IMG/VR virus record: IMGVR_UViG_3300028888_000058
Span: 39,060 to 103,059 of that record
Direction: 5' to 3' (one strand)
DNA: 64,000 nt
Source of the DNA: a virus
Lineage: Duplodnaviria; Heunggongvirae; Uroviricota; Caudoviricetes
Shown here: positions 1 to 64,000 of the stretch, piece after piece
Layout of the letters: the number at the start of each line of letters is the position of its first letter
Numbering within the stretch: position 1 is the first letter of the stretch
Translations under genes and position numbers: made by a program
Notes under the pieces: generated by a model
Database searches by the model: none
What the model saw: only the letters and a program-made list of their open reading frames with translations
Told to the model about the DNA's origin: nothing

Positions 1-2638
1 AGATAAAGATGGAAACATTACAGGAACATATCCTATTTATGATAAATTATATTCAAATGAAGAACATATATATGGAAATTATGTATATAAGCCAAATATT
101 ACAAATAATTTAGGATATCTTAATCTTATACATTTATTTAGTATATATGACAGAAAGTATAAAGAAACTAATATGCTTAATTTTAATAAGAATATAGATG
201 TTCGTGTAAATGGAATTAACTTTAAGCATATTAATAGAATATCTGAAAGAACAAATGCAAACATTTTAAATGAAGTATATTATTGTGATGAATTTAAGGT
301 GTCAGGTCATTTATTCCATCAAATTATAGATTCAGATACTAGATTCCCTGATGCATACGGATTATATTGGGATCATTATTTTACTGATGAATCAAAAACA
401 GAATATAGAATGAATGGCTTAATGCCTGGAAATAGATCATTAACATTATTAGAAACAAATAATGGTTGGTATATTTATAAAGATAATGATGAAGTACCTA
501 TTGAGGATGTAGAAGTTTCAACAAATGACGATGATCATACAGAATATTTATTTACAAATATTGAAGGATATTCATTTATAATTGAAAAAATAGATGATAA
601 TACTTATGTCCAATGGGATACTACAAAACGTAATCATTATAATGTTAATATAACAACTTCTCCTTATAGATATCTTTATATAAAGGAAGATCCAATAGGA
701 TATCAAAATTATGGGCTATATGTAAAGAGAATATTTGATTTTAATAAAGAACTTAATCAATGGACTGAATCTAATTTTGATATTGAAACAAATCCTTATG
801 TAACTAATGAATATGATTACTATGAAGATATAGATAAACTTATACCATTAGGAACATGTGAATTTGCTAAATTAGAAGATTTTTATAATGCAAATTATAT
901 AGAAGTAACTAAATCGTTTGAAGGAGAACTTTTCTTAGATGGTGATGTATATAAGTGGACAGATCCTGAAATGTTTGAAGTCAATAATAATATGATTAAC
1001 CATACATATAATTTGTTGTATTATATATATATCATGCGAAATGGTGAAAAGGAATTATTAGATACTGCTGCATTATATACTGAAAATTATGATTCTATAT
1101 ATGTTGAATTCTTCTATAATAAATTACACTTAATTAAGAATAAATATTATGAATTACCTGAATTCTTAGAATCTGTTCATGTAAATGCTGTTAAAGAAAA
1201 AGATGGAAGATATTATACATATGATAATGATGTTAAGAAAGAAGTAATAATTAATAAGCAAGGTGATGAATATTATCTTTCATGGAATGAATATACATAT
1301 GCAAATCCTGTTAAGATATTAAAAACTACAAATATTCAAAGATATACAGATCACTGGGGTAATGAAATTAAGATACAAAATCCATCAGGATACTGGTATG
1401 ATGTTGATAATAATGAAATCGTTCCTTTAGATAAATCATTAAATGAATTGGAGAGATATTGGTTTGTTGAAAATGAAATGGAATCTTATGGCAACACTAT
1501 TGAAGAAATAGAAGAACAGTTATCTATATATAAAGAAAAACTTCAGAATGCTACTGAATATGGTCTTAATATGGATAATGCTATAGAATTAAGATATAGA
1601 TATAAGAATTATCTTGTTAAGAACTTTACAGGATCAAAAGGATTATTTAGAACAGAATGGGAAGTAATTGAAAGCGAAGGTTCAAGAAATCCATCTGATT
1701 TATTTAATTTATGTGTATGCATAACAAGAGAAGATAATACTATTGAAGTTATTAATACTAATCATACTAATTTTGAATTGATTGGTAATGAAAAGGAAGT
1801 ATTAATATATTTCAGATTAAAGACAAAAGATATTGATCTTGATGAAATAGATGAATTTATCGTGCATCCAAAAATTATGGCTATATCTGAATATAACGAA
1901 AGACTTAAGTATGATCCAAATGAAGCAACAGATTTAACAGTAGGAAATTTATTGAAAGTAAGAATCAATAATAAAGAATATACATATGGAGATAATAGTT
2001 CAGATTTTGTAATTAATTTATATAAAGAATTCTTTGAATGCAAATATAGATTATATGATTTATATAAGAATGATGAAAATACATTAAGTAAAAAACTTAT
2101 ATATTCAATTTGGGAATGCAACGATAATATTAAATTATCTAATGATGCTAAATATGATTTCTATTTAATGCATGATAATGAATATTGGTATGGTTTATAT
2201 ATATCAAGATTAACTTGTGATCAAATAAACAATAAAGATGTTCAAATTAAATATAATGATAAAACATTAAATTTGAATTATAATTATGTATTAAAATATG
2301 AAAGAAGCTCAAAAGAATTCTTAATAAATAGAATGGATTATAATTCAGCTAATGGAGTTAATCATTTTAATAACAATGAAATCATAGCAGCAAGAATGCT
2401 CAATAATGATAGACTCCCAATTAGAATGAATATATCAAGTAAATGGAAGATTACTTATGCATCATTAGGAATGAGTCTTTCAGAAGAATTTGAATCAGAC
2501 GCAGAAACAACAATTATAAGTATGCCTATGAATGATAATAAATATCAACGTGGATATTATAATGCAACTATTAAATATTCATTAGATAGAGACTTACAGC
2601 ATCAGTTTAAGAATACTGCTATATTCAGGGTTGAATAA
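1..2638 (+). CDS. Large hypothetical protein, 5'-partial: the reading frame is open from nt 2 and the ORF-track start at 173 is internal
   Basis: No stop codon in the 173 frame back to the window edge. More than 878 aa with Asn/Tyr-rich phage-like composition. No recognisable motifs. Confidence 0.55.
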   Translation, partial: DKDGNITGTYPIYDKLYSNEEHIYGNYVYKPNITNNLGYLNLIHLFSIYDRKYKETNMLNFNKNIDVRVNGINFKHINRISERTNANILNEVYYCDEFKVSGHLFHQIIDSDTRFPDAYGLYWDHYFTDESKTEYRMNGLMPGNRSLTLLETNNGWYIYKDNDEVPIEDVEVSTNDDDHTEYLFTNIEGYSFIIEKIDDNTYVQWDTTKRNHYNVNITTSPYRYLYIKEDPIGYQNYGLYVKRIFDFNKELNQWTESNFDIETNPYVTNEYDYYEDIDKLIPLGTCEFAKLEDFYNANYIEVTKSFEGELFLDGDVYKWTDPEMFEVNNNMINHTYNLLYYIYIMRNGEKELLDTAALYTENYDSIYVEFFYNKLHLIKNKYYELPEFLESVHVNAVKEKDGRYYTYDNDVKKEVIINKQGDEYYLSWNEYTYANPVKILKTTNIQRYTDHWGNEIKIQNPSGYWYDVDNNEIVPLDKSLNELERYWFVENEMESYGNTIEEIEEQLSIYKEKLQNATEYGLNMDNAIELRYRYKNYLVKNFTGSKGLFRTEWEVIESEGSRNPSDLFNLCVCITREDNTIEVINTNHTNFELIGNEKEVLIYFRLKTKDIDLDEIDEFIVHPKIMAISEYNERLKYDPNEATDLTVGNLLKVRINNKEYTYGDNSSDFVINLYKEFFECKYRLYDLYKNDENTLSKKLIYSIWECNDNIKLSNDAKYDFYLMHDNEYWYGLYISRLTCDQINNKDVQIKYNDKTLNLNYNYVLKYERSSKEFLINRMDYNSANGVNHFNNNEIIAARMLNNDRLPIRMNISSKWKITYASLGMSLSEEFESDAETTIISMPMNDNKYQRGYYNATIKYSLDRDLQHQFKNTAIFRVE

Positions 2639-2671
2639 TTAATTTTATTTTTATTTAAATTGAAGATAACT

Positions 2672-3091
2672 ATGAAAACAATTAAAGCATACATATTTGA
2701 GCATATAAAGACTCCTGATACTACAAAGGCATTCGTAATTATCAAACCAGGATTCTTAAGTCATGCTGATGAAATATATGATTATATAAAAGACAAAGGA
2801 TTTGAATGTTATGATCATACAGAAACTATGAATCTTGGAGAAGGTCAATGCAAAGAACTTTATAAGATGCATAAAGATAAAGATTTCTATGACGATTTAG
2901 TCAAATATATGCAAGGTGATATTCAAGCATCTATATGGGGTTATGAAGGAGAAGATGATCCTATAGAAATAATGGATAAGATTAAAGATCATTTTAGAAA
3001 TAAGTATGGTAAAGATGATATGAAAAATGTTATGCATAGTTCAGATTCATTAAGAAATGTCAAGAGAGAAGCAAATATAATATTCAATTAA
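2672..3091 (+). CDS. Nucleoside-diphosphate-kinase-like protein with an N-terminal CTS-like decapeptide (MKTIKAYIFE). The track start at 2660 is a TTG.
   Basis: NDK-like FVIIKPG motif, a C-terminal NVMHSSDS matching the NDK catalytic-His region (NIIHGSDS), and a length of about 140 aa. Confidence 0.55.
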   Translation: MKTIKAYIFEHIKTPDTTKAFVIIKPGFLSHADEIYDYIKDKGFECYDHTETMNLGEGQCKELYKMHKDKDFYDDLVKYMQGDIQASIWGYEGEDDPIEIMDKIKDHFRNKYGKDDMKNVMHSSDSLRNVKREANIIFN

Positions 3092-3092
3092 A

Positions 3093-3767
3093 ATGAGTGT
3101 ATTAAGATATATTTTAGAAGCACAAGTTGCTCAACGTACTATATGGGCGAGTAAAGCAGAAGCATTTAAAATACAAGATGCTTTAAAGACAACATTCAAT
3201 CAATTACAGAATGAGAAATATAGTACAATGAATAAACAAGAACTTAAGAAGCTTTATAAGAAGTTCATAGATAATATCAAAGGTGCATTTGGTGGAGAAG
3301 CTGAAGCTCGTAAAGTTCTTAAAGAATATTCAATGTCTACTGAATCCGGTTTTGGTGCTATAATAAGATCTAATCAAAAAGAATTTGAACAAAAAGGATT
3401 TAAGACTAACTGTATAAAAGATTTTGATATGAAAGCTAATGAAGCTGCATATAAGAAAGCTAAAGAAGCTGGAGAATTACCTAATAAAGTAGATGTCAAT
3501 AAAGATGATTATAAAGATTACGAAGGCCGTACAATAATAGTTTATGATAGATATGATCCATCTACTTATCAAGGATATGAATTTGATGGCAAACGCGGTT
3601 CAAAAGGTGCTGAACAGATGATTAACTTTGCACGTATGGATTTCAAATATGAATATAAAGTAAAGTATTATGACTGTTATACATGTTTACCAGATTATTT
3701 CTTTACACATGATAAAGCAAACTTATCAGGCAATATGCAAGATATAGATCCAAATGAATTTAAATAA
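3093..3767 (+). CDS. Hypothetical protein
   Basis: ORF tightly packed after the previous gene. The N-terminal MSVLRYILE loosely resembles the CTS motif. Confidence 0.45.
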   Translation: MSVLRYILEAQVAQRTIWASKAEAFKIQDALKTTFNQLQNEKYSTMNKQELKKLYKKFIDNIKGAFGGEAEARKVLKEYSMSTESGFGAIIRSNQKEFEQKGFKTNCIKDFDMKANEAAYKKAKEAGELPNKVDVNKDDYKDYEGRTIIVYDRYDPSTYQGYEFDGKRGSKGAEQMINFARMDFKYEYKVKYYDCYTCLPDYFFTHDKANLSGNMQDIDPNEFK

Positions 3768-3811
3768 TTTATGAAAAACTTATAATTTATAAATACAAAT
3801 AATTTAAAAGG

Positions 3812-4474
3812 ATGAAGAAATTATATGTATTATTAGACAACGGACATGGCAGTAATACTCCTGGAAAATGTAGTGGCATATTGCCCGATGGAACACGATT
3901 TAGAGAATATTCTTTCTGTCGTGAAGTTGTAGATGCATTATATAATAGATTATTAAGTTATGAGCAGTTTGTACCTATTAAGATAACTCCAGAAACAACT
4001 GACATAAGTCTTACGACTCGTGTTAATAGAATTAATCAGTACTGTAGAAAATATGGAGCATCTAATTGTATAATGATATCTGTTCATGTCAATGCTGCAG
4101 GAAATGGTGGTTGGATGAATGGTAGAGGCTGGTCTGCATGGACAACAAGAGGACAGAATATATCTGATAAACTTGCTGAATGCTTATATGAAGGTGCAGA
4201 TTTTGTCATTTTGAATAATAAAGAATATGTTGAATCATTTAAAGGACAGACTAAACAAAAACCAATAAGAGAAGACAAATCAGACAAAGATAGAGACTGG
4301 GAAGCAAATTATCAGATTATTCGTGGAGCTAATTGTGCTGCAGTCTTGACAGAGAATTTCTTTATGGATAACAAAAAAGATGTTGAATATCTTTTATCTG
4401 CTCGCGGATTGACAGATACTATCAATATTCATTTAAAGGGAATAGAAATTTATTATAATAGATATAAGAAATGA
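3812..4474 (+). CDS. N-acetylmuramoyl-L-alanine amidase (Amidase_3 family)
   Basis: Motifs LLDNGHGSNTPGK, MISVHVNAAG and AVLTENFFMDN match the Amidase_3 Zn-ligand regions. Confidence 0.65.
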   Translation: MKKLYVLLDNGHGSNTPGKCSGILPDGTRFREYSFCREVVDALYNRLLSYEQFVPIKITPETTDISLTTRVNRINQYCRKYGASNCIMISVHVNAAGNGGWMNGRGWSAWTTRGQNISDKLAECLYEGADFVILNNKEYVESFKGQTKQKPIREDKSDKDRDWEANYQIIRGANCAAVLTENFFMDNKKDVEYLLSARGLTDTINIHLKGIEIYYNRYKK

Positions 4475-4998
4475 AATCATTTAAGACAATAACAGAAGCA
4501 TATGCTGATAGGTATATTGATAAACAAGTATTAAGCAAGATTATAGATCTTTTAAAGAATGCTCTTAAAGAAGAATTTAATGCTTGGTATGGATATCTTA
4601 TTGTTAAAGAATTCTTATCAGGTACAGATAGATCTGATATTATGAAGATGTATGAAGATACTGCTAAAGATGAATTAGAAGATCATGGATATTGGCTTAT
4701 CAAACGTATTAATGAATTAGGTGGTACTTTAGACGATTTAAGTATGTCTCCTGCATCTTGGGTTAATTCTACTCACCCTTATGCAGCTCCAAAATGGAAA
4801 GGTGATATTGTTCCAATTAAAGAATCATTAGAATTGAATATACAGAATGAACTGGGAGCTATTGAATCTTATAAAGAAATAATAGAACTTACAAAGGATG
4901 TAGATTATACTACGCATTCAAAATGTAAACAGATTCTTGCTGATGAAGAAGAACATTTGCAATTACTTAAAGAATTTTTAGATGATATTAAAAACTAA
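4471..4998 (+). CDS. Ferritin/Dps-like four-helix-bundle protein with an N-terminal CTS-like motif (MKSFKTITE)
   Basis: Two ExxH motifs (DELEDHGYW, DEEEHLQLL) with ferritin-like spacing. ATGA overlap with the upstream gene. Confidence 0.5.
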   Translation: MKSFKTITEAYADRYIDKQVLSKIIDLLKNALKEEFNAWYGYLIVKEFLSGTDRSDIMKMYEDTAKDELEDHGYWLIKRINELGGTLDDLSMSPASWVNSTHPYAAPKWKGDIVPIKESLELNIQNELGAIESYKEIIELTKDVDYTTHSKCKQILADEEEHLQLLKEFLDDIKN

Positions 4999-5034
4999 TT
5001 ATGAAAATGATATAAAGAATTAAATTAAATAAAA

Positions 5035-5095
5035 TGTAGAAATTTGAATATTTTATATATAATATTTGAATTTCTACATTTTTTATCTATATTAT
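5035..5095 (+). terminator. Rho-independent terminator: long imperfect palindrome plus T-run
   Basis: aatgtagaaatttgaatatt ... aatatttgaatttctacatt followed by ttttttatc. Confidence 0.5.
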
Positions 5096-5118
5096 ATTAT
5101 CAAATAATAATATAGAAT

Positions 5119-5490
5119 ATGAATAATTTATTTGTAACTGTTTTCCGTCCTGCAGGATTTCCTGATTGCACAGGAAATGGATTATCTTCAAAGGTAAATA
5201 ATGCAATTCTGTTTTCTAACTGTTCAAATGAGGAAGCCATTAATTGGTGTAATGAACATGGCAAAGATCCTTCAAAACAGTTTATTCTTGTTAAGCGTGA
5301 GCTTTGGGGAGAAGATCATGCATATGCAGAGCCATTGATTAAACCAGAAAATAGAGCTCAGGTATTTGGAGGTAATTTCCTTTATACTTCAGATTCAAGA
5401 ATGTATAAGACTGGTGGAATTTATAAAGTTCCTGTTCCTATTCATGACAGATTTGAGACGTGGGAAGATTTTGATGCAATGACTAAATAA
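5119..5490 (+). CDS. Hypothetical protein
   Basis: ORF only. Confidence 0.4.
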   Translation: MNNLFVTVFRPAGFPDCTGNGLSSKVNNAILFSNCSNEEAINWCNEHGKDPSKQFILVKRELWGEDHAYAEPLIKPENRAQVFGGNFLYTSDSRMYKTGGIYKVPVPIHDRFETWEDFDAMTK

Positions 5491-5502
5491 TATAATAAAA
5501 AT

Positions 5503-5745
5503 ATGGATAAGAATATTGGAATTAAACTTATTAAGAATGAAGTTGAAATTATTCTTAAGGAATGCAAGATTAAGCATGTAACTGATTTTGATAATGGAGA
5601 TATTATTATTGCTTGCAGAAACAAATATGACGCTCAAAATGCTTATAATAATCTTAAGTCAAGATATCTCAATAAAAAGTATTGGGAGTATACTTCAAAT
5701 ATTGTTGTGAAGAATGATTATATAGTTAACATTAGATTATATTAA
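5503..5745 (+). CDS. Hypothetical protein
   Basis: ORF only. Confidence 0.35.
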   Translation: MDKNIGIKLIKNEVEIILKECKIKHVTDFDNGDIIIACRNKYDAQNAYNNLKSRYLNKKYWEYTSNIVVKNDYIVNIRLY

Positions 5746-5937
5746 ATTATGACACTTAATGAGTTAATTAAATTTGCAAAAGATCATAAAGTTAATTTTG
5801 ATACAAAATTGACTATTTGGGATCCATATTGGGATGAGGAAAGTGATGATATTAAAGTAACTATTAATTCTTCAAAAGATAGATATCCAAATTGTTTACA
5901 TATTGGTCGTTATCCAGGTCGTTAAAAAATAAGCAAA

Positions 5938-6605
5938 TGAATTCAAATAGATTTTTAGGAACATTATTCTGTTTAGCTATATTTTATCAATTAGTCTGTG
6001 CCAGTTTCATATCAGCTGAAAACAATACAGAAGTTATGAAAACCGATTCAGTGTTCAACGTTTCTCCTTTGCTCGTGAATCATGAACAGACACAAAATAT
6101 TGAGCAAAAAAAGTTAAATAGACCAAATAAGTATAAGCTTTCTAAAGTAGGTAAAGATTTTATTAAGTCACAGGAGACTTGTGTATTGCATGCATATAAT
6201 GATCCTGACCCAAAACGAAGATCTGTAGGATGGGGACATCAGATTCAGCCAGGTGAAAAACTTGAACATATTACACAAAGGAAAGCTGATGAACTTTTTG
6301 ATAAAGATGTTGAATGGGTTAATGATGCAATCAATCGTCTTATTAAACAACATGATAAACGTTTCATTTATTCACAGGGATTTATTGATGGTCTTGGAAG
6401 TTTAATTTATAATTGCGGTGAACGTGGTGTTACATTAACTGAATTTTGGAATCGTTGGTCAAGATGCCGATATGATAAGAATATGCCAGGAAACATTAAT
6501 CAGAATGATTTGAATTTTACAATTGCTGCTGTTAAAATCAGTAGAATATCTGCTCCTGGACATGTTACTCGTAGATATGATGAACATAAACTAATGCTAA
6601 ATTAA
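5938..6605 (+). CDS. GH24 (T4/lambda-type) lysozyme with an N-terminal signal or SAR segment. The track start at 5892 is a TTG; the likely start is MNSNRF.
   Basis: Hydrophobic N-terminus FLGTLFCLAIFYQLVCASFISA. Catalytic-Glu region SQETCVLHAYNDPD...GWGHQ...FIYSQGFIDGLGSLIYNCG matches phage lysozymes. Confidence 0.65.
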
Positions 6606-6612
6606 CATAGCA

Positions 6613-6795
6613 ATGAATAAAATTAAATTTTTTATTAAAGATTTTTGGGAAGATTTTCGTTATATGAATGAAGGTTCATCTCCAAAATATTGGGTTAATA
6701 TTGTAATATGGTATATATTAATGACATTGTTTTTAATATCAATGTTTATTGCTGCAACTCTTGGTGAAATTATTTATAACATTAAACATAAATAA
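6613..6795 (+). CDS. Small membrane protein; holin or spanin candidate
   Basis: One strong TM helix (IVIWYILMTLFLISMFIAATL) immediately downstream of the lysozyme. Confidence 0.35.
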   Translation: MNKIKFFIKDFWEDFRYMNEGSSPKYWVNIVIWYILMTLFLISMFIAATLGEIIYNIKHK

Positions 6796-6928
6796 ATATG
6801 GATATATTAAAAGAATTAGACAAGTGGCTTAATCATAAAGTTGATGATAAAGATATTCCACAGGAAGAAAGAATCGCATATTGTAAAGTTTTAGATAAGT
6901 TAGAACAATTATATTTAGAAGTCTAATT

Positions 6929-7189
6929 ATGAAATATGAAGTTATCTTAAGAGTTCATGACGATTATGATTTAAAGATGCCTTTTGATATTGAAACAAAA
7001 GGCAAAGGAAAGAAAGTACTTCGTGCAGCTATTAAGAAAGAAATCATTAGCTTCTTAAAGGAGAATGATAATCAATGCGGAGAAGTTACAAATATTGAAA
7101 TCTTAGATATCATTAAACTGAACATATACGACCTAAATAAGTATTTTCTCAAGAAAATGAATTTGAGAATTTTATTGATAAACTTTTAA
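6929..7189 (+). CDS. Hypothetical protein
   Basis: ORF only. Confidence 0.35.
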   Translation: MKYEVILRVHDDYDLKMPFDIETKGKGKKVLRAAIKKEIISFLKENDNQCGEVTNIEILDIIKLNIYDLNKYFLKKMNLRILLINF

Positions 7190-7215
7190 AGCAGCAGTAA
7201 TGCTGCTTTTTTATT
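7190..7215 (+). terminator. Rho-independent terminator
   Basis: Hairpin gcagcagtaatgctgc followed by ttttttatttat. Confidence 0.5.
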
Positions 7216-7282
7216 TATACTTTAATTTATTTAATTAAATTTATTTTTATATATTAAAGCAAATATATGTTATGATATTTTA

Positions 7283-9457
7283 ATGAAATCATTTCCAAGT
7301 ACATTAAATGAAAGCAAATCAATGTATGGATTTTCAAATTCTAGTTCAAATTCATATAAAACTTCATTTGATATTGAGAAATTAAAAGCTATAAACCTTA
7401 ATACATCTGTTCCTGTTCTTCAAGAATTGCTTAAAGAACAGAATATAAATATTGCTAACTATAATGGATATGCACCAAGCTATACAATGTATACACAAAC
7501 ATTTAGGGAAAACCCTATGATGCTTCCTTATGATGTTATTGCATTAGCTAAAGATTATGAATGGTGTTATAATGAACCTGCATTTGCATTACTTGGTATA
7601 GAGTCAGATGGTAAAAATAACGTAAATGAAAAATTATCAAAAATAAATATAGCTCCTTCAATGTTTAATCCAATGTATGGAGTAAACGTTAGAGGAATTA
7701 CTGCTAATGTGCCATTATTAAATAATATTAGGTATCTTGGTGAAATGGGTGCTGAAGCTGAAAATTTATCTTCATGTTCAATAAGAGAACTATGCGCGTT
7801 ATCAAAATCACCTAATTCAATATTAGGTATGGCTACATATAAGTATGCAGATTTTATGTACTGTAAAGATTTAGGAAAAGTATCTAATAATCATTTAATA
7901 ACATTAAGAAGATTTGCTCACCCAGTAAGTGATCATATATTTGAATTAACTGCACCAAAACATATTGATCCTGAACATACATCATTTGAACAAGAAGGTG
8001 ATGTTGGACGATTAGTTACTTGGTTTGGAACAGATGATAATAAATTAGAAGATATTATTAAATATTCATATCATGCTACTTGGAAAAAATTAGAAGCAGA
8101 TATACAACAAGAAGACTCAACTGCTGATGATAAATCATCGGGTATTTTAGGTATGTTATCAAATACAACTACTTCTTATAACCATGCTATAGCAGCAGGT
8201 ACTGGTGGTGATCATAGTTTATGGGCATATCTTGGTGGTAAAGTTTTTAAGAATGATGTTTTAGTACAGGGCGTCAGAAAAAATAATGGATTACTTAGAA
8301 ACTATGATAAAAACAGAGTATATACACCAAAGAATACAATTCAAGAAACTAATATGTATGAAGGTAAGATTGAATTCACTCATGAATTTACTCTTGTTTT
8401 TTCATATAAGTTACGTGCATATGATAACATTAATCCTAAATCTGCGTTTCTTGATTTAATTGGCAATATAATTGAAGTTACTGGTAGAAGAGGTAAATTC
8501 TGGGGTGGACAACGTAAATTAATAGGTCCTCAGCAAGATCAATCATTTTATAAACAAGCATATTCATTGATTGATAAGTCTTTCGATAGTATTGAAGGTG
8601 TATGGGGTACTTTAATGCAAGGTGGCGGTATACAATTTAACAATATTGTTGCTGCTCTTGGCAAAGGATGGGATGCTATTAAAGGCGGTGCTCAATCTGC
8701 AGCAAAGGCATTAGGAGGAATTATTAATAATGTTGCAGGTAAACAACCTCGTGAAATCATTAAAGGTTTATTAAAGAATGCTTTAGGACGTCCTACATTA
8801 ATTGCATGGAATTCATTATTAAGTGGAGCAGATACAGGATTATGGCATGTAACAATAGGTAATCCAAAAAATCCTATTATTGTTATGGGTAATCTTATTG
8901 TAACAGATTCACAAATAACTCAATCAGGACCATTAGGTTTAGATGATTTCCCAACAGAATTAAAAGTTTCAATATCATTAAAGCACGCAAGACCACGTGA
9001 TGCTGTTGATATATCTAGAATGTATACTAAAGGTGTAAGTTCAATATATAATCCATTAGCTACTCATGGATTAGATAAATATGTTTCAAGTGTTGGATCT
9101 GGAAATTATCAATTATTAGATAAAGCATCAATGGCAGAAGAAGCAACAAGTACAAAAAGTGTAGCAGGCACTAATGCAAAAGATAAATCTGGTGGTGATC
9201 CAACAAATGTAGGCAACGCGCATTCTGCAGGTGGTAGCACAGCACAAATGAAAAAACAAAATGCAATAGTTCATGGAGAATATCTTAAACAAGCTAATGC
9301 ATGGAAAAATAATGTTGGTGGTAGTAACACATATAATAAAGAAGCAAAATATTCTGTACCTAATCCATTCATAACAGATGGTGCTGCAATGCAAATGTCT
9401 CAATTAAATAACTATTCTGCATTAATGGCCGTTTTATCTGCAGATGAATTGATTTAA
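7283..9457 (+). CDS. Large putative internal or ejected virion protein (724 aa) with a CTS-like N-terminus (MKSFPSTLNE) and a Gly-rich segment
   Basis: [L]-x-E at residues 8-10 as in the T4 CTS. Gly/Ala-rich stretch GGGIQFNNIVAALGKGWDAIKGGAQSAAKALGG. Confidence 0.5.
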   Translation: MKSFPSTLNESKSMYGFSNSSSNSYKTSFDIEKLKAINLNTSVPVLQELLKEQNINIANYNGYAPSYTMYTQTFRENPMMLPYDVIALAKDYEWCYNEPAFALLGIESDGKNNVNEKLSKINIAPSMFNPMYGVNVRGITANVPLLNNIRYLGEMGAEAENLSSCSIRELCALSKSPNSILGMATYKYADFMYCKDLGKVSNNHLITLRRFAHPVSDHIFELTAPKHIDPEHTSFEQEGDVGRLVTWFGTDDNKLEDIIKYSYHATWKKLEADIQQEDSTADDKSSGILGMLSNTTTSYNHAIAAGTGGDHSLWAYLGGKVFKNDVLVQGVRKNNGLLRNYDKNRVYTPKNTIQETNMYEGKIEFTHEFTLVFSYKLRAYDNINPKSAFLDLIGNIIEVTGRRGKFWGGQRKLIGPQQDQSFYKQAYSLIDKSFDSIEGVWGTLMQGGGIQFNNIVAALGKGWDAIKGGAQSAAKALGGIINNVAGKQPREIIKGLLKNALGRPTLIAWNSLLSGADTGLWHVTIGNPKNPIIVMGNLIVTDSQITQSGPLGLDDFPTELKVSISLKHARPRDAVDISRMYTKGVSSIYNPLATHGLDKYVSSVGSGNYQLLDKASMAEEATSTKSVAGTNAKDKSGGDPTNVGNAHSAGGSTAQMKKQNAIVHGEYLKQANAWKNNVGGSNTYNKEAKYSVPNPFITDGAAMQMSQLNNYSALMAVLSADELI

Positions 9458-9519
9458 TAATTTTGAATTTTGTTTATATTTTTTACTATTTTATATAAAA
9501 TATATGTAAATAGCCATTA

Positions 9520-10581
9520 ATGAATAAACTTTTATATATTGGTCTTAATGGTTTAGCAGGTTCTGGTAAAGATACTGTTGCAAAAATGCTTAAGACTATA
9601 TTATCTAAAGAATGGGAATCTTTAGAAGTATGTAAAGAATATTATTTCTCAAGATATACTAATCCTACTCAATCTGCAACATTTCCGCCAAATGCTGATG
9701 ATAAGAATTCATTGGTTATGTGTATAGCATATGCAGATCAATTAAAAGAAATATGTTCAACAATATTTGGTATTCCTGTACAACGTTTTTATCAGAACAA
9801 ATCAAATGCATGGATTTGTATGAATGATAAATTTCAATATACAGAAATTAAGCCTGATGAAGAAACTATAGTAACTGCTGAAGAATATTATTATAATCTT
9901 ACGGGATATTCAACAGACAATACAAATAAATATTGGATGTCTTTACGAGAAGTACTTGTATATGTAGGTACTTATGTTTTACAGCAATCTGTAAATAAGC
10001 AAATTTTTGTAAATATAGTTCGTAATAAGATTCGTGAAGAACAATATAAAAATCACAATCTTAAATATGTTATAGTTACAGATCATAGATTCTTACATGA
10101 ACTTGAATATATAAAGGAGAATAATGGAATTACAATAACTATTAATAGAAATTCTGTAACACAGCTTGATAATATTGCTGAACATGATTTGGATGATAAT
10201 GAAGATTATGATTATATTATAGATAATTCAGGAACTTATGATGAATTATTTAAAACAGTTTGGGATATTGTACATACAGATATAGAATTCTCAAATAATA
10301 CAATTGATTTATATACAAGAGAAAACATTAATAACTATTTAAGATTAGTTGAAGATAAAGAAGATCAATCTTTTGTAATATATAAATTATGTTCACCATA
10401 TAAAATACAGAAGTTATATCGTAATGAAGGAAATATAACAATGATTGATCCAGTAGGAGGACCAATTATTTGTGTAGATCAAGAAATAGAAGGAACAGAT
10501 ATAACACCATTTAAAATATCTATTGATGAACATGATGGTCATAATGAATTTTTAATCTGGGTTAATAAAGAAGCAGTTTAA
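9520..10581 (+). CDS. dNMP-kinase-like P-loop protein (T4 gp1-like N-terminal domain) with a C-terminal extension
   Basis: N-terminal LYIGLNGLAGSGKDTVA resembles T4 dNMP kinase IFLSGVKRSGKDTTA. Confidence 0.45.
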   Translation: MNKLLYIGLNGLAGSGKDTVAKMLKTILSKEWESLEVCKEYYFSRYTNPTQSATFPPNADDKNSLVMCIAYADQLKEICSTIFGIPVQRFYQNKSNAWICMNDKFQYTEIKPDEETIVTAEEYYYNLTGYSTDNTNKYWMSLREVLVYVGTYVLQQSVNKQIFVNIVRNKIREEQYKNHNLKYVIVTDHRFLHELEYIKENNGITITINRNSVTQLDNIAEHDLDDNEDYDYIIDNSGTYDELFKTVWDIVHTDIEFSNNTIDLYTRENINNYLRLVEDKEDQSFVIYKLCSPYKIQKLYRNEGNITMIDPVGGPIICVDQEIEGTDITPFKISIDEHDGHNEFLIWVNKEAV

Positions 10582-10600
10582 TACTGCTTTTTTGTTTTAT
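10572..10600 (+). terminator. Putative terminator
   Basis: Hairpin aagcagtttaatactgctt followed by tttttg. Confidence 0.4.
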
Positions 10601-10661
10601 TTAATTCTTAAATATTTTATTATTAATTAAATAATAAAAATGATATAATATTTAATGTTAA

Positions 10662-11510
10662 ATGGACTTTTCAACAATATTTGAAGTTATTGCGAAATAT
10701 GGTTGGGGTAGCGTCGCAATAGTTGGTTGCCTTGCTCTAATATATATTGTCGTTAAACTTATCGGAAATAAGATTGCTAATAATGTAAAAGATGGAATGG
10801 AAAATATTGCAGATAAGTTATCTGTAAATATATCACAGCAAAATGAAGTACTTTCATCTAATATAGCAAAGCAGAATGGCGAATTAGTTAAAGCAATTAG
10901 TAATCAAAATGAAAGACTGCTTTCGTTTCTCATGCATAAAGATGCAGCTGATGAAGAAATACACGACAGAAAAGTTGAAAAAAGAATGGAATTTGCAGAA
11001 GATATTATCGATAAATTAAGAGATATTGTTAATATTGCAAATGCTCAACGAGCATTCATTATTGAATATCATAATTCATATAAGAATTTAGCAGGATCTC
11101 CTTTTGCGAAATATACATGTACATATGAATGGTTTGTTAAGGGATTAGACCAAATAAGTACCAGAATTTCAGGATTGCCATATAGTACAATGGCAAAAAT
11201 TGTTGGTGATGTTAAACGTACAGGTAAGCACCAGAAACTTTATTTAGATATCGAAAAAATGGAAGCTGAAAATCCTCAGTTATTCTCATTAGTTAAAGAT
11301 CCGCGTACAAAAGGAGTATTCTATCATACTTTATATGATGAAAATAATAAAATGATGGGTATGCTTGTTATTGAATGGCAAACACATATTACTAAAGAAT
11401 CATTTAACGAAAGAGATTTATCAAAAGTATTATCTGAAGAATGCGTTCAATTACAGACATGGCTTAATTTACAAGGTCCAACAATTGAAAGTGAAGTGTT
11501 AGATGAATGA
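10662..11510 (+). CDS. Membrane-anchored hypothetical protein
   Basis: N-terminal TM helix YGWGSVAIVGCLALIYIVVKLIG. Confidence 0.45.
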   Translation: MDFSTIFEVIAKYGWGSVAIVGCLALIYIVVKLIGNKIANNVKDGMENIADKLSVNISQQNEVLSSNIAKQNGELVKAISNQNERLLSFLMHKDAADEEIHDRKVEKRMEFAEDIIDKLRDIVNIANAQRAFIIEYHNSYKNLAGSPFAKYTCTYEWFVKGLDQISTRISGLPYSTMAKIVGDVKRTGKHQKLYLDIEKMEAENPQLFSLVKDPRTKGVFYHTLYDENNKMMGMLVIEWQTHITKESFNERDLSKVLSEECVQLQTWLNLQGPTIESEVLDE

Positions 11511-12318
11511 TTATATATATAGTACAAACGGGCGATATATTTTAGATAACAATGCAGATGATTTAGAAATACTTATGTATGAACTGAATAATGCAATTGT
11601 TAATGTTTATAAGTTAGCCTTAGAAGATATGGGTTATGATCTAGGCTACGAAAAAAATCAGATAGAATATATTAATTATTTAGAAAATGATCCATTAGAC
11701 TTCTCAGAAAATTATTTAGAAGGTGATGACGGTGAAATAGGTCCTATAGTAGATATAGATTTTTCTAATTATAAAGGTGGTATAATTGATATCAATAAAT
11801 TAATAAGTCTTTATCCAAAAGGAAATAAAAACTATATTGCAGGTGCTGTAATGGCATTAGATAAATATGGAGATAAAATTGGTTTGACACCAAAAGGTAA
11901 GTTAATGGTTCTTGGTCAGTTTGCTCATGAAAGTGGAGGATTTAGATATACTTATGAATTAGGTAAAGGAAAAGACAAACCATACGGTAGACCAGTACCT
12001 CCATATAATAAAATCTATTATGGAAGAGGACCAATACAAGTTACATGGGCAGAAAACTATAAAAAGATATCACAAAACATATTTCCATCATTAGGTATTA
12101 ATGTAGATATTTTTAAAGACCCAGATATATGTTGTACAAATATTGAAATAGGATGTGCAGCATCATTAGCTTGGTTTATGTTACCAGGAAACGGAAAGGC
12201 TATACAATTTGCTAATGCATGTGACATAAAAGGTTTAACAAAAAAGATCAATGCTGCATATAACGGACTACAGGATAGAATTAATCAGACACAAAAAATA
12301 TTCGAAGCTGCTAAATAA
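11503..12318 (+). CDS. GH19-family peptidoglycan hydrolase (chitinase/lysozyme-like)
   Basis: GQFAHESGGF and YGRGPIQVTWAENY match the GH19 signature. Confidence 0.6.
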   Translation: MNDYIYSTNGRYILDNNADDLEILMYELNNAIVNVYKLALEDMGYDLGYEKNQIEYINYLENDPLDFSENYLEGDDGEIGPIVDIDFSNYKGGIIDINKLISLYPKGNKNYIAGAVMALDKYGDKIGLTPKGKLMVLGQFAHESGGFRYTYELGKGKDKPYGRPVPPYNKIYYGRGPIQVTWAENYKKISQNIFPSLGINVDIFKDPDICCTNIEIGCAASLAWFMLPGNGKAIQFANACDIKGLTKKINAAYNGLQDRINQTQKIFEAAK

Positions 12319-12320
12319 CT

Positions 12321-12917
12321 ATGGAATCACTTAAAGACGTAAAAATACCAAAGAATCTTTTAGAAAGTTTAGCACAAGATGTATTAACTGATGAAAGGGG
12401 ACGTAAATATACTAAAGAAAGTATATTAAAAGGAATTATTAACTCATCAATATGGGGTAATAATGGTGATATTAATAGAAGCGGTGATACTGGTGGATTT
12501 GGTGCTAGTGTATCATTAGATCCAACGTTATTCAAAAGAAACCCAAAGGGGTGGGATATCAAAAAAGCTTGTGAATGGTTACAAGGTAATGCTCATGCAT
12601 ATTCAATACACAGATGCGCAAAATATGTTAGGATGGCTATTGAAGCTGGTGGTGTAAGCACTGATGGCCGTCCTTTATGGGCATGGCAATATATAAATTT
12701 CTTACCTAAGATTGGCTTTAAACATATAGGAACATATACGCAAAATGGATATACGCCAGAACCAGGCGATATTGCTGTATACTTAAAAGGAAATGATAAA
12801 AACGTACCAGGACATATATGCATGTGGACTGGCAAACAATGGTGTTCAGATTTTAGACAAAATAATATGATTGTTTATAAAAATACAAAAGAAGCATATA
12901 TATTTAGATTTCAATAA
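12321..12917 (+). CDS. CHAP-domain peptidoglycan peptidase/amidase
   Basis: Cys in HRCAKYV and His in GHICMW with CHAP-like spacing. PGDIAVY motif. Confidence 0.6.
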   Translation: MESLKDVKIPKNLLESLAQDVLTDERGRKYTKESILKGIINSSIWGNNGDINRSGDTGGFGASVSLDPTLFKRNPKGWDIKKACEWLQGNAHAYSIHRCAKYVRMAIEAGGVSTDGRPLWAWQYINFLPKIGFKHIGTYTQNGYTPEPGDIAVYLKGNDKNVPGHICMWTGKQWCSDFRQNNMIVYKNTKEAYIFRFQ

Positions 12918-14554
12918 TGACAGAATTTAATTCATCATGTCTCGGTGCATGTACACCTCCTCAGATATTAACATTAACATATGCAGTAAATGATATATCA
13001 AATATTACTGTATATGGAGGCTGTGATGCATATGATATGAAATCTTTAGAATGGAGTTATAGTGTAGATAATTTGTGCTGGTCATGTTTTATGTCATATG
13101 ACGAAATATTAGCAAATATTGTAGATCTTAATTCTGATTTTTATATAAGAGTAAAAATAAATGGTGTTATATGTAAAGTACAAATTGATGGAACTGATAC
13201 TTCAGATTATTCAACAGCTTTAGTACCAGGGTTTAATTTTAATAATGAGACATCATCAAATACATATAATCCTTATGCTAATATGGAAGGTGCTTTGGCT
13301 CTCCAGCAAAATTTAGCAGATACAGTTACAGAAATAGTTGGCATACCTATATATTATTTTAAGTTAAGCCCTAATGCAGGTTCTAAAGATATAACATTTA
13401 AAGAATATGCATTAATGGATGTTGAAGCAGTTAAGCAAATTAAAATGGTTATACAAGATGGCACGATGCCTTCATCAAAACCTGAATTTGCTGAATGGGG
13501 ATTAGAATTCCAAAATGATTGGGAACCTGAAATTTCAAAATCTTCATTTGCTACAGCATTTGGCAATACTGCTCAACCAATGGAAGGCGATCTCATTTAT
13601 GTTCCAATGATGAAACGTATGTGGATGGTCAATGGAGCATATGAAGAAAAGAATGGCAATTTAATGTGGCAAGCAACTACATTTAAAGTACAGCTTTCTA
13701 AATATCAAGAAAAAGGTTCAGTTGATTTGGGTGATACTGAAACATTGGTTAATTCATTCGTTAAGAATAAATATGAAGATCTGTTTGGCGAAGACAATAA
13801 CGGAACATTATCAGCTAATGAACCAACATTAGAATCACCAAGATATGCCGCAAATAATCTTTACAGTGTATTTGAATCAGATGCGGTTCGTAAATATATA
13901 ACATGTGATACTGTTGATATTATACCAAATAATATTTACTATAGAGGAACATTAATATCTGATTCAAAATATAATTTTACATTGAATACTGTAGAATCAA
14001 AAATTATATATCAAAAACAATTCTGTGGAGAAGAATATTCAATATCATTTATTGTTAATCCTGGAATTATTGATGATTTTAAAGGAAAACTTATATCATT
14101 AGGAAGTATATCTATAAATGTTGAACAGAATTTAGAACATACATTATTATACTTAAATGTAAATAAAGATGTACAAATTAAATTGGTTAATAATGAAATA
14201 TATTTATGTGTATTAAGAATAAGTAAATGTATGAATCTTGTAGATTTTATGGCATATCATTATACATATAATGATGCTATACCATTATATAAGTTACAGA
14301 ATAATCATTATTACTTCAATATGGATAATCCTGATGGAAAATATGTTGGTAAGTATGATATTGAATTTGCATTAACTGAAAAGTCAGATGTAATTTTATA
14401 TAACTATTATGGAACAATAACAAACTTTAAGTTGTTTGACGTATATAATGATCAATTAAGAGATATGCTTCAAATGTATCCAAATAATCAGCATTTATTG
14501 ATTAATGATACAGCAAGAAAATTGGTTGGACTTCCTGGTGGAGCATTTAAATAA
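12917..14554 (+). CDS. Hypothetical protein (545 aa); possibly structural
   Basis: ATGA-coupled to the CHAP gene. Confidence 0.45.
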   Translation: MTEFNSSCLGACTPPQILTLTYAVNDISNITVYGGCDAYDMKSLEWSYSVDNLCWSCFMSYDEILANIVDLNSDFYIRVKINGVICKVQIDGTDTSDYSTALVPGFNFNNETSSNTYNPYANMEGALALQQNLADTVTEIVGIPIYYFKLSPNAGSKDITFKEYALMDVEAVKQIKMVIQDGTMPSSKPEFAEWGLEFQNDWEPEISKSSFATAFGNTAQPMEGDLIYVPMMKRMWMVNGAYEEKNGNLMWQATTFKVQLSKYQEKGSVDLGDTETLVNSFVKNKYEDLFGEDNNGTLSANEPTLESPRYAANNLYSVFESDAVRKYITCDTVDIIPNNIYYRGTLISDSKYNFTLNTVESKIIYQKQFCGEEYSISFIVNPGIIDDFKGKLISLGSISINVEQNLEHTLLYLNVNKDVQIKLVNNEIYLCVLRISKCMNLVDFMAYHYTYNDAIPLYKLQNNHYYFNMDNPDGKYVGKYDIEFALTEKSDVILYNYYGTITNFKLFDVYNDQLRDMLQMYPNNQHLLINDTARKLVGLPGGAFK

Positions 14555-14624
14555 TTATTATTAAATAAGGGAAAACCGTTATGTGAATAACATTATTTTA
14601 TATCATTTTTATTTTATTTGTCAA

Positions 14625-14668
14625 TAGCATATACTCGAGCGAGAGATATGCTATTGTTTTTTGCTTAA
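14625..14668 (+). terminator. Rho-independent terminator
   Basis: 11-bp stem caatagcatat/atatgctattg followed by ttttttgc. Confidence 0.5.
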
Positions 14669-14729
14669 TTTTGAATATTCTTTAAATTTTTCTATATTAT
14701 TTATATATATTATATAAAAAATAAAAATA

Positions 14730-15083
14730 ATGAAAAAGTATTTTGTATTAGTTTTAATTTCTGTAATGTTATTAACTTCATGTAATCTTTTTGATCAAAA
14801 ACCAGATTACATATTAAAAGAAAATGCTGAATATTACTGGAAAGTACGGTTTAATCCATTTGATAAAGATTCAGTAATTTTAAAATTTCATAAACCAGTT
14901 GAATACATTACAACTGTTAAACAAAAGGGTGGAAAACGAAGAGTTTATTACAATGATTATAATGACCGTTATGTTGCTCAGAGACGCTGTCCTTGGTATC
15001 ATAATGTACATATTGGTGATAAAGTTAAGTTACGTCATAATTTTGAATGTGGTTATGATACATTTGTTGAAGTCGTAAAATAA
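14730..15083 (+). CDS. Lipoprotein
   Basis: Signal peptide plus lipobox LLTSC. Confidence 0.5.
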   Translation: MKKYFVLVLISVMLLTSCNLFDQKPDYILKENAEYYWKVRFNPFDKDSVILKFHKPVEYITTVKQKGGKRRVYYNDYNDRYVAQRRCPWYHNVHIGDKVKLRHNFECGYDTFVEVVK

Positions 15084-15089
15084 GTAGTT

Positions 15090-15584
15090 ATGAGTGGATA
15101 TAATACAATAGAAGAATATAATGAAGCTTTCAGAAAACAATTAAAAGAGACCTGGGAAGCTGAAGTTAAACATTGTCAAAATTGGCTTGATGGTCATTGT
15201 AATTATTCTAAAGTAGGATGGCTTGATACATGTGAAGATGAAAAATATGTAAAAGATAGATTAGTATATTCTCAAAAAATGTTGGATAATATTGATTATT
15301 ATGTTCAGAGGCATTCTTATAGTTACAAGAAGCCACAAACTCAAAAGGATAATGATATGAGTTTTGCTGGTGAAGGACAACATTGGGCATATAGTTCAAA
15401 AATTAGAGTTCCAAGTCTTAAACGTAAATCTGCATGGAAAAGATTTTATAAGATGTTTCCTGATTTGCAAGGAATGAAAACTATTACGGGTAAGTCTTCA
15501 TGTTATGTACAAAATGTAAATGGAGAATATCGCCAGACAATACAAAATTCAAGTACAATTAAATTAAAGAAAATTAAGAAATGA
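15090..15584 (+). CDS. Hypothetical protein
   Basis: ORF only. Confidence 0.4.
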   Translation: MSGYNTIEEYNEAFRKQLKETWEAEVKHCQNWLDGHCNYSKVGWLDTCEDEKYVKDRLVYSQKMLDNIDYYVQRHSYSYKKPQTQKDNDMSFAGEGQHWAYSSKIRVPSLKRKSAWKRFYKMFPDLQGMKTITGKSSCYVQNVNGEYRQTIQNSSTIKLKKIKK

Positions 15585-15817
15585 GGGATTTGAATTTTAG
15601 ACGTAAATCTGAGAAGCTTCATTTAAAACGTCGTAAGATATTAGTCAATACTGTTAAAGATTGGAAACTTAATGATGAACAAGTTAAAGTAACAATGGAA
15701 GATCCTATTAGTTGGTGGGCTAATGAATTTTGGGCAATAAATCAAAAGAAAAGAAATTCACGTAAGATTAGACATCATAATAAAATTAATTTGAAAAAAG
15801 ATTTATATGAGGAGTAG
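15581..15817 (+). CDS. Small highly basic protein; candidate nucleic-acid binder
   Basis: RRKSEKLHLKRRK. TAG stop. Paralogous N-terminus with the next ORF. Confidence 0.4.
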   Translation: MRDLNFRRKSEKLHLKRRKILVNTVKDWKLNDEQVKVTMEDPISWWANEFWAINQKKRNSRKIRHHNKINLKKDLYEE

Positions 15818-16181
15818 AGATTACCGTCGTAAACAAGAGGTAAAACATTTTAAGAAGCGTTTAGATACAGCAGTTTCTATTGGTAGATTTTCAAGTGAGG
15901 AAACAGGTCATAGACCAATGTATGCAGGTAAATATAGAATGTGGAGGATTAAATCTGCAACACCATTAACTTCTGTTGAAAAGGAAATCATGGAGAAACA
16001 ACAATATAAACGTTGGAAGTTTCAGTTAAAGAATGATTCACTTGGTGGAACAATTGATTCATGGGCAAAAAGATGCTGTCGAAGAAATAGACGTCATTAT
16101 CAAAAAATGGTTGATTATAGACTTCCTGATAAAAAATGGTTGGTTCGTGCTCAAGTAATTTATCCAAGAGATATAGTATAG
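15807..16181 (+). CDS. Small highly basic protein, paralog of the previous ORF
   Basis: MRSRDYRRKQEVKHFKKR. TAG stop. Confidence 0.4.
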   Translation: MRSRDYRRKQEVKHFKKRLDTAVSIGRFSSEETGHRPMYAGKYRMWRIKSATPLTSVEKEIMEKQQYKRWKFQLKNDSLGGTIDSWAKRCCRRNRRHYQKMVDYRLPDKKWLVRAQVIYPRDIV

Positions 16182-16184
16182 AAG

Positions 16185-16225
16185 TATAAGTGATTTATGC
16201 TTCTATTTTTTAGTTTATTTAAGTT
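16185..16225 (+). terminator. Putative terminator
   Basis: Stem gaagtat/atgcttc (one G-U pair) followed by attttttag. Confidence 0.4.
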
Positions 16226-16435
16226 ATATTCATATATATTAATTTTATTTTTATATATTAAAGATTGTAAAAATATCTCTTATTGCCTATGGATAATTAT
16301 AGAGGTGTTAAAGCATCAGAGTTAATAAAACAATTAAAAACATATATGAATAAATTTGGAGATTTATATATATGTAAAGAAAAAGGAGGAAATATATTTC
16401 CAATATATTTTATAAATCATTATCCAAACACAGAT

Positions 16436-16516
16436 TATTTTGAATTGACATAATTTATTCAAAACATATAATTTTGAATTGACATAATTTATTCAAAACA
16501 TATAATTTTGAATTAA
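16436..16516. repeat. Tandem direct repeat, about 2.3 copies of a 34-35-bp unit (ttttgaattgacataatttattcaaaacatataa)
   Basis: Read directly. Each unit carries TAATTTTG (TAnnTTTG-like). Sits immediately upstream of the first gene of the CTS array. Confidence 0.7.
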
Positions 16517-16530
16517 CATAAATTAAAAAT

Positions 16531-16983
16531 ATGAAGAATATTAATAAGTACATAACAGAAAAATACAATACAGATAGTATTGAAGAATATTTGGAATCAA
16601 TTGTAAATTCTGCTAAAGGCAAGCCAGATATTTATGATGACACTGAATCTTGGGAAGCACGAGATGAATTTGATTATTGGCAAGATACATCTGGGCAATG
16701 GGATGATATTTTAGAATTTATAGATAAATATGCCTCTAATAAATGTGTAGCTGGATGGAAGAGTAAAGATTCATTTGAAAGCGTTGAAAAACTAGTTCCT
16801 AATATAGTCCGTAATATTATAAAGAAAAAACCAACAGAAATCCCATATAAGAAAAATTCAAATAAAATGGAAATGTGGGAAACTAAACAAGATGATTTTG
16901 ATATTAAAGTGTTAAAGTTCGGAAACTATGTTAATGATAATGGTACCGATTATAAAGAATATTGGTATATGATTGCTATTTAA
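16531..16983 (+). CDS. CTS-tagged hypothetical protein (MKNINKYITE)
   Basis: The N-terminal decapeptide fits the shared motif. Confidence 0.5.
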   Translation: MKNINKYITEKYNTDSIEEYLESIVNSAKGKPDIYDDTESWEARDEFDYWQDTSGQWDDILEFIDKYASNKCVAGWKSKDSFESVEKLVPNIVRNIIKKKPTEIPYKKNSNKMEMWETKQDDFDIKVLKFGNYVNDNGTDYKEYWYMIAI

Positions 16984-17009
16984 AAATAATAAAGATAACT
17001 ATGAAATCT

Positions 17010-17510
17010 CTTAAAGAACATATTATTGAAGAAGGAATTAAAGATAAAATCAAATCTTTTATCAATAAATTCAAAAAGGAAAAAATTCCAGAGAAGGTTT
17101 ATTCTTCTGATGATTTAGAAAAATATAAAGGTCAAATAATAACACCAAAAGATGCTGATGATATTATTGATATATTAATACATACTGATGATTATTTTAA
17201 AGAGTTTTTAATAAGCAAATATGAACCTAAACGTGAGCATATAAAACAAGAAGCATGTAAAAATGCCATATTAGATTATGCTTATGAAAATAATCAAGAT
17301 AGAATTAAGTATGATAAATATGGAGAAAGACATGCAAATCAAGCTGAATATGAATGTTGTAAACAACATGGTATAGATTCTTCATCAATTGCTGCTGGTG
17401 ATTTAATTCTTGCAATGATAAGACCTTATATTATGGGTTGGAGCTTTGCTGATAAAATGAAATTTAAAGCAGAAGAAAAATATAAGCCAACATATAAGAA
17501 AAATCAATGA
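17010..17510 (+). CDS. CTS-tagged hypothetical protein (MKSLKEHIIE). The track start at 16962 is upstream; the motif ATG lies at 17010.
   Basis: Shared motif. The upstream aagataactATG leader is identical to that at 2663-2674. Confidence 0.5.
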   Translation, partial: LKEHIIEEGIKDKIKSFINKFKKEKIPEKVYSSDDLEKYKGQIITPKDADDIIDILIHTDDYFKEFLISKYEPKREHIKQEACKNAILDYAYENNQDRIKYDKYGERHANQAEYECCKQHGIDSSSIAAGDLILAMIRPYIMGWSFADKMKFKAEEKYKPTYKKNQ

Positions 17511-18166
17511 AATCAATAAAAAACTATATTAATGAATCATTATCAAATGAAATACTTGATTTAAGAAAAAAATTAAGTAAATTAGATAAGTCTAAAATTT
17601 TTAATGGATTATATAATTTAGATGATTCTTTAGATAAAGAATTTTATAATATATTAATTTCATTAAATAAGTCAAATGCATCTAATAGTACTTTAATTAG
17701 TACATGGAAAATGTTGTTTTCAAAATTAATTATAGAACCATTAGTTGGAGAATTAATTGGAGATAATAAATGTGAATATTCTTCAATAAATATTGATAGA
17801 ACAGAGAAATGGGATATTAAATATAATAAGAATATATTAATAGATGTAAAAGCAACTTACAATAATCATACAGGTAATTTTAGTTTTTCTAAAAAAGATG
17901 CAGACTATATAATAAATTACAATAAGCAAGATATCAATAAAAGATATGTATTATTTGTATATCCTGAAATTAAGACTTGGGAAGATACAATAAAAATATA
18001 TAAAAATAAATCTATGGTTGATATGAAATTAATCAGTTATATAGATTTTAAAGAAATATTAAATAATAATGATTTTGAAGAAAAGAAATCAAATATATTA
18101 ATACCTAATTCTTTTATTGAAAAAAATGATAAATTTAGAAAATTTAATAAAAACATAAAGAAATGA
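17507..18166 (+). CDS. CTS-tagged hypothetical protein (MKSIKNYINE)
   Basis: Shared motif. ATGA-coupled. Confidence 0.5.
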   Translation: MKSIKNYINESLSNEILDLRKKLSKLDKSKIFNGLYNLDDSLDKEFYNILISLNKSNASNSTLISTWKMLFSKLIIEPLVGELIGDNKCEYSSINIDRTEKWDIKYNKNILIDVKATYNNHTGNFSFSKKDADYIINYNKQDINKRYVLFVYPEIKTWEDTIKIYKNKSMVDMKLISYIDFKEILNNNDFEEKKSNILIPNSFIEKNDKFRKFNKNIKK

Positions 18167-18351
18167 AATCTTTAAGACAGTATTTGACTGAAGAACTACA
18201 TGATGTAATAGTTAAAGTTGGAGATTATTGGAGAATAAAAGGTCATGCAGGAAAAGGAACAAATACTCCTAAACGTGGATATTGGAAAGCTAAATATAAA
18301 ACAAAGAAAAAAGCAGAAAACGCATTAAAAGCGTATTTTGCAAACAATTAA
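18163..18351 (+). CDS. CTS-tagged small basic protein (MKSLRQYLTE)
   Basis: Shared motif. ATGA-coupled. Confidence 0.5.
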   Translation: MKSLRQYLTEELHDVIVKVGDYWRIKGHAGKGTNTPKRGYWKAKYKTKKKAENALKAYFANN

Positions 18352-18373
18352 ATATATAAATCATTTATAAATT

Positions 18374-19033
18374 ATGAAAGATATTAAATTATTTATTTTA
18401 GAATCATTAAATAATAAACTATTAACTGCTGTTAAAAATCTTAATTATGATTTTTCAGAAACTGCATCTTTATCAAATAATACTAAAGAGAATAGAGCTA
18501 AAAAAACAAAAGCTCAAGCAAAAATATTTATAGATTTATTTAATGAATTAACAGATAAAGATACTCATTTTGATTATAAAGCAATTAGCTGTGAAGATTA
18601 TTGTAAATTAATTAATAAAACATATTCATTTATTGAAGATAGTAAAATAGGAGATATTATTATAATGAATGATAAAACTCCTGAAATGTTTATTGATTTA
18701 AAAGTAGCAGAAACTAATAAATATATTGGAACACCTGATATGTTGTCATTAGTTAATTTTGCTTCTGAACGCGACGATAAAAAATATTATTTATGTTCAT
18801 CATTAGATGGTACACAGACAAAATTAATATTAGCTAATGAAATATACAATATAATAATTTCTAAAAAAGGAAATGTTGTTGTTTCAAAAGATAGAAATTA
18901 TATTTCTAAAGAAGTTGAAGCATTTAAAGATAAAGTAAAATTAGTTGCTCCTAAAAACATGGAAAACGCAGATTTATCAAAACTATATGATGAAGATTTT
19001 GTTGCAACATCTGTAATAACAAATATAAAATAA
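18374..19033 (+). CDS. CTS-tagged hypothetical protein (MKDIKLFILE), bracketed by direct repeats
   Basis: Shared motif. About 45-bp direct repeats at 18300-18345 and 19036-19085. Confidence 0.5.
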   Translation: MKDIKLFILESLNNKLLTAVKNLNYDFSETASLSNNTKENRAKKTKAQAKIFIDLFNELTDKDTHFDYKAISCEDYCKLINKTYSFIEDSKIGDIIIMNDKTPEMFIDLKVAETNKYIGTPDMLSLVNFASERDDKKYYLCSSLDGTQTKLILANEIYNIIISKKGNVVVSKDRNYISKEVEAFKDKVKLVAPKNMENADLSKLYDEDFVATSVITNIK

Positions 19034-19035
19034 TA

Positions 19036-19085
19036 TGAAACAAAAGAAAAGCAGAAAACGCATTAAAAGCGTATTTTGCAAATAA
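19036..19085. repeat. Direct repeat duplicating the 3' end of gene 18163..18351 (aaaagcagaaaacgcattaaaagcgtattttgcaaa)
   Basis: Near-identical to 18300-18345. Confidence 0.6.
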
Positions 19086-19101
19086 ATAATATAATTTAAA
19101 T

Positions 19102-19548
19102 ATGAAGGCATTTAAAGATTATATTTTAGAAAATAAAGTTACAGAATTTAATTATGCTTCTGAAGGAGATCATGATTTTATTGATTAGGTAATTGAATTA
19201 TTGGAATCTAATGGATTTAATAAAAGTGAAAAAAAGATATTAAAATCAAAAGAATATAAGATAACAAATAATGGTTATGAATTATTTGCACGTTCTGAAC
19301 AGAATAAAACTATTAAGAATACTAAATTAGTATGTATTCGTAAAGGAGATAATAATAAATATGACTATTATTATAGATCTTCAAATGATTCATTTTGGAG
19401 ATATAATTTTTCTAAAAATCAACAAATAGTTCGATTTAGAGATTATCAGCATGCTAATACTGGTATTTATGATGTAAAAGATTCTAAATGGCACGATAGA
19501 ATATTGCAATCAATAAGAGGAATATTTAATATTAAAAAGGATAAATAA
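19102..19548 (+). pseudogene. CTS-tagged gene (MKAFKDYILE) interrupted by an in-frame TAG at about 19186-19188. The downstream body (track ORF 19201..19548) is in the same frame.
   Basis: Translating from the ATG at 19102 gives 28 codons, then TAG, then a 120-codon open frame in phase. Confidence 0.45.
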
Positions 19549-20192
19549 TGAAATCAATAACTAATTATATATTTGAAAAGATAAAGGATCTTCCTGATTC
19601 TATTAAAGGATTAATTGTATTTGATATTGATGATACAATATTAAAAGTTGATCCTAATATGATGTCTATTTATAAAAAGGAACCAGGAAAATCTGAAATC
19701 AAATTAACTACTGATGAATTTGCAAAAGATCCTGATGCAGAAGACCAAAGCAAGAGAGATTGGTTTGATTATAGAGATTTTAAAGATCCTGTAAAAGTAT
19801 ATAATTCTATCATATCTGGTACTCCATTGATTAAGAATCTTAAAATAATGGATGATTATGTTAATGCTGGATATGATTTTTGTTTTTTAACTGCACGTTC
19901 ATGTGAAGATACAGTTAAGAAAGCATTATCAGACTTCTTATTAGTTCGTGATGAAAATGGACTTTTAAAAGAATTAGGAGATTCATTTAAAAAGATTATG
20001 TCACATGCAGTTAATGATGAATATAAGAAATACCCTGGTAAGACAGATGCTGAAAAGAAAGCAAACATATTAATTAAGCTTTGTAAAAAATATGATAAAG
20101 TGGTATTTGTAGATGATGATAGAAAAAACGTAAATGCTGCTCGTGAATTGAATATAAAAAATTTAAAAGTAATTAAGGCTTGGGATGAATAA
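19548..20192 (+). CDS. HAD-superfamily phosphatase (Pnk phosphatase-like) with a CTS tag (MKSITNYIFE)
   Basis: Motif I FDIDDTIL (DxDxT), motif II LTARS, motif IV FVDDD. Confidence 0.6.
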   Translation: MKSITNYIFEKIKDLPDSIKGLIVFDIDDTILKVDPNMMSIYKKEPGKSEIKLTTDEFAKDPDAEDQSKRDWFDYRDFKDPVKVYNSIISGTPLIKNLKIMDDYVNAGYDFCFLTARSCEDTVKKALSDFLLVRDENGLLKELGDSFKKIMSHAVNDEYKKYPGKTDAEKKANILIKLCKKYDKVVFVDDDRKNVNAARELNIKNLKVIKAWDE

Positions 20193-20266
20193 AATGAATA
20201 ATAATAAATAATATGAAATCATTAAAAGAATATATTAAAATAAACAATAAAAATATTTTATAAATT

Positions 20267-20758
20267 ATGTTTAATAAAATTAGAGAAAAAATTGGTAAGT
20301 TTATATTACCAAACACTGTAAGAGTAGTTGATGCTACAGATATGACTGTTGATGAATTGATGAATAATCATGTTCAAAAATTAGAACAATTACCTGAAGT
20401 ATTCACTAAAGATTTTCTTGAAGACTTGATTAAAGAATATCCTAAGTTTGATCACCCAAATATTGTAGAATCTGATGGTAAAATAAAATTTACTGATGCT
20501 AATGGAAAGACAGCACAGCTTAAAGTTCCTCTTTTGACTATTGTTCCAATACCTTATATCTCTAAAGATGAAGTAGATTTGGATCAATACATTAAAGATA
20601 ATTTTGGAGATGTTAAATACCCTAAGAGTATGGAAGACATAAAGGGAGTTAAAGTAGAAGTTCCTGCATTGAATATTGTGCCAATACCTGATATAAGTAA
20701 AGATATAGATATTTCTTTTGATAAAGAAGCTAAGAAATCTAAAGAAAATAAAAAATAA
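20267..20758 (+). CDS. Hypothetical protein preceded by an orphan CTS start module (20213-20263, MKSLKEYIKINNKNIL, then in-frame TAA)
   Basis: The motif-bearing 16-codon mini-ORF is in the same frame as the body, separated by TAA ATT. Confidence 0.45.
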   Translation: MFNKIREKIGKFILPNTVRVVDATDMTVDELMNNHVQKLEQLPEVFTKDFLEDLIKEYPKFDHPNIVESDGKIKFTDANGKTAQLKVPLLTIVPIPYISKDEVDLDQYIKDNFGDVKYPKSMEDIKGVKVEVPALNIVPIPDISKDIDISFDKEAKKSKENKK

Positions 20759-20795
20759 TCAAATAATATAATTTCAAATAATATAATTTAAGTTA

Positions 20796-20836
20796 ACCAA
20801 TTAATAAGTATTGGTTAACTTTTTTATTTTTATATA
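20796..20836 (+). terminator. Rho-independent terminator
   Basis: 10-bp stem gttaaccaat/attggttaac followed by ttttttatttt. Confidence 0.5.
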
Positions 20837-20867
20837 TAATAAAATGATAAAAAGATTTTTATAAATA

Positions 20868-22115
20868 ATGAAACATCTACGAGATTATATATTTGAAACA
20901 TCAATTAATGGATTAAAATATTTAATTATGGATTTTGAATCTTCTGAAGATGAAACATTAATGAGTGGCTCACAATTTTATGATGTGTCTAAAAAATTAC
21001 AAAAAACTATTTCAAAAGAAGATTTAAAAAAAATATTTCAATATGCAAAAGATCATAAAAATTTAAAAGAAATTAAAGCTAGACCAGAACCTTTAGTGGC
21101 TAATTATGGTAATAAACATTTAGATTTTGCATTTAGGCGTTGGGTAAAAGATGCTATATTAGATTTAAATATTATAATTCATGGATCAAAAAATATATAT
21201 CATAATACTAATTTAAAAGGTAATGGTGAATGGGTTCCTACAGCTCAAGATATGGAAGATGTTATATCAATAGGATATAATAATGTTAATAAAATTAATA
21301 AAATATCTGAATCAAAAGATGATAAAATTGAACAAATTATAAAATATTACCAAGATAATAAAGATATAATCGATATTATTGTTAAAAAAATAAAATCAGG
21401 AAATTCACCATTAGGAAAACTTCCAACTAAAGGTATTATTGCTTCAGAAAAATGGAAAACTTTAGGAAAGTTTGAAAATATTAAAAATATAAATAATACT
21501 CCTAAAACAGATATCATATCTGCAGATCATAAATTAAAAATTTCATTAAAAGAAGAAGGTGGATCACAACTTATGTCAGGAGGATATCACGAAGCTTTAG
21601 CAACAATATTATGTGCAATTGAAAAATCAAAGTGTTTAGAAGAAGCAAAAGAATTAATTGCATCATTAGATATTAAATGGTTAACAGGATTTAAAGATAT
21701 CGATGGAATTGCAAAAATAAAAAGAAATCCAAATCATAAAGATTATGAATTAATAAAAAATGCTGAAACAAATGGCAATAAAGTTCAAGAATTACTAAAT
21801 AATCTTATAAAGAATAATTCTAAATTTGAATATGAATTATTATATGAAGCAATGACAGGATTAATTAAATTTGGAGAAAGTAATCCTGCATCTGCTAATT
21901 ATATATTGGTTTGGAATGATAAAACACCAGAATCATCTAAATTTTATACTCCAGAAGAATATATTAAACATTTAAAAGAATCAAAAATTCAATATTTAAT
22001 AAATTTTAAATCTGCAAATAATAATTCTTGGCAAAATATGCGTATAATTTGTGGTAACGCAAAATCAACAGATTCAGAAAAAACAGAAATTAAACCAATA
22101 AATAAAAATGAATGA
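20868..22115 (+). CDS. CTS-tagged hypothetical protein (MKHLRDYIFE), 415 aa
   Basis: Shared motif. Overlaps the next gene by 8 nt. Confidence 0.5.
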   Translation: MKHLRDYIFETSINGLKYLIMDFESSEDETLMSGSQFYDVSKKLQKTISKEDLKKIFQYAKDHKNLKEIKARPEPLVANYGNKHLDFAFRRWVKDAILDLNIIIHGSKNIYHNTNLKGNGEWVPTAQDMEDVISIGYNNVNKINKISESKDDKIEQIIKYYQDNKDIIDIIVKKIKSGNSPLGKLPTKGIIASEKWKTLGKFENIKNINNTPKTDIISADHKLKISLKEEGGSQLMSGGYHEALATILCAIEKSKCLEEAKELIASLDIKWLTGFKDIDGIAKIKRNPNHKDYELIKNAETNGNKVQELLNNLIKNNSKFEYELLYEAMTGLIKFGESNPASANYILVWNDKTPESSKFYTPEEYIKHLKESKIQYLINFKSANNNSWQNMRIICGNAKSTDSEKTEIKPINKNE

Positions 22116-23133
22116 AAATTTAAAAGAGGTACGTATATGTCTTGGCAGGTTTCAGCCATTCACATTAGGTCATCTTAAAATGGCTACTTATAAAGATCTT
22201 AAAGGTCCAGATAAAGAACAACAAGATAAGTTAAGAGAACAACCTAATTTAGAAGATATATCTAAACAGAAGACAATCATATTAGCAATATCTACACCAG
22301 ATGATAAAGTAGATACAAGACACCCTTTTAATGATGACTTAATGAAAAAAGAATTTGAATTAGTTAAGAAAAATTATAAGGATGATATCGAAGATGTATT
22401 ATATGTTTCTTCAGCAGATATATGTGCATGGGGTGAATTAATTAAGAAATCTGGATATAAAGCTTCAGTATGGTTGACTGGTTCTGATGAATTTAGTTTC
22501 TATAAAGGAATGGCTATTAAAGTTCCAGAATATGAAGAACATAATAAAAATAATAAAGATTGCAAAGATGCATATACAAAATCGTTTTATGTTGAAGAAA
22601 TTGAAAGAACTGAAGATAAAGATTTTGTATCATCAATATCTGGTACAAAAGTTCGTCAGTCATTATTAGATGGTGATAAAGAACTATTTACAAAAATGAT
22701 GCCAAAAGGAGTCGATAGATATTTTGATGAATTTAAAGAAAAAGTTGAAAATGCTCCAGAACCTAAGAAGAAAGAATCTAAAAAATCATTAAAAAACAAA
22801 ATTAAAGAAGATATGAAATCAATTAAAGACTTTATTTTAGAATCAAAACAAAATGAAAATCAAAAAGAATTAAATAATGCTATAGACATTATAAAAACTT
22901 GTTTAGATAAAAAAGGATATAAAGAAGATGAATTTAAGATAACTAAAGTATTTGGAAACGAAATAAGAGTTTATTTTATAAAAGGTTCAAATACTCATCA
23001 TGAAGCAGTTTCTAAAATTGGTAAATATATTGATAATGAATTATATAAAGCTCATAGTAAAGTATCTCATAAGACTATGGGTAAAGGTAAAGAAGGAGAA
23101 TATTATCAAGCATTTACAATTAATATATTTTAA
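22108..23133 (+). CDS. NMN/NaMN-adenylyltransferase-like (cytidylyltransferase fold) protein fused in-frame to a CTS-tagged module that begins at the internal ATG at 22813 (MKSIKDFILESKQN...)
   Basis: GRFQPFTLGHL (HxGH-type motif) and ISGTKVRQSL (SGTxxR motif). The internal 30 nt atgaaatcaattaaagactttattttagaa are identical to the start of the next gene at 23140. Confidence 0.5.
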   Translation: MNENLKEVRICLGRFQPFTLGHLKMATYKDLKGPDKEQQDKLREQPNLEDISKQKTIILAISTPDDKVDTRHPFNDDLMKKEFELVKKNYKDDIEDVLYVSSADICAWGELIKKSGYKASVWLTGSDEFSFYKGMAIKVPEYEEHNKNNKDCKDAYTKSFYVEEIERTEDKDFVSSISGTKVRQSLLDGDKELFTKMMPKGVDRYFDEFKEKVENAPEPKKKESKKSLKNKIKEDMKSIKDFILESKQNENQKELNNAIDIIKTCLDKKGYKEDEFKITKVFGNEIRVYFIKGSNTHHEAVSKIGKYIDNELYKAHSKVSHKTMGKGKEGEYYQAFTINIF

Positions 23134-23139
23134 ATTATT

Positions 23140-23445
23140 ATGAAATCAATTAAAGACTTTATTTTAGAAAGCAAAGCACCAAATAAAATATCTGCATCAG
23201 GTAAGAAAAAATTAACAAAATATATTGATGATCTAATTAAAAATATAGATGATATATATGATTATGCAGGTATTCCTACTGATGATGCTGACCAAGTAGA
23301 TTCTGATTGTAGAGATACAATATGGAATTGGGTTAATGATGAAGGAATATGTAACTGGGATACTGAAGATAAAGAATCAGTTGGATTTATAAATGATGAA
23401 TATAATAGATTATCTAAAGCTATATGTGATAAATATAAATTATAA
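23140..23445 (+). CDS. CTS-tagged hypothetical protein (MKSIKDFILE)
   Basis: Shared motif. Confidence 0.5.
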   Translation: MKSIKDFILESKAPNKISASGKKKLTKYIDDLIKNIDDIYDYAGIPTDDADQVDSDCRDTIWNWVNDEGICNWDTEDKESVGFINDEYNRLSKAICDKYKL

Positions 23446-23447
23446 TT

Positions 23448-24332
23448 ATGAAATCATTTAAAAACTATATATTAGAATCATTAGTTATAGAAGGTGGTAA
23501 TGCAGTTAAAGCAGAACCAATTCCTGCAGTAATAGCGCCTAAGGTTTATGATGAGATTGAAAAGAAAGTTCATTCAATATCAAAGTTTAAAGATATTGAT
23601 ATGGCAGCTTTAGGTAGTATTGGCAAAAAGGCAGATGACCAGACTAATGGAGATATTGATGTTGCAGTTAAAGTCGATACTAAGGATGAACTTAATGAAA
23701 TAGTTGATACTTGCTTTGGCGACTGTGAAATCAATTATAATACAATGAAGACTATTACATCATTTGGATATCCTTATGATATAGATGGTTATAAAGGTAT
23801 TGCACAAGTTGATTTTATGATAGTTAAAAAGATGGACTGGGCTAAAGCATATTATCATTCTCCTAACTTAAAGACTGGTGAATCAAAATACAAAGGTGCT
23901 GTACGAACTGCTGCATTAAGTTGTGTCATATCTTGTTTGCCAGTTCCTGATGTAAAAGATGAATATTTTGAAGATGGTGTTACAGTTAAGAAACATTGGA
24001 AACATACATTCAATACAGAAGGTGTATTCATTCAATTGATTGATTACTGTGGAAAGAATGGTAAGCCTGTTAAGAATGGTAAGAAGATTAAAGAATTTGA
24101 AAAATTAGTCACTAATGATCCAACTAATTTAGTAAGATTCATATTTGGAGATAATGGTACTATAGAAGATATTAATTCAATTGAATCTTTATGGAAAGCT
24201 ATACATGATCCTAAGAAATTCAACTGGGGTGATGAAGTATTAGCCGCTATTGAAAAGAAAATAATTGAAGACCCTGGATTAGAAGGAAAACTTAATAAAG
24301 AAGATTTTCCATGTAAATTTTATAAAGGTTAA
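23448..24332 (+). CDS. Pol-beta-superfamily nucleotidyltransferase with a CTS tag (MKSFKNYILE)
   Basis: LGSIGKKADDQTNGDIDVAV fits the minimal NTase signature [GS]-x(9-13)-DxD. Confidence 0.55.
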   Translation: MKSFKNYILESLVIEGGNAVKAEPIPAVIAPKVYDEIEKKVHSISKFKDIDMAALGSIGKKADDQTNGDIDVAVKVDTKDELNEIVDTCFGDCEINYNTMKTITSFGYPYDIDGYKGIAQVDFMIVKKMDWAKAYYHSPNLKTGESKYKGAVRTAALSCVISCLPVPDVKDEYFEDGVTVKKHWKHTFNTEGVFIQLIDYCGKNGKPVKNGKKIKEFEKLVTNDPTNLVRFIFGDNGTIEDINSIESLWKAIHDPKKFNWGDEVLAAIEKKIIEDPGLEGKLNKEDFPCKFYKG

Positions 24333-24335
24333 ATT

Positions 24336-24947
24336 ATGAAACAAATAAATAATTTTATAAATGAGAAACTTATTATAAATAAGAATATTAAAGTTGATAA
24401 GTATCATTATCATCCTATAGATAATAAAGAATTAAAAGATCTTATTGAAAAATTAATTAAAGAACGTGGAAATGAAGCAAATTTGAATGATATTGATACA
24501 TCACAGATAACAGACATGTCAAATTTATTTGAAGATTCAGATTTTAATGGAGATATATCAAAATGGGATATAAGTAATGTCAAAGATATGTCAGGTATAT
24601 TTCTTAATTCTGATTTTAACGGTGATATATCTGAATGGGATGTAAGTAATGTTAAAAATATGTTATTTATGTTTAATAGTTCTAAATTTGATGGAGATTT
24701 AAGTAAATGGGATGTAAGTAATGTTACAAATATGGCATCAATGTTTGCTGAATCTAAATTTACTGGTAAAAATGGAGATATATCTAATTGGGATGTAAGT
24801 AATGTTGAATTTATGTCATATATGTTTAATGATTCTAAGTTCAGTGGAAACATTTCTAAATGGAATATAAGTCGCGATACAAATATATATAAAATGTTTA
24901 AAGGTTCTCCATTAGAAAAGAATCCACCTAAATGGTACAAGAAATAA
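24336..24947 (+). CDS. DUF285-type (Mycoplasma/Listeria-type) 26-residue-repeat protein with a CTS tag (MKQINNFINE)
   Basis: Five tandem repeats of the form GDISxWDVSNVxNMxxMFxxSxF. Confidence 0.55.
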   Translation: MKQINNFINEKLIINKNIKVDKYHYHPIDNKELKDLIEKLIKERGNEANLNDIDTSQITDMSNLFEDSDFNGDISKWDISNVKDMSGIFLNSDFNGDISEWDVSNVKNMLFMFNSSKFDGDLSKWDVSNVTNMASMFAESKFTGKNGDISNWDVSNVEFMSYMFNDSKFSGNISKWNISRDTNIYKMFKGSPLEKNPPKWYKK

Positions 24948-24980
24948 TAAAAAATATTATAAAGATAATTTGATAATTAA

Positions 24981-26447
24981 ATGGAACATTTAATAGATAG
25001 ATATTTAAAGAAGCCTGAAGTAGTTAAAGATTTATTTACAAAAGAAGTAAGTATATCTTTAAAAGTTGATGGCGCTGCATTTCAGATATCTTATGATAAA
25101 GAAAATGATAATATAACATATCATAAGCGTGGTGGTTCTTCAAAATCATTAGGTCCTATTATTGATGAATATACTCAATTAATGAGAAAGAACATTAATG
25201 ATGCTATTGATTATTTTGAATCTAAAAAGGAAGCTGTTAAGAAGTATAAATTTTATGCTATTGAAATGTTCAACGATTCTTATATTCTTTTGACTGTTAT
25301 AGATAATGATAATAATATAATAGATGATAGAAATAAGTTAGAAGAAATATCAAAATCATTAGGCATAGATTGTGTTCCTATATTATTTGAAGGTAAATTA
25401 AATAAAGAACAGATTGAATCATTAATGTCAATGATGACATTAGAATCAGAAACTTCTAATGATGTATATAAAGAATATCTTACTAATATATTTGGTAAAG
25501 GTGACTATCAGAAATTTTTAGTCGGAGATGAAGTTGAAGGTATTGTATTGACATGGAATATAGATAATGCAATATCGCAGTATAAGATAATTAATCCTGC
25601 ATTTAAGACTCGTCATGATAAAGAAATCAAACAAGGAAATGAAGATTATAAGAAAGAAATAGAAGAATACATTAACTTATATGAATTGATATATGAAACT
25701 ATTAATAAAATTGGCAAACATGAGAATGATAATTGGATTAAGAATTTAGATGCTAATTTTATTAATATGATTAATAATGAAGAATTCAAATCTAAATATG
25801 AAGATATAATAGATACATTACAACCTAAGTTTAAAGATTTCTTTACATTACAGATTAATAAAGCATCTAAAGAAATACAAGATATCATCAAAGAGTATGG
25901 TGACAATATGAAGTTCTTATATGAAAAATATTTACAAGTATTTTTCAAACAAAAGAAACGTAACTATTTTATATCTAAAGAATTCCAATTAAATGTCAAT
26001 AAAGTAATCGAAAGACTTCAAAAAATAAATGAATCTAAACTTTCTCAATATATGAGAAGAAACATTAAATCATTTGGTGAATATTTTATTGATGAAAAAT
26101 TAAAAATTAATAAAGATACAAAAATTAATACAGTAGTATATTCAACAAATACTGGTAAGAAAATAGAAGTCATTAAAAAAGTTGCTGAAGATACTGAATC
26201 ATGGAAAAAATTTGAAAGTTTTGTACTTCAATTACGTCGTTTTAATTTAATGAAATATAGTAGAATACTTGTTTGTAATATTGAAGATGACAAATGGGTA
26301 ACAAATACAAAACAAAGTTATTCAATAAATGATTATCAACCAAATTATAGATATCTTTATTCGAGTCAGAAAAATTATTATACATATAAACAAGTAATTG
26401 AAATGCTTGAAAGCGGCAAACACATAATTATATTAGCAGGTAAATAA
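24981..26447 (+). CDS. ATP-dependent polynucleotide (probably RNA) ligase-like nucleotidyltransferase
   Basis: Motif I SLKVDGAAF (KxDG) and motif IV-like VEGIVLTW. Context includes the Pnk kinase and phosphatase. Confidence 0.45.
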   Translation: MEHLIDRYLKKPEVVKDLFTKEVSISLKVDGAAFQISYDKENDNITYHKRGGSSKSLGPIIDEYTQLMRKNINDAIDYFESKKEAVKKYKFYAIEMFNDSYILLTVIDNDNNIIDDRNKLEEISKSLGIDCVPILFEGKLNKEQIESLMSMMTLESETSNDVYKEYLTNIFGKGDYQKFLVGDEVEGIVLTWNIDNAISQYKIINPAFKTRHDKEIKQGNEDYKKEIEEYINLYELIYETINKIGKHENDNWIKNLDANFINMINNEEFKSKYEDIIDTLQPKFKDFFTLQINKASKEIQDIIKEYGDNMKFLYEKYLQVFFKQKKRNYFISKEFQLNVNKVIERLQKINESKLSQYMRRNIKSFGEYFIDEKLKINKDTKINTVVYSTNTGKKIEVIKKVAEDTESWKKFESFVLQLRRFNLMKYSRILVCNIEDDKWVTNTKQSYSINDYQPNYRYLYSSQKNYYTYKQVIEMLESGKHIIILAGK

Positions 26448-26450
26448 ATT

Positions 26451-26786
26451 ATGAAATCAATTAATGAATATATTTATGAATCTCAAAATACATATTTTTC
26501 CGAACAAGAAATTGGAAAGATTATGAAAGATATGTGGAATAAGAATGGCATCTTTTATAAGTTCATTAAAGATAAAGTAGATTCATTAAAAGCGGCTGAC
26601 ATAAATGATTATTTAGATCAATGTTTAGATGATAATAGATGTACAGCAGAATTTGCAGCATATATAGAAATGGTTATTGGACGTCATAATTTTAGTTTAG
26701 AACAAGTTCAGAAATTTATAAATACAAATGATTTAAAGGATGAAGAACCTAAAAGACATTATATCAGAGAAACTTATAATCAATAA
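26451..26786 (+). CDS. CTS-tagged hypothetical protein (MKSINEYIYE)
   Basis: Shared motif. Confidence 0.5.
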   Translation: MKSINEYIYESQNTYFSEQEIGKIMKDMWNKNGIFYKFIKDKVDSLKAADINDYLDQCLDDNRCTAEFAAYIEMVIGRHNFSLEQVQKFINTNDLKDEEPKRHYIRETYNQ

Positions 26787-27162
26787 GAATACTAAAGTTG
26801 AATCTTATAAGGATATTGATTATGATAATCCTGAAGATATATGTAATATTTATAAAGCTGCAGTTATATCTATAATGAAAAATTCTTCTTATATAGAAGG
26901 CCCAACATTTAAAAAGACATTAGTTAGAATTCAATATAACGACATTATAGATATTCTTAATGATGTTTTTGAATATAAGAATATTGATTATGATGAAGGC
27001 AAAATTAAAAAAGGTAATGTTTGGAGAATAATAAGTAATGATAAAAAGGCAATTCAAAATATTATAAATGGATATACTATAACACTTAAATATGATAGAA
27101 ATATTAAATTATCATATAAAGAATTATTTGAAAAATACAAAGATATTATCAATAAGAAATGA
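26740..27162 (+). CDS. CTS-tagged hypothetical protein (MKNLKDIISE); overlaps the previous gene by 47 nt
   Basis: Shared motif. Confidence 0.45.
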   Translation: MKNLKDIISEKLIINKNTKVESYKDIDYDNPEDICNIYKAAVISIMKNSSYIEGPTFKKTLVRIQYNDIIDILNDVFEYKNIDYDEGKIKKGNVWRIISNDKKAIQNIINGYTITLKYDRNIKLSYKELFEKYKDIINKK

Positions 27163-27683
27163 AATCAATTTTAACATACATAAAAGAATCATTAAATATA
27201 TTTGAAAAACAAAATCCTTTTAATGTTTGGATAATGGTTGGTCTTCCAGGTTCAGGTAAGTCTACATATATTAAAGAAGAACTTCCAAAAAATATTGAAA
27301 TTATTAATCAAGATTCAATAAGAGTTGAACTTGGAATTATGAAAGATGATGATCATAAAGCTATAGGTGATAAAGAACAAGAAAAGGAAGTGACTAGAAT
27401 TAATGATGAACGTATTAATGAACTTATAAGACAACGCAAAGATTTTGTTATTGATAATACAAATGTTAAAGCAGGACGTGTTGAAAACTATTATAGTAAG
27501 TTAAATAAAGCTGGTGCTAATGTTAAGATAGTCATTATAGATACTCCTAAAGATGTTTGCAAGAAACGTAGAAATGATTGCATACCTGAGAAAGTAATTG
27601 ATGATATGGAATTAGGAATCAATAAAGTTAAGAAAATATTTAAAGACAATAAAGATACTATCATTATAACAGATAGATACTAA
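27159..27683 (+). CDS. Polynucleotide 5'-kinase (T4 Pnk kinase-domain-like) with a CTS tag (MKSILTYIKE)
   Basis: Walker A IMVGLPGSGKST. VIDNTNVKAGRVENYY aligns with T4 Pnk IISDTNLNPERR. C-terminal region resembles Pnk. Confidence 0.6.
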   Translation: MKSILTYIKESLNIFEKQNPFNVWIMVGLPGSGKSTYIKEELPKNIEIINQDSIRVELGIMKDDDHKAIGDKEQEKEVTRINDERINELIRQRKDFVIDNTNVKAGRVENYYSKLNKAGANVKIVIIDTPKDVCKKRRNDCIPEKVIDDMELGINKVKKIFKDNKDTIIITDRY

Positions 27684-27715
27684 ATATTTATTTTAAAAAA
27701 CATATATAAGTAATA

Positions 27716-28081
27716 ATGAAAGATTTAAATAACTATATAGTTGAACGCGGAGCTGCGCCAGGATTAGGTGATAGAAAACCTTTGCATAGAAATCCTGCAG
27801 TAAATATGATACAATCAATTTTAGATGAATTATCTAAACATAATGATTGTAAATATGATAAAGAAAAAGATGCATGGTCTGGTAAAGACGCAGATCTTTG
27901 GAAAGGTGCAGGACAGTTCTTATTTGATTATGTACAAGAATTAAATCAAAAGGATTTTGAAGAAATTGTTGATCATTTTGGTTGGAAGCAATTTATACCT
28001 GATGTAAATGACATACATCCTTCAGAAATATCAATGTGTGTAGCATTAATATTGAATTCAAATAAACAAAAAGAAAGTTAA
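27716..28081 (+). CDS. CTS-tagged hypothetical protein (MKDLNNYIVE)
   Basis: Shared motif. Confidence 0.5.
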   Translation: MKDLNNYIVERGAAPGLGDRKPLHRNPAVNMIQSILDELSKHNDCKYDKEKDAWSGKDADLWKGAGQFLFDYVQELNQKDFEEIVDHFGWKQFIPDVNDIHPSEISMCVALILNSNKQKES

Positions 28082-28101
28082 ATTTTAAATAATATTTAAA
28101 T

Positions 28102-28216
28102 TTTTAGCTCAGAATATTGAATTATAAATATTATTCAAAATTTTAGCTCAGAATATTGAATTATAAATATTATTCAAAATTTTAGCTCAGAATATTGAAT
28201 TATTCTGAGCTTTTAC
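28102..28216. repeat. Tandem 39-bp repeat (2.5 copies of ttttagctcagaatattgaattataaatattattcaaaa); the last copy is converted into an 11-bp-stem hairpin plus T-run
   Basis: Read directly. Each full copy contains TATAAATA (about 28123-28130 and 28162-28169). Hairpin agctcagaata-ttgaat-tattctgagct, then ttttac. Confidence 0.65.
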
Positions 28217-28259
28217 TATATTATATACAAATAATAATTAATTTAAATATTCAAATAAA

Positions 28260-28517
28260 ATGAAGCAGACAAACAATTTCAATTTCGAGAAGTTCAAGAA
28301 TGGTGGTAATGCAACAACCAAGTTGGGTAATCCTGTTAAGTTCATTACAATGTGTTCTGACGGTCGCATGCTGGTACAGGTAACTCCACGAAACCGTATT
28401 GGTGAGCAGGGAACTCTCAAGTATGTCGCACCTGCAATGCCTTACACAGATAAGTACCATGTAACTGGTAAGAAGTATAACAATACTGATTCTGAGTTTG
28501 ATATTGTAATGGGATAA
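28260..28517 (+). CDS. Hypothetical small protein with GC-richer codon usage, like the virion genes
   Basis: ORF with markedly more G/C in third codon positions than its neighbours. Confidence 0.5.
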   Translation: MKQTNNFNFEKFKNGGNATTKLGNPVKFITMCSDGRMLVQVTPRNRIGEQGTLKYVAPAMPYTDKYHVTGKKYNNTDSEFDIVMG

Positions 28518-28544
28518 TATAATCAAATATATATAAAGGAGTAC

Positions 28545-28572
28545 TAAAATATTTTAGTACTCTTTTTTGAAT
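28545..28572 (+). terminator. Rho-independent terminator
   Basis: gagtactaaaatattttagtactc followed by ttttttg. Confidence 0.55.
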
Positions 28573-28615
28573 ATTATTTATTTTATTCTATATTATAATA
28601 TCAAACAAATAAAAT

Positions 28616-29053
28616 ATGGAATATACAAAGGAAGATTTATCAAATCAGGAGTTAATCAATGAAGTTACTGAGGCTACTTTCGGTAAAGCTAAAGGATGTC
28701 CAAAGGGAATGAGTCGCGGAGAATGGCTTACTAAAGAATTAGGTCTTGATAAGGTTAAATCAATTCGTCGTAAGAGCTCCGGTTGTGTTTCATTTTTTGA
28801 CGAGGAAGATAACCGTCGTAAAGCTTTACAGGTTGCATATAAAGCAGCAAAAAACAAGAAGTGGAATTTGGTAGATGAAGAGTTTACTATTAATGAAGAT
28901 TTCAATTTCACTCATACTTCTTGGAAAGGTGTTTTTATAAAAGGTGGTACAACAGTTATTGCAACAATGGAAATTATCAATAAGTACATTGAGGAATGTA
29001 ATAAGCCTTATGGAGAACGTGATTTATCATTTATACATTTAGTAAAAGATTAA
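28616..29053 (+). CDS. Hypothetical protein, also GC-richer
   Basis: ORF. Composition. Confidence 0.45.
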   Translation: MEYTKEDLSNQELINEVTEATFGKAKGCPKGMSRGEWLTKELGLDKVKSIRRKSSGCVSFFDEEDNRRKALQVAYKAAKNKKWNLVDEEFTINEDFNFTHTSWKGVFIKGGTTVIATMEIINKYIEECNKPYGERDLSFIHLVKD

Positions 29054-29234
29054 TGTTAATTTTGTAAATATAACATACTTACAATAGAATATGAAACAGC
29101 CATACGAAAAATTAGAACAGTTGAGAGAAATCCTTGGCGATGAAACTGTATTTACTGAGTTTTTGAATTATTTCACAAATGATCAAATTGATAAGTTTTG
29201 TGATTCTGTAGCAAACGAATATGATATTTAAGAT

Positions 29235-29468
29235 ATGAATATAGTAGAGATTAAGACTGGTAAATATTATGATTCTGATTATTCAGAATATCATTTTAAG
29301 ACAAATCATCTACGAAGAGATATTTATGATGACAATTATAAATTAACTCATAATTTTTTAGATTGGCTTCGTAGAAATCATTCAACAATATATAATGAAT
29401 ATATTTGTGACCCAGATAATTTTGAAATCATTTATCTTCATTTTGATGATATTGAACTAATCCCATAA
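29235..29468 (+). CDS. Hypothetical protein
   Basis: ORF only. Confidence 0.35.
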   Translation: MNIVEIKTGKYYDSDYSEYHFKTNHLRRDIYDDNYKLTHNFLDWLRRNHSTIYNEYICDPDNFEIIYLHFDDIELIP

Positions 29469-29473
29469 ATAAG

Positions 29474-29977
29474 ATGGCAGAAAATTTTAGAAATAAACAA
29501 TGGTTTAAGAACTTAACACAAGATCGTAAAGATGAAATTTGTGCTAAGTTTGATATTGATGAAAAGACATTAAAGAAAGCTGGACGTGAAACTGAAGATG
29601 GGCGTATTGTAGTTGACCTGCTTCGTATTGATCGTATATTACACACTCCAGAACTTTGGGATGTATGTTATAATGCATTAATAAAAAATGATGTATTTAA
29701 TAATTCTTTAAATTGGGATATTAACGAAGTAGATGATATGATACTTCGAATGTCTTCTATATATAATTTTATTAATCCTGATGTAAAATTTCTTAAGTAT
29801 AAATCTTCTTTAAAAAATGATCTTTTTACTAAGGATACGTATAAACGATTACTTAAATGGGTTAATTATGCCAAAGAAGATTTAACAGATGTTGAAAATG
29901 TTAAATTTAGTTCATATCAAATTTATTCACAAGTTAAATGCTTATTGGATTCAGATTTGAAACTAATTAAGCAATAA
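29474..29977 (+). CDS. Hypothetical protein
   Basis: ORF only. Confidence 0.4.
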   Translation: MAENFRNKQWFKNLTQDRKDEICAKFDIDEKTLKKAGRETEDGRIVVDLLRIDRILHTPELWDVCYNALIKNDVFNNSLNWDINEVDDMILRMSSIYNFINPDVKFLKYKSSLKNDLFTKDTYKRLLKWVNYAKEDLTDVENVKFSSYQIYSQVKCLLDSDLKLIKQ

Positions 29978-30036
29978 TTGAATAATTAACCTTAATAATC
30001 TATTTATATATTAAATCTAATATAAAAATAATTATA

Positions 30037-30585
30037 ATGAATTGGTATTTAATTTTATTTGTGGCAACTTTTGCCATATTTATTGTTAAGCTTTTGATTT
30101 CAGTATTTGCTGGAGATTTTGATTTGGATGTAGATTTTGACGGAGATTCAGATTGTGATACATCAAGTGCGTTTTCATTTAAGGGAGTATTGCATTTCTT
30201 AATGGGATTTAGTGCTTATCTTTGCGGAAGAGTTTATTTATATCCTATTAATTTAACTACAGATAATGGTTATGTAACATTTAGTTTTTGGGATTATTTT
30301 ATTGCTGGTTTATGCGGAGCAGTTTTAATGATTCTTTTATTCTTATGTTATAAAACTGCAATGAAAGCTAATTGTACTCCAACATTACCTCAAGATAATA
30401 TTAATGGATGTGTAGGTAATATTTATTTAAATCTTGGTAATGGACAATATTCTGTTGAAGCTCATACTGTAGCAGGAACTACGAATGTGGATGCATTTTA
30501 CACTTCAGATGATTTGGAAATTGGAACTGAAGTAAAGTTAAATAAAGAAGGCGATAAGATTTTAATTTCTTGTATAGATAAATGA
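30037..30585 (+). CDS. NfeD-like membrane protein (YuaF/YqiJ-type), putative flotillin partner
   Basis: N-terminal TM helices plus a C-terminal beta-rich segment GNIYLNLGNGQYSVEAHTVAGTTNVDAFYTSDDLEIGTEVKLNKEGDKILISCI resembling the NfeD OB-fold domain. Sits immediately upstream of the flotillin gene. Confidence 0.45.
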   Translation: MNWYLILFVATFAIFIVKLLISVFAGDFDLDVDFDGDSDCDTSSAFSFKGVLHFLMGFSAYLCGRVYLYPINLTTDNGYVTFSFWDYFIAGLCGAVLMILLFLCYKTAMKANCTPTLPQDNINGCVGNIYLNLGNGQYSVEAHTVAGTTNVDAFYTSDDLEIGTEVKLNKEGDKILISCIDK

Positions 30586-30737
30586 AAGTAAAAGATATTT
30601 TTGGTATTAAAGGATTAGGAACAGTTGTAACTGTACCATTAATTTTATGGGTAGGATCATTAACTTGTAAAATGGTATATGATTATAAAGTATTAAAATA
30701 TTTAAAAAATATTAATAAAAAAATATAAATAAATTAT

Positions 30738-30929
30738 ATGAAGCTAAGGGAATTATTTGATTATATTTGGAATGAATTAGAAATTCCTGTAACTAAATTG
30801 GAAATTCAAAATGGAGTTAATAATTTGTGTGATAATATAAGATATGAAATTAATAAATTAGAACAGGAAGAGGAACAGAAAAAACAAATTAATTATAAAA
30901 GATATCCGAATTCATATTCTATATATTAA
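30738..30929 (+). CDS. Hypothetical small protein
   Basis: ORF only. Confidence 0.3.
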   Translation: MKLRELFDYIWNELEIPVTKLEIQNGVNNLCDNIRYEINKLEQEEEQKKQINYKRYPNSYSIY

Positions 30930-30991
30930 TAATTGAATTAAGAGAGTATTAATATATAATTTTAAACGTTTAATTTTAATTTTTTTAAAAA

Positions 30992-33016
30992 ATGAGTGAA
31001 CAATTATTTACATTGATTTTGATTGGTGGAGCTGTATTGCTCGGTATTATTACCATTTGGGCGATTCTTTCTAGATATCGTCGTTCTGCACCAGATGAAC
31101 TTTTGGTTGTGTTCGGTAAATCTGGAAAGATGAAGGTTGAAGGTGAAGATGGTAAGGAGAAGACTATTGTAGTTCCATCTAAGATTATTCAGGGTGGTGG
31201 TGCATTTGTATGGCCTATCATTCAAGATTACAAAAAGATGTCAATGGCACCTATTCAGATTAAGGTAACTGTTGACGGTATTGATTCTCAGGCTATTCCT
31301 ATGCACTTGCCTGTTGTATTGACTACAGCTATTAGTAGGGATAAGGAAATTCAACAGAACGCTGCAACAAGATTCTTAAGTGCTAAATCTGAGGAAATTC
31401 ACAAGCAGGTATCTGAAATCCTTGTTGGTGAGACACGTGCTATTATGGCAACAATGCTTATTGAGGAAATTAACGCAGAACGTGATAAGTTCTTGAATAA
31501 GGTTCGTGGATCACTTGAGCAGGAGTTGGCTAAGGTTGGTTATGATGTTACTAACATTAACATTTCAGAAATTACTGATGATGCTAATTACATTAAGAAC
31601 TTAGGTCAGAAGGCTGCTACTAAGGCACAGGCTAACGCTGAGGCAGATATTGCTGAACAGAGGAAGCAAGGTAATGTTAAGATCGCAAACACTAAGAAGG
31701 AAGAGGAAATTCAGGTTGCTGCAGCTACTAAGGAGCAGGAGGTAACTGTTAATGAAACAAAACAGGAGCAGGAAGTTCGAGTTGCAGAGATTCAAAGAGA
31801 TAAGGAAATTAAACTTGCTGAGGCTGCTAAGGAACGTGAGTCTGGTATTGCAACTCAAGAAGCTGAAAAGGCTGCTAATATTGCTGAGGCACAGGCTGAT
31901 GCAGAATCAAAGAAAGCAACTGCTAAGGCTCGTCAGATTTCAGCTGTAGCTAAGGCACAGGCTGAAGCAGAATCAAATAAGGCAGGTTCTGAGGCAGAAC
32001 AGATGAAGAATATCGCTAAGTATGAGGCAGATGCTGAAGCTACCAAGAATGAACAGGAAGCACAGAAGTTGATTCGTGTTGCTAAGGCTAATCAGGAGAA
32101 GGAAGCAGAAACTATTAAGGCAATACAGGAAAAGGAATCTAAGGCTGCAGAATATGAATCTGAGAAACGTAAGCGTAAGGCAGAAGCTGATAAGAAAGCT
32201 GGTGTCGCAGAACAGATTGCAAAGATTGAAGTTGCTGAGGCTACTGCTAAGGCAGGTAAGGCGGAAGCTGATGCTAAGAAGGTGAAGGAAACTGCTATGG
32301 TTGATGCAGAGATGTCGGTTGCTAAAACCAAGCAAGAGAGACAGTTGGAAGTTAACAAGGCACAGGCTGCTGCTGCAGAGGAGCAATTAAATGCTACTGA
32401 AATCGTACCTGCTCAGAAAGCTAAGGAGAAGGCAGTTATTGAGGCTGAGGCAATTAAACGTAAGGCAGAACTTGAGGCTGAAGCTGTTAAAGCTCAATTA
32501 TTGAGAAAGGCTGAGGCTGAGGCTGAAGCAACTCGTATTAAGTTAAATGCTGAGGCAGAAGGTATTAAGAATAAGTTAATGGCTGAGGCTGAAGGTAAGA
32601 GAGCAAGTTTGATGGCTGAGGCGGAAGCATTACAGCAGAAGGAATTGGCACCTGCTATGGCATTTGAGAAAATGGTAGAGGTTGCAGGTGGTCGCCCAGA
32701 TTTGGCTGTACAATGGAAGACTGTTGATCATCTTGAAGGTATCGCTGGTGCTCAGGCCGAAGCTTTATCAAAAATATCTTTGGGCCACGTTATGGTATAT
32801 GGTGATTCTTCTACTGGTGGTAAGTTTATTAAGGATCTTATGGCTAACGTAACTCCTGCTATTGATATGATCTCAACTGGTATGAAGACTCCTATCAAGA
32901 ATCTTTTGGGAATGACCGATGATAAGAAGGAGCTTAATGCACCAGAAGAGCAACAGATTAATGAAGATAAGAAAAAGAGAAATAAGAAAACTGATAACTT
33001 CGAGGAAGTTAAGTAA
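30992..33016 (+). CDS. Flotillin-like SPFH (band-7) protein
   Basis: N-terminal TM, an SPFH-like domain and about 350 aa of Ala/Glu-rich coiled coil (EAEAE, AKAQAEAE repeats), as in FloT/YuaG. GC-richer codon usage. Confidence 0.65.
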   Translation: MSEQLFTLILIGGAVLLGIITIWAILSRYRRSAPDELLVVFGKSGKMKVEGEDGKEKTIVVPSKIIQGGGAFVWPIIQDYKKMSMAPIQIKVTVDGIDSQAIPMHLPVVLTTAISRDKEIQQNAATRFLSAKSEEIHKQVSEILVGETRAIMATMLIEEINAERDKFLNKVRGSLEQELAKVGYDVTNINISEITDDANYIKNLGQKAATKAQANAEADIAEQRKQGNVKIANTKKEEEIQVAAATKEQEVTVNETKQEQEVRVAEIQRDKEIKLAEAAKERESGIATQEAEKAANIAEAQADAESKKATAKARQISAVAKAQAEAESNKAGSEAEQMKNIAKYEADAEATKNEQEAQKLIRVAKANQEKEAETIKAIQEKESKAAEYESEKRKRKAEADKKAGVAEQIAKIEVAEATAKAGKAEADAKKVKETAMVDAEMSVAKTKQERQLEVNKAQAAAAEEQLNATEIVPAQKAKEKAVIEAEAIKRKAELEAEAVKAQLLRKAEAEAEATRIKLNAEAEGIKNKLMAEAEGKRASLMAEAEALQQKELAPAMAFEKMVEVAGGRPDLAVQWKTVDHLEGIAGAQAEALSKISLGHVMVYGDSSTGGKFIKDLMANVTPAIDMISTGMKTPIKNLLGMTDDKKELNAPEEQQINEDKKKRNKKTDNFEEVK

Positions 33017-33036
33017 ATAGTTAAAGCGTTAACTAT

Positions 33037-33072
33037 ATAAAGAAAGGATACTATTTAATAGTATCCTTTTTT
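33037..33072 (+). terminator. Rho-independent terminator
   Basis: aggatactatttaatagtatcct followed by ttttttatt. Confidence 0.55.
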
Positions 33073-33121
33073 TATTATTTTTATATATAATGATATTAAA
33101 AATATTAAATAATATATAAAG

Positions 33122-33982
33122 ATGAAAAATATTATAGATTTTATATTTGAATCAAAATTCCCACACGAACGTAATAGTTATGCTGATGGTAAATTAGGTG
33201 ATCTTGCTTTTAAAAGAGATAAAGAACACTGGGCATGGGAAAATAAATATTATAAAAAATTATTAACATTACTTAATAATAAATATATTAAACCATTATC
33301 AAAAGAAGTTAAAAATATAAAAATTAATGGTGATATAAATAATGAACATGATTTCTTTGGTTGTAGTGCAGGTTATGTAAATTATTATGATTCTAAAAAA
33401 CAAAAACATGAAGAATATAATTTTAATATACATATAAATAATACTGATGATGAAACAATTAATAAAATTACAGATTATTTAGAAAAAAATAACATAGATT
33501 ATGTTATTGATAATAGTTATGTTAAATATGGGGAATATCGTATATGTATAAAAGATGATGAAATGGAAAAGATTCAACAAGGATATGATGAAGACAGTGA
33601 TAAAATATATGATAAGTATTCTAAGTTGATGAAACCATTTGAAAAAACTCCAGTAGATTTTAAAGATATTAAAGATGATGTTCAAAATGCATTAAATGAT
33701 AAAAATGCAAATACATATTTTGGTATATATCATGATGATTTATTAGATTATGAATTATATCCTGTAATTCCTAAATTAATAAACAGTGTAAATGATGTGT
33801 TTATGAGTGGAAAATATTGGTTCTTATGTTCTGCTCATATAGAAGATGAGACATATGATGATGTTATTCCACATAATTGGTCATGGAGTGATGATATGAC
33901 TTATGATGATTGTCTTTCTGCATGGAATGAATTATCTAAAAAACAACAGGATAAATTAATTGGTATGCTTAAAAATTGTTAA
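33122..33982 (+). CDS. CTS-tagged hypothetical protein (MKNIIDFIFE)
   Basis: Shared motif. Confidence 0.5.
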   Translation: MKNIIDFIFESKFPHERNSYADGKLGDLAFKRDKEHWAWENKYYKKLLTLLNNKYIKPLSKEVKNIKINGDINNEHDFFGCSAGYVNYYDSKKQKHEEYNFNIHINNTDDETINKITDYLEKNNIDYVIDNSYVKYGEYRICIKDDEMEKIQQGYDEDSDKIYDKYSKLMKPFEKTPVDFKDIKDDVQNALNDKNANTYFGIYHDDLLDYELYPVIPKLINSVNDVFMSGKYWFLCSAHIEDETYDDVIPHNWSWSDDMTYDDCLSAWNELSKKQQDKLIGMLKNC

Positions 33983-34013
33983 CTTAAAATTATTAATAAA
34001 ATATTCATATATA

Positions 34014-34046
34014 AGGTTGCCAATATTGGCAACCTTTTGTTGTTAT
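34014..34046 (+). terminator. Rho-independent terminator
   Basis: ggttgccaatattggcaacc followed by ttttgttg. Confidence 0.5.
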
Positions 34047-34102
34047 ATAAATTTATATTTTTATTTTTATTTATAATAAATAAAGTATAAATGATATAAA
34101 AT

Positions 34103-34747
34103 ATGAATTACGAAGGCAAATTTGGAACAGAAGATCCTCAAGATAAAGGGGATGCTTTAGAAAATTTATTTATAAAAAGTAATGCTCCAGATTTAGCAGA
34201 TACAGATGAAGCATTACAGACTCCTATGTTAATTATTGATATGGACGAATTAGATAAAAAGACTTTAGAACGTGCCACATTAATAATTAACAAATTGGCA
34301 GCTTATTATTTTGATCAAAGATATATTGATAATCACCCTTATGTTACTTCAAAGATAACACAAGAAATTGATAACATCAGACGTCTTTTGAAAATGTTAT
34401 CAGTTAATGAAAAGGCACAAGATACTTTGATTATGTCTATAGCAGGCAATATGGCTAAAGGTACTTTATATTCTTCATTAACTTCCTTACAAAATTCAAT
34501 GTTACAGATGCAATCACAATTAAATTCATTAACGGCAAATCTTGAAAACATCTTTAAAGAAATGCAAGATAATTGCGATAAGACATTCCAGGAAAAAGAA
34601 AAAGAAACATCAGAAGATGGCTCTATGGTTGTTCGCGGTTCACGTGACTTTATTAAGGAAATTACAAATTCTTTAACTGGAATGAAGATACAATCTAAGG
34701 AAGAATCCGAAAATCAAAGTACAGAAATCATAAATCAAACCAATTAA
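34103..34747 (+). CDS. Hypothetical protein; possibly structural or assembly-related
   Basis: ORF only. Confidence 0.4.
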   Translation: MNYEGKFGTEDPQDKGDALENLFIKSNAPDLADTDEALQTPMLIIDMDELDKKTLERATLIINKLAAYYFDQRYIDNHPYVTSKITQEIDNIRRLLKMLSVNEKAQDTLIMSIAGNMAKGTLYSSLTSLQNSMLQMQSQLNSLTANLENIFKEMQDNCDKTFQEKEKETSEDGSMVVRGSRDFIKEITNSLTGMKIQSKEESENQSTEIINQTN

Positions 34748-34794
34748 TTTAATATTATTTTTAAATATAAGAAAATATATTTGATATGTAGATA

Positions 34795-37170
34795 ATGCCT
34801 AATTATGAATCTAATGGTGTCTTATTTAAAAATGTTACCGCTGGTTTGAACACTGGTGGCCAAAAAATAAATAAAGCACCATATAAGTATGAAAATGGAA
34901 ATATCAAAAATCCCCAATTAATTATAAATGCAATTGATATTGATTGGAATAACGCTGAAGTTCCTGGATTGGATGATGACATTATTTCAACAGCAATGTT
35001 CTTAAGTACTATTGGTAATATTAATGAAACATCAAAACAATTAGTAAGAAAAACACAAGAATTAGAAACTGGTTTAAATAATTTATCGGATCATACAAGT
35101 GAAGTTGAAGAATCTTTAGGTACATTAGCAGAAAATGTTGATAATGCAGATCGTAGATTACAGCAATCAATTAATGAAAAAATATCAACAACAGAATTTA
35201 ATGAACGTGTTGAAGAAATTGTTAATCAAATAGGTCCTAAAGAGACTTATAAGCATATTATATTAACACAAGAAGAATATGAAGCATTAGAAGAATATGA
35301 AGAAGATGCTTTATATATGGTTATTGATGATGGAGTTCCAACACCACCGCCAACTCCTGTACCTACAGATCCATTTGAAGATATTAGTACAAACTTAAAT
35401 GTTTCTTATGTTGATGAAAATGGAGATATACAAGAAACTATATACACAACAGATGGTAAGATATCATTAGCGCCACAAAAGTCTTATACATTAGAAGGAA
35501 CATTAATTGGATCAATTGAAATTGACACATCATCATTATCTAAAGTTAATAATGATACTGAACTTATATTAAATAATGTACGTATATTATCAGATACAGA
35601 TAATGCAATTTTATATAAGATACCTGAAAATGCAAAAGCTCAGAAATCACTTAAGATAACATTATCACCTAATGTTGAAAACTATATATATTGCACATTA
35701 ACTGCAGAAAATACAGATGATCAACCTGGTGCAATATATTCAATGAATAATCTTAACATTCAAGGCGCAGGTTATTTATCAATTAAGACCAAATCAGGTC
35801 ATGGTATTCGTGCTGATGTTCTTAATTTAGGTGGTCCTCATATTTGGATCAATTCACCACATGATGGTATACATGGTAGAGATATACATATAATTGGCGG
35901 TGTATATAGCATGAATGGGTGTAATGATGCAATTGGTACTAGCAATTCTGGTAGAGTATTATTCTATGATGGCATATTATATACAAGTAATTTAAAACAA
36001 AATATTATAGATAGTAAAAACAAAGGATTATATTTCTCAGAAGATTTATTAACATCAGCACAATTACAAAGCTGTAATAATATGTATTTATTATCTGAAC
36101 AAAATTATAAATCAATATTTGGAAATATAACTGGATCTATTCAATTATTACCAGGTCAACCAGATTTTGATTATGATGAAAATACAACAGGAACTCCAAT
36201 AGAATTAGATGAAGCTACAGATACTTATATAATTTCTAATACTAAAGGAAATAAAGGAAAATATATTTTAGCAACAGGATATATTAATAAACCAATACAA
36301 TTTGATGGCTATGGTAATCAAAATGGAGATAATGTAACATTATATTTAAATAATGCATTTATAGATACATATAATAATCCAGATTTAAGTAATGGTGGTA
36401 ATGTACCATCTGTTTATTATTCTTCAGAAGGATCAAATATAAAAATAATGGCAGTTCAAGATTCTATAAATGTTATTAGAAATAATTATACATCTACAGG
36501 AATTGATGCCATTAATTTTGAAAGTGATTGTGTAAAATCTGAAAATAACTTAGAAATTGAACTTAAGAATAACTCATATTTGTATATATCATCGTTAAAA
36601 GCTGATGGATTAGATGGTGGTGAAACTAAAATTACTGATTCTAAAGGAAACATAATTATAACAAAATGTGGTCAACGTGGTATAAAAGGTAATGCAGTTG
36701 TTATTGGACCTGATGCAAATATATCATTAAAGAGCAATATTGAACAATATTACACAAAAGAATTTGTTGAAGAACATAATAGATTAAATCCAACAGATCA
36801 AATAAAATATACTACATTTGATGGTATATGTTATGTTAAGAATAATTGTAAAGTATTTATGCCAGAAATAGCAAATGGTTTATCTGATACTGATAAGAAA
36901 AATAGTGGTTTTGCTGATATATATGGAAGAAATGGTAAAGCTACAAGAGGTATTATTGGATTTACAACTTTAGAATTAGTTGGTGTATGTATAACTGGAT
37001 CAATGTGTTCTGTTTCTACAATTAATATGGGTAGTGCAAAAAGATTATATTATAATGAAATTATTAAATCAAATGATACTATTCAAAATCCTATTCCATT
37101 AACTGGTTCTCCAAGAATACTTAATGAAGTTGATCCAACAGATGAATCTAAAAATGTAGTTGATTTTTAA
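34795..37170 (+). CDS. Putative tail fibre or tailspike with a beta-helix (pectin-lyase-fold-like) region
   Basis: PTPPPTPVPTDP linker. Repetitive segments such as NLGGPHIWINSPHDGIHGRDIHIIGGVYSMNGCNDAIGTSNSG are typical of parallel beta-helix depolymerases. Confidence 0.4.
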   Translation: MPNYESNGVLFKNVTAGLNTGGQKINKAPYKYENGNIKNPQLIINAIDIDWNNAEVPGLDDDIISTAMFLSTIGNINETSKQLVRKTQELETGLNNLSDHTSEVEESLGTLAENVDNADRRLQQSINEKISTTEFNERVEEIVNQIGPKETYKHIILTQEEYEALEEYEEDALYMVIDDGVPTPPPTPVPTDPFEDISTNLNVSYVDENGDIQETIYTTDGKISLAPQKSYTLEGTLIGSIEIDTSSLSKVNNDTELILNNVRILSDTDNAILYKIPENAKAQKSLKITLSPNVENYIYCTLTAENTDDQPGAIYSMNNLNIQGAGYLSIKTKSGHGIRADVLNLGGPHIWINSPHDGIHGRDIHIIGGVYSMNGCNDAIGTSNSGRVLFYDGILYTSNLKQNIIDSKNKGLYFSEDLLTSAQLQSCNNMYLLSEQNYKSIFGNITGSIQLLPGQPDFDYDENTTGTPIELDEATDTYIISNTKGNKGKYILATGYINKPIQFDGYGNQNGDNVTLYLNNAFIDTYNNPDLSNGGNVPSVYYSSEGSNIKIMAVQDSINVIRNNYTSTGIDAINFESDCVKSENNLEIELKNNSYLYISSLKADGLDGGETKITDSKGNIIITKCGQRGIKGNAVVIGPDANISLKSNIEQYYTKEFVEEHNRLNPTDQIKYTTFDGICYVKNNCKVFMPEIANGLSDTDKKNSGFADIYGRNGKATRGIIGFTTLELVGVCITGSMCSVSTINMGSAKRLYYNEIIKSNDTIQNPIPLTGSPRILNEVDPTDESKNVVDF

Positions 37171-37173
37171 ACA

Positions 37174-37362
37174 ATGATAGTAATTAATGGAGATAATATT
37201 GGTCTTATAAAAATTTATAAGAATGAAATTTTAGAAAATATTAGTGCAGTTTATCATAAAGGTGAAATGATCTGGGGTGGTAGTGGTGCACTAGCATGTT
37301 TTAGCGGTGGTACATGGATAGATACATTACCATGGCTTGATGATGCTATATGGAAAGATTAA
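37174..37362 (+). CDS. Hypothetical small protein
   Basis: ORF only. Confidence 0.3.
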   Translation: MIVINGDNIGLIKIYKNEILENISAVYHKGEMIWGGSGALACFSGGTWIDTLPWLDDAIWKD

Positions 37363-37394
37363 AATATAAGAAATAAATTAAATAAATAAGATAT

Positions 37395-40300
37395 ATGGGT
37401 CTTTATACAGGAAGTTTAAATGAATTTATTGATTGGATATCTAATAGAGATATAATAACTAATAGAAAAACAATAGTTGACACAATTAGTGGTGGATCAA
37501 TTCGTGAATTATTACAGAGTCATTTACGTAAGCCATTTTATGTTCACGAAGATATTGATAATAATAGAAAACTATTGTTCTCAAGTGAAGAATCTAAGAT
37601 TAGATATTTTAAAGCAGTAGAAGAAGCGGGTGGTAATGAAAATGCCATAGCTCAAAAATATAAAGATTTAGTATTACTTGAATTTGATATCCCTGCACCT
37701 CATAAGATTATTTGTGTAGGGGAAAATGATGAAGTACTTAAAACAATGAATATTTTAAGTGGTAGTGCTCGTCAAATGATTAAGTTTAAAGTATATATTG
37801 ATGATAAAACTAGTGGACTTAACTCAAGTTATGAAGTTAAATTTAAACTTGTAGGACCTAATAATCAAGTTACATACGAAGATGTTCGTACTTATGATAG
37901 TACTAGTACAACAGACGTACAGTTATTTGACTGTTTTGATTATTTGCAAACAGGTTCAAATACATTAACATTATCTATAAGATTAACTGGTGATATATCT
38001 GCAGAAAAAATTAACCCACAAATTCCTATTAATATTATTAGTTATAATATATCAGCAGAATATGCTACATCTAATTGGTTTGATCCAATTTCTATTGGTT
38101 CTAACCTTCCTATTAATATGATAGTTAATAGAAGTATTTCAACTCCTGTTTCACAGACAATTTCATATTACATAGATGATTATTCTAATCCTAAAGGAAC
38201 AATAACAAAAAATATTGAAGGATTACGTGTTGCTACTTCATTAACAATTCCTAACGATATTATTAGAGAATGTGTTTGGCCACAATCTGGTACAGAAGAA
38301 AGTATGCATCCTAAGCATTATCTATTAATCAAAGGTAATATGTCAACAACAGATAATAGTATTAACTTTGATTCTAATTCATTACTTTATGAATTTATAA
38401 CTCAATCTGATGAACAAGAAGAATTAAATAACCACTTTATAATCATTAAACTATCTATACCTGCTGGTTCTTTACAGACATCAAATGGTATGGAAGGAAT
38501 TTATTTGACTGGTATTCAATATGAAGAGTTTATATTAGACTGGGCATATTTCACAAATGGTGGTACTGATGCATCTATTAGTGTTGAATGGGAGTTATGT
38601 CAATATGATACTGAAACTGGCGAAGTTATTGAAGATTCTAGAACATATTTGGCTACGTTATCAGGTATTAGAAACCAGGTTGCAGAGCCATTAAGATTTG
38701 TTCCAGATCAACCTTATCTAGAATCAGAAAACTGGCATTTGGTTGGTACTGTATTAAGTAATATTAAAGATTCTGAATCTGGAGAACCACGTAGATATAA
38801 AGCATTCGATAGACAAATTATTATTGAAAGATCATCATTTGAATTTGAATTTAATGAATGGGCTGGATATGTATTTAAATTAAATGCTTATGGCCGTACA
38901 AACAGTGAATCTGAAACATCAAGAACTAGATGGATGCCAACAGGTACAATATTGAATACTGCAAATATTCCACAAATGAATTTTTCTCCGTCAATTCCTT
39001 GGGATTCTGCAAATGGATGGTCAAATAATAGTTTGACATTCAATTCAGAAACATGTTTTGGAACAATTAACTTTAATGCATTTCCAAGTGGAAATCAATA
39101 TTTATTAAGTGAATATGGACGTACAATAGAAATTGACTTTATGTCAGGTTCAGTTAATAACGATGAAGATCCATTGATTATAATAGGTGCTAACGGAGAA
39201 ACAAGTAGAACTTATGAAGGGTCTACTCGTACAAATCCTGCGATATATATTTATCCTACAAAGGCGGTTATGTATTCAGGTGCAACTGAAGTCATTAAGA
39301 CAAACTATAAATCTAATGAACGTATTCAGTTAACATTCATATTTATGCCTAATACTGCCATTAAAGATGCTAAAAACGTTTATATTGTTAATAATGGTGT
39401 ACTTGAACGTGGTGCTAACTTAAGTGACCAAACAATAAGTAATGCAAATGGATGGATTAGAATTGGTGGAACAAACTCTCAAATATCTTTATATAATATA
39501 AGAGTTTGGTGGAGAAATATGCCAGTTTATGATGCATTTACAAACTTCTTATTTGATGCTCCTAATAAATCATCAATCATTATTAGAAACTCAATTACAA
39601 AAGGTTCTGGATCATCTGAAATTGATTATGATAGATGCGTATCAAAAATAGATACATTCTTAATATCAGGTAACATTAATAATATATTGACTCCTGGTGT
39701 TAATAAAGAAGATTCTGAAACTCCAGTTAACATTTTATATACAACGCCTTCAGATGGTCAGTATTTAGGATTCAATGCTACCGCAGTTAAAATGAGAAAA
39801 CATGGTCAGTCAACATTGAACTATCCTATTGCTTCATTTAAATTCTGGCTTAACAAATCAAAGGGTGAAAATAATCCACAAGTTGAATTTAAAGATGGTG
39901 TTAAAAACTTAAGGTTAGTTAAGAATAGATATCCTATTAACATAGGTTCAATTCCTTCTAATAAATATGTTTTACAAGCAAACTATGCTGACTCATCTGG
40001 TGTTCATAATGGAGGATTACTTAGATTAATTAATGAAACATGGTATAATGCCCCATTTAAGAAATCAAATGGTGTAATAGAATATAAATTAAGAACTTCT
40101 CCACAGTTATTTACATCTAACCAAACAGTTATTCATAATGATACACTATTAAATGAAGTTGGATCATCTGTATGGACTGATGGATATGGAAATACTGATG
40201 TAGAAATAAATGGAGTAAGCGCAAAAAATCATACATGGGGTGACTTACGTATAGCTGAAACTGGAAATGCACAACTAACAGCATTCCCATATAAGTTACG

Positions 40301-43300
40301 TAATGCTCCTGATTCACGTCCTGCTGTTGTATTCTATACTGATACATCTTCAGCAATACCTACTAAAAAGTTCTTAGGACAATTCGTATTAATGGATGAT
40401 AAGAAATCAGATCATATATTTGGCGAACGTTCTATTTATCTTTGGGGTGATGGTAATGATCCATTCTGTATGACAACAGAAGGTGCAGATACTCCAGTAA
40501 TTATAAATGGTAAGACTAAAAAAGGATATGACCAAGATGAATTCTGTGTTTGGGATAATAAACGTGTATTAAGAATTGAATGCGTACTTATTAACACTCC
40601 ATTAACATCATTCATGGATTTTAATGTACCTAATGACATTGTTATTGATAAAGACGGTAATACTGAAGATGATCAAACATTTACAAATGATCATGCCGCT
40701 TCAGATATTAAATATGAAACAGATCCTTCAACTGGAGAATTCATACTTGATGAAAATGGTAATAAGAAACCATTGAACTATTACTGGGAAGACTATTTTG
40801 AAATGATATTCCCTGATGAAGATGATATTTCTGAAGATGATGCTGCTGAGAATTTAAATAAATTTAGTGGTGTTCATAAGACTCCAGAACAAGCAGCAGA
40901 TCCAAATTATAAATGGCCAGAAGGAACATCTAAGTTCATTAAGAAAGCACAACCATGGATAGATTTCTTGAGATGGATCTGTTCAATAGGACAGCTTAAT
41001 AAAGATTCACAAGGAAACCCAATTATAAATGGCAATGTTTCTACAGCAGCATTAAATAAATTTAAATCTGAAGCACATGACCACTTAGATCTTTATAAGT
41101 TAGCTGCTTATTATATATTCTACATAAGATTTGGTCTTGTTGACTCTGTAGAACGTAATGCTCAATATAAAACATATGATGGATTACACTGGTTCTTAGA
41201 GCCATGGGATATGGATATCGCATTAGGTAATAAGAATACTGGTGGTCTTGCATTTGATCCTCCTATGGACCGTACAACAATGCTTGATGCTACATCACAG
41301 ACATATGCATATTCAGGAAGATCAAAAACTACTTCTAATGTTCTATGGGATTGCTTAGAAAAATGGGATTATTGGAGAGATGTAATTGTTCCTGAAACTG
41401 CACAAGCATTATATGAAGGTGGATTGACATACGATAAGATAACAGAAATGTTTGATAACAATTTTGCTAATAAATGGGCAGAATTAGTATATAATGAATC
41501 TGGTATGTATAAGTACGTAGAAAAAGCTCAGGATGCTACATGGCTTAACTGGTTACAAGGATCTCGTACTTCACACCGTCACTGGTGGATATCTACATCA
41601 ATGAACTATTATGATTCTAAATGGACTTGTGGACAGTTTAATTCATCAAGAATATATATGGCTGTTGATAAACCTCAAGGAACTGAAGCTATCATAACAG
41701 TTGTGCCTACATCTGAATCATATTTTAAATTGACACAGATGGATACTACATTAAATAGAGGATTATATAGAGCTACCAAATCTTCTCCTGCAAGATGGGA
41801 TGCTACAAACTGGTCATTCTCTACAAAAGACCCATCACACTTATTTGGTGCATTATTCATGGAGAAGATTGACTTGGATGTATTTGGACAAGGATTACAA
41901 GTATTATCATTCCAAAATGCAGTTGACCCAGTATTAGGAGCAACTATTAAAGAATTAAGTATAGGTAGTAGATTGCCTGAAGACTTAGAAAGTCCAAGTA
42001 GAACGCAATTCACTGGATGGATTCATAAGGTAGCTCCAAGTATAACAAACTCTTCATCTACAACTTCTGAAGATGATTCTGAAGGAGCACCAGATGCATT
42101 AGAAAACATTATAACATATAATATAACAGGACAACTTGGCCTTAAGGATGGTGATATAATAAAATCTAATAGAGCAAAACTAAAGAACATATATGCTATA
42201 GGTACTGGATTTACAACATTGACTTCTTCTGCATTAGGAAACGTATATGAAAACGTCCATTTGCCAGGAAGAACTTTAGAAAATACTGGATCTACTGTAA
42301 AAACAACACCTGGCGTTATTAGTATTAATGTTACTAATACATCATGGAAAAACATAACATTCTGGGAAACATCATATAACTCATCAGGTACTGAAAGAGT
42401 TCCTTATGAAATTAATGGGGAAGTACAGAGAGATGAGAATGGAGATATCATATATATAGAAAATCCTACTGTAGCTACATTTAAAAAGATGAATAGAATT
42501 CCTAAAGAATTTAAATCATTGACATTCAAAGGATCTACTGCTAATAATGTATGTACATTAGAATTTGTATTAGATTGGTTTAATTCTATTGAATATTATG
42601 TTAGTCAAGACAATCCTGAATTATCTGGAGATGCATTAGAACGTAAAGTACTTGAATATATTGGTAATAATTGCACCGCATCATTAGATAATATTAGATG
42701 GAACTATAATAAGTCATTTAATGATCCTGACTATAGACCAATAACATATAAAGATGTAGTAAGATTAGGATACCTAAACGGAATGCCTGATGAAAATGGA
42801 ATTGGCGTAAACTGGGGTACAAATTCATCATTAAAAGGATATGTTAAAATTGAAGGTGAGAATATGAAACCTGCGCAATTAACTGAATTATCTAACTTAT
42901 TTGGTGAAAATGTATTTACTTTAAGTAATATTAACTCTAACTTAGTTATTGACCAAGAAAGTAACTATGCTCAGATTTCAGTATCAGGAAACATACATAT
43001 AGAAACAGATACAACAACCGGTGAATCTATAATCGTTGCTAATGAAGGATCATTGATTAAATTTAAATGTACATCATTCTTACTTTCTTCTGAAAGTGTT
43101 GAAAATTATGTATGGACAATCAATGGAGCTGAAGGAAACACATTCGAAAATGCTCCTGATGGATTTACAAGAAATCTTATATTAGATCAAACAACAAAAC
43201 CTGAAAGATATACTATTACTATTACTGCAACAAAAATAGGTGATCAATCAATTAATTCATCAGTAATTGTATATATAGATCCTACAATAACTGCTCGTGA

Positions 43301-44501
43301 CTTTAAGTTTGAACCTGTAAACGGTCGTGATGTTAGACGATTCATATGTGACGAAGTAACTGCTCGTAATATGTTCGGAAATAATGCTATGGTAAATGGT
43401 CAGCTTAGAGACATATTCATCATTCCTAAAGGTGGAATGCAACAAGAATTTAAGTTAGATACTACTACAGAATTTGATGCTACAATACATAGTGTAAGTT
43501 TCAGAATTGGGGCAATCAATAACTCATTACCTATCAGAGAAACTGCATCAACAGGATGGACAGGAAATGAATTATCAGTTAATGATTCAACTGAATATTA
43601 TGTAACTACTAATGAAGTAGCAGATGGAGAATTAATTAAAGTATTGACAACAGCCGATAGTTATATCAATCGTACTAAGAAGGTAGTTAATGGCATATTG
43701 ACTGGTGTTCGTAATAGTATTAAGTTTAAGACATGTGATGACATAACATTATTCAATACCACTTGTGAAGATATGAAATACTTTACATTATATGGAAGTG
43801 TCAAATATAATTCTCCAAGTATCGGCACTCATACATATGCATGCAATATCATATTATATGATGATTCTAACTTCATATTGTCGCAAAGCTCTAAAGCATT
43901 CGCACCTATATTAAGAAAGCTTAAGGAATATAATACAGAATACTATAGTCCTATAACATCATTATATAAGTCAGACCTATCAGTATTAAACGGAACATTA
44001 GATTTTAAAGATGACCAAGGAAACACAATAGATATGGCAAATGATGCACAGTCATTTATCGCATCTGGTAAAAATGAAAGCATATTCAATTATATGCCTA
44101 ACATACAGATACTTGACTTTACAGGATTAACATATAACTTTGAAGATTTTGCTACACAAGGAAAACAATACTTTAATATGAAAAAGTTAAGATCATTAAA
44201 TAAACTGATATTAAAGGACTGTCCTGCAACAAGTATGGATCTACTTATTGAGAATAGCTCAACAATACAAGAATTAGACTTAAGTGGAAACTGTAATGCT
44301 GGTCTTATTTGTAAAAATAATCCTGCATTAACTACAATAAGTCTAGGTAAACCAAGTTTAATAAACATATCTGACTGTGCAAGTTTAACAAATAATGGTG
44401 TAACAATAACAGATAACTCATTGGTTAATAGTATTGATTTGAAATCAACATCTACAGACAGTTTGATAATGTTTAAGCTATTAAATAAATTCTTGGCATA
44501 A
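37395..44501 (+). CDS. Giant virion-associated protein (2368 aa); putative fibre or adhesin
   Basis: Uninterrupted 7.1-kb ORF next to the tail-fibre paralogs. No recognisable catalytic motif. Confidence 0.55.
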   Translation: MGLYTGSLNEFIDWISNRDIITNRKTIVDTISGGSIRELLQSHLRKPFYVHEDIDNNRKLLFSSEESKIRYFKAVEEAGGNENAIAQKYKDLVLLEFDIPAPHKIICVGENDEVLKTMNILSGSARQMIKFKVYIDDKTSGLNSSYEVKFKLVGPNNQVTYEDVRTYDSTSTTDVQLFDCFDYLQTGSNTLTLSIRLTGDISAEKINPQIPINIISYNISAEYATSNWFDPISIGSNLPINMIVNRSISTPVSQTISYYIDDYSNPKGTITKNIEGLRVATSLTIPNDIIRECVWPQSGTEESMHPKHYLLIKGNMSTTDNSINFDSNSLLYEFITQSDEQEELNNHFIIIKLSIPAGSLQTSNGMEGIYLTGIQYEEFILDWAYFTNGGTDASISVEWELCQYDTETGEVIEDSRTYLATLSGIRNQVAEPLRFVPDQPYLESENWHLVGTVLSNIKDSESGEPRRYKAFDRQIIIERSSFEFEFNEWAGYVFKLNAYGRTNSESETSRTRWMPTGTILNTANIPQMNFSPSIPWDSANGWSNNSLTFNSETCFGTINFNAFPSGNQYLLSEYGRTIEIDFMSGSVNNDEDPLIIIGANGETSRTYEGSTRTNPAIYIYPTKAVMYSGATEVIKTNYKSNERIQLTFIFMPNTAIKDAKNVYIVNNGVLERGANLSDQTISNANGWIRIGGTNSQISLYNIRVWWRNMPVYDAFTNFLFDAPNKSSIIIRNSITKGSGSSEIDYDRCVSKIDTFLISGNINNILTPGVNKEDSETPVNILYTTPSDGQYLGFNATAVKMRKHGQSTLNYPIASFKFWLNKSKGENNPQVEFKDGVKNLRLVKNRYPINIGSIPSNKYVLQANYADSSGVHNGGLLRLINETWYNAPFKKSNGVIEYKLRTSPQLFTSNQTVIHNDTLLNEVGSSVWTDGYGNTDVEINGVSAKNHTWGDLRIAETGNAQLTAFPYKLRNAPDSRPAVVFYTDTSSAIPTKKFLGQFVLMDDKKSDHIFGERSIYLWGDGNDPFCMTTEGADTPVIINGKTKKGYDQDEFCVWDNKRVLRIECVLINTPLTSFMDFNVPNDIVIDKDGNTEDDQTFTNDHAASDIKYETDPSTGEFILDENGNKKPLNYYWEDYFEMIFPDEDDISEDDAAENLNKFSGVHKTPEQAADPNYKWPEGTSKFIKKAQPWIDFLRWICSIGQLNKDSQGNPIINGNVSTAALNKFKSEAHDHLDLYKLAAYYIFYIRFGLVDSVERNAQYKTYDGLHWFLEPWDMDIALGNKNTGGLAFDPPMDRTTMLDATSQTYAYSGRSKTTSNVLWDCLEKWDYWRDVIVPETAQALYEGGLTYDKITEMFDNNFANKWAELVYNESGMYKYVEKAQDATWLNWLQGSRTSHRHWWISTSMNYYDSKWTCGQFNSSRIYMAVDKPQGTEAIITVVPTSESYFKLTQMDTTLNRGLYRATKSSPARWDATNWSFSTKDPSHLFGALFMEKIDLDVFGQGLQVLSFQNAVDPVLGATIKELSIGSRLPEDLESPSRTQFTGWIHKVAPSITNSSSTTSEDDSEGAPDALENIITYNITGQLGLKDGDIIKSNRAKLKNIYAIGTGFTTLTSSALGNVYENVHLPGRTLENTGSTVKTTPGVISINVTNTSWKNITFWETSYNSSGTERVPYEINGEVQRDENGDIIYIENPTVATFKKMNRIPKEFKSLTFKGSTANNVCTLEFVLDWFNSIEYYVSQDNPELSGDALERKVLEYIGNNCTASLDNIRWNYNKSFNDPDYRPITYKDVVRLGYLNGMPDENGIGVNWGTNSSLKGYVKIEGENMKPAQLTELSNLFGENVFTLSNINSNLVIDQESNYAQISVSGNIHIETDTTTGESIIVANEGSLIKFKCTSFLLSSESVENYVWTINGAEGNTFENAPDGFTRNLILDQTTKPERYTITITATKIGDQSINSSVIVYIDPTITARDFKFEPVNGRDVRRFICDEVTARNMFGNNAMVNGQLRDIFIIPKGGMQQEFKLDTTTEFDATIHSVSFRIGAINNSLPIRETASTGWTGNELSVNDSTEYYVTTNEVADGELIKVLTTADSYINRTKKVVNGILTGVRNSIKFKTCDDITLFNTTCEDMKYFTLYGSVKYNSPSIGTHTYACNIILYDDSNFILSQSSKAFAPILRKLKEYNTEYYSPITSLYKSDLSVLNGTLDFKDDQGNTIDMANDAQSFIASGKNESIFNYMPNIQILDFTGLTYNFEDFATQGKQYFNMKKLRSLNKLILKDCPATSMDLLIENSSTIQELDLSGNCNAGLICKNNPALTTISLGKPSLINISDCASLTNNGVTITDNSLVNSIDLKSTSTDSLIMFKLLNKFLA

Positions 44502-44505
44502 TATA

Positions 44506-46659
44506 ATGGGAAAACATATTAAATTAACTCAAACAGTTGGGCAGGAAAATAACGTACCTGCTCAACTTATAACAAAACTATATACATTATATAGTAATCA
44601 ATTAAAAGGATTGGATTCATGGGACTGTAATGAAGACTCTATACAAGGAACATTTAAGACAGGATATACATATGATAAATATGTAGAAGCATTACATTCA
44701 TTCTTCAATAATCTTAATATTATATCTGAAGGATATTATGTATATTTTGAAGATCCTGTTGTAGAATCAATAATATTAAACCAATTAGTTAATGTAATAT
44801 ATCCAGAAAAACATTATGAAGGAGTTATTACAGGTTTAGAAGTAAATAATTCAGGTAATTCTGATTATTATGGATTTAGACGAATATTTAAAGGCAATAA
44901 TGAAATACAAACATTTGATGAGCTATCAAAACTAACAAATGTGAAAGCATTAGCAACAAGTGAATTTGCTAGTTCACAATCATTAACAAGCATAGATTTA
45001 ACAAATATTGAAACATTTGGAATTAATGCATTTGCATATTGTTCTAATTTAGAATTCTTTAATGGACAGAATTCAGAAAAAGGATCTTTACGTTTGCCTA
45101 ACCTTAAATCAAACGGTTTCTCTGGAGGAATCTTTCAATGGGAAAAGACAAATAATGTATGGAGAGGTCCTAAAGTAAAAAAGATATATGACTTAGGAAA
45201 CTGTACAGTCATACAAGATAGAATATTTTTACACTGTATTTCACTTGAATATATTGAAGACGGCATATTAGAACAAATTACACGTATTGGACATTATTCA
45301 TTTCAATACTGTGAAAACTTGATAATAAATGACTTAAAATTGCCTAATATAACAACTATAGGAAATGAAGCATTTCGCAATACACAAATAAAGAAAATAT
45401 CTGAATTGGGAAACTGTACGATATGTGAATACACATTTGAATACTGTGATAAATTAACATCAATATCTCCAGAAGCATTAGAAAATATAACAAAAATATA
45501 TAAAGGGGCATTTGCATATTGTACAAATTTGGTAATAGATGACTTAAGTCTACCACAATTAACAGAAATTAGTGAAGATGCATTTAGAGGATGTAAAATA
45601 AAAACAGTATCGAACTTAGGTAATGTAACAACAGTAACTGGATTTACAAATTGCACAACACTAACATCAGTATCAATTCCATTAAGTGCAAATAAATTAG
45701 GTCAAAGTGCGTTTATGGGATGTGTCAATCTAACAGGTGTCAATGATATCATAAATAGAATAACATATTTTGATACTGATTGTATGACAGGTATATTAAC
45801 ATTACCATCAATTATATACATAAAAGCTAATGTTTGTAGTTATAGACCATTTAAAGATTCAAATGTTAGATCAATGTATCTTCCTAACATAACACATACA
45901 AACAGTATTAGTGGATATGATACTCCAGGTGTTGGTAGATTAAATAGAACAGTAATGTGTGGATCAACAATGGATATCTATTATCTAAAAAATATTCGTA
46001 AAATAAATGGATGGCTATTTGGTGGTAAGTCATACGCCGACATATATGCAACGGAATGGGATGGAACCTTATATTATAATACAAACTATGAAGGTCTAGG
46101 AAGACGTAGAGAAAACAATAATTGGGTACAGGAATATAAAGGCGCGGTACCATTTGGAGAACGTGGGCAACGTATCGACAAGTGGGCAGCTAATGTACTT
46201 TGGGCAAATATAAAATATTTGGTCATAAATAATACAACACCACCAGAATATTGGCAATCAACATATCAATATGGAGGCAGTATATTTAGTAGTATATCAT
46301 TATATATGAAAGCTGAGAGCGGATCTAATGAAACTTTCCATTATTTGGTTGTACCTAGATCTGCAATTAATACATATTTAAACTGGGATGCAATCAATCC
46401 TGATTTAAGTTCACCAAATTTAGACAGTGAGTATAGACAAAAATTTACTGATATTACCAAGTTTACAAATGATGCTACTGAAAATAGAATAATAGCTTTA
46501 GAAAGCATGGGGCATTTTGCAACAAAAGCAGAATATGATGCTGCTCCAGATATGCCAGATGGAGTACATAGTAAAAATGAATATCTAATAGAAGAATACA
46601 TGGGATTATTACCAGGAGAGTCAATTAACTGGGATTCAACTCCAACTTGGGGAGTATAA
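44506..46659 (+). CDS. BspA-type leucine-rich-repeat protein, paralog 1; putative receptor-binding protein
   Basis: Shares an approximately 100-aa N-terminal domain with the next two genes. Repeats of the form AFxxCxNL...LPNIT. C-terminus IEEYMGLLPGESINWDSTPTWGV. Confidence 0.55.
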   Translation: MGKHIKLTQTVGQENNVPAQLITKLYTLYSNQLKGLDSWDCNEDSIQGTFKTGYTYDKYVEALHSFFNNLNIISEGYYVYFEDPVVESIILNQLVNVIYPEKHYEGVITGLEVNNSGNSDYYGFRRIFKGNNEIQTFDELSKLTNVKALATSEFASSQSLTSIDLTNIETFGINAFAYCSNLEFFNGQNSEKGSLRLPNLKSNGFSGGIFQWEKTNNVWRGPKVKKIYDLGNCTVIQDRIFLHCISLEYIEDGILEQITRIGHYSFQYCENLIINDLKLPNITTIGNEAFRNTQIKKISELGNCTICEYTFEYCDKLTSISPEALENITKIYKGAFAYCTNLVIDDLSLPQLTEISEDAFRGCKIKTVSNLGNVTTVTGFTNCTTLTSVSIPLSANKLGQSAFMGCVNLTGVNDIINRITYFDTDCMTGILTLPSIIYIKANVCSYRPFKDSNVRSMYLPNITHTNSISGYDTPGVGRLNRTVMCGSTMDIYYLKNIRKINGWLFGGKSYADIYATEWDGTLYYNTNYEGLGRRRENNNWVQEYKGAVPFGERGQRIDKWAANVLWANIKYLVINNTTPPEYWQSTYQYGGSIFSSISLYMKAESGSNETFHYLVVPRSAINTYLNWDAINPDLSSPNLDSEYRQKFTDITKFTNDATENRIIALESMGHFATKAEYDAAPDMPDGVHSKNEYLIEEYMGLLPGESINWDSTPTWGV

Positions 46660-46687
46660 TATAATAAAATTATAAAGTAAATAACGA

Positions 46688-48487
46688 ATGTCTAAAAAAC
46701 ATATTAAAGTTAATCAAATAAATGTTCAAGAAACTAATGTTCCTTCTGAATTAATTACCAAACTTTATAGATTAATTAAAAGTACTGAAGCTGGAAACGA
46801 AGTATGGGATGCTATGGATGAAGGCAAAATAGATACGGCATTAGTAGGATCATTTAAAACAAAAGGATATACATATGAAGAATATGTAGATAAAATAAAT
46901 CAATATTTTGATGGTACTTTAACTATAGAAGCTGAAGGATATTATATTTTATTTCAAGATGATTTTGTTTTAAATACTTTATTAGACAAAGGATTCGGTG
47001 ATGGTACAGGTATATCTACAGATGTAGCTAGAAATATTATGTTTAATCCATGGGATATGTTTAAATCAACTGAAATAGAATATTTTAATGAATTTAAATA
47101 TTTTTCTGATTTAAATAGTAGAAATACACAATCTAATAATCCTGGTAATAATAGAAGTTTTTGTTTTAGAGATTCAAATTTAAAATCAATAGACTTAAGT
47201 AATTTAACAGCTCCAGTACCTTATAATGCATTTAAAGGTTGTACATCATTAACTTCAATAGGTAGTTTATCAAAATGCAGTTATATTGGAGAATCTGCAT
47301 TTTCTGGTTGTACTTCATTAACTTCAATAGATTTATCAAATATTACATGTTTATATAAAGACTCTTTAAGACAAACAGGATTAGTTCTAACAAATGAAGA
47401 TTTACAAAATATATCTACATTTATTGGAAATCGTGATTCAGGCGTTTTTGGCGCGGGTAATTATGTAACATTATTAGACATTGAACTATTAGATTTACCA
47501 AATTGTACATATGTAGCAGATACTACTTTTACTAAACAAACAAATATAAAATATGTTAATTTAGAAAATTTAAACACACTATGTGGAAATAAAACATTTT
47601 ATGGATGTACACAATTAATTACAGCAAAATTAATTGGAACATTTATTGAAATAGATGGTGATTTTTCATATAATGGTAATGGTATGTTTGAAAGTTGCGT
47701 TAATTTAAGAGAAGTAGAATTACCAGTAAATTTATCAAATTTATCATATCATATATTTTATAATTGTACAAATTTAACTACAGTTAATTTTAGTGATTTT
47801 CAAGAAAATCTTACTATAATTGATGGAAATGCTTTTTATAAAACTAATTTTACACATAAAGTATTTTATTTACCACGTTGTATAAAATTTGGTGGTGTAT
47901 ATAATCATGGAAGAGGATCTAATTATGATGGATCTACTGCTCCATTTATAGGTATGATAGGTAATTATAGTTTTTATTTACCAAAAATTACTGAAATTCA
48001 TGATTCATATGCATCTAATAATTCAAGAGGAAATAGAGTATCATATTTTGGTGAAAGGATATATATGCCATATATAACATTATTTTCAAATAATGTTCAT
48101 AATCAACATCATGACCATTCAACTATTAAAACATTATATTTTAAAAAATTAAATAAAGTACAGGCTAGTACATTTGCAGGATTTACTGTAGATATACTTA
48201 TATTTAATAATGCAACACCTCCTCAACTTGAAATAATGAGTGATTGGGTAGATACTGGAGATGGTGATAATGGAATATGCTTATTTAATGAAGATATGTT
48301 TAGAACTACTATCATTAATGATGGTATTTATGTACCAGATTCTGCAGTAGAAACATATAAAGCTACTTCATATTTCTCAAGTGTTATAGATAAAATTAAA
48401 CCTTTAAGTATATGTCCACGAATTACTATTGAACAAGGCATGGGTGGTATGGCTGGACTAATAGAAGAATATATGAATGAAAAATAA
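46688..48487 (+). CDS. BspA-type LRR protein, paralog 2
   Basis: Conserved N-terminal domain NVPSELITKLY...GYTYEEYV...AEGYYILF. LRR-type repeats. Confidence 0.55.
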   Translation: MSKKHIKVNQINVQETNVPSELITKLYRLIKSTEAGNEVWDAMDEGKIDTALVGSFKTKGYTYEEYVDKINQYFDGTLTIEAEGYYILFQDDFVLNTLLDKGFGDGTGISTDVARNIMFNPWDMFKSTEIEYFNEFKYFSDLNSRNTQSNNPGNNRSFCFRDSNLKSIDLSNLTAPVPYNAFKGCTSLTSIGSLSKCSYIGESAFSGCTSLTSIDLSNITCLYKDSLRQTGLVLTNEDLQNISTFIGNRDSGVFGAGNYVTLLDIELLDLPNCTYVADTTFTKQTNIKYVNLENLNTLCGNKTFYGCTQLITAKLIGTFIEIDGDFSYNGNGMFESCVNLREVELPVNLSNLSYHIFYNCTNLTTVNFSDFQENLTIIDGNAFYKTNFTHKVFYLPRCIKFGGVYNHGRGSNYDGSTAPFIGMIGNYSFYLPKITEIHDSYASNNSRGNRVSYFGERIYMPYITLFSNNVHNQHHDHSTIKTLYFKKLNKVQASTFAGFTVDILIFNNATPPQLEIMSDWVDTGDGDNGICLFNEDMFRTTIINDGIYVPDSAVETYKATSYFSSVIDKIKPLSICPRITIEQGMGGMAGLIEEYMNEK

Positions 48488-48525
48488 ACATAAAACTAAA
48501 AAATAAAATTAAATAATATTTAATA

Positions 48526-48595
48526 GAAGAATATATGGGATTAGGTCCAAATGAAACAATTAACTGGGATTCAACTCCAACATGGTCAATATAAA
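48526..48595 (+). pseudogene. Orphan remnant of the paralog-1 C-terminus (IEEYMGLGPNETINWDSTPTWSI, then stop)
   Basis: About 85% nucleotide identity to 46590-46659. Confidence 0.5.
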
Positions 48596-48611
48596 TATAT
48601 GAACATATAAT

Positions 48612-49655
48612 ATGTCAACTTTACATATAAACGTAAATCAACAAGAAAGTATAATTGAATATAATGTTCCACCTTCATTGATAAACAAGTTATATAAATT
48701 AGTTAACAGGGAAAATAATGGTGAAACAATATTTGATAATAATACTAATATAATTGGAACAATCAATACTGAATATACTTATGAAGAATATATAAATATT
48801 ATCAAAAACAGATTCAACCAGTTACATATAAATGCAGATGGATATTATATATTATTTGAAGATGAAAATTCTAAACAAATATTATTTAATGCAATTAATT
48901 GGACTGAAGAAGGAATTACTGCAGAACAAGCAGCTAATATTAATTTAATTGCATCAAATACAAAAATTAGTGGAACTTCAATAATATATTTTAATGAATT
49001 TAAATATTTTACAAGTAATAGTGGTCTTACTGATTTATTTAAAAATTGCACATCATTAAAAGAAGTAACTATGCCACCAATTGTTGCATCTTGGGCTAGA
49101 GGATATTATGATCATAGCCCATTTTATAACTGCTCATCATTAACAAAAGTTAATTGGAATAATTGTACAATAACTGGAGGAGATAAATATAGAAAATATT
49201 TTGGATTATATAATAAATGCTCATCAATAAAATGGTATGATGGAATATTGCCTCCAGGATGTGATGAAATTAGTGAACACATGTTTAATAATAGTGGTGT
49301 TGAAAAAATAATAGCTCCAGAAGGTATTACATGTATGGGTGCTATTGTTGGTGCGACAAAATGTGTATATATTGAATTACCTACAACAGTTACAGAAATA
49401 GATGCACAACATTGGGGACGAAATATGAATGAAAGATCTGGTGGTACTGGACAAATAGTTTTGGCATGTAAAGCTATAACTCCGCCAACATTATTAAGGA
49501 CTGATGGATTTCATGATGCTGATACTACAATATATGTACCAGATGAATTAATATCCGAATATCAAACTGCTTGGAGTAACTTTCCTAGACTTTCTGGAAT
49601 ATATGGATTATCAGAATTACCACAAACATATAAAGATATGGGTACAATTAAATAA
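48612..49655 (+). CDS. BspA-type LRR protein, paralog 3 (shorter)
   Basis: Conserved N-terminal domain NVPPSLINKLY...EYTYEEYI...ADGYYILFED. Confidence 0.5.
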   Translation: MSTLHINVNQQESIIEYNVPPSLINKLYKLVNRENNGETIFDNNTNIIGTINTEYTYEEYINIIKNRFNQLHINADGYYILFEDENSKQILFNAINWTEEGITAEQAANINLIASNTKISGTSIIYFNEFKYFTSNSGLTDLFKNCTSLKEVTMPPIVASWARGYYDHSPFYNCSSLTKVNWNNCTITGGDKYRKYFGLYNKCSSIKWYDGILPPGCDEISEHMFNNSGVEKIIAPEGITCMGAIVGATKCVYIELPTTVTEIDAQHWGRNMNERSGGTGQIVLACKAITPPTLLRTDGFHDADTTIYVPDELISEYQTAWSNFPRLSGIYGLSELPQTYKDMGTIK

Positions 49656-49667
49656 AAGAATATATGT

Positions 49668-49706
49668 AAAAGGAATTATGAAAGTAATTCCTTTTTATTT
49701 TGATCT
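49668..49706 (+). terminator. Rho-independent terminator
   Basis: aaaggaatta-tgaaag-taattccttt followed by ttattttg. Confidence 0.5.
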
Positions 49707-49820
49707 TAAAAAATATTTATTTTTATTAAAATATGTATTTTTTAATATTAATTTAAAAAAAAGTATATTATTTTTAATTGTATTTGAAATATTATAACAA
49801 AAATATTGTAAACCAATAAT

Positions 49821-51548
49821 ATGACAGATAAACGTTGCTTGATTTATGAGACTCTTGGTAAAGTTTCAGATCTTGAAATCGTTGAAAGTAAAGGTAGCAA
49901 CGGTATGCGTCTTCATGGTGTATTTGGTGTTTGTGGTATAAAGAATCAAAATAATCGTGTTTATGATAAAGAAAATTATAAGCAGATGGTTGAGTCTTTA
50001 CAAAAAGTTATCAAAGAATCAGGTTGTCCTGGTGAATTGGAACACCCAAACTCAATGAATATTAATTTACAAAATGTATCTCACAAGATTGAATCTATTC
50101 AAATGAATGAAGATGGAACCATCACTGGTGATATCTTGCTTTTGAATACTCCAAGTGGAAAAATTGCTCAAGCAATTGTAGAAGGCGGTCTTCCATTGTA
50201 TATATCTTCAAGAGGTGCAGGTACTATCACTAATGAAGGTCGTGTAACGTTATCTACTATTAAGACTTACGATTTGGTCGGTACTCCAGGTTTTAGTCAA
50301 GCCAAACTTACTCTTAAAGAGAATCAAAAACTTGAATGTCTTAATGAAGGTTTAGAAGAAGGTAACAATGAAACTTGGGTAATCGTTGAAGGTTCTGATG
50401 ATCTTTTATCTGATGATGATGATAAGGATAAAGATAAAGAACCTAAAGAAGAACCTAAGGAAGATGATAAACCAAAGGATAAACCTAAGGAAGATGACAA
50501 GGATAAAGATGACTCTAAAGATAAGGATAATGATAAAGAAGATAACAAAAATAATGGCAATGATAATACCGATATGGAAAAACTTAGAGAAGCTGTTGAA
50601 GAGCTTGCTAAAAAAGTAGAATCTCTCCAAGCTGAATTGCATGTTGCAAAAGAAAGTTTAGAAGAGACTAGAGAATCAGTTAAGCCAGTTAATTACGAAG
50701 CTATTGAACAATGGGTAAAGGAAGAATTTGCTCCAGAATTCAAGCAAGAAGTATCTAATGAAATTAACGAAGATATTGATGAAAAGATTGATACTAAAGT
50801 TAATGAATCAATGGAAACTATTGCTACAGGCGTAGAAAATTGGATTAATGAAGAATATAATCCTGAAGTTCAAAAGTGGGTTAATGAAGAATTCGCTCCA
50901 ATGGTACAACAATGGATAGTTGAAGAATTTGCTCCAGAAGTTCAGAACTGGGTAGTTGAAGAATTTGCTCCAGAAGTTCAGAACTGGGTAGTTGAAGAAT
51001 TCTCACCTGAAGTACAAAATTGGATCGTAGAGGAATTCTCACCTGAAATTCAAGGATGGATTACTGAAGAATTTGCTCCAGTAGTAGAAGGATGGATTAC
51101 TGAAGAATTTGCTCCTGAACAATCACAAACTATTGAAAATAAAGTAAATGAGAATGTTTCTGCATTTATGGAATCTCAAAAGGCTGGTCGTTTAGAAGAA
51201 ATTGATAGTTTACTTGAATCAATTGCAAATGACGATAATGCATCAGTTAACAAAATTGTTGAAGAAGAAGGAAAGAACAATAAATATAAAGGAGTTTATG
51301 TTGTAGAAAACATGCCTGCTGAATATCGTCCTTCTTGGGAACTTCTTACAGAAGCTCGTCAACAAGAAATTATTAGAAGTTCTCGTATGTATGACTTCAT
51401 GAAGGAAGGTCAAATTGAGAAGTTCTGGGCTAACGTTGATTTCAATCAACAAAATCCTGTTTATGTAAATGAAGCTAAGGAAAATCCTATGGAAGCTTAT
51501 CAGAATTCAATTGTTGCAAAGATGAAAGCTCTTCGTAGAAATTGCTAA
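49821..51548 (+). CDS. Prohead protease (T4 gp21-like) fused to an acidic, repeat-containing scaffold-like domain
   Basis: PGELEHP matches gp21 GELNHP (catalytic His). YISSRGAGT matches gp21 GVSSRGLGS (catalytic Ser). DLVGTPGFS. C-terminal half contains a K/D/E low-complexity region and 9 tandem 12-aa repeats. Confidence 0.65.
   Translation: MTDKRCLIYETLGKVSDLEIVESKGSNGMRLHGVFGVCGIKNQNNRVYDKENYKQMVESLQKVIKESGCPGELEHPNSMNINLQNVSHKIESIQMNEDGTITGDILLLNTPSGKIAQAIVEGGLPLYISSRGAGTITNEGRVTLSTIKTYDLVGTPGFSQAKLTLKENQKLECLNEGLEEGNNETWVIVEGSDDLLSDDDDKDKDKEPKEEPKEDDKPKDKPKEDDKDKDDSKDKDNDKEDNKNNGNDNTDMEKLREAVEELAKKVESLQAELHVAKESLEETRESVKPVNYEAIEQWVKEEFAPEFKQEVSNEINEDIDEKIDTKVNESMETIATGVENWINEEYNPEVQKWVNEEFAPMVQQWIVEEFAPEVQNWVVEEFAPEVQNWVVEEFSPEVQNWIVEEFSPEIQGWITEEFAPVVEGWITEEFAPEQSQTIENKVNENVSAFMESQKAGRLEEIDSLLESIANDDNASVNKIVEEEGKNNKYKGVYVVENMPAEYRPSWELLTEARQQEIIRSSRMYDFMKEGQIEKFWANVDFNQQNPVYVNEAKENPMEAYQNSIVAKMKALRRNC
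50700..51135 (+). repeat. Nine tandem 36-bp (12-aa) coding repeats (xEEFAPEVQNWV) inside the scaffold domain
   Basis: Read directly from the translation. Confidence 0.6.
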
Positions 51549-51665
51549 ATTTAATAACTAATAAGGAAATTGCATATATTTTCTATTAGGAAAGAAAATA
51601 TTTATTTTTATATAAAATTAATTTATCTCAAAAGAGAATAACAAATAAATTTCAACTTAAATAAT

Positions 51666-53450
51666 ATGTTTAATGAACAAAATGGTGTACAGACATGGGA
51701 GAAGATGTTGAAAGAAAACTTCAATGTTACAGACCAGGAAAAACTTAACTGGGTGTCTCAGTACGCAGCTATTCATGAAATTCACGAATCTCAACTTGGA
51801 ATTAATGGTGGTCAAGTAGTTACTAACGCTACAACTTATCCAGGTGTTGGTCCTATCTATACTACTCCAATGAACACTACAGGTATGGGTAATATTGCTG
51901 CTCCAAGTCAATTAGATCCAATGAGCACAGCTCCATATAACCAAGCTAATCCAACAGGTTCATTCTGGGGTCAAACTCCAGGTTCAGGTGATATTCCTGT
52001 ATCAACATTACCAATGGCTCTTAACGTTGCATTGTTAACTATTGGTCTTGAATTAGTTCCAGTTATCCCTGCTAAGGGTCCTTGGGCTATGTTAACTTAC
52101 ATGGACTTCCCATATGCTGGTGGTAAGTTAGGTCGTGTAAACGAAACTTCATTCGATGGTAAGGGTGATCTTAATGAAAACAAACCAATCTATGTTAAGA
52201 TCAAGGGTCTTACACTTGCTCAGATCCAAACAATCCGTCAAGGTATGGAAGCTGCAACTCCAACAGTTAAAGCTGATGATACTGTAACTGTAGGTGGATT
52301 TGAAGGTAAGTTCATTTCATTAGGTCGTATGGATGCTTGCCCACTTGTAAAAGTTGTTAAGTGTTCAGATGCTAATCACTCAATCCGTGAAGAATTCGAC
52401 GCTGCTACTTCTGTAGTAATCGGTAGTGTTACTATCACTCTTACTGCTGCTAATGCTTCTACAGGTGTTCCTGCTCAAAAGGTTGAAGCTGACTTCGTAC
52501 AGACTTCTGTTGATTTAGTAGATGGTTTCGCAAACTTCTTCGATGGTTCTAAGAATTCAATGACACGTGCTCAGAATGAAACTGGTACAGGTAATGTAAT
52601 CGGTCTTCGTTTATTCAGCAAGTGGATCCAAATGGGTGCTTATGAAGTAACTGGTACTGTTACTCGTCAACAGTTACAAGATCTTCCATTATATGGCGTA
52701 GATGCTGTAGGTAAAGTTATGGAAGCTCTTCAAAACGAAATCACTCAACATATCAACCAACGTATCCTTGAAAGAGTATTCGCACTTGGTGTTACTAATG
52801 CTGCTCAACAAAAGGCTCGTCAGGGTGTTGATTTGAACTTGTGGATGGGTAAGACTGGTTCTACAATTTCTATGGCTCAAGCTTATGCTGGTGTACCTCA
52901 CTTCACAGATATCTACGGATATGATCACAAACCAACTTGGACAGGTATTAAGAACTCAGAAGTTAATACTTCTGCTGAAAATCTTTCTACACGTCAACGT
53001 CGTATCATGAGCCGTATCTTAGCTGCTGCTAACTTAATCCAATTGGTAGGTCGTCGTGGCCGTCCAACATGGATCGTTACTAACGGTAAGATTGCTTCTG
53101 CATTACAAGATGTATCTGGTTACGTTGTAGCTCCATTCTTGAACACAATGTCTCAAGCTAATACTCAGAACTTATACCACGCAGGTACTGTTGCTGGTCT
53201 CCAAGTTTATGTAGATCCTTACATGGATTGGAATGATACTCGTATCTGTATCGGTCGTAAGGGTACTGGTAACGAACCTGGTGTAATCTTTATGCCTTAT
53301 ATTCTTGCAGATACTATTAGTATTACTGCTGAAGGAACTATGGCTCCTAAGATGTTGGTTAACAGCCGTTATGCAATCGCTGAAGCTGGCTTCTTCCCAG
53401 AACTCGCATATTTCACAATGGTTGTTGATTCAGAGTTCGATATCATCTAA
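51666..53450 (+). CDS. Major capsid protein (T4 gp23-like)
   Basis: C-terminal VYVDPYMDWNDTRICIGRKGTGNEPGVIFMPYILA parallels gp23 VYIDQYAKQDYFTVGYKGPNEMDAGIYYAPYVAL. N-terminal IHEIHE|SQLGINGG resembles the gp23 propeptide junction LTE|AEIGG. GC-richer codons. Confidence 0.7.
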   Translation: MFNEQNGVQTWEKMLKENFNVTDQEKLNWVSQYAAIHEIHESQLGINGGQVVTNATTYPGVGPIYTTPMNTTGMGNIAAPSQLDPMSTAPYNQANPTGSFWGQTPGSGDIPVSTLPMALNVALLTIGLELVPVIPAKGPWAMLTYMDFPYAGGKLGRVNETSFDGKGDLNENKPIYVKIKGLTLAQIQTIRQGMEAATPTVKADDTVTVGGFEGKFISLGRMDACPLVKVVKCSDANHSIREEFDAATSVVIGSVTITLTAANASTGVPAQKVEADFVQTSVDLVDGFANFFDGSKNSMTRAQNETGTGNVIGLRLFSKWIQMGAYEVTGTVTRQQLQDLPLYGVDAVGKVMEALQNEITQHINQRILERVFALGVTNAAQQKARQGVDLNLWMGKTGSTISMAQAYAGVPHFTDIYGYDHKPTWTGIKNSEVNTSAENLSTRQRRIMSRILAAANLIQLVGRRGRPTWIVTNGKIASALQDVSGYVVAPFLNTMSQANTQNLYHAGTVAGLQVYVDPYMDWNDTRICIGRKGTGNEPGVIFMPYILADTISITAEGTMAPKMLVNSRYAIAEAGFFPELAYFTMVVDSEFDII

Positions 53451-53483
53451 AATATATACGAGCAATAACTCGCCTCTATATAT

Positions 53484-53542
53484 TAAATCGATACTTGTGA
53501 AAGTATCAAGGGTAACCTTAGAGGTTACCCTTTTTTATTTTG
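53484..53542 (+). terminator. Rho-independent terminator (two hairpins plus T-run)
   Basis: gatacttgtgaaagtatc and agggtaaccttagaggttaccct followed by tttttattttg. Confidence 0.55.
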
Positions 53543-53702
53543 ATTAAGATATTAATAATAATTACAAGCTTTACTTTTAAACAATTAGTTTGTAAAATTT
53601 TTATTTTTATTTAAATTGTATTTTTATCTATTATGACTTTAAGTCATTAGATTATAAAGATTTACAATTAAAAAAATAATAAATATACAAAGATATATAA
53701 AT

Positions 53703-56700
53703 ATGGCAATTCCAGTACATTTGCAACAATTTAAAGCTGCAGGTATTTACCGTGTTGTATTTGACCATTCTACAATAATGAATGAAGATACACAGCTTCT
53801 TAGATTAGTTGTTGGTTACTCAGAAAAAGGACCTTTCAATGTTCCAGTATTCGTTCGTAACCCACAAGAATTTAAGTTGTTATTTGGTGACATATCTAAA
53901 AAGCTTGAAAAGCGTGGCATATACTTCCATCGTTTGGCTTTACAAATGCTTAAGGTAAGTCCTATTTTATGTCTTAACCTTAAAAAGTTTGATAATGAAA
54001 CAGTAGGTGCTGCTACAATCAGTACAGACTTTAACCCTAAATTCAATCCTATTGATGAGGTTAAGCTTAATATAGAGGATATATATGACACAACTCGTTT
54101 TTGGACATTAGATGCAGAACATTTAAATAATTTACGTTCAGTAGAAGGTGCATTGTTAGATCAATATATTAATATTTCTGCAACTAATATAAAAGCAAAT
54201 TCAGCAACATATTTTATACGTAAAGCATCAGGTTCAAAAGTTGCAGGATATAACATTACTGTAAACGATTGGTATTCTGATGAAGATATGCCTGAATTTA
54301 TGGAACCTTACAAAAATAACTTAATTTCTGACTTCTTTGCAGAAATTTACGTGTTCAAAGGAAAGTTCGAAGCAAAACAGATATTAGCTTCTGATACACT
54401 TAAAGATTATTTCATTATCACTAATGAACTTGATGATAATGGTAACCAAGTTCTTAAATTACGTGATAAAGTAATTAATCCATTTGGTGATTCAGTTGAT
54501 ACTCTTGACGCATTGTATAGAGATGAAACATCTAATGCATTAGGTCACTATATTGGATCATTAATACCTTACTTCAAGAATAAACAAGGTGCATATGCAT
54601 GTCTTAACGTTGTATTCAATAGTGATATTGATACTCATAACTTAATGATGTCATTCAATACTGATTTATTAGAAGAAGAATTGGCTGCTAACATTGATCT
54701 TTCAGGTCGTATGTTTATCCCAACAATTGAAAATCCTAATAAATTAAATTCATCATTAAATATTGATAAGATATATGCAGGTACTGCTACAACATCAGTA
54801 TTAGGTAATATTAATTCACCAGTTATTGCTGATTTGATTAAATTCCATACTGATGTATATGATCCTGAAACAAAGACTCCAGCACAAGATATCTTTGTTG
54901 GCAATACTCGTGTTGCAGGTACATTATATGTTAAGACAATTACTTCTAATCAAATTAAACTTTCTCAAGTTGGTACTGAACAAGAAGTTACAATGACATT
55001 CTTTAATGATGGTGAATCTAATAAGACAGTTGAAGCTGCTAAGAAATTAGGTGTTATTTATGATGAAGAAGGAAATCCTGTTGATGGCTTAGGAACATAT
55101 TGGAAAAATGGTAATGCATTTATTGAAGAAAGCAATCCATTAGCTGGTCCTGAAAAGGTTATTACTGCATTATCTCGTCTTGAAAATAAAGGTGCTGATG
55201 GTCAAATCTATACTGATATAGATGAAAACATGAAGCCATCATTTAAGACAGTTCAAATCAAGACTAATCTTACATACTTAAATACTAATACAGTTGGTGC
55301 TGATTCTGTTTATGGTTCTTCTGTTTCATTCATTGATTTCTGTGATGATAACTGGGAATGGAGAACTGACGTTGAAATAACTCCAGGTCTTCCACAAGCT
55401 GCATTAATTGGTACTGCTAAATATGATTCTTCATTGATTAACGTACTTCAAAAGGGTGATTGTATCTTAGCTAAAGATAATACTGTTGATTATAACGATA
55501 ATGGTGAAAATGACGATAATGATGGATTTGAAGATAATGTATATGTACAAGAAACAGGTACTAAGTTAGATGAAAATGGTAATTTCTTATATTATTATGT
55601 TCTTCTTTCTGCAGAGCCATTCTTATACGAAATATTAGATTCTGAAACTGGTTCAATTACTAACCAATCATTAGTTCGTATTGATGCTGCTCTTAACCAA
55701 GAAATCGGTACAATGAAACCTCAATATCTTGAAGGTTATACATACAAGAATGATCGTCCACTTGGAACTGATATGTATGCTAAAGTAAAATGGCAAGAAT
55801 TCATACTTTCTGCTATTACTGATTACAAGGGTCTTCGTACAGGTCTTTTGAATAAGGCTGAAATTGATTACCGTTATGTAATTGATACATTTGAATCATT
55901 CCCAGTTTCTAATCTTAAGAATACACTTTCTTACTTATGTAAAGAAAAACAATCTGCATTTGCAATTGGTAACTTCCCATCAGTACAATCATTTGTTAAG
56001 TGTCCATATACTTCATTTACTGATTCAAAGGGAGTATTCAATGTAGAATACGTTGTTAAAGGATATAACAAGAAGAAAGCTGCTGCTATAATGTTTAGTT
56101 TACCAACAGAATTAGACGGAGCATCATTCATCGCATTCTATACACCTCTTAAGTTTACTGATGGATATATTGATACTATAGTTCCTTCTGCAGGTCTTGT
56201 ATCTAACTTATTTATTGAAAAGTATATGTCACGTCAACCATACTACATTGTAGCTGGTCCTAATTATGGTAATATTTCTGCTGCAGGTCTTGTTGGTCCT
56301 GACTACAAATATTCTCAAGATGAACTTCAGATAATTGAACCATTTGGTGTAAACGTTATGGTTTATCGTCCAAACTTCGGTACATTCATTAACGCTAACC
56401 AAACTGCTAAGCAGACTCCAGTTTCTGCATTATCTAAGGTAAATGTTCGTGAATTATGCATATACTTACAGGATGAAATTGAAAAGGTTCTTCAACGTTA
56501 TCAATGGGAATTCAATAACCAACGTACACGTGATGCAATCCTTGATAAGGTTAATCAAATCTGTGCTGTAACTGCTGCTAATGGTGGTATACAAGCTTAC
56601 AGAAATATTATGGACGAATCTAATAATACTCCTGAAATTATTGATAATGAAATGGCTGTTATCTCTACTCACATTGAACCTGGTATGGGTTGTGGTAAGA

Positions 56701-56759
56701 TGGTACAAGAACTTCATTTATATAGAACAGGCCAGATGACTGCTAATATTATAGATTAA
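53703..56759 (+). CDS. Tail sheath protein (1018 aa)
   Basis: N-terminus AIPVHLQQFKAAGIYRVV...VVGYSEKGPFNVPVFVRNPQEFKLLFG matches the conserved sheath N-terminal pattern (PGVY..., GxxxKGPxNxPxLVxSxxEFxxxFG). Confidence 0.65.
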   Translation: MAIPVHLQQFKAAGIYRVVFDHSTIMNEDTQLLRLVVGYSEKGPFNVPVFVRNPQEFKLLFGDISKKLEKRGIYFHRLALQMLKVSPILCLNLKKFDNETVGAATISTDFNPKFNPIDEVKLNIEDIYDTTRFWTLDAEHLNNLRSVEGALLDQYINISATNIKANSATYFIRKASGSKVAGYNITVNDWYSDEDMPEFMEPYKNNLISDFFAEIYVFKGKFEAKQILASDTLKDYFIITNELDDNGNQVLKLRDKVINPFGDSVDTLDALYRDETSNALGHYIGSLIPYFKNKQGAYACLNVVFNSDIDTHNLMMSFNTDLLEEELAANIDLSGRMFIPTIENPNKLNSSLNIDKIYAGTATTSVLGNINSPVIADLIKFHTDVYDPETKTPAQDIFVGNTRVAGTLYVKTITSNQIKLSQVGTEQEVTMTFFNDGESNKTVEAAKKLGVIYDEEGNPVDGLGTYWKNGNAFIEESNPLAGPEKVITALSRLENKGADGQIYTDIDENMKPSFKTVQIKTNLTYLNTNTVGADSVYGSSVSFIDFCDDNWEWRTDVEITPGLPQAALIGTAKYDSSLINVLQKGDCILAKDNTVDYNDNGENDDNDGFEDNVYVQETGTKLDENGNFLYYYVLLSAEPFLYEILDSETGSITNQSLVRIDAALNQEIGTMKPQYLEGYTYKNDRPLGTDMYAKVKWQEFILSAITDYKGLRTGLLNKAEIDYRYVIDTFESFPVSNLKNTLSYLCKEKQSAFAIGNFPSVQSFVKCPYTSFTDSKGVFNVEYVVKGYNKKKAAAIMFSLPTELDGASFIAFYTPLKFTDGYIDTIVPSAGLVSNLFIEKYMSRQPYYIVAGPNYGNISAAGLVGPDYKYSQDELQIIEPFGVNVMVYRPNFGTFINANQTAKQTPVSALSKVNVRELCIYLQDEIEKVLQRYQWEFNNQRTRDAILDKVNQICAVTAANGGIQAYRNIMDESNNTPEIIDNEMAVISTHIEPGMGCGKMVQELHLYRTGQMTANIID

Positions 56760-56776
56760 TATTATAATTATATAAG

Positions 56777-56798
56777 GGATGGTACTTCGGTGCCATCC
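56777..56798 (+). other. Stable stem-loop with a UUCG tetraloop between the sheath and tube genes
   Basis: ggatggtac-ttcg-gtgccatcc (9-bp stem, one G-U). No T-run follows. Confidence 0.4.
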
Positions 56799-56841
56799 TT
56801 CTAAAAAGAAGAATACAAAATATATGATATATTAAAATATA

Positions 56842-57426
56842 ATGGCTACTACATTAACACATTTACCTCATATCAAGAATGTTAAATCTGGTATCAATAA
56901 ATATGACCCAGTTCATAATTCTATATATGAAGTATATTTCACATTGCCAGCAGCTATCCAAGAACAATTTAAGGAAGACGAAATACTTTTAACTGAACAA
57001 GTTACAAACGTTGCAGGTTTGGACGTATTACAAAAGACAACAGAAACTGGAGAACAAAAATTCTATGGTGTTACTGTTTCTTATTTGAATCCTGTTCTTG
57101 ATACAACTGCAGCTGACATTACTATAGATCTTAATCTTAACTTACGTAATGTTACTGATAACTTTGTATTGAAAGTATTCCGTGCTTGGGAAAATCTCTC
57201 TTATAATTTAGCTGATGGTACACGTTCAATTAAGGTTGGATATATTTCAGATAACTTAAGAATTGCTGTTGCAACTCGTAATGGTGATATCTGGAGAAGT
57301 ACTATATTCCACCACGTTATGCTTAAGAGCGTTACAGGATTGGAAAATCTTGATTATGCTAATAACGAAGCTATGAAATTATCTATTATATTACGTTCTG
57401 ACTATTGGGAAGACGAATTATCATAA
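56842..57426 (+). CDS. Tail tube protein (T4 gp19-like)
   Basis: The C-terminus ...ILRSDYWEDELS matches gp19 ...LALDYWE. Sits directly after the sheath gene. Confidence 0.6.
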   Translation: MATTLTHLPHIKNVKSGINKYDPVHNSIYEVYFTLPAAIQEQFKEDEILLTEQVTNVAGLDVLQKTTETGEQKFYGVTVSYLNPVLDTTAADITIDLNLNLRNVTDNFVLKVFRAWENLSYNLADGTRSIKVGYISDNLRIAVATRNGDIWRSTIFHHVMLKSVTGLENLDYANNEAMKLSIILRSDYWEDELS

Positions 57427-57455
57427 GATAATTTATAAACATAACAAGGAACTCA

Positions 57456-57492
57456 GAAATGGGTTCCTTTTTTGTATATTGAATTGTTTCCT
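57456..57492 (+). terminator. Putative terminator
   Basis: aggaactcagaaatgggttcct followed by tttttg. Confidence 0.45.
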
Positions 57493-57537
57493 ATATTTAA
57501 CTATTTATATTTTAATAAACTTTAAATTTAATTAAAT

Positions 57538-58368
57538 ATGGCAAAGAAACAATTAACTGAAGAACAAAAGAAAGAAAAGAAACTTGCAAAACTTGCATCT
57601 GCTTATGAATTAGCGGATAATGAATTACATATTGCAGGTAAACCTATTAATGAACAGATTCATACTCTTGTAATGGCATGTTCAGATATTCAAAGTGAAA
57701 TCTGTTCAGTAGCTGATTCTATTAAGATTGATGACTTACTTAAGGTACAGGATATTACTGATATTGATAAAAAGACATATTTGGATTTTGTAAATATTAC
57801 TGCTTTAAAAAATAATGACAAACTTAAGGAAAAGGCTATAGCTAAATTTGAGAATGATTTTTCAAACAAATTAATGATTGCTAATCTTCGTCACTCATTC
57901 TTAGAATCTTATATGTCAGGAAATGATCTTAAGATTACTGACCAAGACAATTATGAATATAAGCCATTTGAAGATTATAAGTCTGAAGAATTTGAAAGGA
58001 TCATGGAAGATTCTGCAAAGAAACGTGAATATATCAATAAAATACTTTATGGTCATTACAAGACTTTAGCAAAAGCTGCTGAATATATTACAAAATTAGA
58101 TCTTTCATATTCAAAGTTTAAGAATCTTGTAGACTGGGAACATTATAAAGAAGGTGGATACCCATCACCAACATCTCCTGCAAAACTTTGGTCGATATTC
58201 AATAGATATAATGAAGCATTTAATCTAATGACTAAATATGAGTTTACACAACAAAATGAACTTAATAAAGAATTTGGATTAAGTGTAGAATTAGTTGAAC
58301 CACATCCTGTTAGACACCCATGGATGGATGCTAAAGAAGCAGAATCAGATAATGAGGAGGAAGAATAA
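57538..58368 (+). CDS. Hypothetical protein with an acidic C-terminus
   Basis: ORF only. Confidence 0.4.
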   Translation: MAKKQLTEEQKKEKKLAKLASAYELADNELHIAGKPINEQIHTLVMACSDIQSEICSVADSIKIDDLLKVQDITDIDKKTYLDFVNITALKNNDKLKEKAIAKFENDFSNKLMIANLRHSFLESYMSGNDLKITDQDNYEYKPFEDYKSEEFERIMEDSAKKREYINKILYGHYKTLAKAAEYITKLDLSYSKFKNLVDWEHYKEGGYPSPTSPAKLWSIFNRYNEAFNLMTKYEFTQQNELNKEFGLSVELVEPHPVRHPWMDAKEAESDNEEEE

Positions 58369-58370
58369 TT

Positions 58371-58808
58371 ATGACAATCTTTATAACTGGTACTGTTGCT
58401 GATACTGCTAATGATCTTGATGTAAAAAGATTTAATAAGCAGATTGTAGAATGTCAATGGATTATAAATATGGCAGAAGGAAAAACAAAACCTTCTAATC
58501 ACCCTGCATATTTAATGTATAAAGACCATATTGACTGGGTAAAAAAATATAAGGAATGCTTTATTGCATATAGAAATAAAGATTATGAATTATGTAAACA
58601 ATTATCTAAAGAAGCAGAATTGATTCAACCTAATTTTCTATGTGATGAATTATATACAAATTTCAAAAGACGATTATATGCAAAAGATCCTGAATTTTAT
58701 AAAAGATGGGAATACTTAGGTAAAACAGAAGCAAATTATTATTTTGTAAATGGAAACTGGGTAAAATATGAAAATGGTAAAAAAGAAATTGTAGATAAGA
58801 TAATTTAA
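58371..58808 (+). CDS. Hypothetical protein
   Basis: ORF only. Confidence 0.4.
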   Translation: MTIFITGTVADTANDLDVKRFNKQIVECQWIINMAEGKTKPSNHPAYLMYKDHIDWVKKYKECFIAYRNKDYELCKQLSKEAELIQPNFLCDELYTNFKRRLYAKDPEFYKRWEYLGKTEANYYFVNGNWVKYENGKKEIVDKII

Positions 58809-58818
58809 AATTATGCAT

Positions 58819-58913
58819 TCTAAAGCTTGCTAAGACCTTAGAATATAATTTATATATAGTTTATAAATTTTAATATTCTAAGGTCTTAGCAAGCTTTCTA
58901 GATATATCTAGCA
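58819..58913. terminator. Long inverted repeat at the convergence of the plus and minus gene blocks; putative bidirectional terminator
   Basis: ctaaagcttgctaagaccttagaata ... tattctaaggtcttagcaagctttctag (about 26-bp arms, about 30-bp spacer), then the palindrome ctagatatatctag. Confidence 0.5.
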
Positions 58914-58939
58914 CTTAATTTATGATAATAATTATGTAA

Positions 58940-59242
58940 TTATTTTTTACCTTCCTTTTCTTTATCATGTTTCATTAAATTAATAGATATTACATCTGAC
59001 ATATTATATTTTAAATCAGACGTCATTTGTGTAATATCAAATAATATATCACCTAATGTTATAATTGCATTTAATGATTTTCTTTGGTCAAAATTTCCTT
59101 GATCATTAATTAATACATCATTAAGTTTTTCAGATAATCTTCCTATGTTTTTAGTTAATGATAATATTGTTGAATATGGTCCTATTTCTTCAGGATAATT
59201 TTTATATTCTTGTATTTTTGCTTGATATTCATTAATGTCCAT
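58940..59242 (-). CDS. Degenerate MazG-like all-alpha NTP pyrophosphohydrolase-fold protein
   Basis: Helix pattern YQ...YP...LGD(I)LFD resembles MazG but lacks the EExGE metal motif. Confidence 0.4.
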   Translation of the reverse strand: MDINEYQAKIQEYKNYPEEIGPYSTILSLTKNIGRLSEKLNDVLINDQGNFDQRKSLNAIITLGDILFDITQMTSDLKYNMSDVISINLMKHDKEKEGKK

Positions 59243-59251
59243 AATGCGTTT

Positions 59252-59626
59252 TTAAATATTTTTCAAAAATTCTAATTGTTTTTCTTCTCTATTATCTCCA
59301 GAACCATGCACAGTATTTGTTTCTTTACGATTCTTAACTTTTTCAATACCAACTCTTAATACATCATGTAATGCATATCCCATATCATCAGCACATGCCC
59401 ATATATACCATAATGTATCTGCAAGTTCTTTAAGTATTGCTTTCTTAATGTCTTCAGTAAAAACACCATTGTTATCTCTCAAGCATTTCTTTACTTTTTC
59501 TGCTACTTCACCAGCTTCTCCATTCAATCCTAATGCAGGATATGTTATTGGCAACTTATCTTGTGGATAGAACTTTGACGTCTGCATAAACTCTTCATAT
59601 TCTTTTAATATATTAATATTATTCAT
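59252..59626 (-). CDS. mazG: MazG-family nucleoside triphosphate pyrophosphohydrolase
   Basis: LGLNGEAGEVAEKV and KELADTLWYIWACADDMG match the MazG core motifs. Confidence 0.6.
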   Translation of the reverse strand: MNNINILKEYEEFMQTSKFYPQDKLPITYPALGLNGEAGEVAEKVKKCLRDNNGVFTEDIKKAILKELADTLWYIWACADDMGYALHDVLRVGIEKVKNRKETNTVHGSGDNREEKQLEFLKNI

Positions 59627-59816
59627 GATTTAATTTCTTATATTGATTTATTTTACATTTAACTAATGCATCTGTTTCATGTCCATCAAATTTACATTTG
59701 CCATTATACTTACTAAATCTGCCAGCAACTGGTCCATAATCATTATAGTGTTCACATGAATAACACATATTAGGATAATCGTTTGGATCTAATAAACAAC
59801 CGAATCTTTCTTTCAT
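59619..59816 (-). CDS. Small Cys-rich (Zn-ribbon-like) protein
   Basis: CxxC...CxC...C pattern. Confidence 0.4.
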   Translation of the reverse strand: MKERFGCLLDPNDYPNMCYSCEHYNDYGPVAGRFSKYNGKCKFDGHETDALVKCKINQYKKLNHE

Positions 59817-59818
59817 AA

Positions 59819-61594
59819 TTATATATTTACATTTATAATTTTATATGGATATTTTTCTTCATCATATTTTCTACATTTTGCTAAACCTTGTAGATATATT
59901 TTATTTGATAATATCTTTCTATCAAAACAATCAATTACATCAAATAATATAAATTCTTCCTTAAGTTCAGATAATCCCAACCCACGACCTATTGATTGCA
60001 TATTAATTACTTCTGACTTAAATGATTCAAATAAAACACCATAACAAAGATTTGATAACGTAATACCCGTTGATAACGTACCATAAGATGCTATCAATAT
60101 ACAATCATTATTTTCTTTAAGCATTTGTTTAATCTCATCACGTTTCTTTGGTGATACTGCTCCAGTAATTGTATCTATATGCTTATTTGGAAAACGTTTC
60201 TTAATGATATCTGTTATATAATGAATATATTCTGTATGATGCGCAAGTACCAATGTATTCTTATCACATTGCGCTAATATATTATTGCAAAGATAATCAA
60301 TACGTTCTGTCATAAAATGCGATACCATTCTTTCAACAACTAATGAATTAGTTGATTCTGACATATTGATATAAGTCTTTAATGTTTGAATCCAATTCTT
60401 TTTTCCTTCATCAGTATCTTCATAAAATTGCAATTTCATTTCATTAATACCCATTGGTAGTTTCTTTTTGAACTGTATCTGAAACTGTGGATTATCTAAT
60501 TTTATTCGTTCTTGTACTTTCTTTCCATTACGATTGATTCTTTCTTCTGTTACAAATTCAGATAATGCATATTCCGCGCATAATATATAATTATTAATAG
60601 ATTTCTCTAAATCTTTATAATGAAGTCTTACTTGTGTAATATTTACTTTTGATATATATCCTTCATCCATCAAATATTTTGGCTTAATCTCTTGTATTGT
60701 AGCACCAAGTAATGATTTAAGACAGTAATATTCAATAGTCTTTTTCTTAGGAATCGTTCCAGTCATACCAAAAGCAATTTTAACATCCTTCATAAATGGC
60801 TGACTAATAATTGTCTTAATTTGATTAGCAGTTGCTCTATGTGTCTCGTCAACAAACACTATATCATATCCATTAAAGAAATCTGGATTATACTTTTTAT
60901 TTGGTTTTGATTTTGTTCCTTTATCTAAGAATTTAATTAATGATTGGAATGTTCCTATTGTAAGATTAGCAAATTCAACTAACTTACCACCGCCCCATAC
61001 ACATTCAGTATTAAAGAATTCTGCATATTCTGAAAAATCATTATATCCTTGTGTTACTAACTGAATAGAAGGCACAATCATTAATATCCTTTTAGCCCCA
61101 AGATATTCAATACAATATCTAAATATCATATAAGCTATCAATGTCTTACCTGCACGAGTAGCTAATTCAGATACAGATTGTTTCCAGTTTAATATCTTAT
61201 ATGCAGCTTCATATTGATATGGTCTTGGTGAAAACTTCAATCCCCAGTTATCTACAATTTCTTTAAATTGTTCAAATGTATGCGGTATGTTTCTTTTGAA
61301 TACTTCGCTATGATCTAATAAACCATCAAAAGGAATATCATTTTCTTTAAAGAATAAATATATTTCTTGCCATAAACCTATTGCACAATAATATATGATA
61401 TTACCTGAAGGCTGGACATATGTATATAAGAAATCCTGAGTAAATGGTGGTCCATGATATGTTGAAAGATAACATATAGGATCTGTAAGATTGATATGAT
61501 CCTTAAGTTTCTTTAAATTAATTTCATCATATTCAGAATCATATTTTAAAAACAAATATCTTGGATCACTATCAGAAAAAACAAAATGTATCAT
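59819..61594 (-). CDS. uvsW: SF2 DExH-box DNA helicase, UvsW-like
   Basis: RPYQYEAAY...ATRAGKT (Q motif and Walker A) and FVDETH (Walker B). Length 591 aa and the N-terminal pattern IHFVFSD resemble T4 UvsW (IKVHFHD..., HWYQ...PTSAGKS). Confidence 0.6.
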   Translation of the reverse strand: MIHFVFSDSDPRYLFLKYDSEYDEINLKKLKDHINLTDPICYLSTYHGPPFTQDFLYTYVQPSGNIIYYCAIGLWQEIYLFFKENDIPFDGLLDHSEVFKRNIPHTFEQFKEIVDNWGLKFSPRPYQYEAAYKILNWKQSVSELATRAGKTLIAYMIFRYCIEYLGAKRILMIVPSIQLVTQGYNDFSEYAEFFNTECVWGGGKLVEFANLTIGTFQSLIKFLDKGTKSKPNKKYNPDFFNGYDIVFVDETHRATANQIKTIISQPFMKDVKIAFGMTGTIPKKKTIEYYCLKSLLGATIQEIKPKYLMDEGYISKVNITQVRLHYKDLEKSINNYILCAEYALSEFVTEERINRNGKKVQERIKLDNPQFQIQFKKKLPMGINEMKLQFYEDTDEGKKNWIQTLKTYINMSESTNSLVVERMVSHFMTERIDYLCNNILAQCDKNTLVLAHHTEYIHYITDIIKKRFPNKHIDTITGAVSPKKRDEIKQMLKENNDCILIASYGTLSTGITLSNLCYGVLFESFKSEVINMQSIGRGLGLSELKEEFILFDVIDCFDRKILSNKIYLQGLAKCRKYDEEKYPYKIINVNI

Positions 61595-61613
61595 CTATTT
61601 AATATTTCAAAAA

Positions 61614-61907
61614 TTAATAATTATAATTTAAAGTTTCTATATGTGTATATGTTAATATATCATTTAAGTCTTCAACAGTCTTTACATTAGATCTTAATGT
61701 TCGTTCGATTATTTCTCCTTCATTATTACATTTCCAGCAATCAACATCAAAACAATATTCATTTGATAAAGATTTATATTTTGATTGTACATCTATATAA
61801 TATTCTGGATTTGATCCTGTCTTTTTATATGATCCTAATACTTTTTCTGGATGATTTGTATAGAATCCATTTGCTAATAAAATGTCTGTTGTTAAAATCA
61901 TAATCAA
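61614..61907 (-). CDS. Hypothetical protein
   Basis: ORF only. Confidence 0.4.
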   Translation of the reverse strand: MIMILTTDILLANGFYTNHPEKVLGSYKKTGSNPEYYIDVQSKYKSLSNEYCFDVDCWKCNNEGEIIERTLRSNVKTVEDLNDILTYTHIETLNYNY

Positions 61908-61915
61908 TAAATAAT

Positions 61916-62155
61916 TTATTTTTTTGTTGGGTCTAATAATTTATATGGTAGATCTAATCTATATCTAAAAGATGTATGCGGCCAATGCTTTAAATGGATT
62001 GCACATTTATCATTATAGTTTTTATATTCATTTTCCCATGGGCAAAATCCATCTTTTTGGTAAAACATGCAATTAAAGCATATTTTAATTTGATCATTTA
62101 ATCCAAGTTTAGATTTTGGCTGTAATTGAACTTTCTTTTTTCTAGGCATATTCAA
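61916..62155 (-). CDS. Small Cys/His-rich protein
   Basis: CFNCMFY...C...C..H. Confidence 0.4.
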   Translation of the reverse strand: MNMPRKKKVQLQPKSKLGLNDQIKICFNCMFYQKDGFCPWENEYKNYNDKCAIHLKHWPHTSFRYRLDLPYKLLDPTKK

Positions 62156-62188
62156 TAAAAGGTAGGTATGTAACCTACCTTATATAAA

Positions 62189-62713
62189 TTAATTTGGAAG
62201 CTTCTTCTTTTCTTTATCTTCATCATCCTTTTTATTGAATGTTTCCATCTTACGAATAACGATATCGTGTTTGGAAGCAATATCATATGTAGCTTCAGTA
62301 GCATCTACATAAGCATTATGCAATGGCTCAAAATATTTATTGATTGCTACAACTGCAGACCATTCTGTATAACCAGTAAATGACATTGAACCTAATGTAC
62401 GAAGAATACTGTCAAGCTGTGCATAAGGAATCTTCTTTGCTTTCTTTTCAGGGTTCCAGAAATCGTACATACCAACAAGACCTAATGTATATTGCCATTG
62501 CACGGTCTGCTTATTTAATAGCATACGAATTCCTTCAGCAACTACTTTATAATTATCCTTTGGCAAATCAAATTCAAGTTTAGATACTCTTTCATCATTT
62601 GCTTCAGCATCAGCAATCAATTCTGCTTCAATGTTTTGAAGTTCTTCTAAAGTCTTACCTTCAATAGAAGCTTCATACTCTTTCAAAAACTTTTGTTTTT
62701 CCTCTATATTCAT
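62189..62713 (-). CDS. Hypothetical protein
   Basis: ORF only. Confidence 0.4.
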   Translation of the reverse strand: MNIEEKQKFLKEYEASIEGKTLEELQNIEAELIADAEANDERVSKLEFDLPKDNYKVVAEGIRMLLNKQTVQWQYTLGLVGMYDFWNPEKKAKKIPYAQLDSILRTLGSMSFTGYTEWSAVVAINKYFEPLHNAYVDATEATYDIASKHDIVIRKMETFNKKDDEDKEKKKLPN

Positions 62714-62738
62714 GTATAAACGTTTATATATTTTTGTA

Positions 62739-63260
62739 TTATAGAATTATAAAAAATACTATCAAACCAATTATTGCATATATTGATGTATGTAATAACA
62801 TCTCTTTAAAATTTTTAGCAAATTCCTTTCTTGAAACAATATCAAATATTAATAAATAATTATCTGCTTCCTTTGGGCCAACATGTTTGAATTCCAAATT
62901 AATATAATGATAAAGTTTTTCAATCTTAAACACTTCTCCTATTATATTCAATTGCTTATGAACCCAATGTTTTACGTATTCTTCATTATTTGTATTGTCT
63001 CCATCAAATTCAATTATTGTTCTAGTTATATCAAACTGACCTTCTTTACTTATATTTGGATTTGCAATTCCATATAATCTACCCAACCAATCTTTATGAA
63101 TATTAACATTCAAATATTCTTTTATTACTGTTTTAAATGCATCACTATAAAAAGAATCTGATATATATTCGTAATCTTTAAGATAATCTCGTAAAGAACT
63201 TATTGTTTTACATATTCTACCTATTAAAAGATTACCTAGTAAATCTCTTAAAAACTTCAT
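62739..63260 (-). CDS. Hypothetical protein with a C-terminal TM helix
   Basis: ORF. C-terminal IYAIIGLIVFFIIL. Confidence 0.4.
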   Translation of the reverse strand: MKFLRDLLGNLLIGRICKTISSLRDYLKDYEYISDSFYSDAFKTVIKEYLNVNIHKDWLGRLYGIANPNISKEGQFDITRTIIEFDGDNTNNEEYVKHWVHKQLNIIGEVFKIEKLYHYINLEFKHVGPKEADNYLLIFDIVSRKEFAKNFKEMLLHTSIYAIIGLIVFFIIL

Positions 63261-63478
63261 ATATAGTTAAATGTAATTTTAATTAAAAATAGTAAATAAA
63301 TTTTACTAATTTCAAATAAATAGAAAATAAATTTATATACTATTGAATTTTATATAATATATACTATATTTATATATCATTAAATATATGAATATTATAT
63401 GATTTAAAAATTTATTTTTAATAAAGTTAAATATCTATTTAGCTGAAGTATGATGTAAAAACTAAAATTTAAATATAA

Positions 63479-64000
63479 TATGAAAAGTTTAACTCAAATT
63501 AAAGAAGCAAAATCAAAAATTCAGTTTGATGTACAAAGTAATTCTATAAACTATATTGGGGAAGCTGACCTCAAGAAGTATTTAGAAATTGCTGATAATT
63601 TCATTTCTCCAGAAGCCAAAGACATCATTAATTGGCTTATTGTAAATAATGATACATATATTGCAGAATTATCTAATGATTTAGATGAGAATGCTTTAGC
63701 AGGATTTTATAAAGCTGGTGTTCCATCAAAGGATAATCTTAAAGAACTTTATAAATTACTTGGAACTCTTATTAAGACTGGACGTTATATGGAAATTCCA
63801 GTGTTCCAAACAAAGGCAGAATTTGAATCAATTATCAATAAGAAACAGGCTCCTGACGCAATTATACTTGATTTGAATTCTGAAGCAGGACGTACTGCTG
63901 TTGCTAAGAAATATGAACCACTTATTCATAAGATTGCTAAGCAATGGCTTGGCAAGATTAACCTTGGCTATAATGATCTTTTGGGTTGCTGCTCAGAAGG
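63479..64000 (+). CDS. Hypothetical protein, 3'-partial (open to the window end; not in the ORF track)
   Basis: ATG at 63479 with no stop through 64000 (MKSLTQIKEAKSKIQFDVQ...). Follows an AT-rich divergent intergenic region. Confidence 0.45.

Follow-up and report, generated by a model that had tools for sequence, protein, structure and literature searches.

The window, a 64,000-nt stretch of DNA, belongs to an AT-rich huge myophage (genome GC ~0.27) with a T4-like Gp23-like capsid, an S77 prohead protease, a sheath and a helicase as phage markers. Related contigs reach 460 kb, and together they form a clade of huge AT-rich myophages of ~190-460 kb. The source habitat of the clade is gut or rumen. 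The window contains no Rfam matches and no tRNAs. Two neighbouring ORFs, with exactly the boundaries given in the initial annotation, lie on the plus strand and share it with the structural block: one encodes a 182-aa membrane protein (30037..30585), and the other a 674-aa flotillin-type SPFH protein (30992..33016), recognized through matches to Band_7, FloT, PDB and Bacteroides sequences. All features described below are on this plus strand.

The flotillin begins with a hydrophobic membrane anchor (residues 5-27; 31004..31072), which is followed by RYRR, aligns with the anchors of E. coli YqiK and the Bacteroides flotillin, and would be succeeded by a cytoplasmic SPFH domain. This SPFH/Band 7 domain (residues 36-224; 31097..31663) passed the profile search, matching Pfam PF01145 with E=1.4e-21 and a score of 77.8 bits where the cutoff is 23.6, and insert mapping located a clade-specific 12-aa insertion in it at residues ~50-61. 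The sole NCBIfam match was FloT (NF058507), at 127 bits and thus below the equivalog cutoff of 700. All significant PDB profile matches were to flotillin-2 (E=1e-21) or flotillin-1 (E=1e-19), and the closest annotated relatives are named 'flotillin family protein'. By these three measures the protein is nearer to flotillins than to the stomatin, HflK/C or prohibitin subfamilies; judged from such matches, it is a member of the flotillin family without the status of a FloT equivalog. The best solved-structure match, eukaryotic flotillin-1/2 (PDB 9bq2 and 9l3g; E=1e-21), covers the SPFH domain along with a portion of the helical region. The eukaryotic complex differs in having no NfeD partner, in its mode of anchoring (acylation or a hairpin) and in its shorter helical wall, and it serves as the template for a putative cage- or dome-like oligomer of the phage protein.

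Behind the SPFH domain lies an Ala/Glu/Lys-rich helical (coiled-coil) region (residues 225-564; 31664..32683), delimited by AF2 secondary structure only, in which ~360 residues (203-564) are predicted to form a near-continuous helix. Because the AF2 monomer model was poor (pLDDT 56), its secondary structure alone was used, fold search and geometry being beyond it, and oligomer geometry was assumed from homologues. The protein contains 16.7% Ala, 13.2% Glu and 12.3% Lys, and self-BLASTP detected no internal duplication in the coiled coil. Compared with cellular homologues, the helical region has ~100 extra residues, with inserts spread over ~272-378 and 536-560, and flotillins of the phage clade measure 629-708 aa versus 524-566 aa for cellular ones. 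The initial reading of an N-terminal TM segment, an SPFH domain and an Ala/Glu coiled coil was thus borne out, but its description of the coiled coil as exceptionally long was not: a length of 674 aa is unexceptional, since SPFH2 proteins of 800-1000 aa have already been described (PMC2636767). The C-terminal domain (residues 565-640; 32684..32911), defined by Bacteroides conservation and invariant columns, precedes a variable charged tail. Mean column identity across the flotillin alignment is 73%.

The AF2 model of the 182-aa upstream protein (pLDDT 79.9) has three TM helices, and its C-terminal part folds into a beta-domain of five strands. TM helix 1 (residues 3-25; 30043..30111) carries the invariant K18 and leads into an acidic alternating loop, DxDxDxDGDxD (residues 26-41; 30112..30159), which has low pLDDT, contains the invariant residues D31, D33, D39 and D41, and occurs in the Bacteroides and Persicobacter homologues as well. 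TM helices 2 and 3 (residues 48-68 and 84-112; 30178..30372), defined by the AF2 model and conservation, are linked by a short beta-hairpin loop. In the SFKGxLHFxxG motif, conservation among 76 diverse members of the family is 90% or more at K49, G50, H53, F54 and G57. The C-terminal domain (residues 126-179; 30412..30573) is an NfeD-C-like, all-beta OB-fold of the PH0471/YuaF kind. Short NfeD proteins are described as having ~140-190 aa and three N-terminal hydrophobic stretches (PMC2636767), and the length and helix positions of the phage protein agree with this short NfeD/NfeD2 layout.

Scans of the 182-aa protein against Pfam, NCBIfam, PHROG and PADLOC returned nothing, PF01957 NfeD at its gathering threshold included, and its profile had no meaningful match among PDB sequences. 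Scans of single family members gave just chance TM-protein matches and sub-threshold NfeD matches, the latter in 4 of the 76 members (best E=0.0015). However, an NCBI-annotated Bacillus NfeD, taken as a control, scored only 17 bits on PF01957, also below the cutoff of 29.1, so this model is insensitive to the NfeD2-type partner subtype. Profile-profile comparison with hhalign aligned the partner profile (A4) to B. thuringiensis NfeD with 96.2% probability (E=2.4e-9 over 68 C-domain columns) and to the YbbJ family with 43% probability (E=2.5e-4), where the YbbJ-based NfeD profile is of low diversity, containing enterobacterial sequences only. Moreover, the gene is found directly upstream of flotillin and on the same strand in 14/14 loci with differing flanks. 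Fold, profile-profile comparison and invariant synteny therefore support an NfeD-like partner, in line with the NfeD/YuaF-like layout of TM segments and C-terminal beta-domain noted at the outset. Sources of family members name them 'NfeD family protein' or 'NfeD-like C-terminal domain' and, for one phage-family member, 'DUF1449'; the family comprises 247 clusters at 50% identity, is unannotated and has no Pfam model.

Two cellular systems resemble this arrangement. E. coli YqiJ (DUF1449) is likewise a membrane protein encoded upstream of a flotillin, YqiK, in which TM1 is followed by an alternating acidic/His loop and the C-terminus forms an OB domain, but it has no significant sequence or profile similarity to the phage partner family, and YqiK is only about 21% identical to the window flotillin (26% over 461 aa). 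Membership of the partner in YqiJ/DUF1449 was rejected, since the hhalign comparison with E. coli YqiJ was not significant and the layout alone is similar; YqiJ_N (PF21001) and YqiJ_OB (PF07290) matched none of 27 + 76 partner-family members, and the control, E. coli YqiJ, matched both. In the Bacillus YuaF(NfeD2)-YuaG(FloT) pair, SPFH2a/NfeD2a of Hinderhofer et al. 2009, flotillin identity is only ~27%, and YuaF does not align with the N-terminal membrane part of the phage partner, which bears the acidic DxDxD loop and the SFKGxLHF motif.

Between the two genes is a 406-nt spacer, compared with 19-455 nt in relatives. The partner had been called the canonical operon partner of the flotillin; its place directly upstream held at every locus, but with a 406-nt spacer containing a 63-aa ORF, a tight operon, or co-transcription of the pair, is at most a possibility in the window genome. 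The 63-aa ORF (30738..30929) is an uncertain gene and no conserved part of the module. It is 87% identical in one relative (L008), conserved in its N-terminal 28-38 aa alone in L011-L014 and absent where the spacer is 19-33 nt, and profile scans gave no family matches for it. The flotillin upstream region (30933..30979) has a sigma70-like TTGAAT-16-TATAAT site and a GTTTAATTTTAA motif but lacks a Shine-Dalgarno sequence. The GTTTAATTTTAA motif recurs upstream of flotillin in relatives; as a shared late or general promoter it was rejected, the motif not being enriched in the window. As, in addition, sigma70-like sites are not above chance in such AT-rich DNA, both are at most putative promoter elements. 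Just past the flotillin stop codon, an intrinsic-terminator-like hairpin with an 18-bp stem and a U-run (33037..33075) folds as RNA at -23.6 kcal/mol (z=-6.5), and 0 of 200 shuffles fold as well.

Codon usage in the flotillin gene is unusual (GC 0.416, GC3 0.321), whereas that of the partner (GC3 0.142) is ordinary; the highly-expressed-type usage at first ascribed to the pair thus applies to flotillin only, and there it is partly capsid-like. Indeed, flotillin shares the capsid-type shifts (AAG, GGT, GCT, CGT and avoidance of ATA) and ranks 2 of 42 genes by structural-versus-background codon log-likelihood, with Lys AAG supplying more than half of the signal. It also has a GAG/CAG/TTG excess that is missing in capsid, and a low classical CAI of 0.60. 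Its GC3 is 2-2.5x the local median in all AT-rich relatives, although dS exceeds 1. Codon use in the Bacteroides host flotillin is 7% for GAG and 40% for AAG, and GAG reaches 43% in the phage gene; hence the phage bias was not inherited from the host. These data show that the bias is maintained by selection. Counting the GC3 excess, the codon rank and the strong terminator of the gene itself, they suggest an abundant protein during infection. The bias matches that of structural genes only in part and could have a cause other than expression level.

In no fewer than 13 independent contigs of different sample origin, among them IMG/VR viral contigs of 376-435 kb, phage genes flank the pair, which is shown to be fixed in the clade of huge AT-rich myophages. 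Purifying selection acts on both genes, with a dN/dS of 0.05 for flotillin and 0.27 for the partner. A GC of 0.41-0.43 against ~0.27 for the genome looks foreign at first sight and, with one close homologue in a 'Methanobrevibacter' MAG, might point to mis-assembled host DNA or to a recent passenger gene without phage function. We consider this extremely improbable given the many independent assemblies, the purifying selection and the fully phage-like composition of the adjacent partner gene, and the pair is taken to be phage-borne, as initially annotated, and no host chimera. The MAG contig, the sole genome-contig match, is only 5.9 kb long and AT-rich, so it is probably mis-binned. A single-protein pattern scan of the genomes of 185,579 species, blind to relatives at ~40% identity, found no close cellular copy, and the nearest host homologue, found via a plasmid collection, is only ~40% identical.

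The initial annotation had further held that flotillin operons are not an expected phage gene. Flotillin-type genes are indeed rare in phages (9 of 50,697 phage records), and neither megablast of the region against GenBank phages nor tblastn of the partner against phages gave a match. Nevertheless, the statement was too strong: SPFH/Band 7 ORFs of the T4-like phages 44RR, Aeh1 and RB43 were reported in 2006 (PMC1524935), the GenBank phages csAssE-Sib and KIT04 have annotated flotillins, and a viral 'NfeD-like' homologue of the partner is already in UniProt/BFVD. The T4-like ORFs and PHROG 200, which the window flotillin matches with E=2e-7, are likewise SPFH proteins of large myophages, but those ORFs are weak, non-flotillin SPFH matches and are absent from the tblastn matches to the window flotillin.

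The nearest host homologue found is a Bacteroides operon of the same two genes, with order and strand as in the phage. In B. finegoldii, a gene for a hypothetical 165-aa protein (WP_007757712.1) lies 21 nt upstream of that for a 548-aa flotillin (WP_007757713.1). The 165-aa protein is a full-length member of the phage partner's family (hhalign 100% probability, E=2.8e-46; the Persicobacter partner gave E=2e-29), and the Bacteroides flotillin aligns end to end with the phage one, through anchor, SPFH domain, helical region and C-terminal domain, at 37-40% identity. The phage pair differs in being virus-encoded, in its 406-nt instead of 21-nt spacer, in its very different codon usage and in a flotillin that is ~125 aa longer, owing to the helical-region inserts and the 12-aa SPFH insert. 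On sequence comparison, the pair is thus shown to be homologous as a unit to a chromosomal Bacteroidota operon. This homology is the main new result. Together with ~40% identity to the nearest host homologue and saturated dS within the clade, it indicates that the pair is an old capture from Bacteroidota hosts and not a recent one, the possibility that the initial annotation had raised for phylogenetic testing. In the tree, the phage flotillin clade is sister to a group of Bacteroides and csAssE-Sib. We regard the identity and origin of the module, taken together, as highly probable, and the finding makes Bacteroidota the likely hosts of the clade, which is uncultured.

The same phage-borne pair, in the same order, occurs in a ~175-kb gut Caudoviricetes genome carrying DAI39861.1 and in csAssE-Sib (OR575929; human gut, 151 kb), where the genes are annotated as 'transmembrane protein' and 'flotillin family protein'. 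The csAssE-Sib flotillin shares 63-71% identity with its Bacteroides counterpart but only ~40% with that of the window; it is of normal length (566 aa), has no codon bias relative to its own genome and lies amid replication genes. The csAssE-Sib pair is thus a capture of its own, later than that in the window's clade.

Scaffolds of flotillin and NfeD form a membrane-organising system that is widespread but poorly understood. SPFH2-NfeD2 operons co-evolve and are transferred jointly, and B. subtilis yuaFGI belongs to the envelope-stress sigma-W regulon (PMC2636767); FloA-NfeD is an ATP-independent stabiliser of unfolded proteins (PMC11222466). From synteny and by analogy with FloA-NfeD and YuaF-FloT (PMC11222466, PMC2636767), we infer that the partner binds and stabilises flotillin, presumably through its OB-fold domain. 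In the mechanism that we propose, with membrane steps drawn from flotillin and HflK/C cage structures and from the YuaF/FloT and FloA-NfeD studies, the N-terminal anchor of flotillin would enter the host inner membrane from its cytoplasmic face, and the extended helical region would drive oligomerisation into large domes or cages. The partner, held in the membrane by its three TM helices, would dock its cytoplasmic OB domain on flotillin and so stabilise the oligomer. Such a scaffold may supplement or replace the host flotillin system, keeping the membrane and membrane-associated proteins functional through a long huge-phage infection until programmed lysis. Weighing identity and role together, a host-derived, phage-maintained flotillin/NfeD2-type membrane scaffold is a reasonably probable description of the module; its specific role as an abundant, auxiliary membrane-homeostasis or holdase scaffold is put forward tentatively, at somewhat under even odds. 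The module suggests that management of the host cell membrane is part of the phage's infection. The searchable literature yielded no functional study (expression, localisation or phenotype) of flotillin or NfeD encoded by a phage, and the Perkons paper deals solely with an attachment site in a host floA.

Two further explanations accept a phage function but place it elsewhere, and we consider either of them improbable. Flotillin microdomains might organise inner-membrane sites for T4-like prohead initiation or for docking of replication or packaging complexes. T4 proheads initiate on the inner membrane, and the phage has the T4-type Gp23-like capsid and S77 prohead protease; moreover, the pair shares its strand with the structural block, the codon bias is partly capsid-like, and in one relative (L002) only ~3.6 kb separate the pair from the protease and capsid genes downstream. 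However, this structural-gene synteny is not conserved, the flanks being unrelated in another relative (L003) and the csAssE-Sib pair lying elsewhere, and flotillin is missing from the majority of T4-like and jumbo phages, Lak and PAU among them, so that it is not required for the T4-like assembly pathway. Alternatively, the module might be a conflict device that repairs or shields the membrane against Abi effectors, cages host FtsH or other membrane proteins, or blocks superinfection. Huge phages are rich in counter-defence genes, and a stoichiometric shield would fit high abundance. Precedents also exist: FtsH is enclosed and regulated by SPFH cages of the HflK/C sort, and PspA is tied to stressed membrane by SPFH proteins (PMC8581546, PMC2636767). 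Yet neither protein matched any family of the PADLOC-DB models, profile scans and the flanks of relatives revealed no recognisable defence or anti-defence genes beside the pair, and the flotillin dN/dS of 0.05 is atypical for arms-race proteins; furthermore, HflK/C-type SPFH domains face the periplasm, whereas those of flotillins do not (PMC2636767).

In a more ambitious reading, which we think unlikely, flotillin builds a larger SPFH cage, specific to the phage, on the inner membrane of the host, with a function beyond that of the host system. It would build on the ~100 extra residues of the helical region and on expression that is probably at capsid level. Such a cage might enclose membrane compartments in which very large capsids are assembled under protection, or might repair or shield the membrane from depolarising abortive-infection effectors and control lysis timing; if real, it would be the first viral 'membrane-microdomain organiser'.

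A whole clade of huge gut or rumen phages has thus retained the flotillin/NfeD pair over long evolutionary time, and at least one other gut phage lineage acquired this operon in an independent capture. That the operon was captured more than once and kept for so long implies that control over host-membrane organisation or membrane-protein stability pays for large phages, and membrane homeostasis would thereby join the host functions taken over by huge phages. In addition, the 247-cluster family is now defined as the Bacteroidota-type NfeD2 partner, a definition that can be used for better annotation.

The two genes of the pair lie on the plus strand at 30037..30585 (the NfeD-like partner, 182 aa) and 30992..33016 (the flotillin, 674 aa), exactly as placed in the initial annotation, and are separated by a spacer of 406 nt. 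The DNA of the window is that of a phage: nearly all of its genes are on one strand, and they encode a Gp23-like major capsid protein, a prohead protease, a long tail sheath, a helicase, an RNA ligase and a dNMP kinase. The capsid protein shows only 31-37% identity to its closest deposited relatives. These relatives come from a 462-kb uncultured huge phage, Sphingomonas phage PAU and the Prevotella Lak megaphages, and further ones from jumbo phages of Tenacibaculum, Chryseobacterium and Flavobacterium. GC content is 0.41-0.43 in the 31-33 kb interval and ~0.25 to both sides. A chimeric assembly with host DNA, raised initially as an alternative, is now excluded; a 435,272 bp IMG/VR viral contig encodes a flotillin 98% identical to that of the window, and further flotillin-bearing contigs are 188-460 kb long.

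Profile searches bore out the SPFH assignment, which does not depend on coiled-coil similarity. Residues 36-224 of the flotillin matched Pfam Band_7/SPFH with 77.8 bits (cutoff 23.6), and its only NCBIfam match was the FloT model (127 bits versus an equivalog cutoff of 700). Eukaryotic flotillin-2 (E=1e-21) and flotillin-1 (E=1e-19) were the only significant matches among solved structures, and identity to E. coli YqiK was 26% across 461 aligned residues. Residues 5-27 are hydrophobic and followed by RYRR, and the SPFH domain is followed by ~360 residues of near-continuous predicted helix and then a conserved C-terminal domain. The AF2 monomer model was poor (pLDDT 56), and its secondary structure alone was used. 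The coiled coil had been described as exceptionally long, but a length of 674 aa is unexceptional because SPFH2 proteins of 800-1000 aa are on record (PMC2636767). The flotillins of the huge-phage clade (629-708 aa) are nevertheless longer than the cellular flotillins compared (524-566 aa), the extra length consisting of a 12-aa insert in the SPFH domain, about 75-80 aa scattered over residues 272-378 and a 22-aa insert near residues 536-560, with no detectable internal duplication.

The partner matched none of the Pfam, NCBIfam, PHROG and PADLOC models. It is a member of a large unannotated family, with 92 close metagenomic homologues; when 1.84 billion representatives were searched with a profile, 247 clusters (50% identity) emerged, almost all of proteins 160-190 aa long. 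Shared by the family are a TM helix at the N-terminus, a loop of alternating acidic residues (DxDxDxDGDxD), the near-invariant segment SFKGxLHFxxG, another TM helix and a C-terminal beta-domain. In the AF2 model of the partner (34-sequence alignment, pLDDT 79.9), residues 126-179 form a beta-domain of five strands, and three helices are transmembrane. When a 76-member partner alignment was compared by hhalign with a Bacillus thuringiensis NfeD, annotated as such by NCBI and encoded upstream of a FloT-type flotillin, the C-domains matched with 96.2% probability (E=2.4e-9); the E. coli YbbJ family matched at E=2.5e-4. As a control, the same B. thuringiensis NfeD scored 17 bits on Pfam NfeD (cutoff 29.1), and therefore the failure of the partner to match Pfam reflects low sensitivity of the model for flotillin-associated NfeD2 proteins. 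Source labels of family members include 'NfeD family protein [Saprospiraceae]' and 'DUF1449 [Caudoviricetes sp.]', and the top BFVD structural match was a gut-virus 'NfeD-like C-terminal domain-containing protein' (E=1.3e-13, full length). The profile-profile comparison settles the assignment to an NfeD-type partner, and the independently given labels agree with it. Membership in the YqiJ family was rejected, being supported by neither the Pfam YqiJ models nor hhalign; E. coli YqiJ resembles the partner in overall layout only. The acidic loop (residues 26-41; 30112..30159) is invariant in the partner family and contains a DxDxDG-like stretch resembling calcium-binding loops, and the predicted TM helices contain conserved charged residues K18 (30088..30090), K49 (30181..30183) and H53 (30193..30195). 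Both the loop and these residues are shared with the Bacteroides homologue, whereas YuaF lacks them.

At every locus with upstream sequence (13 metagenomic or IMG/VR loci and the GenBank gut phage csAssE-Sib), profile searches of six-frame ORFs placed the partner immediately upstream of the flotillin on the same strand, with spacers of 19 to 455 nt and varying flanking genes; the pair is fixed in the huge-phage clade. The window's spacer contains a 63-aa ORF (30738..30929, +) without a family match, which is 87% conserved in L008, the closest relative with available DNA, is represented in relatives L011-L014 by its N-terminal 28-38 aa alone and is missing where the spacer is 19-33 nt; it is an uncertain, candidate gene only. 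In most relatives a GTTTAATTTTAA-like motif precedes the flotillin start codon by 10-25 nt (window 30968..30979; equivalent positions in L008, L009, L010, L002 and L016). Elsewhere in the window this motif shows no enrichment (6 matches versus 4.5 expected); it may serve the regulation or translation initiation of this gene specifically.

Among 185,579 species genomes, no close copy was found save on one 5.9-kb, 31% GC contig (CACYVR010000057.1) of the rumen MAG 'uncultured Methanobrevibacter sp. RUG12316', whose flotillin (546-2666) is 82% identical to that of the window; this contig is probably mis-binned DNA of a huge phage, and its flotillin gene not archaeal. The best match in a plasmid collection was a Bacteroides finegoldii record (NZ_OY725925.1; PLSDB 'Bacteroides finegoldii plasmid 23', 177 kb), which looks like a wrongly labelled chromosomal fragment because it carries housekeeping genes (truA, purC, ubiE and aroE; phoH is also present). 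Phocaeicola massiliensis record OY726012.1 may be a similar case. In B. finegoldii, a 165-aa hypothetical gene lies 21 nt upstream of a 548-aa flotillin gene, and its product belongs to the phage partner family over its full length (hhalign 100% probability, E=2.8e-46), as does that of the ORF preceding the Persicobacter flotillin (E=2e-29). In a trimmed 496-column alignment, the huge-phage flotillins formed a single clade (68-88% mutual identity) sister to Bacteroides plus csAssE-Sib (~40% identity), and were more distant from Persicobacter (~32%), Bacillus FloT (~27%) and YqiK (~21%). The pair is accordingly an operon of Bacteroidota that phages captured as a unit, anciently in the huge-phage lineage and a second time, later, in csAssE-Sib-like gut phages of 150-180 kb; the Bacteroides and csAssE-Sib flotillins are 71% identical. 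Recent capture from the host, considered in the initial annotation, is thus not borne out for the huge-phage clade. The flotillin of Vibrio phage KIT04 is more distant again, and no partner of ~180 aa accompanies it. Four short (1.5-20 kb), unannotated 'Enterococcus phage'/'Listeria phage' records (OR846627, PQ520226, OR849508 and OR847422) contain flotillin fragments ~30% identical to that of the window and look like host DNA submitted as phage sequence.

Both genes are under purifying selection, the flotillin having a dN/dS of 0.05 and the partner one of 0.27 against L008; dS exceeds 1 between more distant clade members. Highly-expressed-type codon usage had been ascribed to both genes, and this held for the flotillin but not for the partner. 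The flotillin has the highest GC3 of the 42 window genes (0.321, versus 0.259 for the capsid, 0.142 for the partner and 0.06-0.23 for others), the excess extending over its SPFH, helical and C-terminal parts. In every AT-rich relative its GC3 is 0.24-0.39 against local medians of 0.11-0.17, while that of the partner is at background. Because synonymous sites are saturated in the clade, the co-captured partner has fully ameliorated to phage composition and the codons of the Bacteroides flotillin are quite different (GAG 7%, AAG 40%), the bias is maintained by selection and is not leftover host composition. By structural-versus-background codon log-likelihood, the flotillin ranked 2nd and the partner 32nd of 42 genes, with Lys AAG contributing over half of the flotillin's signal. 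The flotillin shares AAG, GGT, GCT, CGT and ACT and avoidance of ATA with the capsid, but differs from it in an excess of GAG/CAG/TTG and in lacking its preference for ATC and TTC, which explains a low classical CAI (0.60). High expression of the flotillin is the most economical reading of this partly capsid-like usage. Past its stop codon lies a highly stable hairpin (z=-6.5) with a U-run, and a sigma70-like site upstream was no better than chance in AT-rich DNA. No Shine-Dalgarno sequence was found within 100 nt upstream of any of 13 inspected window genes (e.g. 30992, 49821, 51666 and 53703), whose leaders are all A/T-rich; this lack points to a Bacteroidota-type host, as do a capsid protein related to those of PAU, Tenacibaculum and Lak phages and the Bacteroidota source of the module.

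In S. aureus, NfeD binds and stabilises FloA and the complex holds unfolded proteins without ATP (PMC11222466), and in B. subtilis the envelope-stress sigma-W regulon includes the yuaFGI operon (PMC2636767). By analogy with its family, the phage flotillin would have its anchor in the cytoplasmic leaflet of the host's inner membrane, and its helical region would mediate oligomerisation into dome-like assemblies of the kind seen in flotillin complexes 9bq2 and 9l3g, while the OB domain of the partner may bind and stabilise the oligomer. The best explanation for the module is an abundant, phage-made scaffold for membrane homeostasis or protein holding, which would keep the membrane and membrane-associated proteins functional during a long, high-load infection. 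Two rival readings are a scaffold for membrane-bound prohead assembly and a conflict device, which would repair the membrane against abortive-infection effectors, cage FtsH or exclude superinfecting phages.

Listings of SPFH ORFs in phages go back to 2006 (PMC1524935), and databases already contain automatic annotations of phage flotillins and of a viral NfeD-like protein. Our literature search found no paper discussing or testing a phage-encoded flotillin/NfeD pair, and the pair is not mentioned in papers on jumbo/huge phages, including the Jug gut phages (360-402 kb, 27-30% GC, Bacteroides/Phocaeicola hosts). The module has the defining features of SPFH2/NfeD2 operons, except for the FloT equivalog cutoff and the Pfam NfeD gathering score; what sets it apart is its context, deep conservation, likely abundance and clade-specific helical expansion.

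Downstream of the flotillin, 34795..37170 (+) encodes a probable tail fibre or depolymerase of 791 aa that carries a Cthe_2159 carbohydrate-binding domain, and 37395..44501 (+) is a giant 2368-aa ORF matching PHROG 14959 (unknown function). The coding strand switches at ~58.5-59.8 kb, with genes from 59819 on, including the helicase, on the minus strand, and the cumulative GC skew reverses near 59 kb. Translation and proteostasis genes are frequent in huge phages, and a related 188-kb phage contig (L003) encodes an eIF-1a/IF1-like protein (80-355, -) and a ClpB-like AAA+ chaperone (14192-16834, +) near its flotillin pair.

Follow-up and report, generated by a model that had tools for sequence, protein, structure and literature searches.

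Genes and features of the locus

Three adjacent genes for BspA-type LRR proteins (paralogs 1 to 3, p1–p3) stand directly behind a giant gene in the window, by which we mean the whole 64,000-nt stretch of DNA analysed here. The features on which the analysis rests are as follows.

34795–37170, plus strand: 791-aa protein with a Cthe_2159 carbohydrate-binding domain (Pfam PF14262, E 2.5e-19), the upstream neighbour
37395–44501, plus strand: giant protein of 2368 aa, with a CotH-like core at aa ~1221–1371 and an LRR-like C-terminus, directly 5' of the LRR cassettes
44506–46659, plus strand: p1, 717 aa, N-domain at aa 1–~92 (44506–44781), then BspA-type LRR
46580–46675, plus strand: left copy of a 96-nt direct repeat found by repeat search, covering the p1 3' end and the start of the intergenic spacer
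46688–48487, plus strand: p2, 599 aa, N-domain at aa 1–~99, LRR, C-terminus ...GLIEEYMNEK and stop
48515–48610, plus strand: right copy of the 96-nt direct repeat (the orphan), found by repeat search and aligned to the related genome L007
48612–49655, plus strand: p3, 347 aa, N-domain at aa 1–~93
49649–49669, plus strand: degenerate, out-of-frame LIEEYM-stop codons (TAAATAAAAGAATATATGTAA) overlapping the p3 stop, a member of repeat family D9, placed by alignment with the end of L007 g2
49668–49699, plus strand: terminator-like hairpin (12-bp stem), then TTTTTATTTT, closing the giant-LRR block before the protease gene

The first-pass annotation had reported open reading frames starting at 44506, 46688 and 48612 beside two large neighbours. 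The three frames sit exactly there, and the neighbours are as claimed, namely the 2368-aa frame and the 791-aa protein with its Cthe_2159 match. All genes of the giant-LRR block point the same way, with little space between them, and the block is followed directly by the genes for the prohead protease, a Gp23-type capsid protein and the sheath. The closing hairpin has a folding energy of −11.4 kcal/mol (z −4.26), and 0 of 200 shuffles fold as well; a similar hairpin after L007 g2 was spotted by eye in the alignment. In DNA as AT-rich as this, a scan for sigma-70 promoters and for terminators gave no useful information.

The three LRR proteins and their shared N-terminal domain

All three proteins exceed the threshold of the Pfam family LRR_5 (PF13306, BspA type; gathering cut-off 27.7 bits), scoring 140.3 (p1), 82.5 (p2) and 44.5 bits (p3). 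The matched stretches number 4, 2 and 2 and the F/Y..C..L motifs 7, 7 and 3, respectively, which bears out the claim of BspA-type LRR in differing repeat numbers. At the sequence level p1–p3 match PDB chains 4gt6, 4fs7 and 6mlx; the solved LRR_5 examples used for comparison were 4gt6, 4fs7, 4fdw and TpLRR 6mlx. Structure prediction, proposed earlier as a check, yields for p2 an AF2 monomer model with an alpha/beta N-domain and an LRR solenoid (pLDDT 84, pTM 0.84). The C-terminal region of p1 carries LIEEYM and then an 18-aa tail, GLLPGESINWDSTPTWGV. No secretion signal or hydrophobic N-terminus was found in the first 40 residues of p1–p3 (Kyte-Doolittle, 15-aa window); the maximal value is only ~0.3, and thus there is no hydrophobic stretch near their N-termini. 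Since the Pfam matches of p1–p3 are limited to LRR families, no surface-anchoring or other surface-protein domain was detected in that scan.

The N-domain, ~90–100 aa long and present once per gene by HMM, is common to p1, p2 and p3, with 30 invariant alignment columns. Pairwise BLASTP between the three copies gives 42–43% identity (58–73 bits, E 6e-18 to 1e-23), whereas shuffled controls (100 shuffles per pair) never exceed 18.5 bits. The similarity does not reduce to low-complexity composition, as SEG finds none in p1 and p2 and the shuffles score so low. Outside the N-domain the proteins align only partially, at 23–36% identity. They are paralogs, as first proposed, which have kept the N-terminal module while their bodies diverged.

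The N-domain LRR proteins form a previously undescribed phage protein family. An exhaustive HMMER search with the N-domain profile (E ≤ 1e-3) recovered 308 cluster representatives, in which the domain always occupies residues ~1–95 of proteins of 280–860 aa; a word-indexed profile search of a 5.8-billion-protein set had returned one fragment only. LRR_5 is fused to the N-domain in 89 of 97 sampled members, and a LIEEYM-like motif ends 29 of 122 long members. Profile searches of the N-domain against Pfam (E ≤ 1) and PDB gave scattered noise, with no sequence or structural relative of known function. There were no matches in 50,697 phage records (megablast of the locus, tblastn of the p1 N-domain) or in an IMG/VR scan using the N-domain. 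Within the searched collection the family is absent from cultured phages, its carriers being the metagenomic records cr272_1 and cr273_1 and one fragment, and a literature search on phage or crAss-like BspA/LRR proteins found nothing relevant.

A conserved giant gene with a variable number of LRR genes behind it

The giant protein is related to CotH proteins in its core. Scanned in 500-aa pieces, it matches CotH (PF08757) with 25.3 bits against a gathering score of 23.8, and the match did not appear in a whole-protein Pfam scan (E ≤ 0.01). It shares 34% identity over its full length with gp54 of cr272_1, and its CotH-like core alone is homologous to the 2245-aa DGR-target ORF of Hankyphage (26% identity, E 4e-20). 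An IMG/VR scan with its C-terminus matched cr272_1 and cr273_1 only. In these two crAss-like phages (Suoliviridae, Buhlduvirus), gp54–gp53 form an orthologous module annotated as hypothetical. The giant gene of cr272_1 overlaps the next gene by 4 nt, and that gene encodes an N-domain LRR protein ending in ...IIKEYM and a stop, which aligns end to end with p2 (E 1.5e-32). cr272_1 differs from the window in having a single LRR gene and in-frame TAG codons in both genes.

Adjacency to the giant gene is conserved, and the copy number of LRR genes is variable. In 7/7 related loci with identifiable upstream sequence (L004, which is cr272_1, and L007, L013, L014, L017, L018 and L020), the first LRR gene is immediately preceded by the gene for a giant homologue (~2200–2400 aa), the two overlapping by 4 nt at one extreme and standing 21 nt apart at the other. 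This order holds for the window too and for L023, where the upstream gene was recognised by eye from its C-terminal residues. Four of the seven loci are TAG-recoded, one of the four being the classified crAss-like phage, and the Cthe_2159 gene is likewise found upstream of the giant gene in L007, L012 and L017. Behind the giant gene there is one LRR gene in L017 and L023/L024, while L007–L011 have two and L014 and L022 at least two; the window has three and one remnant, and L015 at least four and two remnants. The p1 ortholog P0002 is present in L007–L011, and a p1-type gene followed by a p2-type gene recurs in L022. This comparison across related phages, which the first-pass annotation had suggested, reveals the anticipated cassette variation, with genes gained, lost and recombined behind a conserved giant gene. 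The stretch from the giant gene through p1 is 89–92% identical to its relatives at the nucleotide level, whereas the head and sheath genes of the same relatives reach only 75–77%, which suggests lateral exchange of the giant-LRR module.

Direct-repeat recombination around paralog 2

The two copies of the 96-nt repeat bracket p2 and are 78% identical, with a long near-identical core. The right copy holds a coding-like remnant of 26 codons, YLIEEYMGLGPNETINWDSTPTWSI followed by a stop, at 48517–48595, with an in-frame TAA before it. An orphaned copy of the p1 C-terminus had been noticed here at 48526–48595; the copy is real, and its span is 48517–48595. It aligns with the genuine 3' end of a p1-type gene, P0048 of phage L023 (89% identity, E 3e-25), and the right repeat copy is orthologous to the L007 g1 tail and spacer (89.5% identity). 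Relative to L007-type genomes, p2 with its flanks (46621–48555) constitutes a 1935-nt indel. The L007 junction follows the left (p1) copy up to 46620, agreeing with it at 33 of 36 informative sites, and the orphan copy from 48556 onward. L007, which is without p2, carries a clean chimera of both repeat copies, exactly as recombination between the repeats predicts. The view of the orphan as a mere leftover therefore has to be revised: it forms the right copy of the direct repeat around p2 and is more than a decayed remnant. Whatever the function of the proteins, the locus is a clean natural case of a cassette indel by direct-repeat recombination.

The orphan could also be read as functional, either as a 19-aa micro-ORF or as the landing site of a translational bypass like that of T4 gene 60, in which ribosomes would pass from p2 (ATG 48473–48475) to ATG 48535–48537 and add an NWDSTPTW tail. 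An 18-nt direct repeat, TAATAGAAGAATATATG, with copies 62 nt apart, would supply matching take-off and landing codons, and the remnant frame is intact, its stop matching that of the homologue in position. Yet no stop stands directly behind the take-off codon, the first one following three codons later, and the gap shows no more folding than shuffled sequence (z −0.23); on these two grounds a T4 gene 60-type bypass was rejected. LIEEYM and a stop are moreover the natural end of the L015 p2-type remnant and of many family members, L015 has two remnants similar to the orphan in a different order, and the chimeric L007 junction is exactly what the recombination-scar model leads one to expect. We thus give a functional orphan almost no credence.

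Body replacement in paralog 3 and the two joints

The body of p3 (48863–49646) has been replaced relative to L007 g2 (P0003). Homology with L007 stops at 48862, just past GYYILFED, and picks up again at 49647 in the LIEEYM-stop remnant; this degenerate copy marks the right-hand breakpoint of the swap. p3 and P0003 are 86% identical in the N-domain and 29% in the body, whereas p3 and P0007 are 46% identical in the N-domain and 68.5% in the body. At the N-domain boundary the junction of one metagenome contig is frameshifted, and two other, independent contigs stop precisely after residue 92. Judged from these alignments, mosaic exchange between related phages has taken place at the N-domain/body boundary. 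The diversification by domain shuffling that had been proposed is thereby borne out, along with gain and loss of genes, with copy numbers from 1 to at least 4, discordant identities, and breakpoints at the N-domain end and at LIEEYM.

The LRR part evolves faster at the protein level. In a single genome pair, the window and L007, dN/dS is 0.71 for the p1 LRR, 0.24 for the p1 N-domain and 0.12 for the giant gene. Rapid turnover of LRR proteins together with raised dN/dS is compatible also with counter-defence or host-takeover genes.

Two programmed mechanisms of variation were rejected. The 64-kb window contains 0 inverted repeat pairs of 45 nt or longer and all LRR cassettes lie on the same strand, which speaks against a shufflon or tail-fibre switch driven by an invertase. 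As for long non-tandem repeats, the repeat search in the window found only the 96-nt cassette repeat and the paralogous gene starts, with no long TR/VR-like pair of the kind expected of a diversity-generating retroelement (DGR).

Proposed role of the LRR proteins

We propose that p1–p3 are exchangeable ligand-binding adhesion subunits, docked by their N-domain on a virion-associated giant protein and evolving by recombination at joints; we put the probability of this reading at roughly 0.55. The virion location, the docking on the giant protein and the receptor or adhesin function are parts that we infer. One point against this proposal is that LRR solenoids are mostly monomeric, whereas classical fibres and spikes are trimeric. 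Each member of the family has an N-terminal domain of the alpha/beta type, a BspA-type LRR solenoid that varies, and a C-terminal cap that is short and conserved, often ending ...LIEEYM. The N-domain would dock the LRR proteins onto the CotH-like giant protein encoded immediately upstream, and the LRR body would provide the binding specificity for host or substrate adhesion. On this view the array changes through homologous recombination at two conserved coding joints, the first being the end of the N-domain (…GYYILFED) and the second the LIEEYM and tail codons at the 3' end, so that whole bodies or whole genes are inserted, deleted or replaced.

A different role, inside the host cell, is also conceivable for p1–p3. 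As non-virion proteins they could bind host proteins through their LRR bodies in counter-defence or takeover, with the N-domain serving regulation or assembly with a giant protein that acts as an enzyme or ejected effector. LRRs are general protein-binding scaffolds, p1–p3 are devoid of a signal peptide or hydrophobic segment (Kyte-Doolittle), the CotH fold matched by Pfam in the giant protein is an atypical kinase fold, and variable copy number, mosaicism and high dN/dS are typical of counter-defence loci too. The genomic setting points the other way: in several jumbo relatives the block keeps a fixed place within the late structural region, with the genes for protease, capsid and sheath next to it, and in cr272_1 the endolysin, terminase and portal genes follow it at a distance of a few genes. 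The nearest characterised relative of the giant protein is diversified by a DGR and taken to be a tail fibre, and Pfam describes PF13306 as BspA-type LRR, a family whose characterised members are extracellular adhesins. We regard an intracellular role as unlikely.

Rather improbable, in our judgement, is that p1–p3 are displayed on the virion as adhesins for environmental substrates (mucus, plant fibre, eukaryotic or other bacterial surfaces) instead of a bacterial receptor. Such adhesins would concentrate the phage near its hosts, like T4 Hoc and the 'adherence to mucus' model. In oral and gut Bacteroidota, proteins with BspA-type LRRs attach to host matrix and bring about co-aggregation, and the neighbouring 791-aa protein has a carbohydrate-binding domain. 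Mucus adherence was also proposed by the Hankyphage authors for the related giant protein (PMC6199706). Nothing, however, separates this reading from receptor binding, and the high turnover between close relatives suits host-range arms races at least equally.

Comparison with known systems

The arrangement resembles tailed phages with several receptor-binding proteins, in which a conserved N-terminal anchor carries an exchangeable distal domain (P22/SP6/K1-5-type tailspikes, TSP1–4 of CBA120, the branched depolymerase sets of Klebsiella phages). As in those systems, the tandem paralogs share a short N-terminal module and diverge distally, the breakpoints lie at the module boundary, and the copy number varies among close relatives. 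In contrast, the distal part here is a BspA-type LRR solenoid, not a trimeric beta-helix or fibre, and the N-domain is unrelated to any solved anchor domain, its presumed docking partner being the giant CotH-like protein. Alternative distal modules on a constant part are also known from the invertible tail-fibre cassettes of Mu (Gin, S/U) and P1 (Cin) and from T-even gp37/gp38 mosaicism. The recombination at conserved joints and the variable binding module on a constant part are alike; unlike the Mu and P1 switches, the window has no inverted repeats, and the exchange is, as far as visible, evolutionary between genomes and not programmed.

BspA-family LRR surface proteins occur in Bacteroidota and spirochaetes. 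p1–p3 resemble them in passing the LRR_5 threshold and matching PDB chains by sequence, but they are phage-encoded, lack a signal peptide or hydrophobic N-terminus, and have a family-specific N-domain and a LIEEYM C-terminal motif.

The giant DGR-target ORF of Hankyphage (Bacteroides phage p00) comes after a minor tail protein, and PMC12135933 names it a putative tail fibre. Like the giant protein of the window it is a very large ORF (~2245 aa) with a homologous CotH-like core, and its distal binding end is the diversified part, through DGR mutagenesis of a C-type lectin. Here, in contrast, the variation comes from separate LRR gene cassettes, and the homology is limited to the core of the neighbouring giant protein and does not include the LRR proteins. 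Mass spectrometry of Hankyphage particles has placed a large 'minor tail protein' in the >250 kDa fraction, whose accession is unmatched to the DGR-target ORF and which we do not count.

A broader reading, which we offer tentatively and hold as doubtful, is that the N-domain LRR proteins and the giant protein make up a portable adhesion organelle, one that passes between unrelated virion types, the crAss-like phages and the Lak/PAU-like jumbo myophages. The N-domain would then be the plug that fixes monomeric LRR 'heads' to the giant scaffold, and plug-in cassettes would be swapped at the two joints where Hankyphage uses a DGR on the same ancestral scaffold. If true, tailed phages would possess a so far unreported receptor-binding architecture.

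Significance for phage host recognition

Host recognition is largely unknown in abundant uncultured gut and rumen phages (crAss-like, Lak-like), and the three adjacent LRR genes of this large gut or rumen phage look like a new exchangeable host-binding kit. If the LRR proteins are binding subunits, the N-domain HMM would be a simple metagenome marker for host-range determinants, with 308 sequence clusters already at hand, and the joints would mark natural sites of specificity swapping that may be useful for engineering. The common giant scaffold would likewise tie cassette shuffling and DGR mutagenesis together as alternative routes to the same end. Crassvirales, in which the cr272_1 record is classified, are podovirus-like, whereas the window encodes a tail sheath. 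Because the module is common to crAss-like and jumbo phages, host-range modules may, on the same condition, move across very different virion types.

Three LRR paralogs share an N-terminal domain

Three closely spaced, co-oriented leucine-rich repeat (LRR) genes directly follow a giant ORF in this low-GC window (~23–37%) and precede the head genes:

34795-37170, beta-helix/Cthe_2159 protein
37395-44501, giant ORF, 2368 aa
44506-46659, paralog 1 (p1), 717 aa
46580-46675 and 48515-48610, the two copies of a 96-nt direct repeat
46688-48487, paralog 2 (p2), 599 aa
48517-48595, orphaned C-terminal remnant inside the right repeat copy, reading YLIEEYMGLGPNETINWDSTPTWSI and a stop
48612-49655, paralog 3 (p3), 347 aa
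49821-51548, prohead protease
51666-53450, Gp23-type major capsid protein

The description of these genes in the first-pass annotation, as tandem BspA-type LRR paralogs with a common N-terminal domain, is borne out. All three pass the Pfam LRR_5 (BspA-type) threshold and show sequence similarity to BspA-like LRR proteins of known structure, and the alignment of their first ~90 residues (the N-domain) contains 30 invariant columns. Pairwise N-domain identity is 42–43% (58–73 bits, E 6e-18 to 1e-23); shuffled controls never exceeded 18.5 bits, and SEG detected no low-complexity segment in either p1 or p2; thus, the similarity is not a product of low-complexity composition. No signal-peptide-like segment was found in p1, p2, or p3. 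The orphaned copy of the p1 C-terminus is likewise real and belongs to the 96-nt direct repeat; no support was found for a functional role through a gene 60-like bypass.

The N-domain defines a wider family. Across 1.84 billion cluster representatives searched exhaustively with HMMER, 308 proteins matched at E ≤ 1e-3 and 37 at E ≤ 1e-10; they are 280–860 aa long, with the match almost always at residues ~1–95. LRR_5 occurs in 89 of the 97 sampled members, an LIEEYM-like C-terminal end in 29 of the 122 long members, and an extra conserved tail (...NWD.TPTW..) in p1-type orthologs. AlphaFold2 gave confident models for full-length p2 (pLDDT 84, pTM 0.84) and for the N-domain alone (pLDDT 86), predicting a compact alpha/beta domain, then a solenoid and a strand-helix cap. 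No relative of known function emerged: Pfam and PDB profile searches yielded noise, BFVD returned family members only, and PHROG matches fell into just two families, both of unknown function. A fold resembling the N-domain was also matched (E 5.8e-4) within a far longer LRR protein, in its second piece (BFVD entry A0A8S5LDI4_2, Siphoviridae sp. ctCCX1); this could be a giant-LRR gene fusion or a read-through annotation.

The LRR genes follow a giant CotH-like gene

A giant homologue is the gene upstream of the first LRR gene in 7/7 related loci whose sequence 5' of that gene could be identified (L004, L007, L013, L014, L017, L018, and L020); L023 has the same order, its upstream gene being recognized by eye only. 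The pairing extends to the crAss-like phage cr272_1 (Suoliviridae; L004, NC_055903.1, 1465-9563), in which gp54 (2178 aa) is 34% identical to the window's giant over its full length and the next gene, overlapping it by 4 nt, encodes a 521-aa product that can be aligned with p2 along the entire length of both (E 1.5e-32) and has ...IIKEYM at its C-terminus. These two cr272_1 genes carry 4 and 3 in-frame TAG codons. The distant giant or LRR homologues in L004, L013, L018, and L020 contain in-frame TAG, or their standard-code translation differs from the database protein, pointing to TAG reassignment; the window's own genes read through with the standard code. A strong terminator-like hairpin lies 3' of p3, and a similar one, seen by eye in the alignment, lies 3' of the second LRR gene (g2) of L007; accordingly, the giant and the LRR genes seem to be transcribed as a single unit.

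The giant, scanned in pieces, has a CotH-like core at aa ~1221–1371 (PF08757, above threshold) and an LRR-like C-terminus. The core is homologous (E 4e-20) to a 2245-aa Hankyphage ORF, which lies just after a minor tail protein, carries a DGR variable repeat at its C-terminus (PMC6199706), and was treated as a tail fibre in a later study (PMC12135933). This tail-fibre homology is the strongest analogy for a virion-borne role of the neighbouring LRR proteins. It is less likely that they bind host targets inside the cell, in counter-defence or takeover, and slightly less likely still that they adhere to substrates in the environment instead of a host receptor.

LRR cassettes turn over, apparently by recombination

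Cassette variation across related phages is evident, as even close relatives differ in the number of LRR genes after the giant:

L007-L011, two LRR genes (717 aa and 439 aa), then the protease
L017, one LRR gene (456 aa)
L023/L024, one p1-type LRR gene (734 aa)
L014 and L022, at least two LRR genes
L015, at least four LRR genes and two 3' remnants

The L015 remnants are consecutive (3924-4162), upstream of a p3-type gene; the first is a p1-type tail (NEYLIEEYMDLTTPIQWDEIPSWSE and a stop), the second, annotated as an ORF of 56 aa, corresponds to the 3'-terminal ~52 codons of a p2-type gene, and together they keep the window's p1-p2-p3 order.

L007-L011 are 89–92% identical in nucleotides to the window over 35250-46782. 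The window's orphan, spacer, and p3 N-domain have their ortholog in L007, at 89.5% identity, in the segment made up of the tail of its first LRR gene, the spacer, and the g2 N-domain. Where the two copies of the repeat disagree within the window, L007 agrees with the p1 copy at 33/36 sites up to 46620 and with the orphan copy from 48556 onward. This switch identifies the 1935-nt segment of p2 and its flanks as an insertion or deletion bracketed by the direct repeat, and the p2-less L007 junction is the chimera that recombination between the copies would produce. Homology with L007 breaks off again at 48862, right after GYYILFED, and picks up at 49647, at a degenerate LIEEYM-stop copy that is out of frame and overlaps the p3 stop codon; in a second event, the body of this last LRR gene was replaced. 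Domain shuffling, as first proposed, is confirmed by discordant identities: p3 is 86% identical to the L007 g2 protein (P0003) in the N-domain and 29% in the body, versus 46% and 68.5% for another family member (P0007).

Two metagenome contigs from different samples (L001 and L003) break off immediately past residue 92 of an N-domain of p1 type, and L002 has a TAG and a frame change at this boundary (1309-1320), with 11 nt instead of 94 nt of window sequence. Population heterogeneity at the N-domain boundary fits these ends and this junction; a pseudogene or an assembly artefact could also produce them. The window contains no inverted repeat pair of at least 45 nt and no DGR-like repeats; cassette exchange therefore appears to rely on homologous recombination of the ordinary kind, at joints conserved in the coding sequence, rather than on a programmed switch. 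In the single genome pair of window and L007, dN/dS, indicative only, is 0.71 for the p1 LRR region, 0.24 for its N-domain, 0.31 for its C-terminal region, and 0.12 for the giant.

Genomic setting

The window also encodes a 1018-aa sheath, and its capsid protein is 31–37% identical to homologues of Lak megaphages, Sphingomonas phage PAU, Tenacibaculum jumbo phages, and a 462-kb uncultured phage. The sequence occurs exactly on a 142-kb ENA metagenome contig; megablast of the locus against 50,697 phage records found no near-identical record. The beta-helix/giant/p1 block (35250-46782) is 89–92% identical in nucleotides to L007 and L008, against only 75–77% for the protease, capsid, and sheath genes (49647-55836), which suggests that the block moves laterally.

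Other repeats were observed. The 575-aa prohead protease/scaffold-like ORF contains six tandem 36-nt (12-aa) repeats, EEFAPEVQNWVV-like (50832-51119), and this region aligns with its L007 homologue in several registers. Five tandem 72–81-nt repeats (24474-24899) lie within ORF 24336-24947 (203 aa), and three tandem 39-nt repeats, 87% identical (28072-28203), are apparently intergenic between ORFs 27716-28081 and 28616-29053. Two adjacent 219-aa ORFs (17507-18166 and 18374-19033) are each followed by a copy of a 48-nt repeat, 92% identical (18304-18351 and 19042-19089); by eye, it includes a GC-rich, GCGCATTAAAAGCGT-like palindrome, and it may be a shared terminator. Several ORF starts have a similar 5' end, ATGAAATC(A/T)(A/T)TTAA..., by eye MK(S/T)(I/F)K...: 2650-2700, 4455-4501, 16979-17029, 18367-18413, 22806-22852, 23426-23476, 26429-26490, and 27143-27189. 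They may belong to a dispersed family of small paralogous genes or have a start and leader signal in common.

A proposed receptor-binding array

Tailspikes and fibres are well-known examples of a conserved anchor that carries an exchangeable distal domain. The N-domain family, a variable part made of BspA-type LRR solenoids, the obligatory pairing of N-domain LRR genes with a giant CotH-like protein, and the occurrence of this pair in both crAss-like and jumbo phages all appear undescribed in the literature and libraries searched. In the best-supported mechanism, the LRR bodies would be exchangeable binding modules; the N-domain would act as a docking module, its simplest partner being the giant encoded directly before it, and the array would be remodelled by recombination at the N-domain end and at the LIEEYM/tail codons. 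By genomic context and analogy, these recombining cassettes may serve a virion-borne receptor-binding role.

What the first reader, a model, noticed from the sequence alone, without database searches (positions are those of the whole stretch)
49821..51548. Prohead protease fused to a scaffold-like acidic domain with nine tandem 12-aa repeats
The N-terminal roughly 180 aa align to T4 gp21 (GELEHP, ISSRGAGT, VGTPGFS). This continues without a stop into a D/K/E low-complexity linker, a coiled-coil-like segment and 9 repeats of xEEFAPEVQNWV (50700-51135). T4 keeps the protease (gp21) and the scaffold (gp22) as separate genes. A fused protease-scaffold is more like HK97-type arrangements and is notable in a T4-like context. 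Together with the MCP IHE|S junction, the protease specificity [IL]xE underpins the CTS interpretation.
Basis: partly seen in the sequence, partly recalled or inferred. Interest (0 to 1): 0.6.

Follow-up and report, generated by a model that had tools for sequence, protein, structure and literature searches.

The report
Capsid protease fused to scaffold-like tail
A very large gut-type phage encodes its T4-type capsid-maturation protease in one gene with a long acidic, helical, repeat-bearing tail that probably acts as the capsid assembly scaffold; the arrangement is real and shared by a whole clade of huge phages, but has not been studied experimentally.

Summary

After the protease come a disordered D/K/E linker, a long helix, a 12-residue Trp/Pro repeat array and a conserved C-terminal domain with no known relatives. 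The array is 8 tandem units plus 1 detached copy, not 9 tandem.

The fusion is not a sequencing error. All 120 closest homologues are 529-589 aa, on contigs up to 467 kb. Cultured Tenacibaculum phages pT24 and PTm1, a 462-kb uncultured phage and Lak megaphage carry the same long form.

Calling the tail a scaffold is an inference from position directly upstream of the gp23-type capsid gene, acidity, helicity and a gp22-like density of [LIV]-x-E sites. No homology to gp22 was found.

The HK97 analogy is wrong. P2 gpO, lambda C/Nu3 and herpesvirus UL26/UL26.5 are the right comparisons.

New lead: a conserved ATAACAAA box precedes the gene start, the invariant internal Met252 and the capsid gene start, which suggests a nested scaffold product. 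Interest is moderate.

The parts
49716..49726 (+). TTTATTTTTAT element, a candidate promoter-type box ~95 nt upstream of the gene start
   Evidence: There are 9 copies in the window against 1.8 +/- 1.2 expected. Eight are on the + strand upstream of ORF starts, including the capsid (51601) and sheath (53600) genes. None lies inside the ORF.
49794..49805 (+). ATAACAAAAATA box, 27 nt upstream of the ATG of the protease-scaffold gene
   Evidence: It is exact in 4 of 7 relatives, with near-matches in the rest.
49821..51548 (+). Protease-scaffold ORF, 575 aa plus stop
   Evidence: PHROG phrog_207 'head maturation protease' matches at E = 6e-40 over residues 6-572.
49821..49850 (+). N-terminal decapeptide MTDKRCLIYE, a candidate self-removed activation peptide (cut after I-Y-E10)
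   Evidence: E10 is invariant and aligns with T4 gp21 E9 (L-I-E9|T). T4 gp21 is inferred from its crystal structure to remove nine N-terminal residues on activation (PMC9958956). Cleavage here is inferred.
49821..50321 (+). Peptidase S77 (T4 gp21-type) prohead serine protease domain, residues 1-167. Triad codons: His75 at 50043-50045, Ser129 at 50205-50207, Asp151 at 50271-50273
50313..50390 (+). Boundary region with three candidate self-cleavage sites: L-K-E167 (50313-50321), L-N-E176 (50340-50348) and I-V-E190 (50382-50390)
   Evidence: A [LIVM]-x-E lies 8-9 residues after the PGFSQA strand in nearly all diverse family members. LNE and IVE|G are conserved in the close clade. Model confidence collapses after residue 166. 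Cleavage is inferred.
50322..50573 (+). Acidic D/K/E low-complexity linker, residues 168-251, predicted disordered and hypervariable in length
   Evidence: Composition. Length variation in alignments. pLDDT below 50 for residues 167-249.
50542..50553 (+). Internal ATAACAAAAATA box, 32 nt upstream of ATG-252
   Evidence: The ATAACAAAAATA core is identical in all 7 diverged relatives, and the wider GATAACAAAAATAAT block is nearly so (two relatives differ in its last codon, one in its first). This includes the minority AAC codon in all 7 (AAC makes up 30% of Asn codons) and sits within the hypervariable linker. The site ranks in the top 5 of ~2,300 positions in 5 of 7 loci with a matrix trained only on the capsid-gene sites.
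50574..51548 (+). Candidate nested product starting at invariant Met252 (324 aa), co-terminal with the full-length protein
   Evidence: M252 is invariant. The upstream box is shared with the gene start and the capsid gene start. Three of 14 ATAACAAA sites precede a long-ORF ATG against 0.37 expected, P = 0.005. Expression is not shown.
50574..50678 (+). Long helix, residues 252-286, coiled-coil-like
   Evidence: Helix in both models. The segment is conserved.
50712..50747 (+). Detached repeat copy WVKEEFAPEFKQ, residues 298-309
   Evidence: W298/E301/E302/F303 are invariant.
50841..51128 (+). Eight tandem 12-residue units W-[IV]-x-E-E-[FY]-x-P-x-[VI]-Q-x, residues 341-436. Each carries a [IV]-x-E|E candidate cleavage site and one Pro
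   Evidence: Copy number is 5-11 in homologues. The array is modelled within helix 319-430, pLDDT 80-90. The hydrophobic pattern has a period of 4, i.e. one amphipathic face per unit.
51288..51545 (+). Conserved C-terminal domain, residues 490-575: M-P...W...Y-D-F...F-W...D-F plus a basic terminal helix (...KMKALRRNC). Candidate capsid- or core-binding module
   Evidence: pLDDT ~88-91 for residues 490-545. P499/F535/W536 are conserved across the diverse family, including pT24, PTm1 and LR756500. No Pfam or PDB relative was found. Binding function is inferred.
51638..51649 (+). ATAACAAATAAA box, 28 nt upstream of the capsid gene ATG
   Evidence: Conserved in 7 of 7 relatives at 27-30 nt from the ATG, within otherwise divergent intergenic DNA.
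51666..53450 (+). Major capsid protein, T4 gp23 type (594 aa), the presumed substrate and assembly partner
   Evidence: Pfam Gp23 E = 5.5e-29. It lies immediately downstream in all relatives examined. The N-terminal K-L-x-W-[VM]-S...I-H-E-I-H-E|S segment is conserved in relatives.

Best explanation
The gene encodes a bifunctional capsid-assembly polyprotein. Residues 1-167 are a T4 gp21-type (Peptidase S77, herpesvirus-assemblin fold) serine protease with a His75-Ser129-Asp151 triad.

A disordered acidic tether (168-251) joins the protease to a ~320-residue acidic, all-helical module. That module has four parts:
- a coiled-coil-like helix;
- an array of proline-punctuated amphipathic 12-residue Trp repeats;
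- further helices;
- a conserved compact C-terminal domain ending in a basic helix.

Proposed mechanism, in which every step beyond the protease identity and the architecture is inferred:
1. The helical module self-associates and binds the inside of the gp23-type shell through its C-terminal domain. It thereby serves as the internal scaffold or core and carries the protease into the procapsid.
2. After shell completion the protease activates itself by removing its N-terminal decapeptide after I-Y-E10.
3. It cuts itself free at L-K-E167, L-N-E176 or I-V-E190.
4. It chops the scaffold at the [IV]-x-E site present in every repeat into ~12-residue acidic peptides that leave the head, as T4 gp21 does to gp22. 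It also trims the capsid protein's N-terminal propeptide.

A conserved ATAACAAA box upstream of the invariant Met252 suggests that a protease-free 324-residue scaffold is additionally made by internal initiation. That would set a high scaffold-to-protease ratio, as in lambda C/Nu3 and herpesvirus UL26/UL26.5.
For: Protease identity (shown):
- Pfam S77 and S80 score above their curated cut-offs on the isolated domain.
- hhalign to T4 gp21 gives 96% probability, E = 2e-9.
- The triad aligns with T4 H85/S140/D168 and is invariant.

Fusion is genuine and conserved (shown):
- All 120 best homologues are 529-589 aa, on contigs up to 467 kb with the same gene order.
- pT24, PTm1, LR756500 and Lak-A1 carry the long form.
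- The C-terminal half alone retrieves 172 clusters at 50% identity. Of the 66 hits of at least 440 aa, 42 carry the protease His and Ser motifs.
- The short hits that were checked are contig-end fragments.

Scaffold role (inferred):
- The tail occupies the gene 22 position. No gene lies between it and the gp23-type capsid gene in any of the 10 relatives examined that have the capsid gene downstream. Phages with a short protease have a separate gene there: T4, PAU and PA5oct.
- Net charge of residues 181-575 is -57. The [LIV]-x-E density is 7.3 per 100 aa, against 7.4 in T4 gp22 and 1.1-1.5 in the capsid and sheath proteins. The observed 29 sites compare with 12.5 +/- 2.9 in composition-matched shuffles.
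- The half is all-helical, with a confident compact C-terminal domain.
- The domain order matches P2 gpO: N-terminal protease, middle region, C-terminal scaffold (PMC7552001).

Self-processing sites: conserved [LIVM]-x-E motifs at the N-terminus and at the domain boundary.

Nested start: invariant M252, the nearly invariant upstream nucleotide block and the shared ATAACAAA box. The candidate promoter element TTTATTTTTAT is absent inside the ORF, which favours a translational signal.
Against: - No sequence or profile similarity links the C-terminal half to T4 gp22, PAU gp152 or PA5oct gp330. It has no Pfam, PHROG-scaffold or PDB relative.
- The window covers only 64 kb of a genome that is probably over 400 kb, so a separate scaffold gene elsewhere cannot be excluded.
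- The [LIV]-x-E excess is inflated by the repeats, which are not independent. The cleavage specificity of this protease is unknown, and related giant-phage enzymes prefer A-x-E (PMC10052503).
- The ATAACAAA 8-mer is not enriched in the window overall: 14 found against 13.4 expected. The internal site scores only modestly with the capsid-gene-trained matrix and is outside the top 5 in 2 of 7 loci.
- The long continuous helix through a Pro-containing repeat is a model, not a fact.
Confidence: 0.6

Rival explanations
1. Targeting tether, not the main scaffold. The C-terminal half only delivers and regulates the protease. It would be a very long version of the C-terminal propeptides that localise other prohead proteases. 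The real scaffold would be a separate, unidentified gene or the capsid protein's own N-terminal propeptide.
For: - Related giant-phage proteases carry a self-removed C-terminal propeptide (SPN3US gp245, 64 residues; PMC10052503).
- No homology to any known scaffold was found.
- In Lak-A1 the long protease gene is not followed by the capsid gene.
- PTm1 has an uncharacterised 277-aa gene between the portal and the protease gene.
- Only 64 kb of the genome is visible.
Against: - About 400 residues is far more than a targeting peptide needs.
- The helical module, repeats and C-terminal domain are conserved across 172 clusters.
- No gene lies between this ORF and the capsid gene, whereas short-protease phages have one there.
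- The same repeat plus C-terminal module appears behind a non-protease N-terminal domain in one contig (P0150). This suggests it has a role of its own.
Confidence: 0.25
2. Retained internal head protein. After release from the protease, the helical repeat module stays in the mature head as an internal or ejected protein, as in the inner bodies of phiKZ-like phages, rather than being degraded and expelled.
For: - Giant phages package many internal proteins that are processed by the gp21-like protease (PMC5694885, PMC9026906).
- The conserved folded C-terminal domain could be a functional mature product.
Against: - The module is strongly acidic (net charge -57), which is unfavourable next to packed DNA.
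- A candidate cleavage site occurs every 12 residues.
- The architecture parallels known protease-scaffold fusions.
Confidence: 0.08
3. Artefact. A sequencing or assembly error, or a recoded stop, joins two separate genes (protease and scaffold).
For: None found.
Against: - The uninterrupted long form is found in 120 of 120 closest homologues from independent assemblies. It is also found in two cultured phage genomes and in two other megaphage lineages.
- The apparent short forms that were checked are contig-end fragments or chimeras.
Confidence: 0.01

Closest known systems
T4 gp21 (prohead protease, MEROPS/Pfam S77) together with T4 gp22 (prohead core scaffold)
   Same: - The protease domain is a homologue by profile, triad and fold.
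- Gene order is protease, scaffold position, gp23-type capsid gene.
- The tail is acidic and helical with a gp22-like density of [LIV]-x-E sites.
- The N-terminal activation site is conserved.
   Different: - One ORF here, against two genes in T4.
- The tail has no detectable homology to gp22.
- It carries a disordered D/K/E tether, a 12-residue Trp/Pro repeat array and a distinct C-terminal domain.
Tenacibaculum phage pT24 gp140 ('prohead core scaffold', 527 aa) and PTm1 ORF300 ('prohead core scaffolding protein and protease', 564 aa)
   Same: - They are the closest cultured-phage homologues, aligning end to end (32% identity over residues 10-573 for pT24).
- They share the fused architecture, the position directly upstream of the capsid gene, the W-x-x-x-E-F-A-P type motifs and the M-P...W...F-W C-terminal domain.
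   Different: - The motif occurs in only 2-3 scattered copies in pT24, or as a longer-period variant in PTm1, rather than as 8 tandem units.
- The acidic low-complexity stretch lies after, not before, the repeats.
- Their product names are the standard T4 gp21 label, not a recognition of the fusion.
Bacteriophage P2 gpO
   Same: One polypeptide with an N-terminal serine protease domain, a middle region and a C-terminal internal scaffolding domain. It cleaves itself and the capsid protein (PMC7552001).
   Different: - gpO is half the size (284 aa), from a small T=7 phage with an HK97-type capsid protein.
- It has no repeat array.
- No sequence comparison with gpO was run here.
Lambda C/Nu3 and herpesvirus UL26/UL26.5 (protease-scaffold gene with a nested, co-terminal scaffold gene)
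   Same: - The protease is at the N-terminus and the scaffold at the C-terminus of one frame.
- A possible internal start at invariant Met252 with a conserved upstream box would reproduce the nested design.
   Different: - Nested expression is only suggested here.
- The lambda protease belongs to a different family.
- The lambda and Mu single-gene statement is from PMC8508860. The UL26/UL26.5 details are from my general knowledge.
phiKZ gp175 / SPN3US gp245 (Peptidase S80 giant-phage prohead proteases)
   Same: - Distant homologues: Pfam S80 scores 29 bits against a cut-off of 23.4.
- They cut after Glu and self-remove a C-terminal extension (PMC10052503).
   Different: - Their extension is short (64 residues in gp245) and their specificity is A-x-E.
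- No gp22 counterpart has been confirmed in those phages (PMC5694885).

Membership tests
Peptidase S77 (T4 gp21 prohead protease) | Profile match above the curated family threshold | tested here: met
   Residues 1-180 score 41.9 bits against a cut-off of 27, E = 1e-10. The full-length scan missed it because of compositional bias. hhalign to T4 gp21 gives 96.3% probability, E = 2e-9.
Peptidase S77 (T4 gp21 prohead protease) | Catalytic His-Ser-Asp triad in register with T4 H85/S140/D168 | tested here: met
   H75/S129/D151 align and are invariant in 47 diverse family members. The triad composition is taken from PMC5694885.
Peptidase S77 (T4 gp21 prohead protease) | Herpesvirus-assemblin-like fold matching the gp21 crystal structure | tested here: met
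Peptidase S77 (T4 gp21 prohead protease) | Encoded in the head module next to a gp23-type major capsid gene | tested here: met
   Pfam Gp23 E = 5.5e-29 for the next gene. The same adjacency is seen in relatives.
Peptidase S77 (T4 gp21 prohead protease) | Cleaves head proteins and itself after Glu in a short motif (T4: L/I-x-E) | not testable with these tools
   Only conserved candidate sites can be shown: IYE10, LKE167, LNE176, IVE190 and one [IV]-x-E per repeat.
T4 gp22-type prohead core scaffold | Sequence or profile homology to gp22 or other stand-alone scaffolds of T4-like and jumbo phages | tested here: not met
   BLASTP E = 0.13 against T4 gp22. hhalign scores against T4 gp22, PAU gp152 and PA5oct gp330 lie within the range of shuffled controls. 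No scaffold PHROG matched. The targets were single sequences, so sensitivity was limited.
T4 gp22-type prohead core scaffold | Encoded between the protease and the major capsid gene; acidic, helical, rich in protease sites | tested here: met
   Position. Net charge -57 and 7.3 [LIV]-x-E sites per 100 aa against 7.4 in gp22. All-helical model.
T4 gp22-type prohead core scaffold | Present in procapsids, required for shell assembly, degraded and absent from mature heads | not testable with these tools
   This needs proteomics or genetics in a cultured relative.
Protease-scaffold fusion proteins (P2 gpO; lambda C/Nu3; herpesvirus UL26/UL26.5) | N-terminal maturation protease and C-terminal scaffold in one reading frame | tested here: inconclusive
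   The architecture is met. The scaffold function of the C-terminal half is inferred, not shown. The gpO domain map is from PMC7552001.
Protease-scaffold fusion proteins (P2 gpO; lambda C/Nu3; herpesvirus UL26/UL26.5) | Nested, co-terminal scaffold product from an internal start (lambda and herpesvirus type) | tested here: inconclusive
   Invariant M252, a nearly invariant upstream nucleotide block, and an ATAACAAA box shared with the gene start and the capsid gene start, P = 0.005. No expression data are available.
Protease-scaffold fusion proteins (P2 gpO; lambda C/Nu3; herpesvirus UL26/UL26.5) | C-terminal end of the scaffold binds the capsid protein | not testable with these tools
   A conserved compact C-terminal domain with a basic terminal helix exists. 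Binding was not tested.
   Here the scaffold-like part is fused to the protease, not to the capsid protein. The HK97 definition is from PMC10275583.

The most novel reading that the evidence does not exclude
The gene is a nested pair of the lambda C/Nu3 or herpesvirus UL26/UL26.5 type, operating in a T4-type megaphage. A conserved, non-Shine-Dalgarno ATAACAAA box would drive internal translation initiation at Met252. The phage would then make a little protease-scaffold and a lot of free scaffold from one frame. The proline-punctuated Trp repeat array, whose copy number varies from 5 to 11 between close relatives, would act as an adjustable-length spacer that helps set the dimensions of the very large capsid core. 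It would be diced into defined 12-residue peptides at maturation.
Probability: 0.2. Interest if true: 0.6.

Novelty: new variant of a known kind. Interest (0 to 1): 0.4.

Why it matters
How capsids holding 200-500 kb genomes are scaffolded is poorly understood. [quoted passage not shown]

This analysis points to a concrete candidate shared by a large clade that includes two cultured Tenacibaculum phages, a 462-kb uncultured phage and Lak megaphages. In these phages the scaffold would be the C-terminal two-thirds of the protease gene itself.

That makes the question directly testable in pT24 or PTm1. It would also extend the protease-scaffold fusion design, known from P2, lambda, Mu and herpesviruses, to the T4-type protease family.

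There are two practical consequences:
- These genes are annotated only as 'protease', so scaffolds are missed in huge-phage annotation.
- Full-length Pfam scans can even miss the protease because of the biased tail.

The conserved ATAACAAA box may also be a useful marker of highly expressed late genes and start sites in this low-GC, Shine-Dalgarno-free lineage.

Tried and rejected
- **Full-length Pfam scan.** It gave no protease hit. This was rejected as a false negative after the isolated domain scored above threshold.
- **Stand-alone scaffold homologues.** The short hits from the exhaustive C-terminal-half search looked like independent scaffold genes starting at the Met252 equivalent. P0127 and P0164 proved to be contig-end or chimeric fragments. 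Others have unrelated N-termini typical of chimeric assemblies.
- **Homology to known scaffolds.** BLASTP and hhalign against T4 gp22, gp67, gp68, PAU gp152, PA5oct gp330 and gp332, and PTm1 ORF299 gave nothing above shuffled controls.
- **Weak Pfam hits** (KilA-N, Trp_leader1, DUF445). All are below their cut-offs and are attributed to the repeats.
- **Giant-protein hits to the repeat region.** Most are unrelated Kelch-type or other repeats.
- **Sigma-70-type promoter scan.** It gave no signal above shuffles. No Shine-Dalgarno is visible at any gene start.
- **First AlphaFold run.** The shallow 24-sequence alignment was too poor for fold searching, with mean pLDDT 50.8. It was replaced by a 47-sequence diverse alignment.
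- **Megablast of the locus against deposited phages.** No match, so the window is not a deposited phage.
- **Literature searches** for a described gp21-gp22 or S77-scaffold fusion found none. The held library is incomplete.
Full report
**1. The observation**

The ORF at 49821..51548 (+ strand) is 575 codons with no internal stop. It contains the quoted motifs: GELEHP at 71-76, ISSRGAGT at 128-135 and VGTPGFS at 153-159.

Downstream of the motifs the protein has, in order:
- a D/K/E-rich stretch, 68% charged residues in 181-242;
- a helix starting at Met252;
- a repeat array.

Tandem Repeats Finder reports a 36-nt period array at 50861-51085 and a 108-nt super-period at 50841-51085. In the protein, Trp falls at exactly 12-residue spacing from W341 to W425. 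That gives eight truly tandem units (nt 50841-51128), plus one detached copy at W298-Q309 (nt 50712-50747).

The units are mostly old at the DNA level, with mean 70% nucleotide identity and one adjacent pair at 97%. All keep the W-[IV]-x-E-E-[FY]-x-P core. The array is maintained and is not a fresh slippage artefact.

**2. The N-terminal domain is a T4 gp21-type protease**

A full-length Pfam scan did not report the family. PHROGs did, over the whole length: phrog_207 'head maturation protease', E = 6e-40.

Residues 1-180 scanned alone gave:
- Pfam Peptidase_S77 at 41.9 bits against a curated cut-off of 27 (E = 1e-10);
- Peptidase_S80, the phiKZ gp175 family, at 29 bits against 23.4.

The first negative result was therefore a compositional-bias effect of the C-terminal half.

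Other evidence agrees:
- A local profile comparison with T4 gp21 gives 96.3% probability, E = 2e-9.
- Direct phmmer finds the gp21 crystal-structure sequence 5jbl at E = 0.0095.
- His75, Ser129 and Asp151 align with T4 His85, Ser140 and Asp168. They are invariant in 47 diverse relatives. PMC5694885 describes the gp21 triad as His-Ser-Asp.
- An AlphaFold model built on a diverse alignment has pLDDT above 90 for residues 30-165.

Membership in the S77 family is met on every feature testable here.

**3. The fusion is real and is a clade trait**

The 120 best metagenomic homologues are all 529-589 aa, and some lie on contigs of 405-467 kb.

A 467-kb contig shows the same gene order as the window: giant protein, two ~350-aa proteins, this gene, Gp23-type capsid protein, long sheath, tube. 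Five further relatives also have the capsid gene immediately downstream, and one is from a pig-gut metagenome.

Among deposited phages:
- Tenacibaculum phages pT24 (527 aa) and PTm1 (564 aa) have the same long gene directly upstream of the capsid gene.
- The 462-kb uncultured phage LR756500 has portal, a 632-aa fused protease and the capsid gene in that order.
- Lak-A1 has a 584-aa form.
- Several 500-660-aa UniProt viral entries labelled 'prohead core protein serine protease' align end to end with the model.

By contrast, T4, Sphingomonas phage PAU and Pseudomonas phage PA5oct have a 210-250-aa protease followed by a separate gene.

An exhaustive search with only residues 252-575 found 172 clusters at 50% identity. 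Of the 66 hits of at least 440 aa, 42 carry the protease His and Ser motifs. Apparent stand-alone forms that I checked are contig-end fragments or chimeras. The 'hidden stop' refutation therefore fails.

The megablast search shows that the window itself is not a deposited phage.

**4. Anatomy of the C-terminal two-thirds**

The improved model has mean pLDDT 72.6 and gives:
- a confidently non-ordered stretch at 167-249;
- helices at 252-286 and 292-312;
- one long helix, 319-430, through the repeats (pLDDT 80-90), and another at 432-470;
- a compact domain at about 490-545 (pLDDT 88-91), followed by a terminal helix at 556-574.

The linker is hypervariable in length between relatives.

Each repeat unit places W1, [IV]2, F6 and [VI]10 on one helical face and E4, E5 and E9 on the other, with one Pro per unit. 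From general knowledge, this resembles proline-punctuated amphipathic helix repeats. The continuous helix in the model should not be over-read.

Copy number ranges from 5 to 11 in close relatives through in-frame gain and loss of whole units. More distant relatives have scattered copies (pT24), longer-period variants (PTm1, P0128) or different helical repeats (LR756500).

The C-terminal domain (M-P...W...Y-D-F...F-W...D-F, then a basic helix such as KMKALRRNC) is conserved across the family, with P499, F535 and W536 invariant or nearly so. It has no Pfam, PDB-sequence or fold relative.

**5. Is it a scaffold?**

This is an inference, not a homology assignment. BLASTP and profile comparisons with T4 gp22, PAU gp152 and PA5oct gp330 give nothing above shuffled controls. 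No scaffold PHROG matches.

In favour:
- The tail sits exactly where gene 22 sits, with nothing between it and the capsid gene.
- It is strongly acidic, with net charge -57 over residues 181-575, and helical.
- Its density of [LIV]-x-E motifs is 7.3 per 100 aa. That equals T4 gp22 (7.4) and is five-fold above the capsid and sheath proteins (1.1-1.5). The 29 observed sites compare with 12.5 +/- 2.9 in composition-matched shuffles. The repeats make these sites non-independent.
- T4 gp21 degrades gp22 to small peptides that leave the head (PMC5694885, PMC9958956). Here every repeat carries one [IV]-x-E|E site, which would yield ~12-residue acidic peptides.
- P2 gpO provides a characterised precedent for the domain order: N-terminal protease, middle region, C-terminal scaffold (PMC7552001).

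The main rival is that the tail is only a long targeting or regulatory extension and the real scaffold lies elsewhere in a genome of which I see 64 kb.

**6. Self-processing**

Three sets of conserved candidate sites fit a T4-like rule:
- **I-Y-E10|T** aligns with T4 L-I-E9|T. [quoted passage not shown]
- **A [LIVM]-x-E 8-9 residues after the PGFSQA strand** (L-K-E167 here) occurs in almost all diverse members. It sits exactly where model confidence collapses.
- **L-N-E176 and I-V-E190|G** are conserved in the close clade.

Cleavage itself is not shown, and related giant-phage enzymes prefer A-x-E (PMC10052503).

**7. A possible nested scaffold gene**

Met252 is invariant, immediately after the hypervariable linker.

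In a codon-aware alignment of seven genes at roughly 65-78% protein identity, the 15-nt block GAT-AAC-AAA-AAT-AAT is nearly invariant. It ends 27 nt before ATG-252.
- The inner 12 nt, ATAACAAAAATA, are identical in all seven genes. Two genes differ in the block's last codon and one in its first.
- All seven keep the minority AAC codon, which makes up 30% of Asn codons.
- Gene-wide synonymous codon identity is 0.65.

The same core, ATAACAAA[A/T]A, lies:
- 27 nt before the gene's own ATG, exact in 4 of 7 relatives and near-matching in the rest;
- 27-30 nt before the capsid gene ATG in 7 of 7 relatives, within otherwise divergent intergenic DNA.

A matrix trained only on the capsid-gene sites ranks the internal site in the top five of ~2,300 positions in 5 of 7 loci.

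The 8-mer is not enriched in the window overall, with 14 found against 13.4 expected. However, 3 of the 14 copies are followed 27-32 nt later by an ATG opening a long ORF. These are exactly the three sites above. The expectation is 0.37, binomial P = 0.005.

A different element, TTTATTTTTAT, is enriched, with 9 copies against 1.8 +/- 1.2 expected. It lies 40-105 nt upstream of many gene starts, including this gene, the capsid gene and the sheath gene. It is absent inside the ORF.

The simplest reading is therefore promoter-like element, then ATAACAAA box in the leader, then ATG, with the internal box acting at the translational level. This suggests, but does not prove, a lambda C/Nu3 or herpesvirus UL26/UL26.5-style nested scaffold product of 324 aa.

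**8. Comparison with what is known, and novelty**

The HK97 comparison is wrong. In HK97 the scaffold is a domain of the capsid protein (PMC10275583).

Protease-scaffold single genes are known in P2, lambda and Mu (PMC7552001, PMC8508860) and in herpesviruses. For the T4-type S77 protease family I found no description of such a fusion in the searchable literature. [quoted passage not shown]

The long genes are, however, already in public databases, labelled with the standard gp21 name. I therefore rate this as a new variant of a known kind. The protease is ordinary, the fusion is a lineage-wide and unremarked trait, and the repeat array and possible nested start are the parts worth following. 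Interest: 0.4.

Noticed in passing
window 2644, 7240, 16244, 20823, 34060, 49716, 51601, 53600 (+ strand); 18000 (- strand): The 11-mer TTTATTTTTAT occurs 9 times against 1.8 +/- 1.2 expected, and 0 of 100 shuffles reach 9. Eight copies are on the + strand, at least seven of them 16-105 nt upstream of ORF starts. It is a candidate promoter-type element for this phage.
   Followed up: partly
window 44506-49655: Three consecutive paralogous BspA-type leucine-rich-repeat proteins (717, 599 and 347 aa) share a ~100-aa N-terminal module (...NVP..LI.KLY...GYY..FED...). Pfam LRR_5 matched the 599- and 347-aa members, and PHROGs links the 717- and 599-aa members. They lie directly upstream of the head genes and may be fibre or decoration proteins.
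   Followed up: partly
window 46580-46675 and 48515-48610: A 96-nt direct repeat at 78% identity. The first copy encodes the C-terminal tail of the 717-aa LRR protein (...LIEEYMGLLPGESINWDSTPTWGV*). The second copy encodes the same tail (YLIEEYMGLGPNETINWDSTPTWSI*) but lies after the stop of the 599-aa paralogue and in another frame. That paralogue itself ends ...LIEEYMNEK*. The second copy may be an orphaned or frame-shifted C-terminal tail.
   Followed up: partly
P0150 (contig L011 43-1695): A 550-aa metagenomic protein carries the same Trp-repeat plus C-terminal domain module behind a ~330-aa non-protease N-terminal region. An in-frame stop lies just upstream of its start. It comes from a single low-coverage 3.5-kb contig, so a chimera is not excluded.
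   Followed up: partly
P0177 (1452 aa) and P0213 (1043 aa): Two large proteins with P/Q/W/Y-rich N-termini contain 12-residue arrays, W-[LM]-[DN]-E-x-F-A-P-A-R-P-x, that closely resemble the phage repeat unit W-[IV]-x-E-E-F-A-P-E-V-Q-x. Their origin and any relationship are unknown.
   Followed up: no
window 51666-51800 (capsid protein N-terminus): The capsid propeptide segment E-K-L-N-W-V-S-Q-Y-A-A-I-H-E-I-H-E|S is conserved in PTm1, LR756500 and the 467-kb relative. Its N-W-V motif echoes the scaffold repeat Q-N-W-V-V-E-E-F. This may hint at helix-helix pairing between the propeptide and the repeats.
   Followed up: no
window 53703-56759: The tail sheath protein is unusually long at 1018 aa (T4 gp18 is 659 aa). 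Only the C-terminal ~300 residues match sheath families, and the relative in the 467-kb contig is 1047 aa.
   Followed up: no
window 37395-44501: A giant 2368-aa ORF lies upstream of the LRR genes. It matches only PHROG 14959 (unknown function) over residues 1212-1499, and a 2288-aa counterpart is syntenic in the 467-kb contig.
   Followed up: no
window 53508-53532; whole window: A strong terminator-like hairpin (11-bp stem followed by a T-run) lies just after the capsid gene. The window is 28% G+C, has no tRNA genes, and shows no Shine-Dalgarno sequences at gene starts.
   Followed up: no
window 49821-51548 (method note): A full-length Pfam scan returned no protease family at E <= 0.1, while the isolated 180-aa domain scored well above the curated cut-off. 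Biased or repetitive tails can mask real domains in routine annotation of huge-phage genes.
   Followed up: yes
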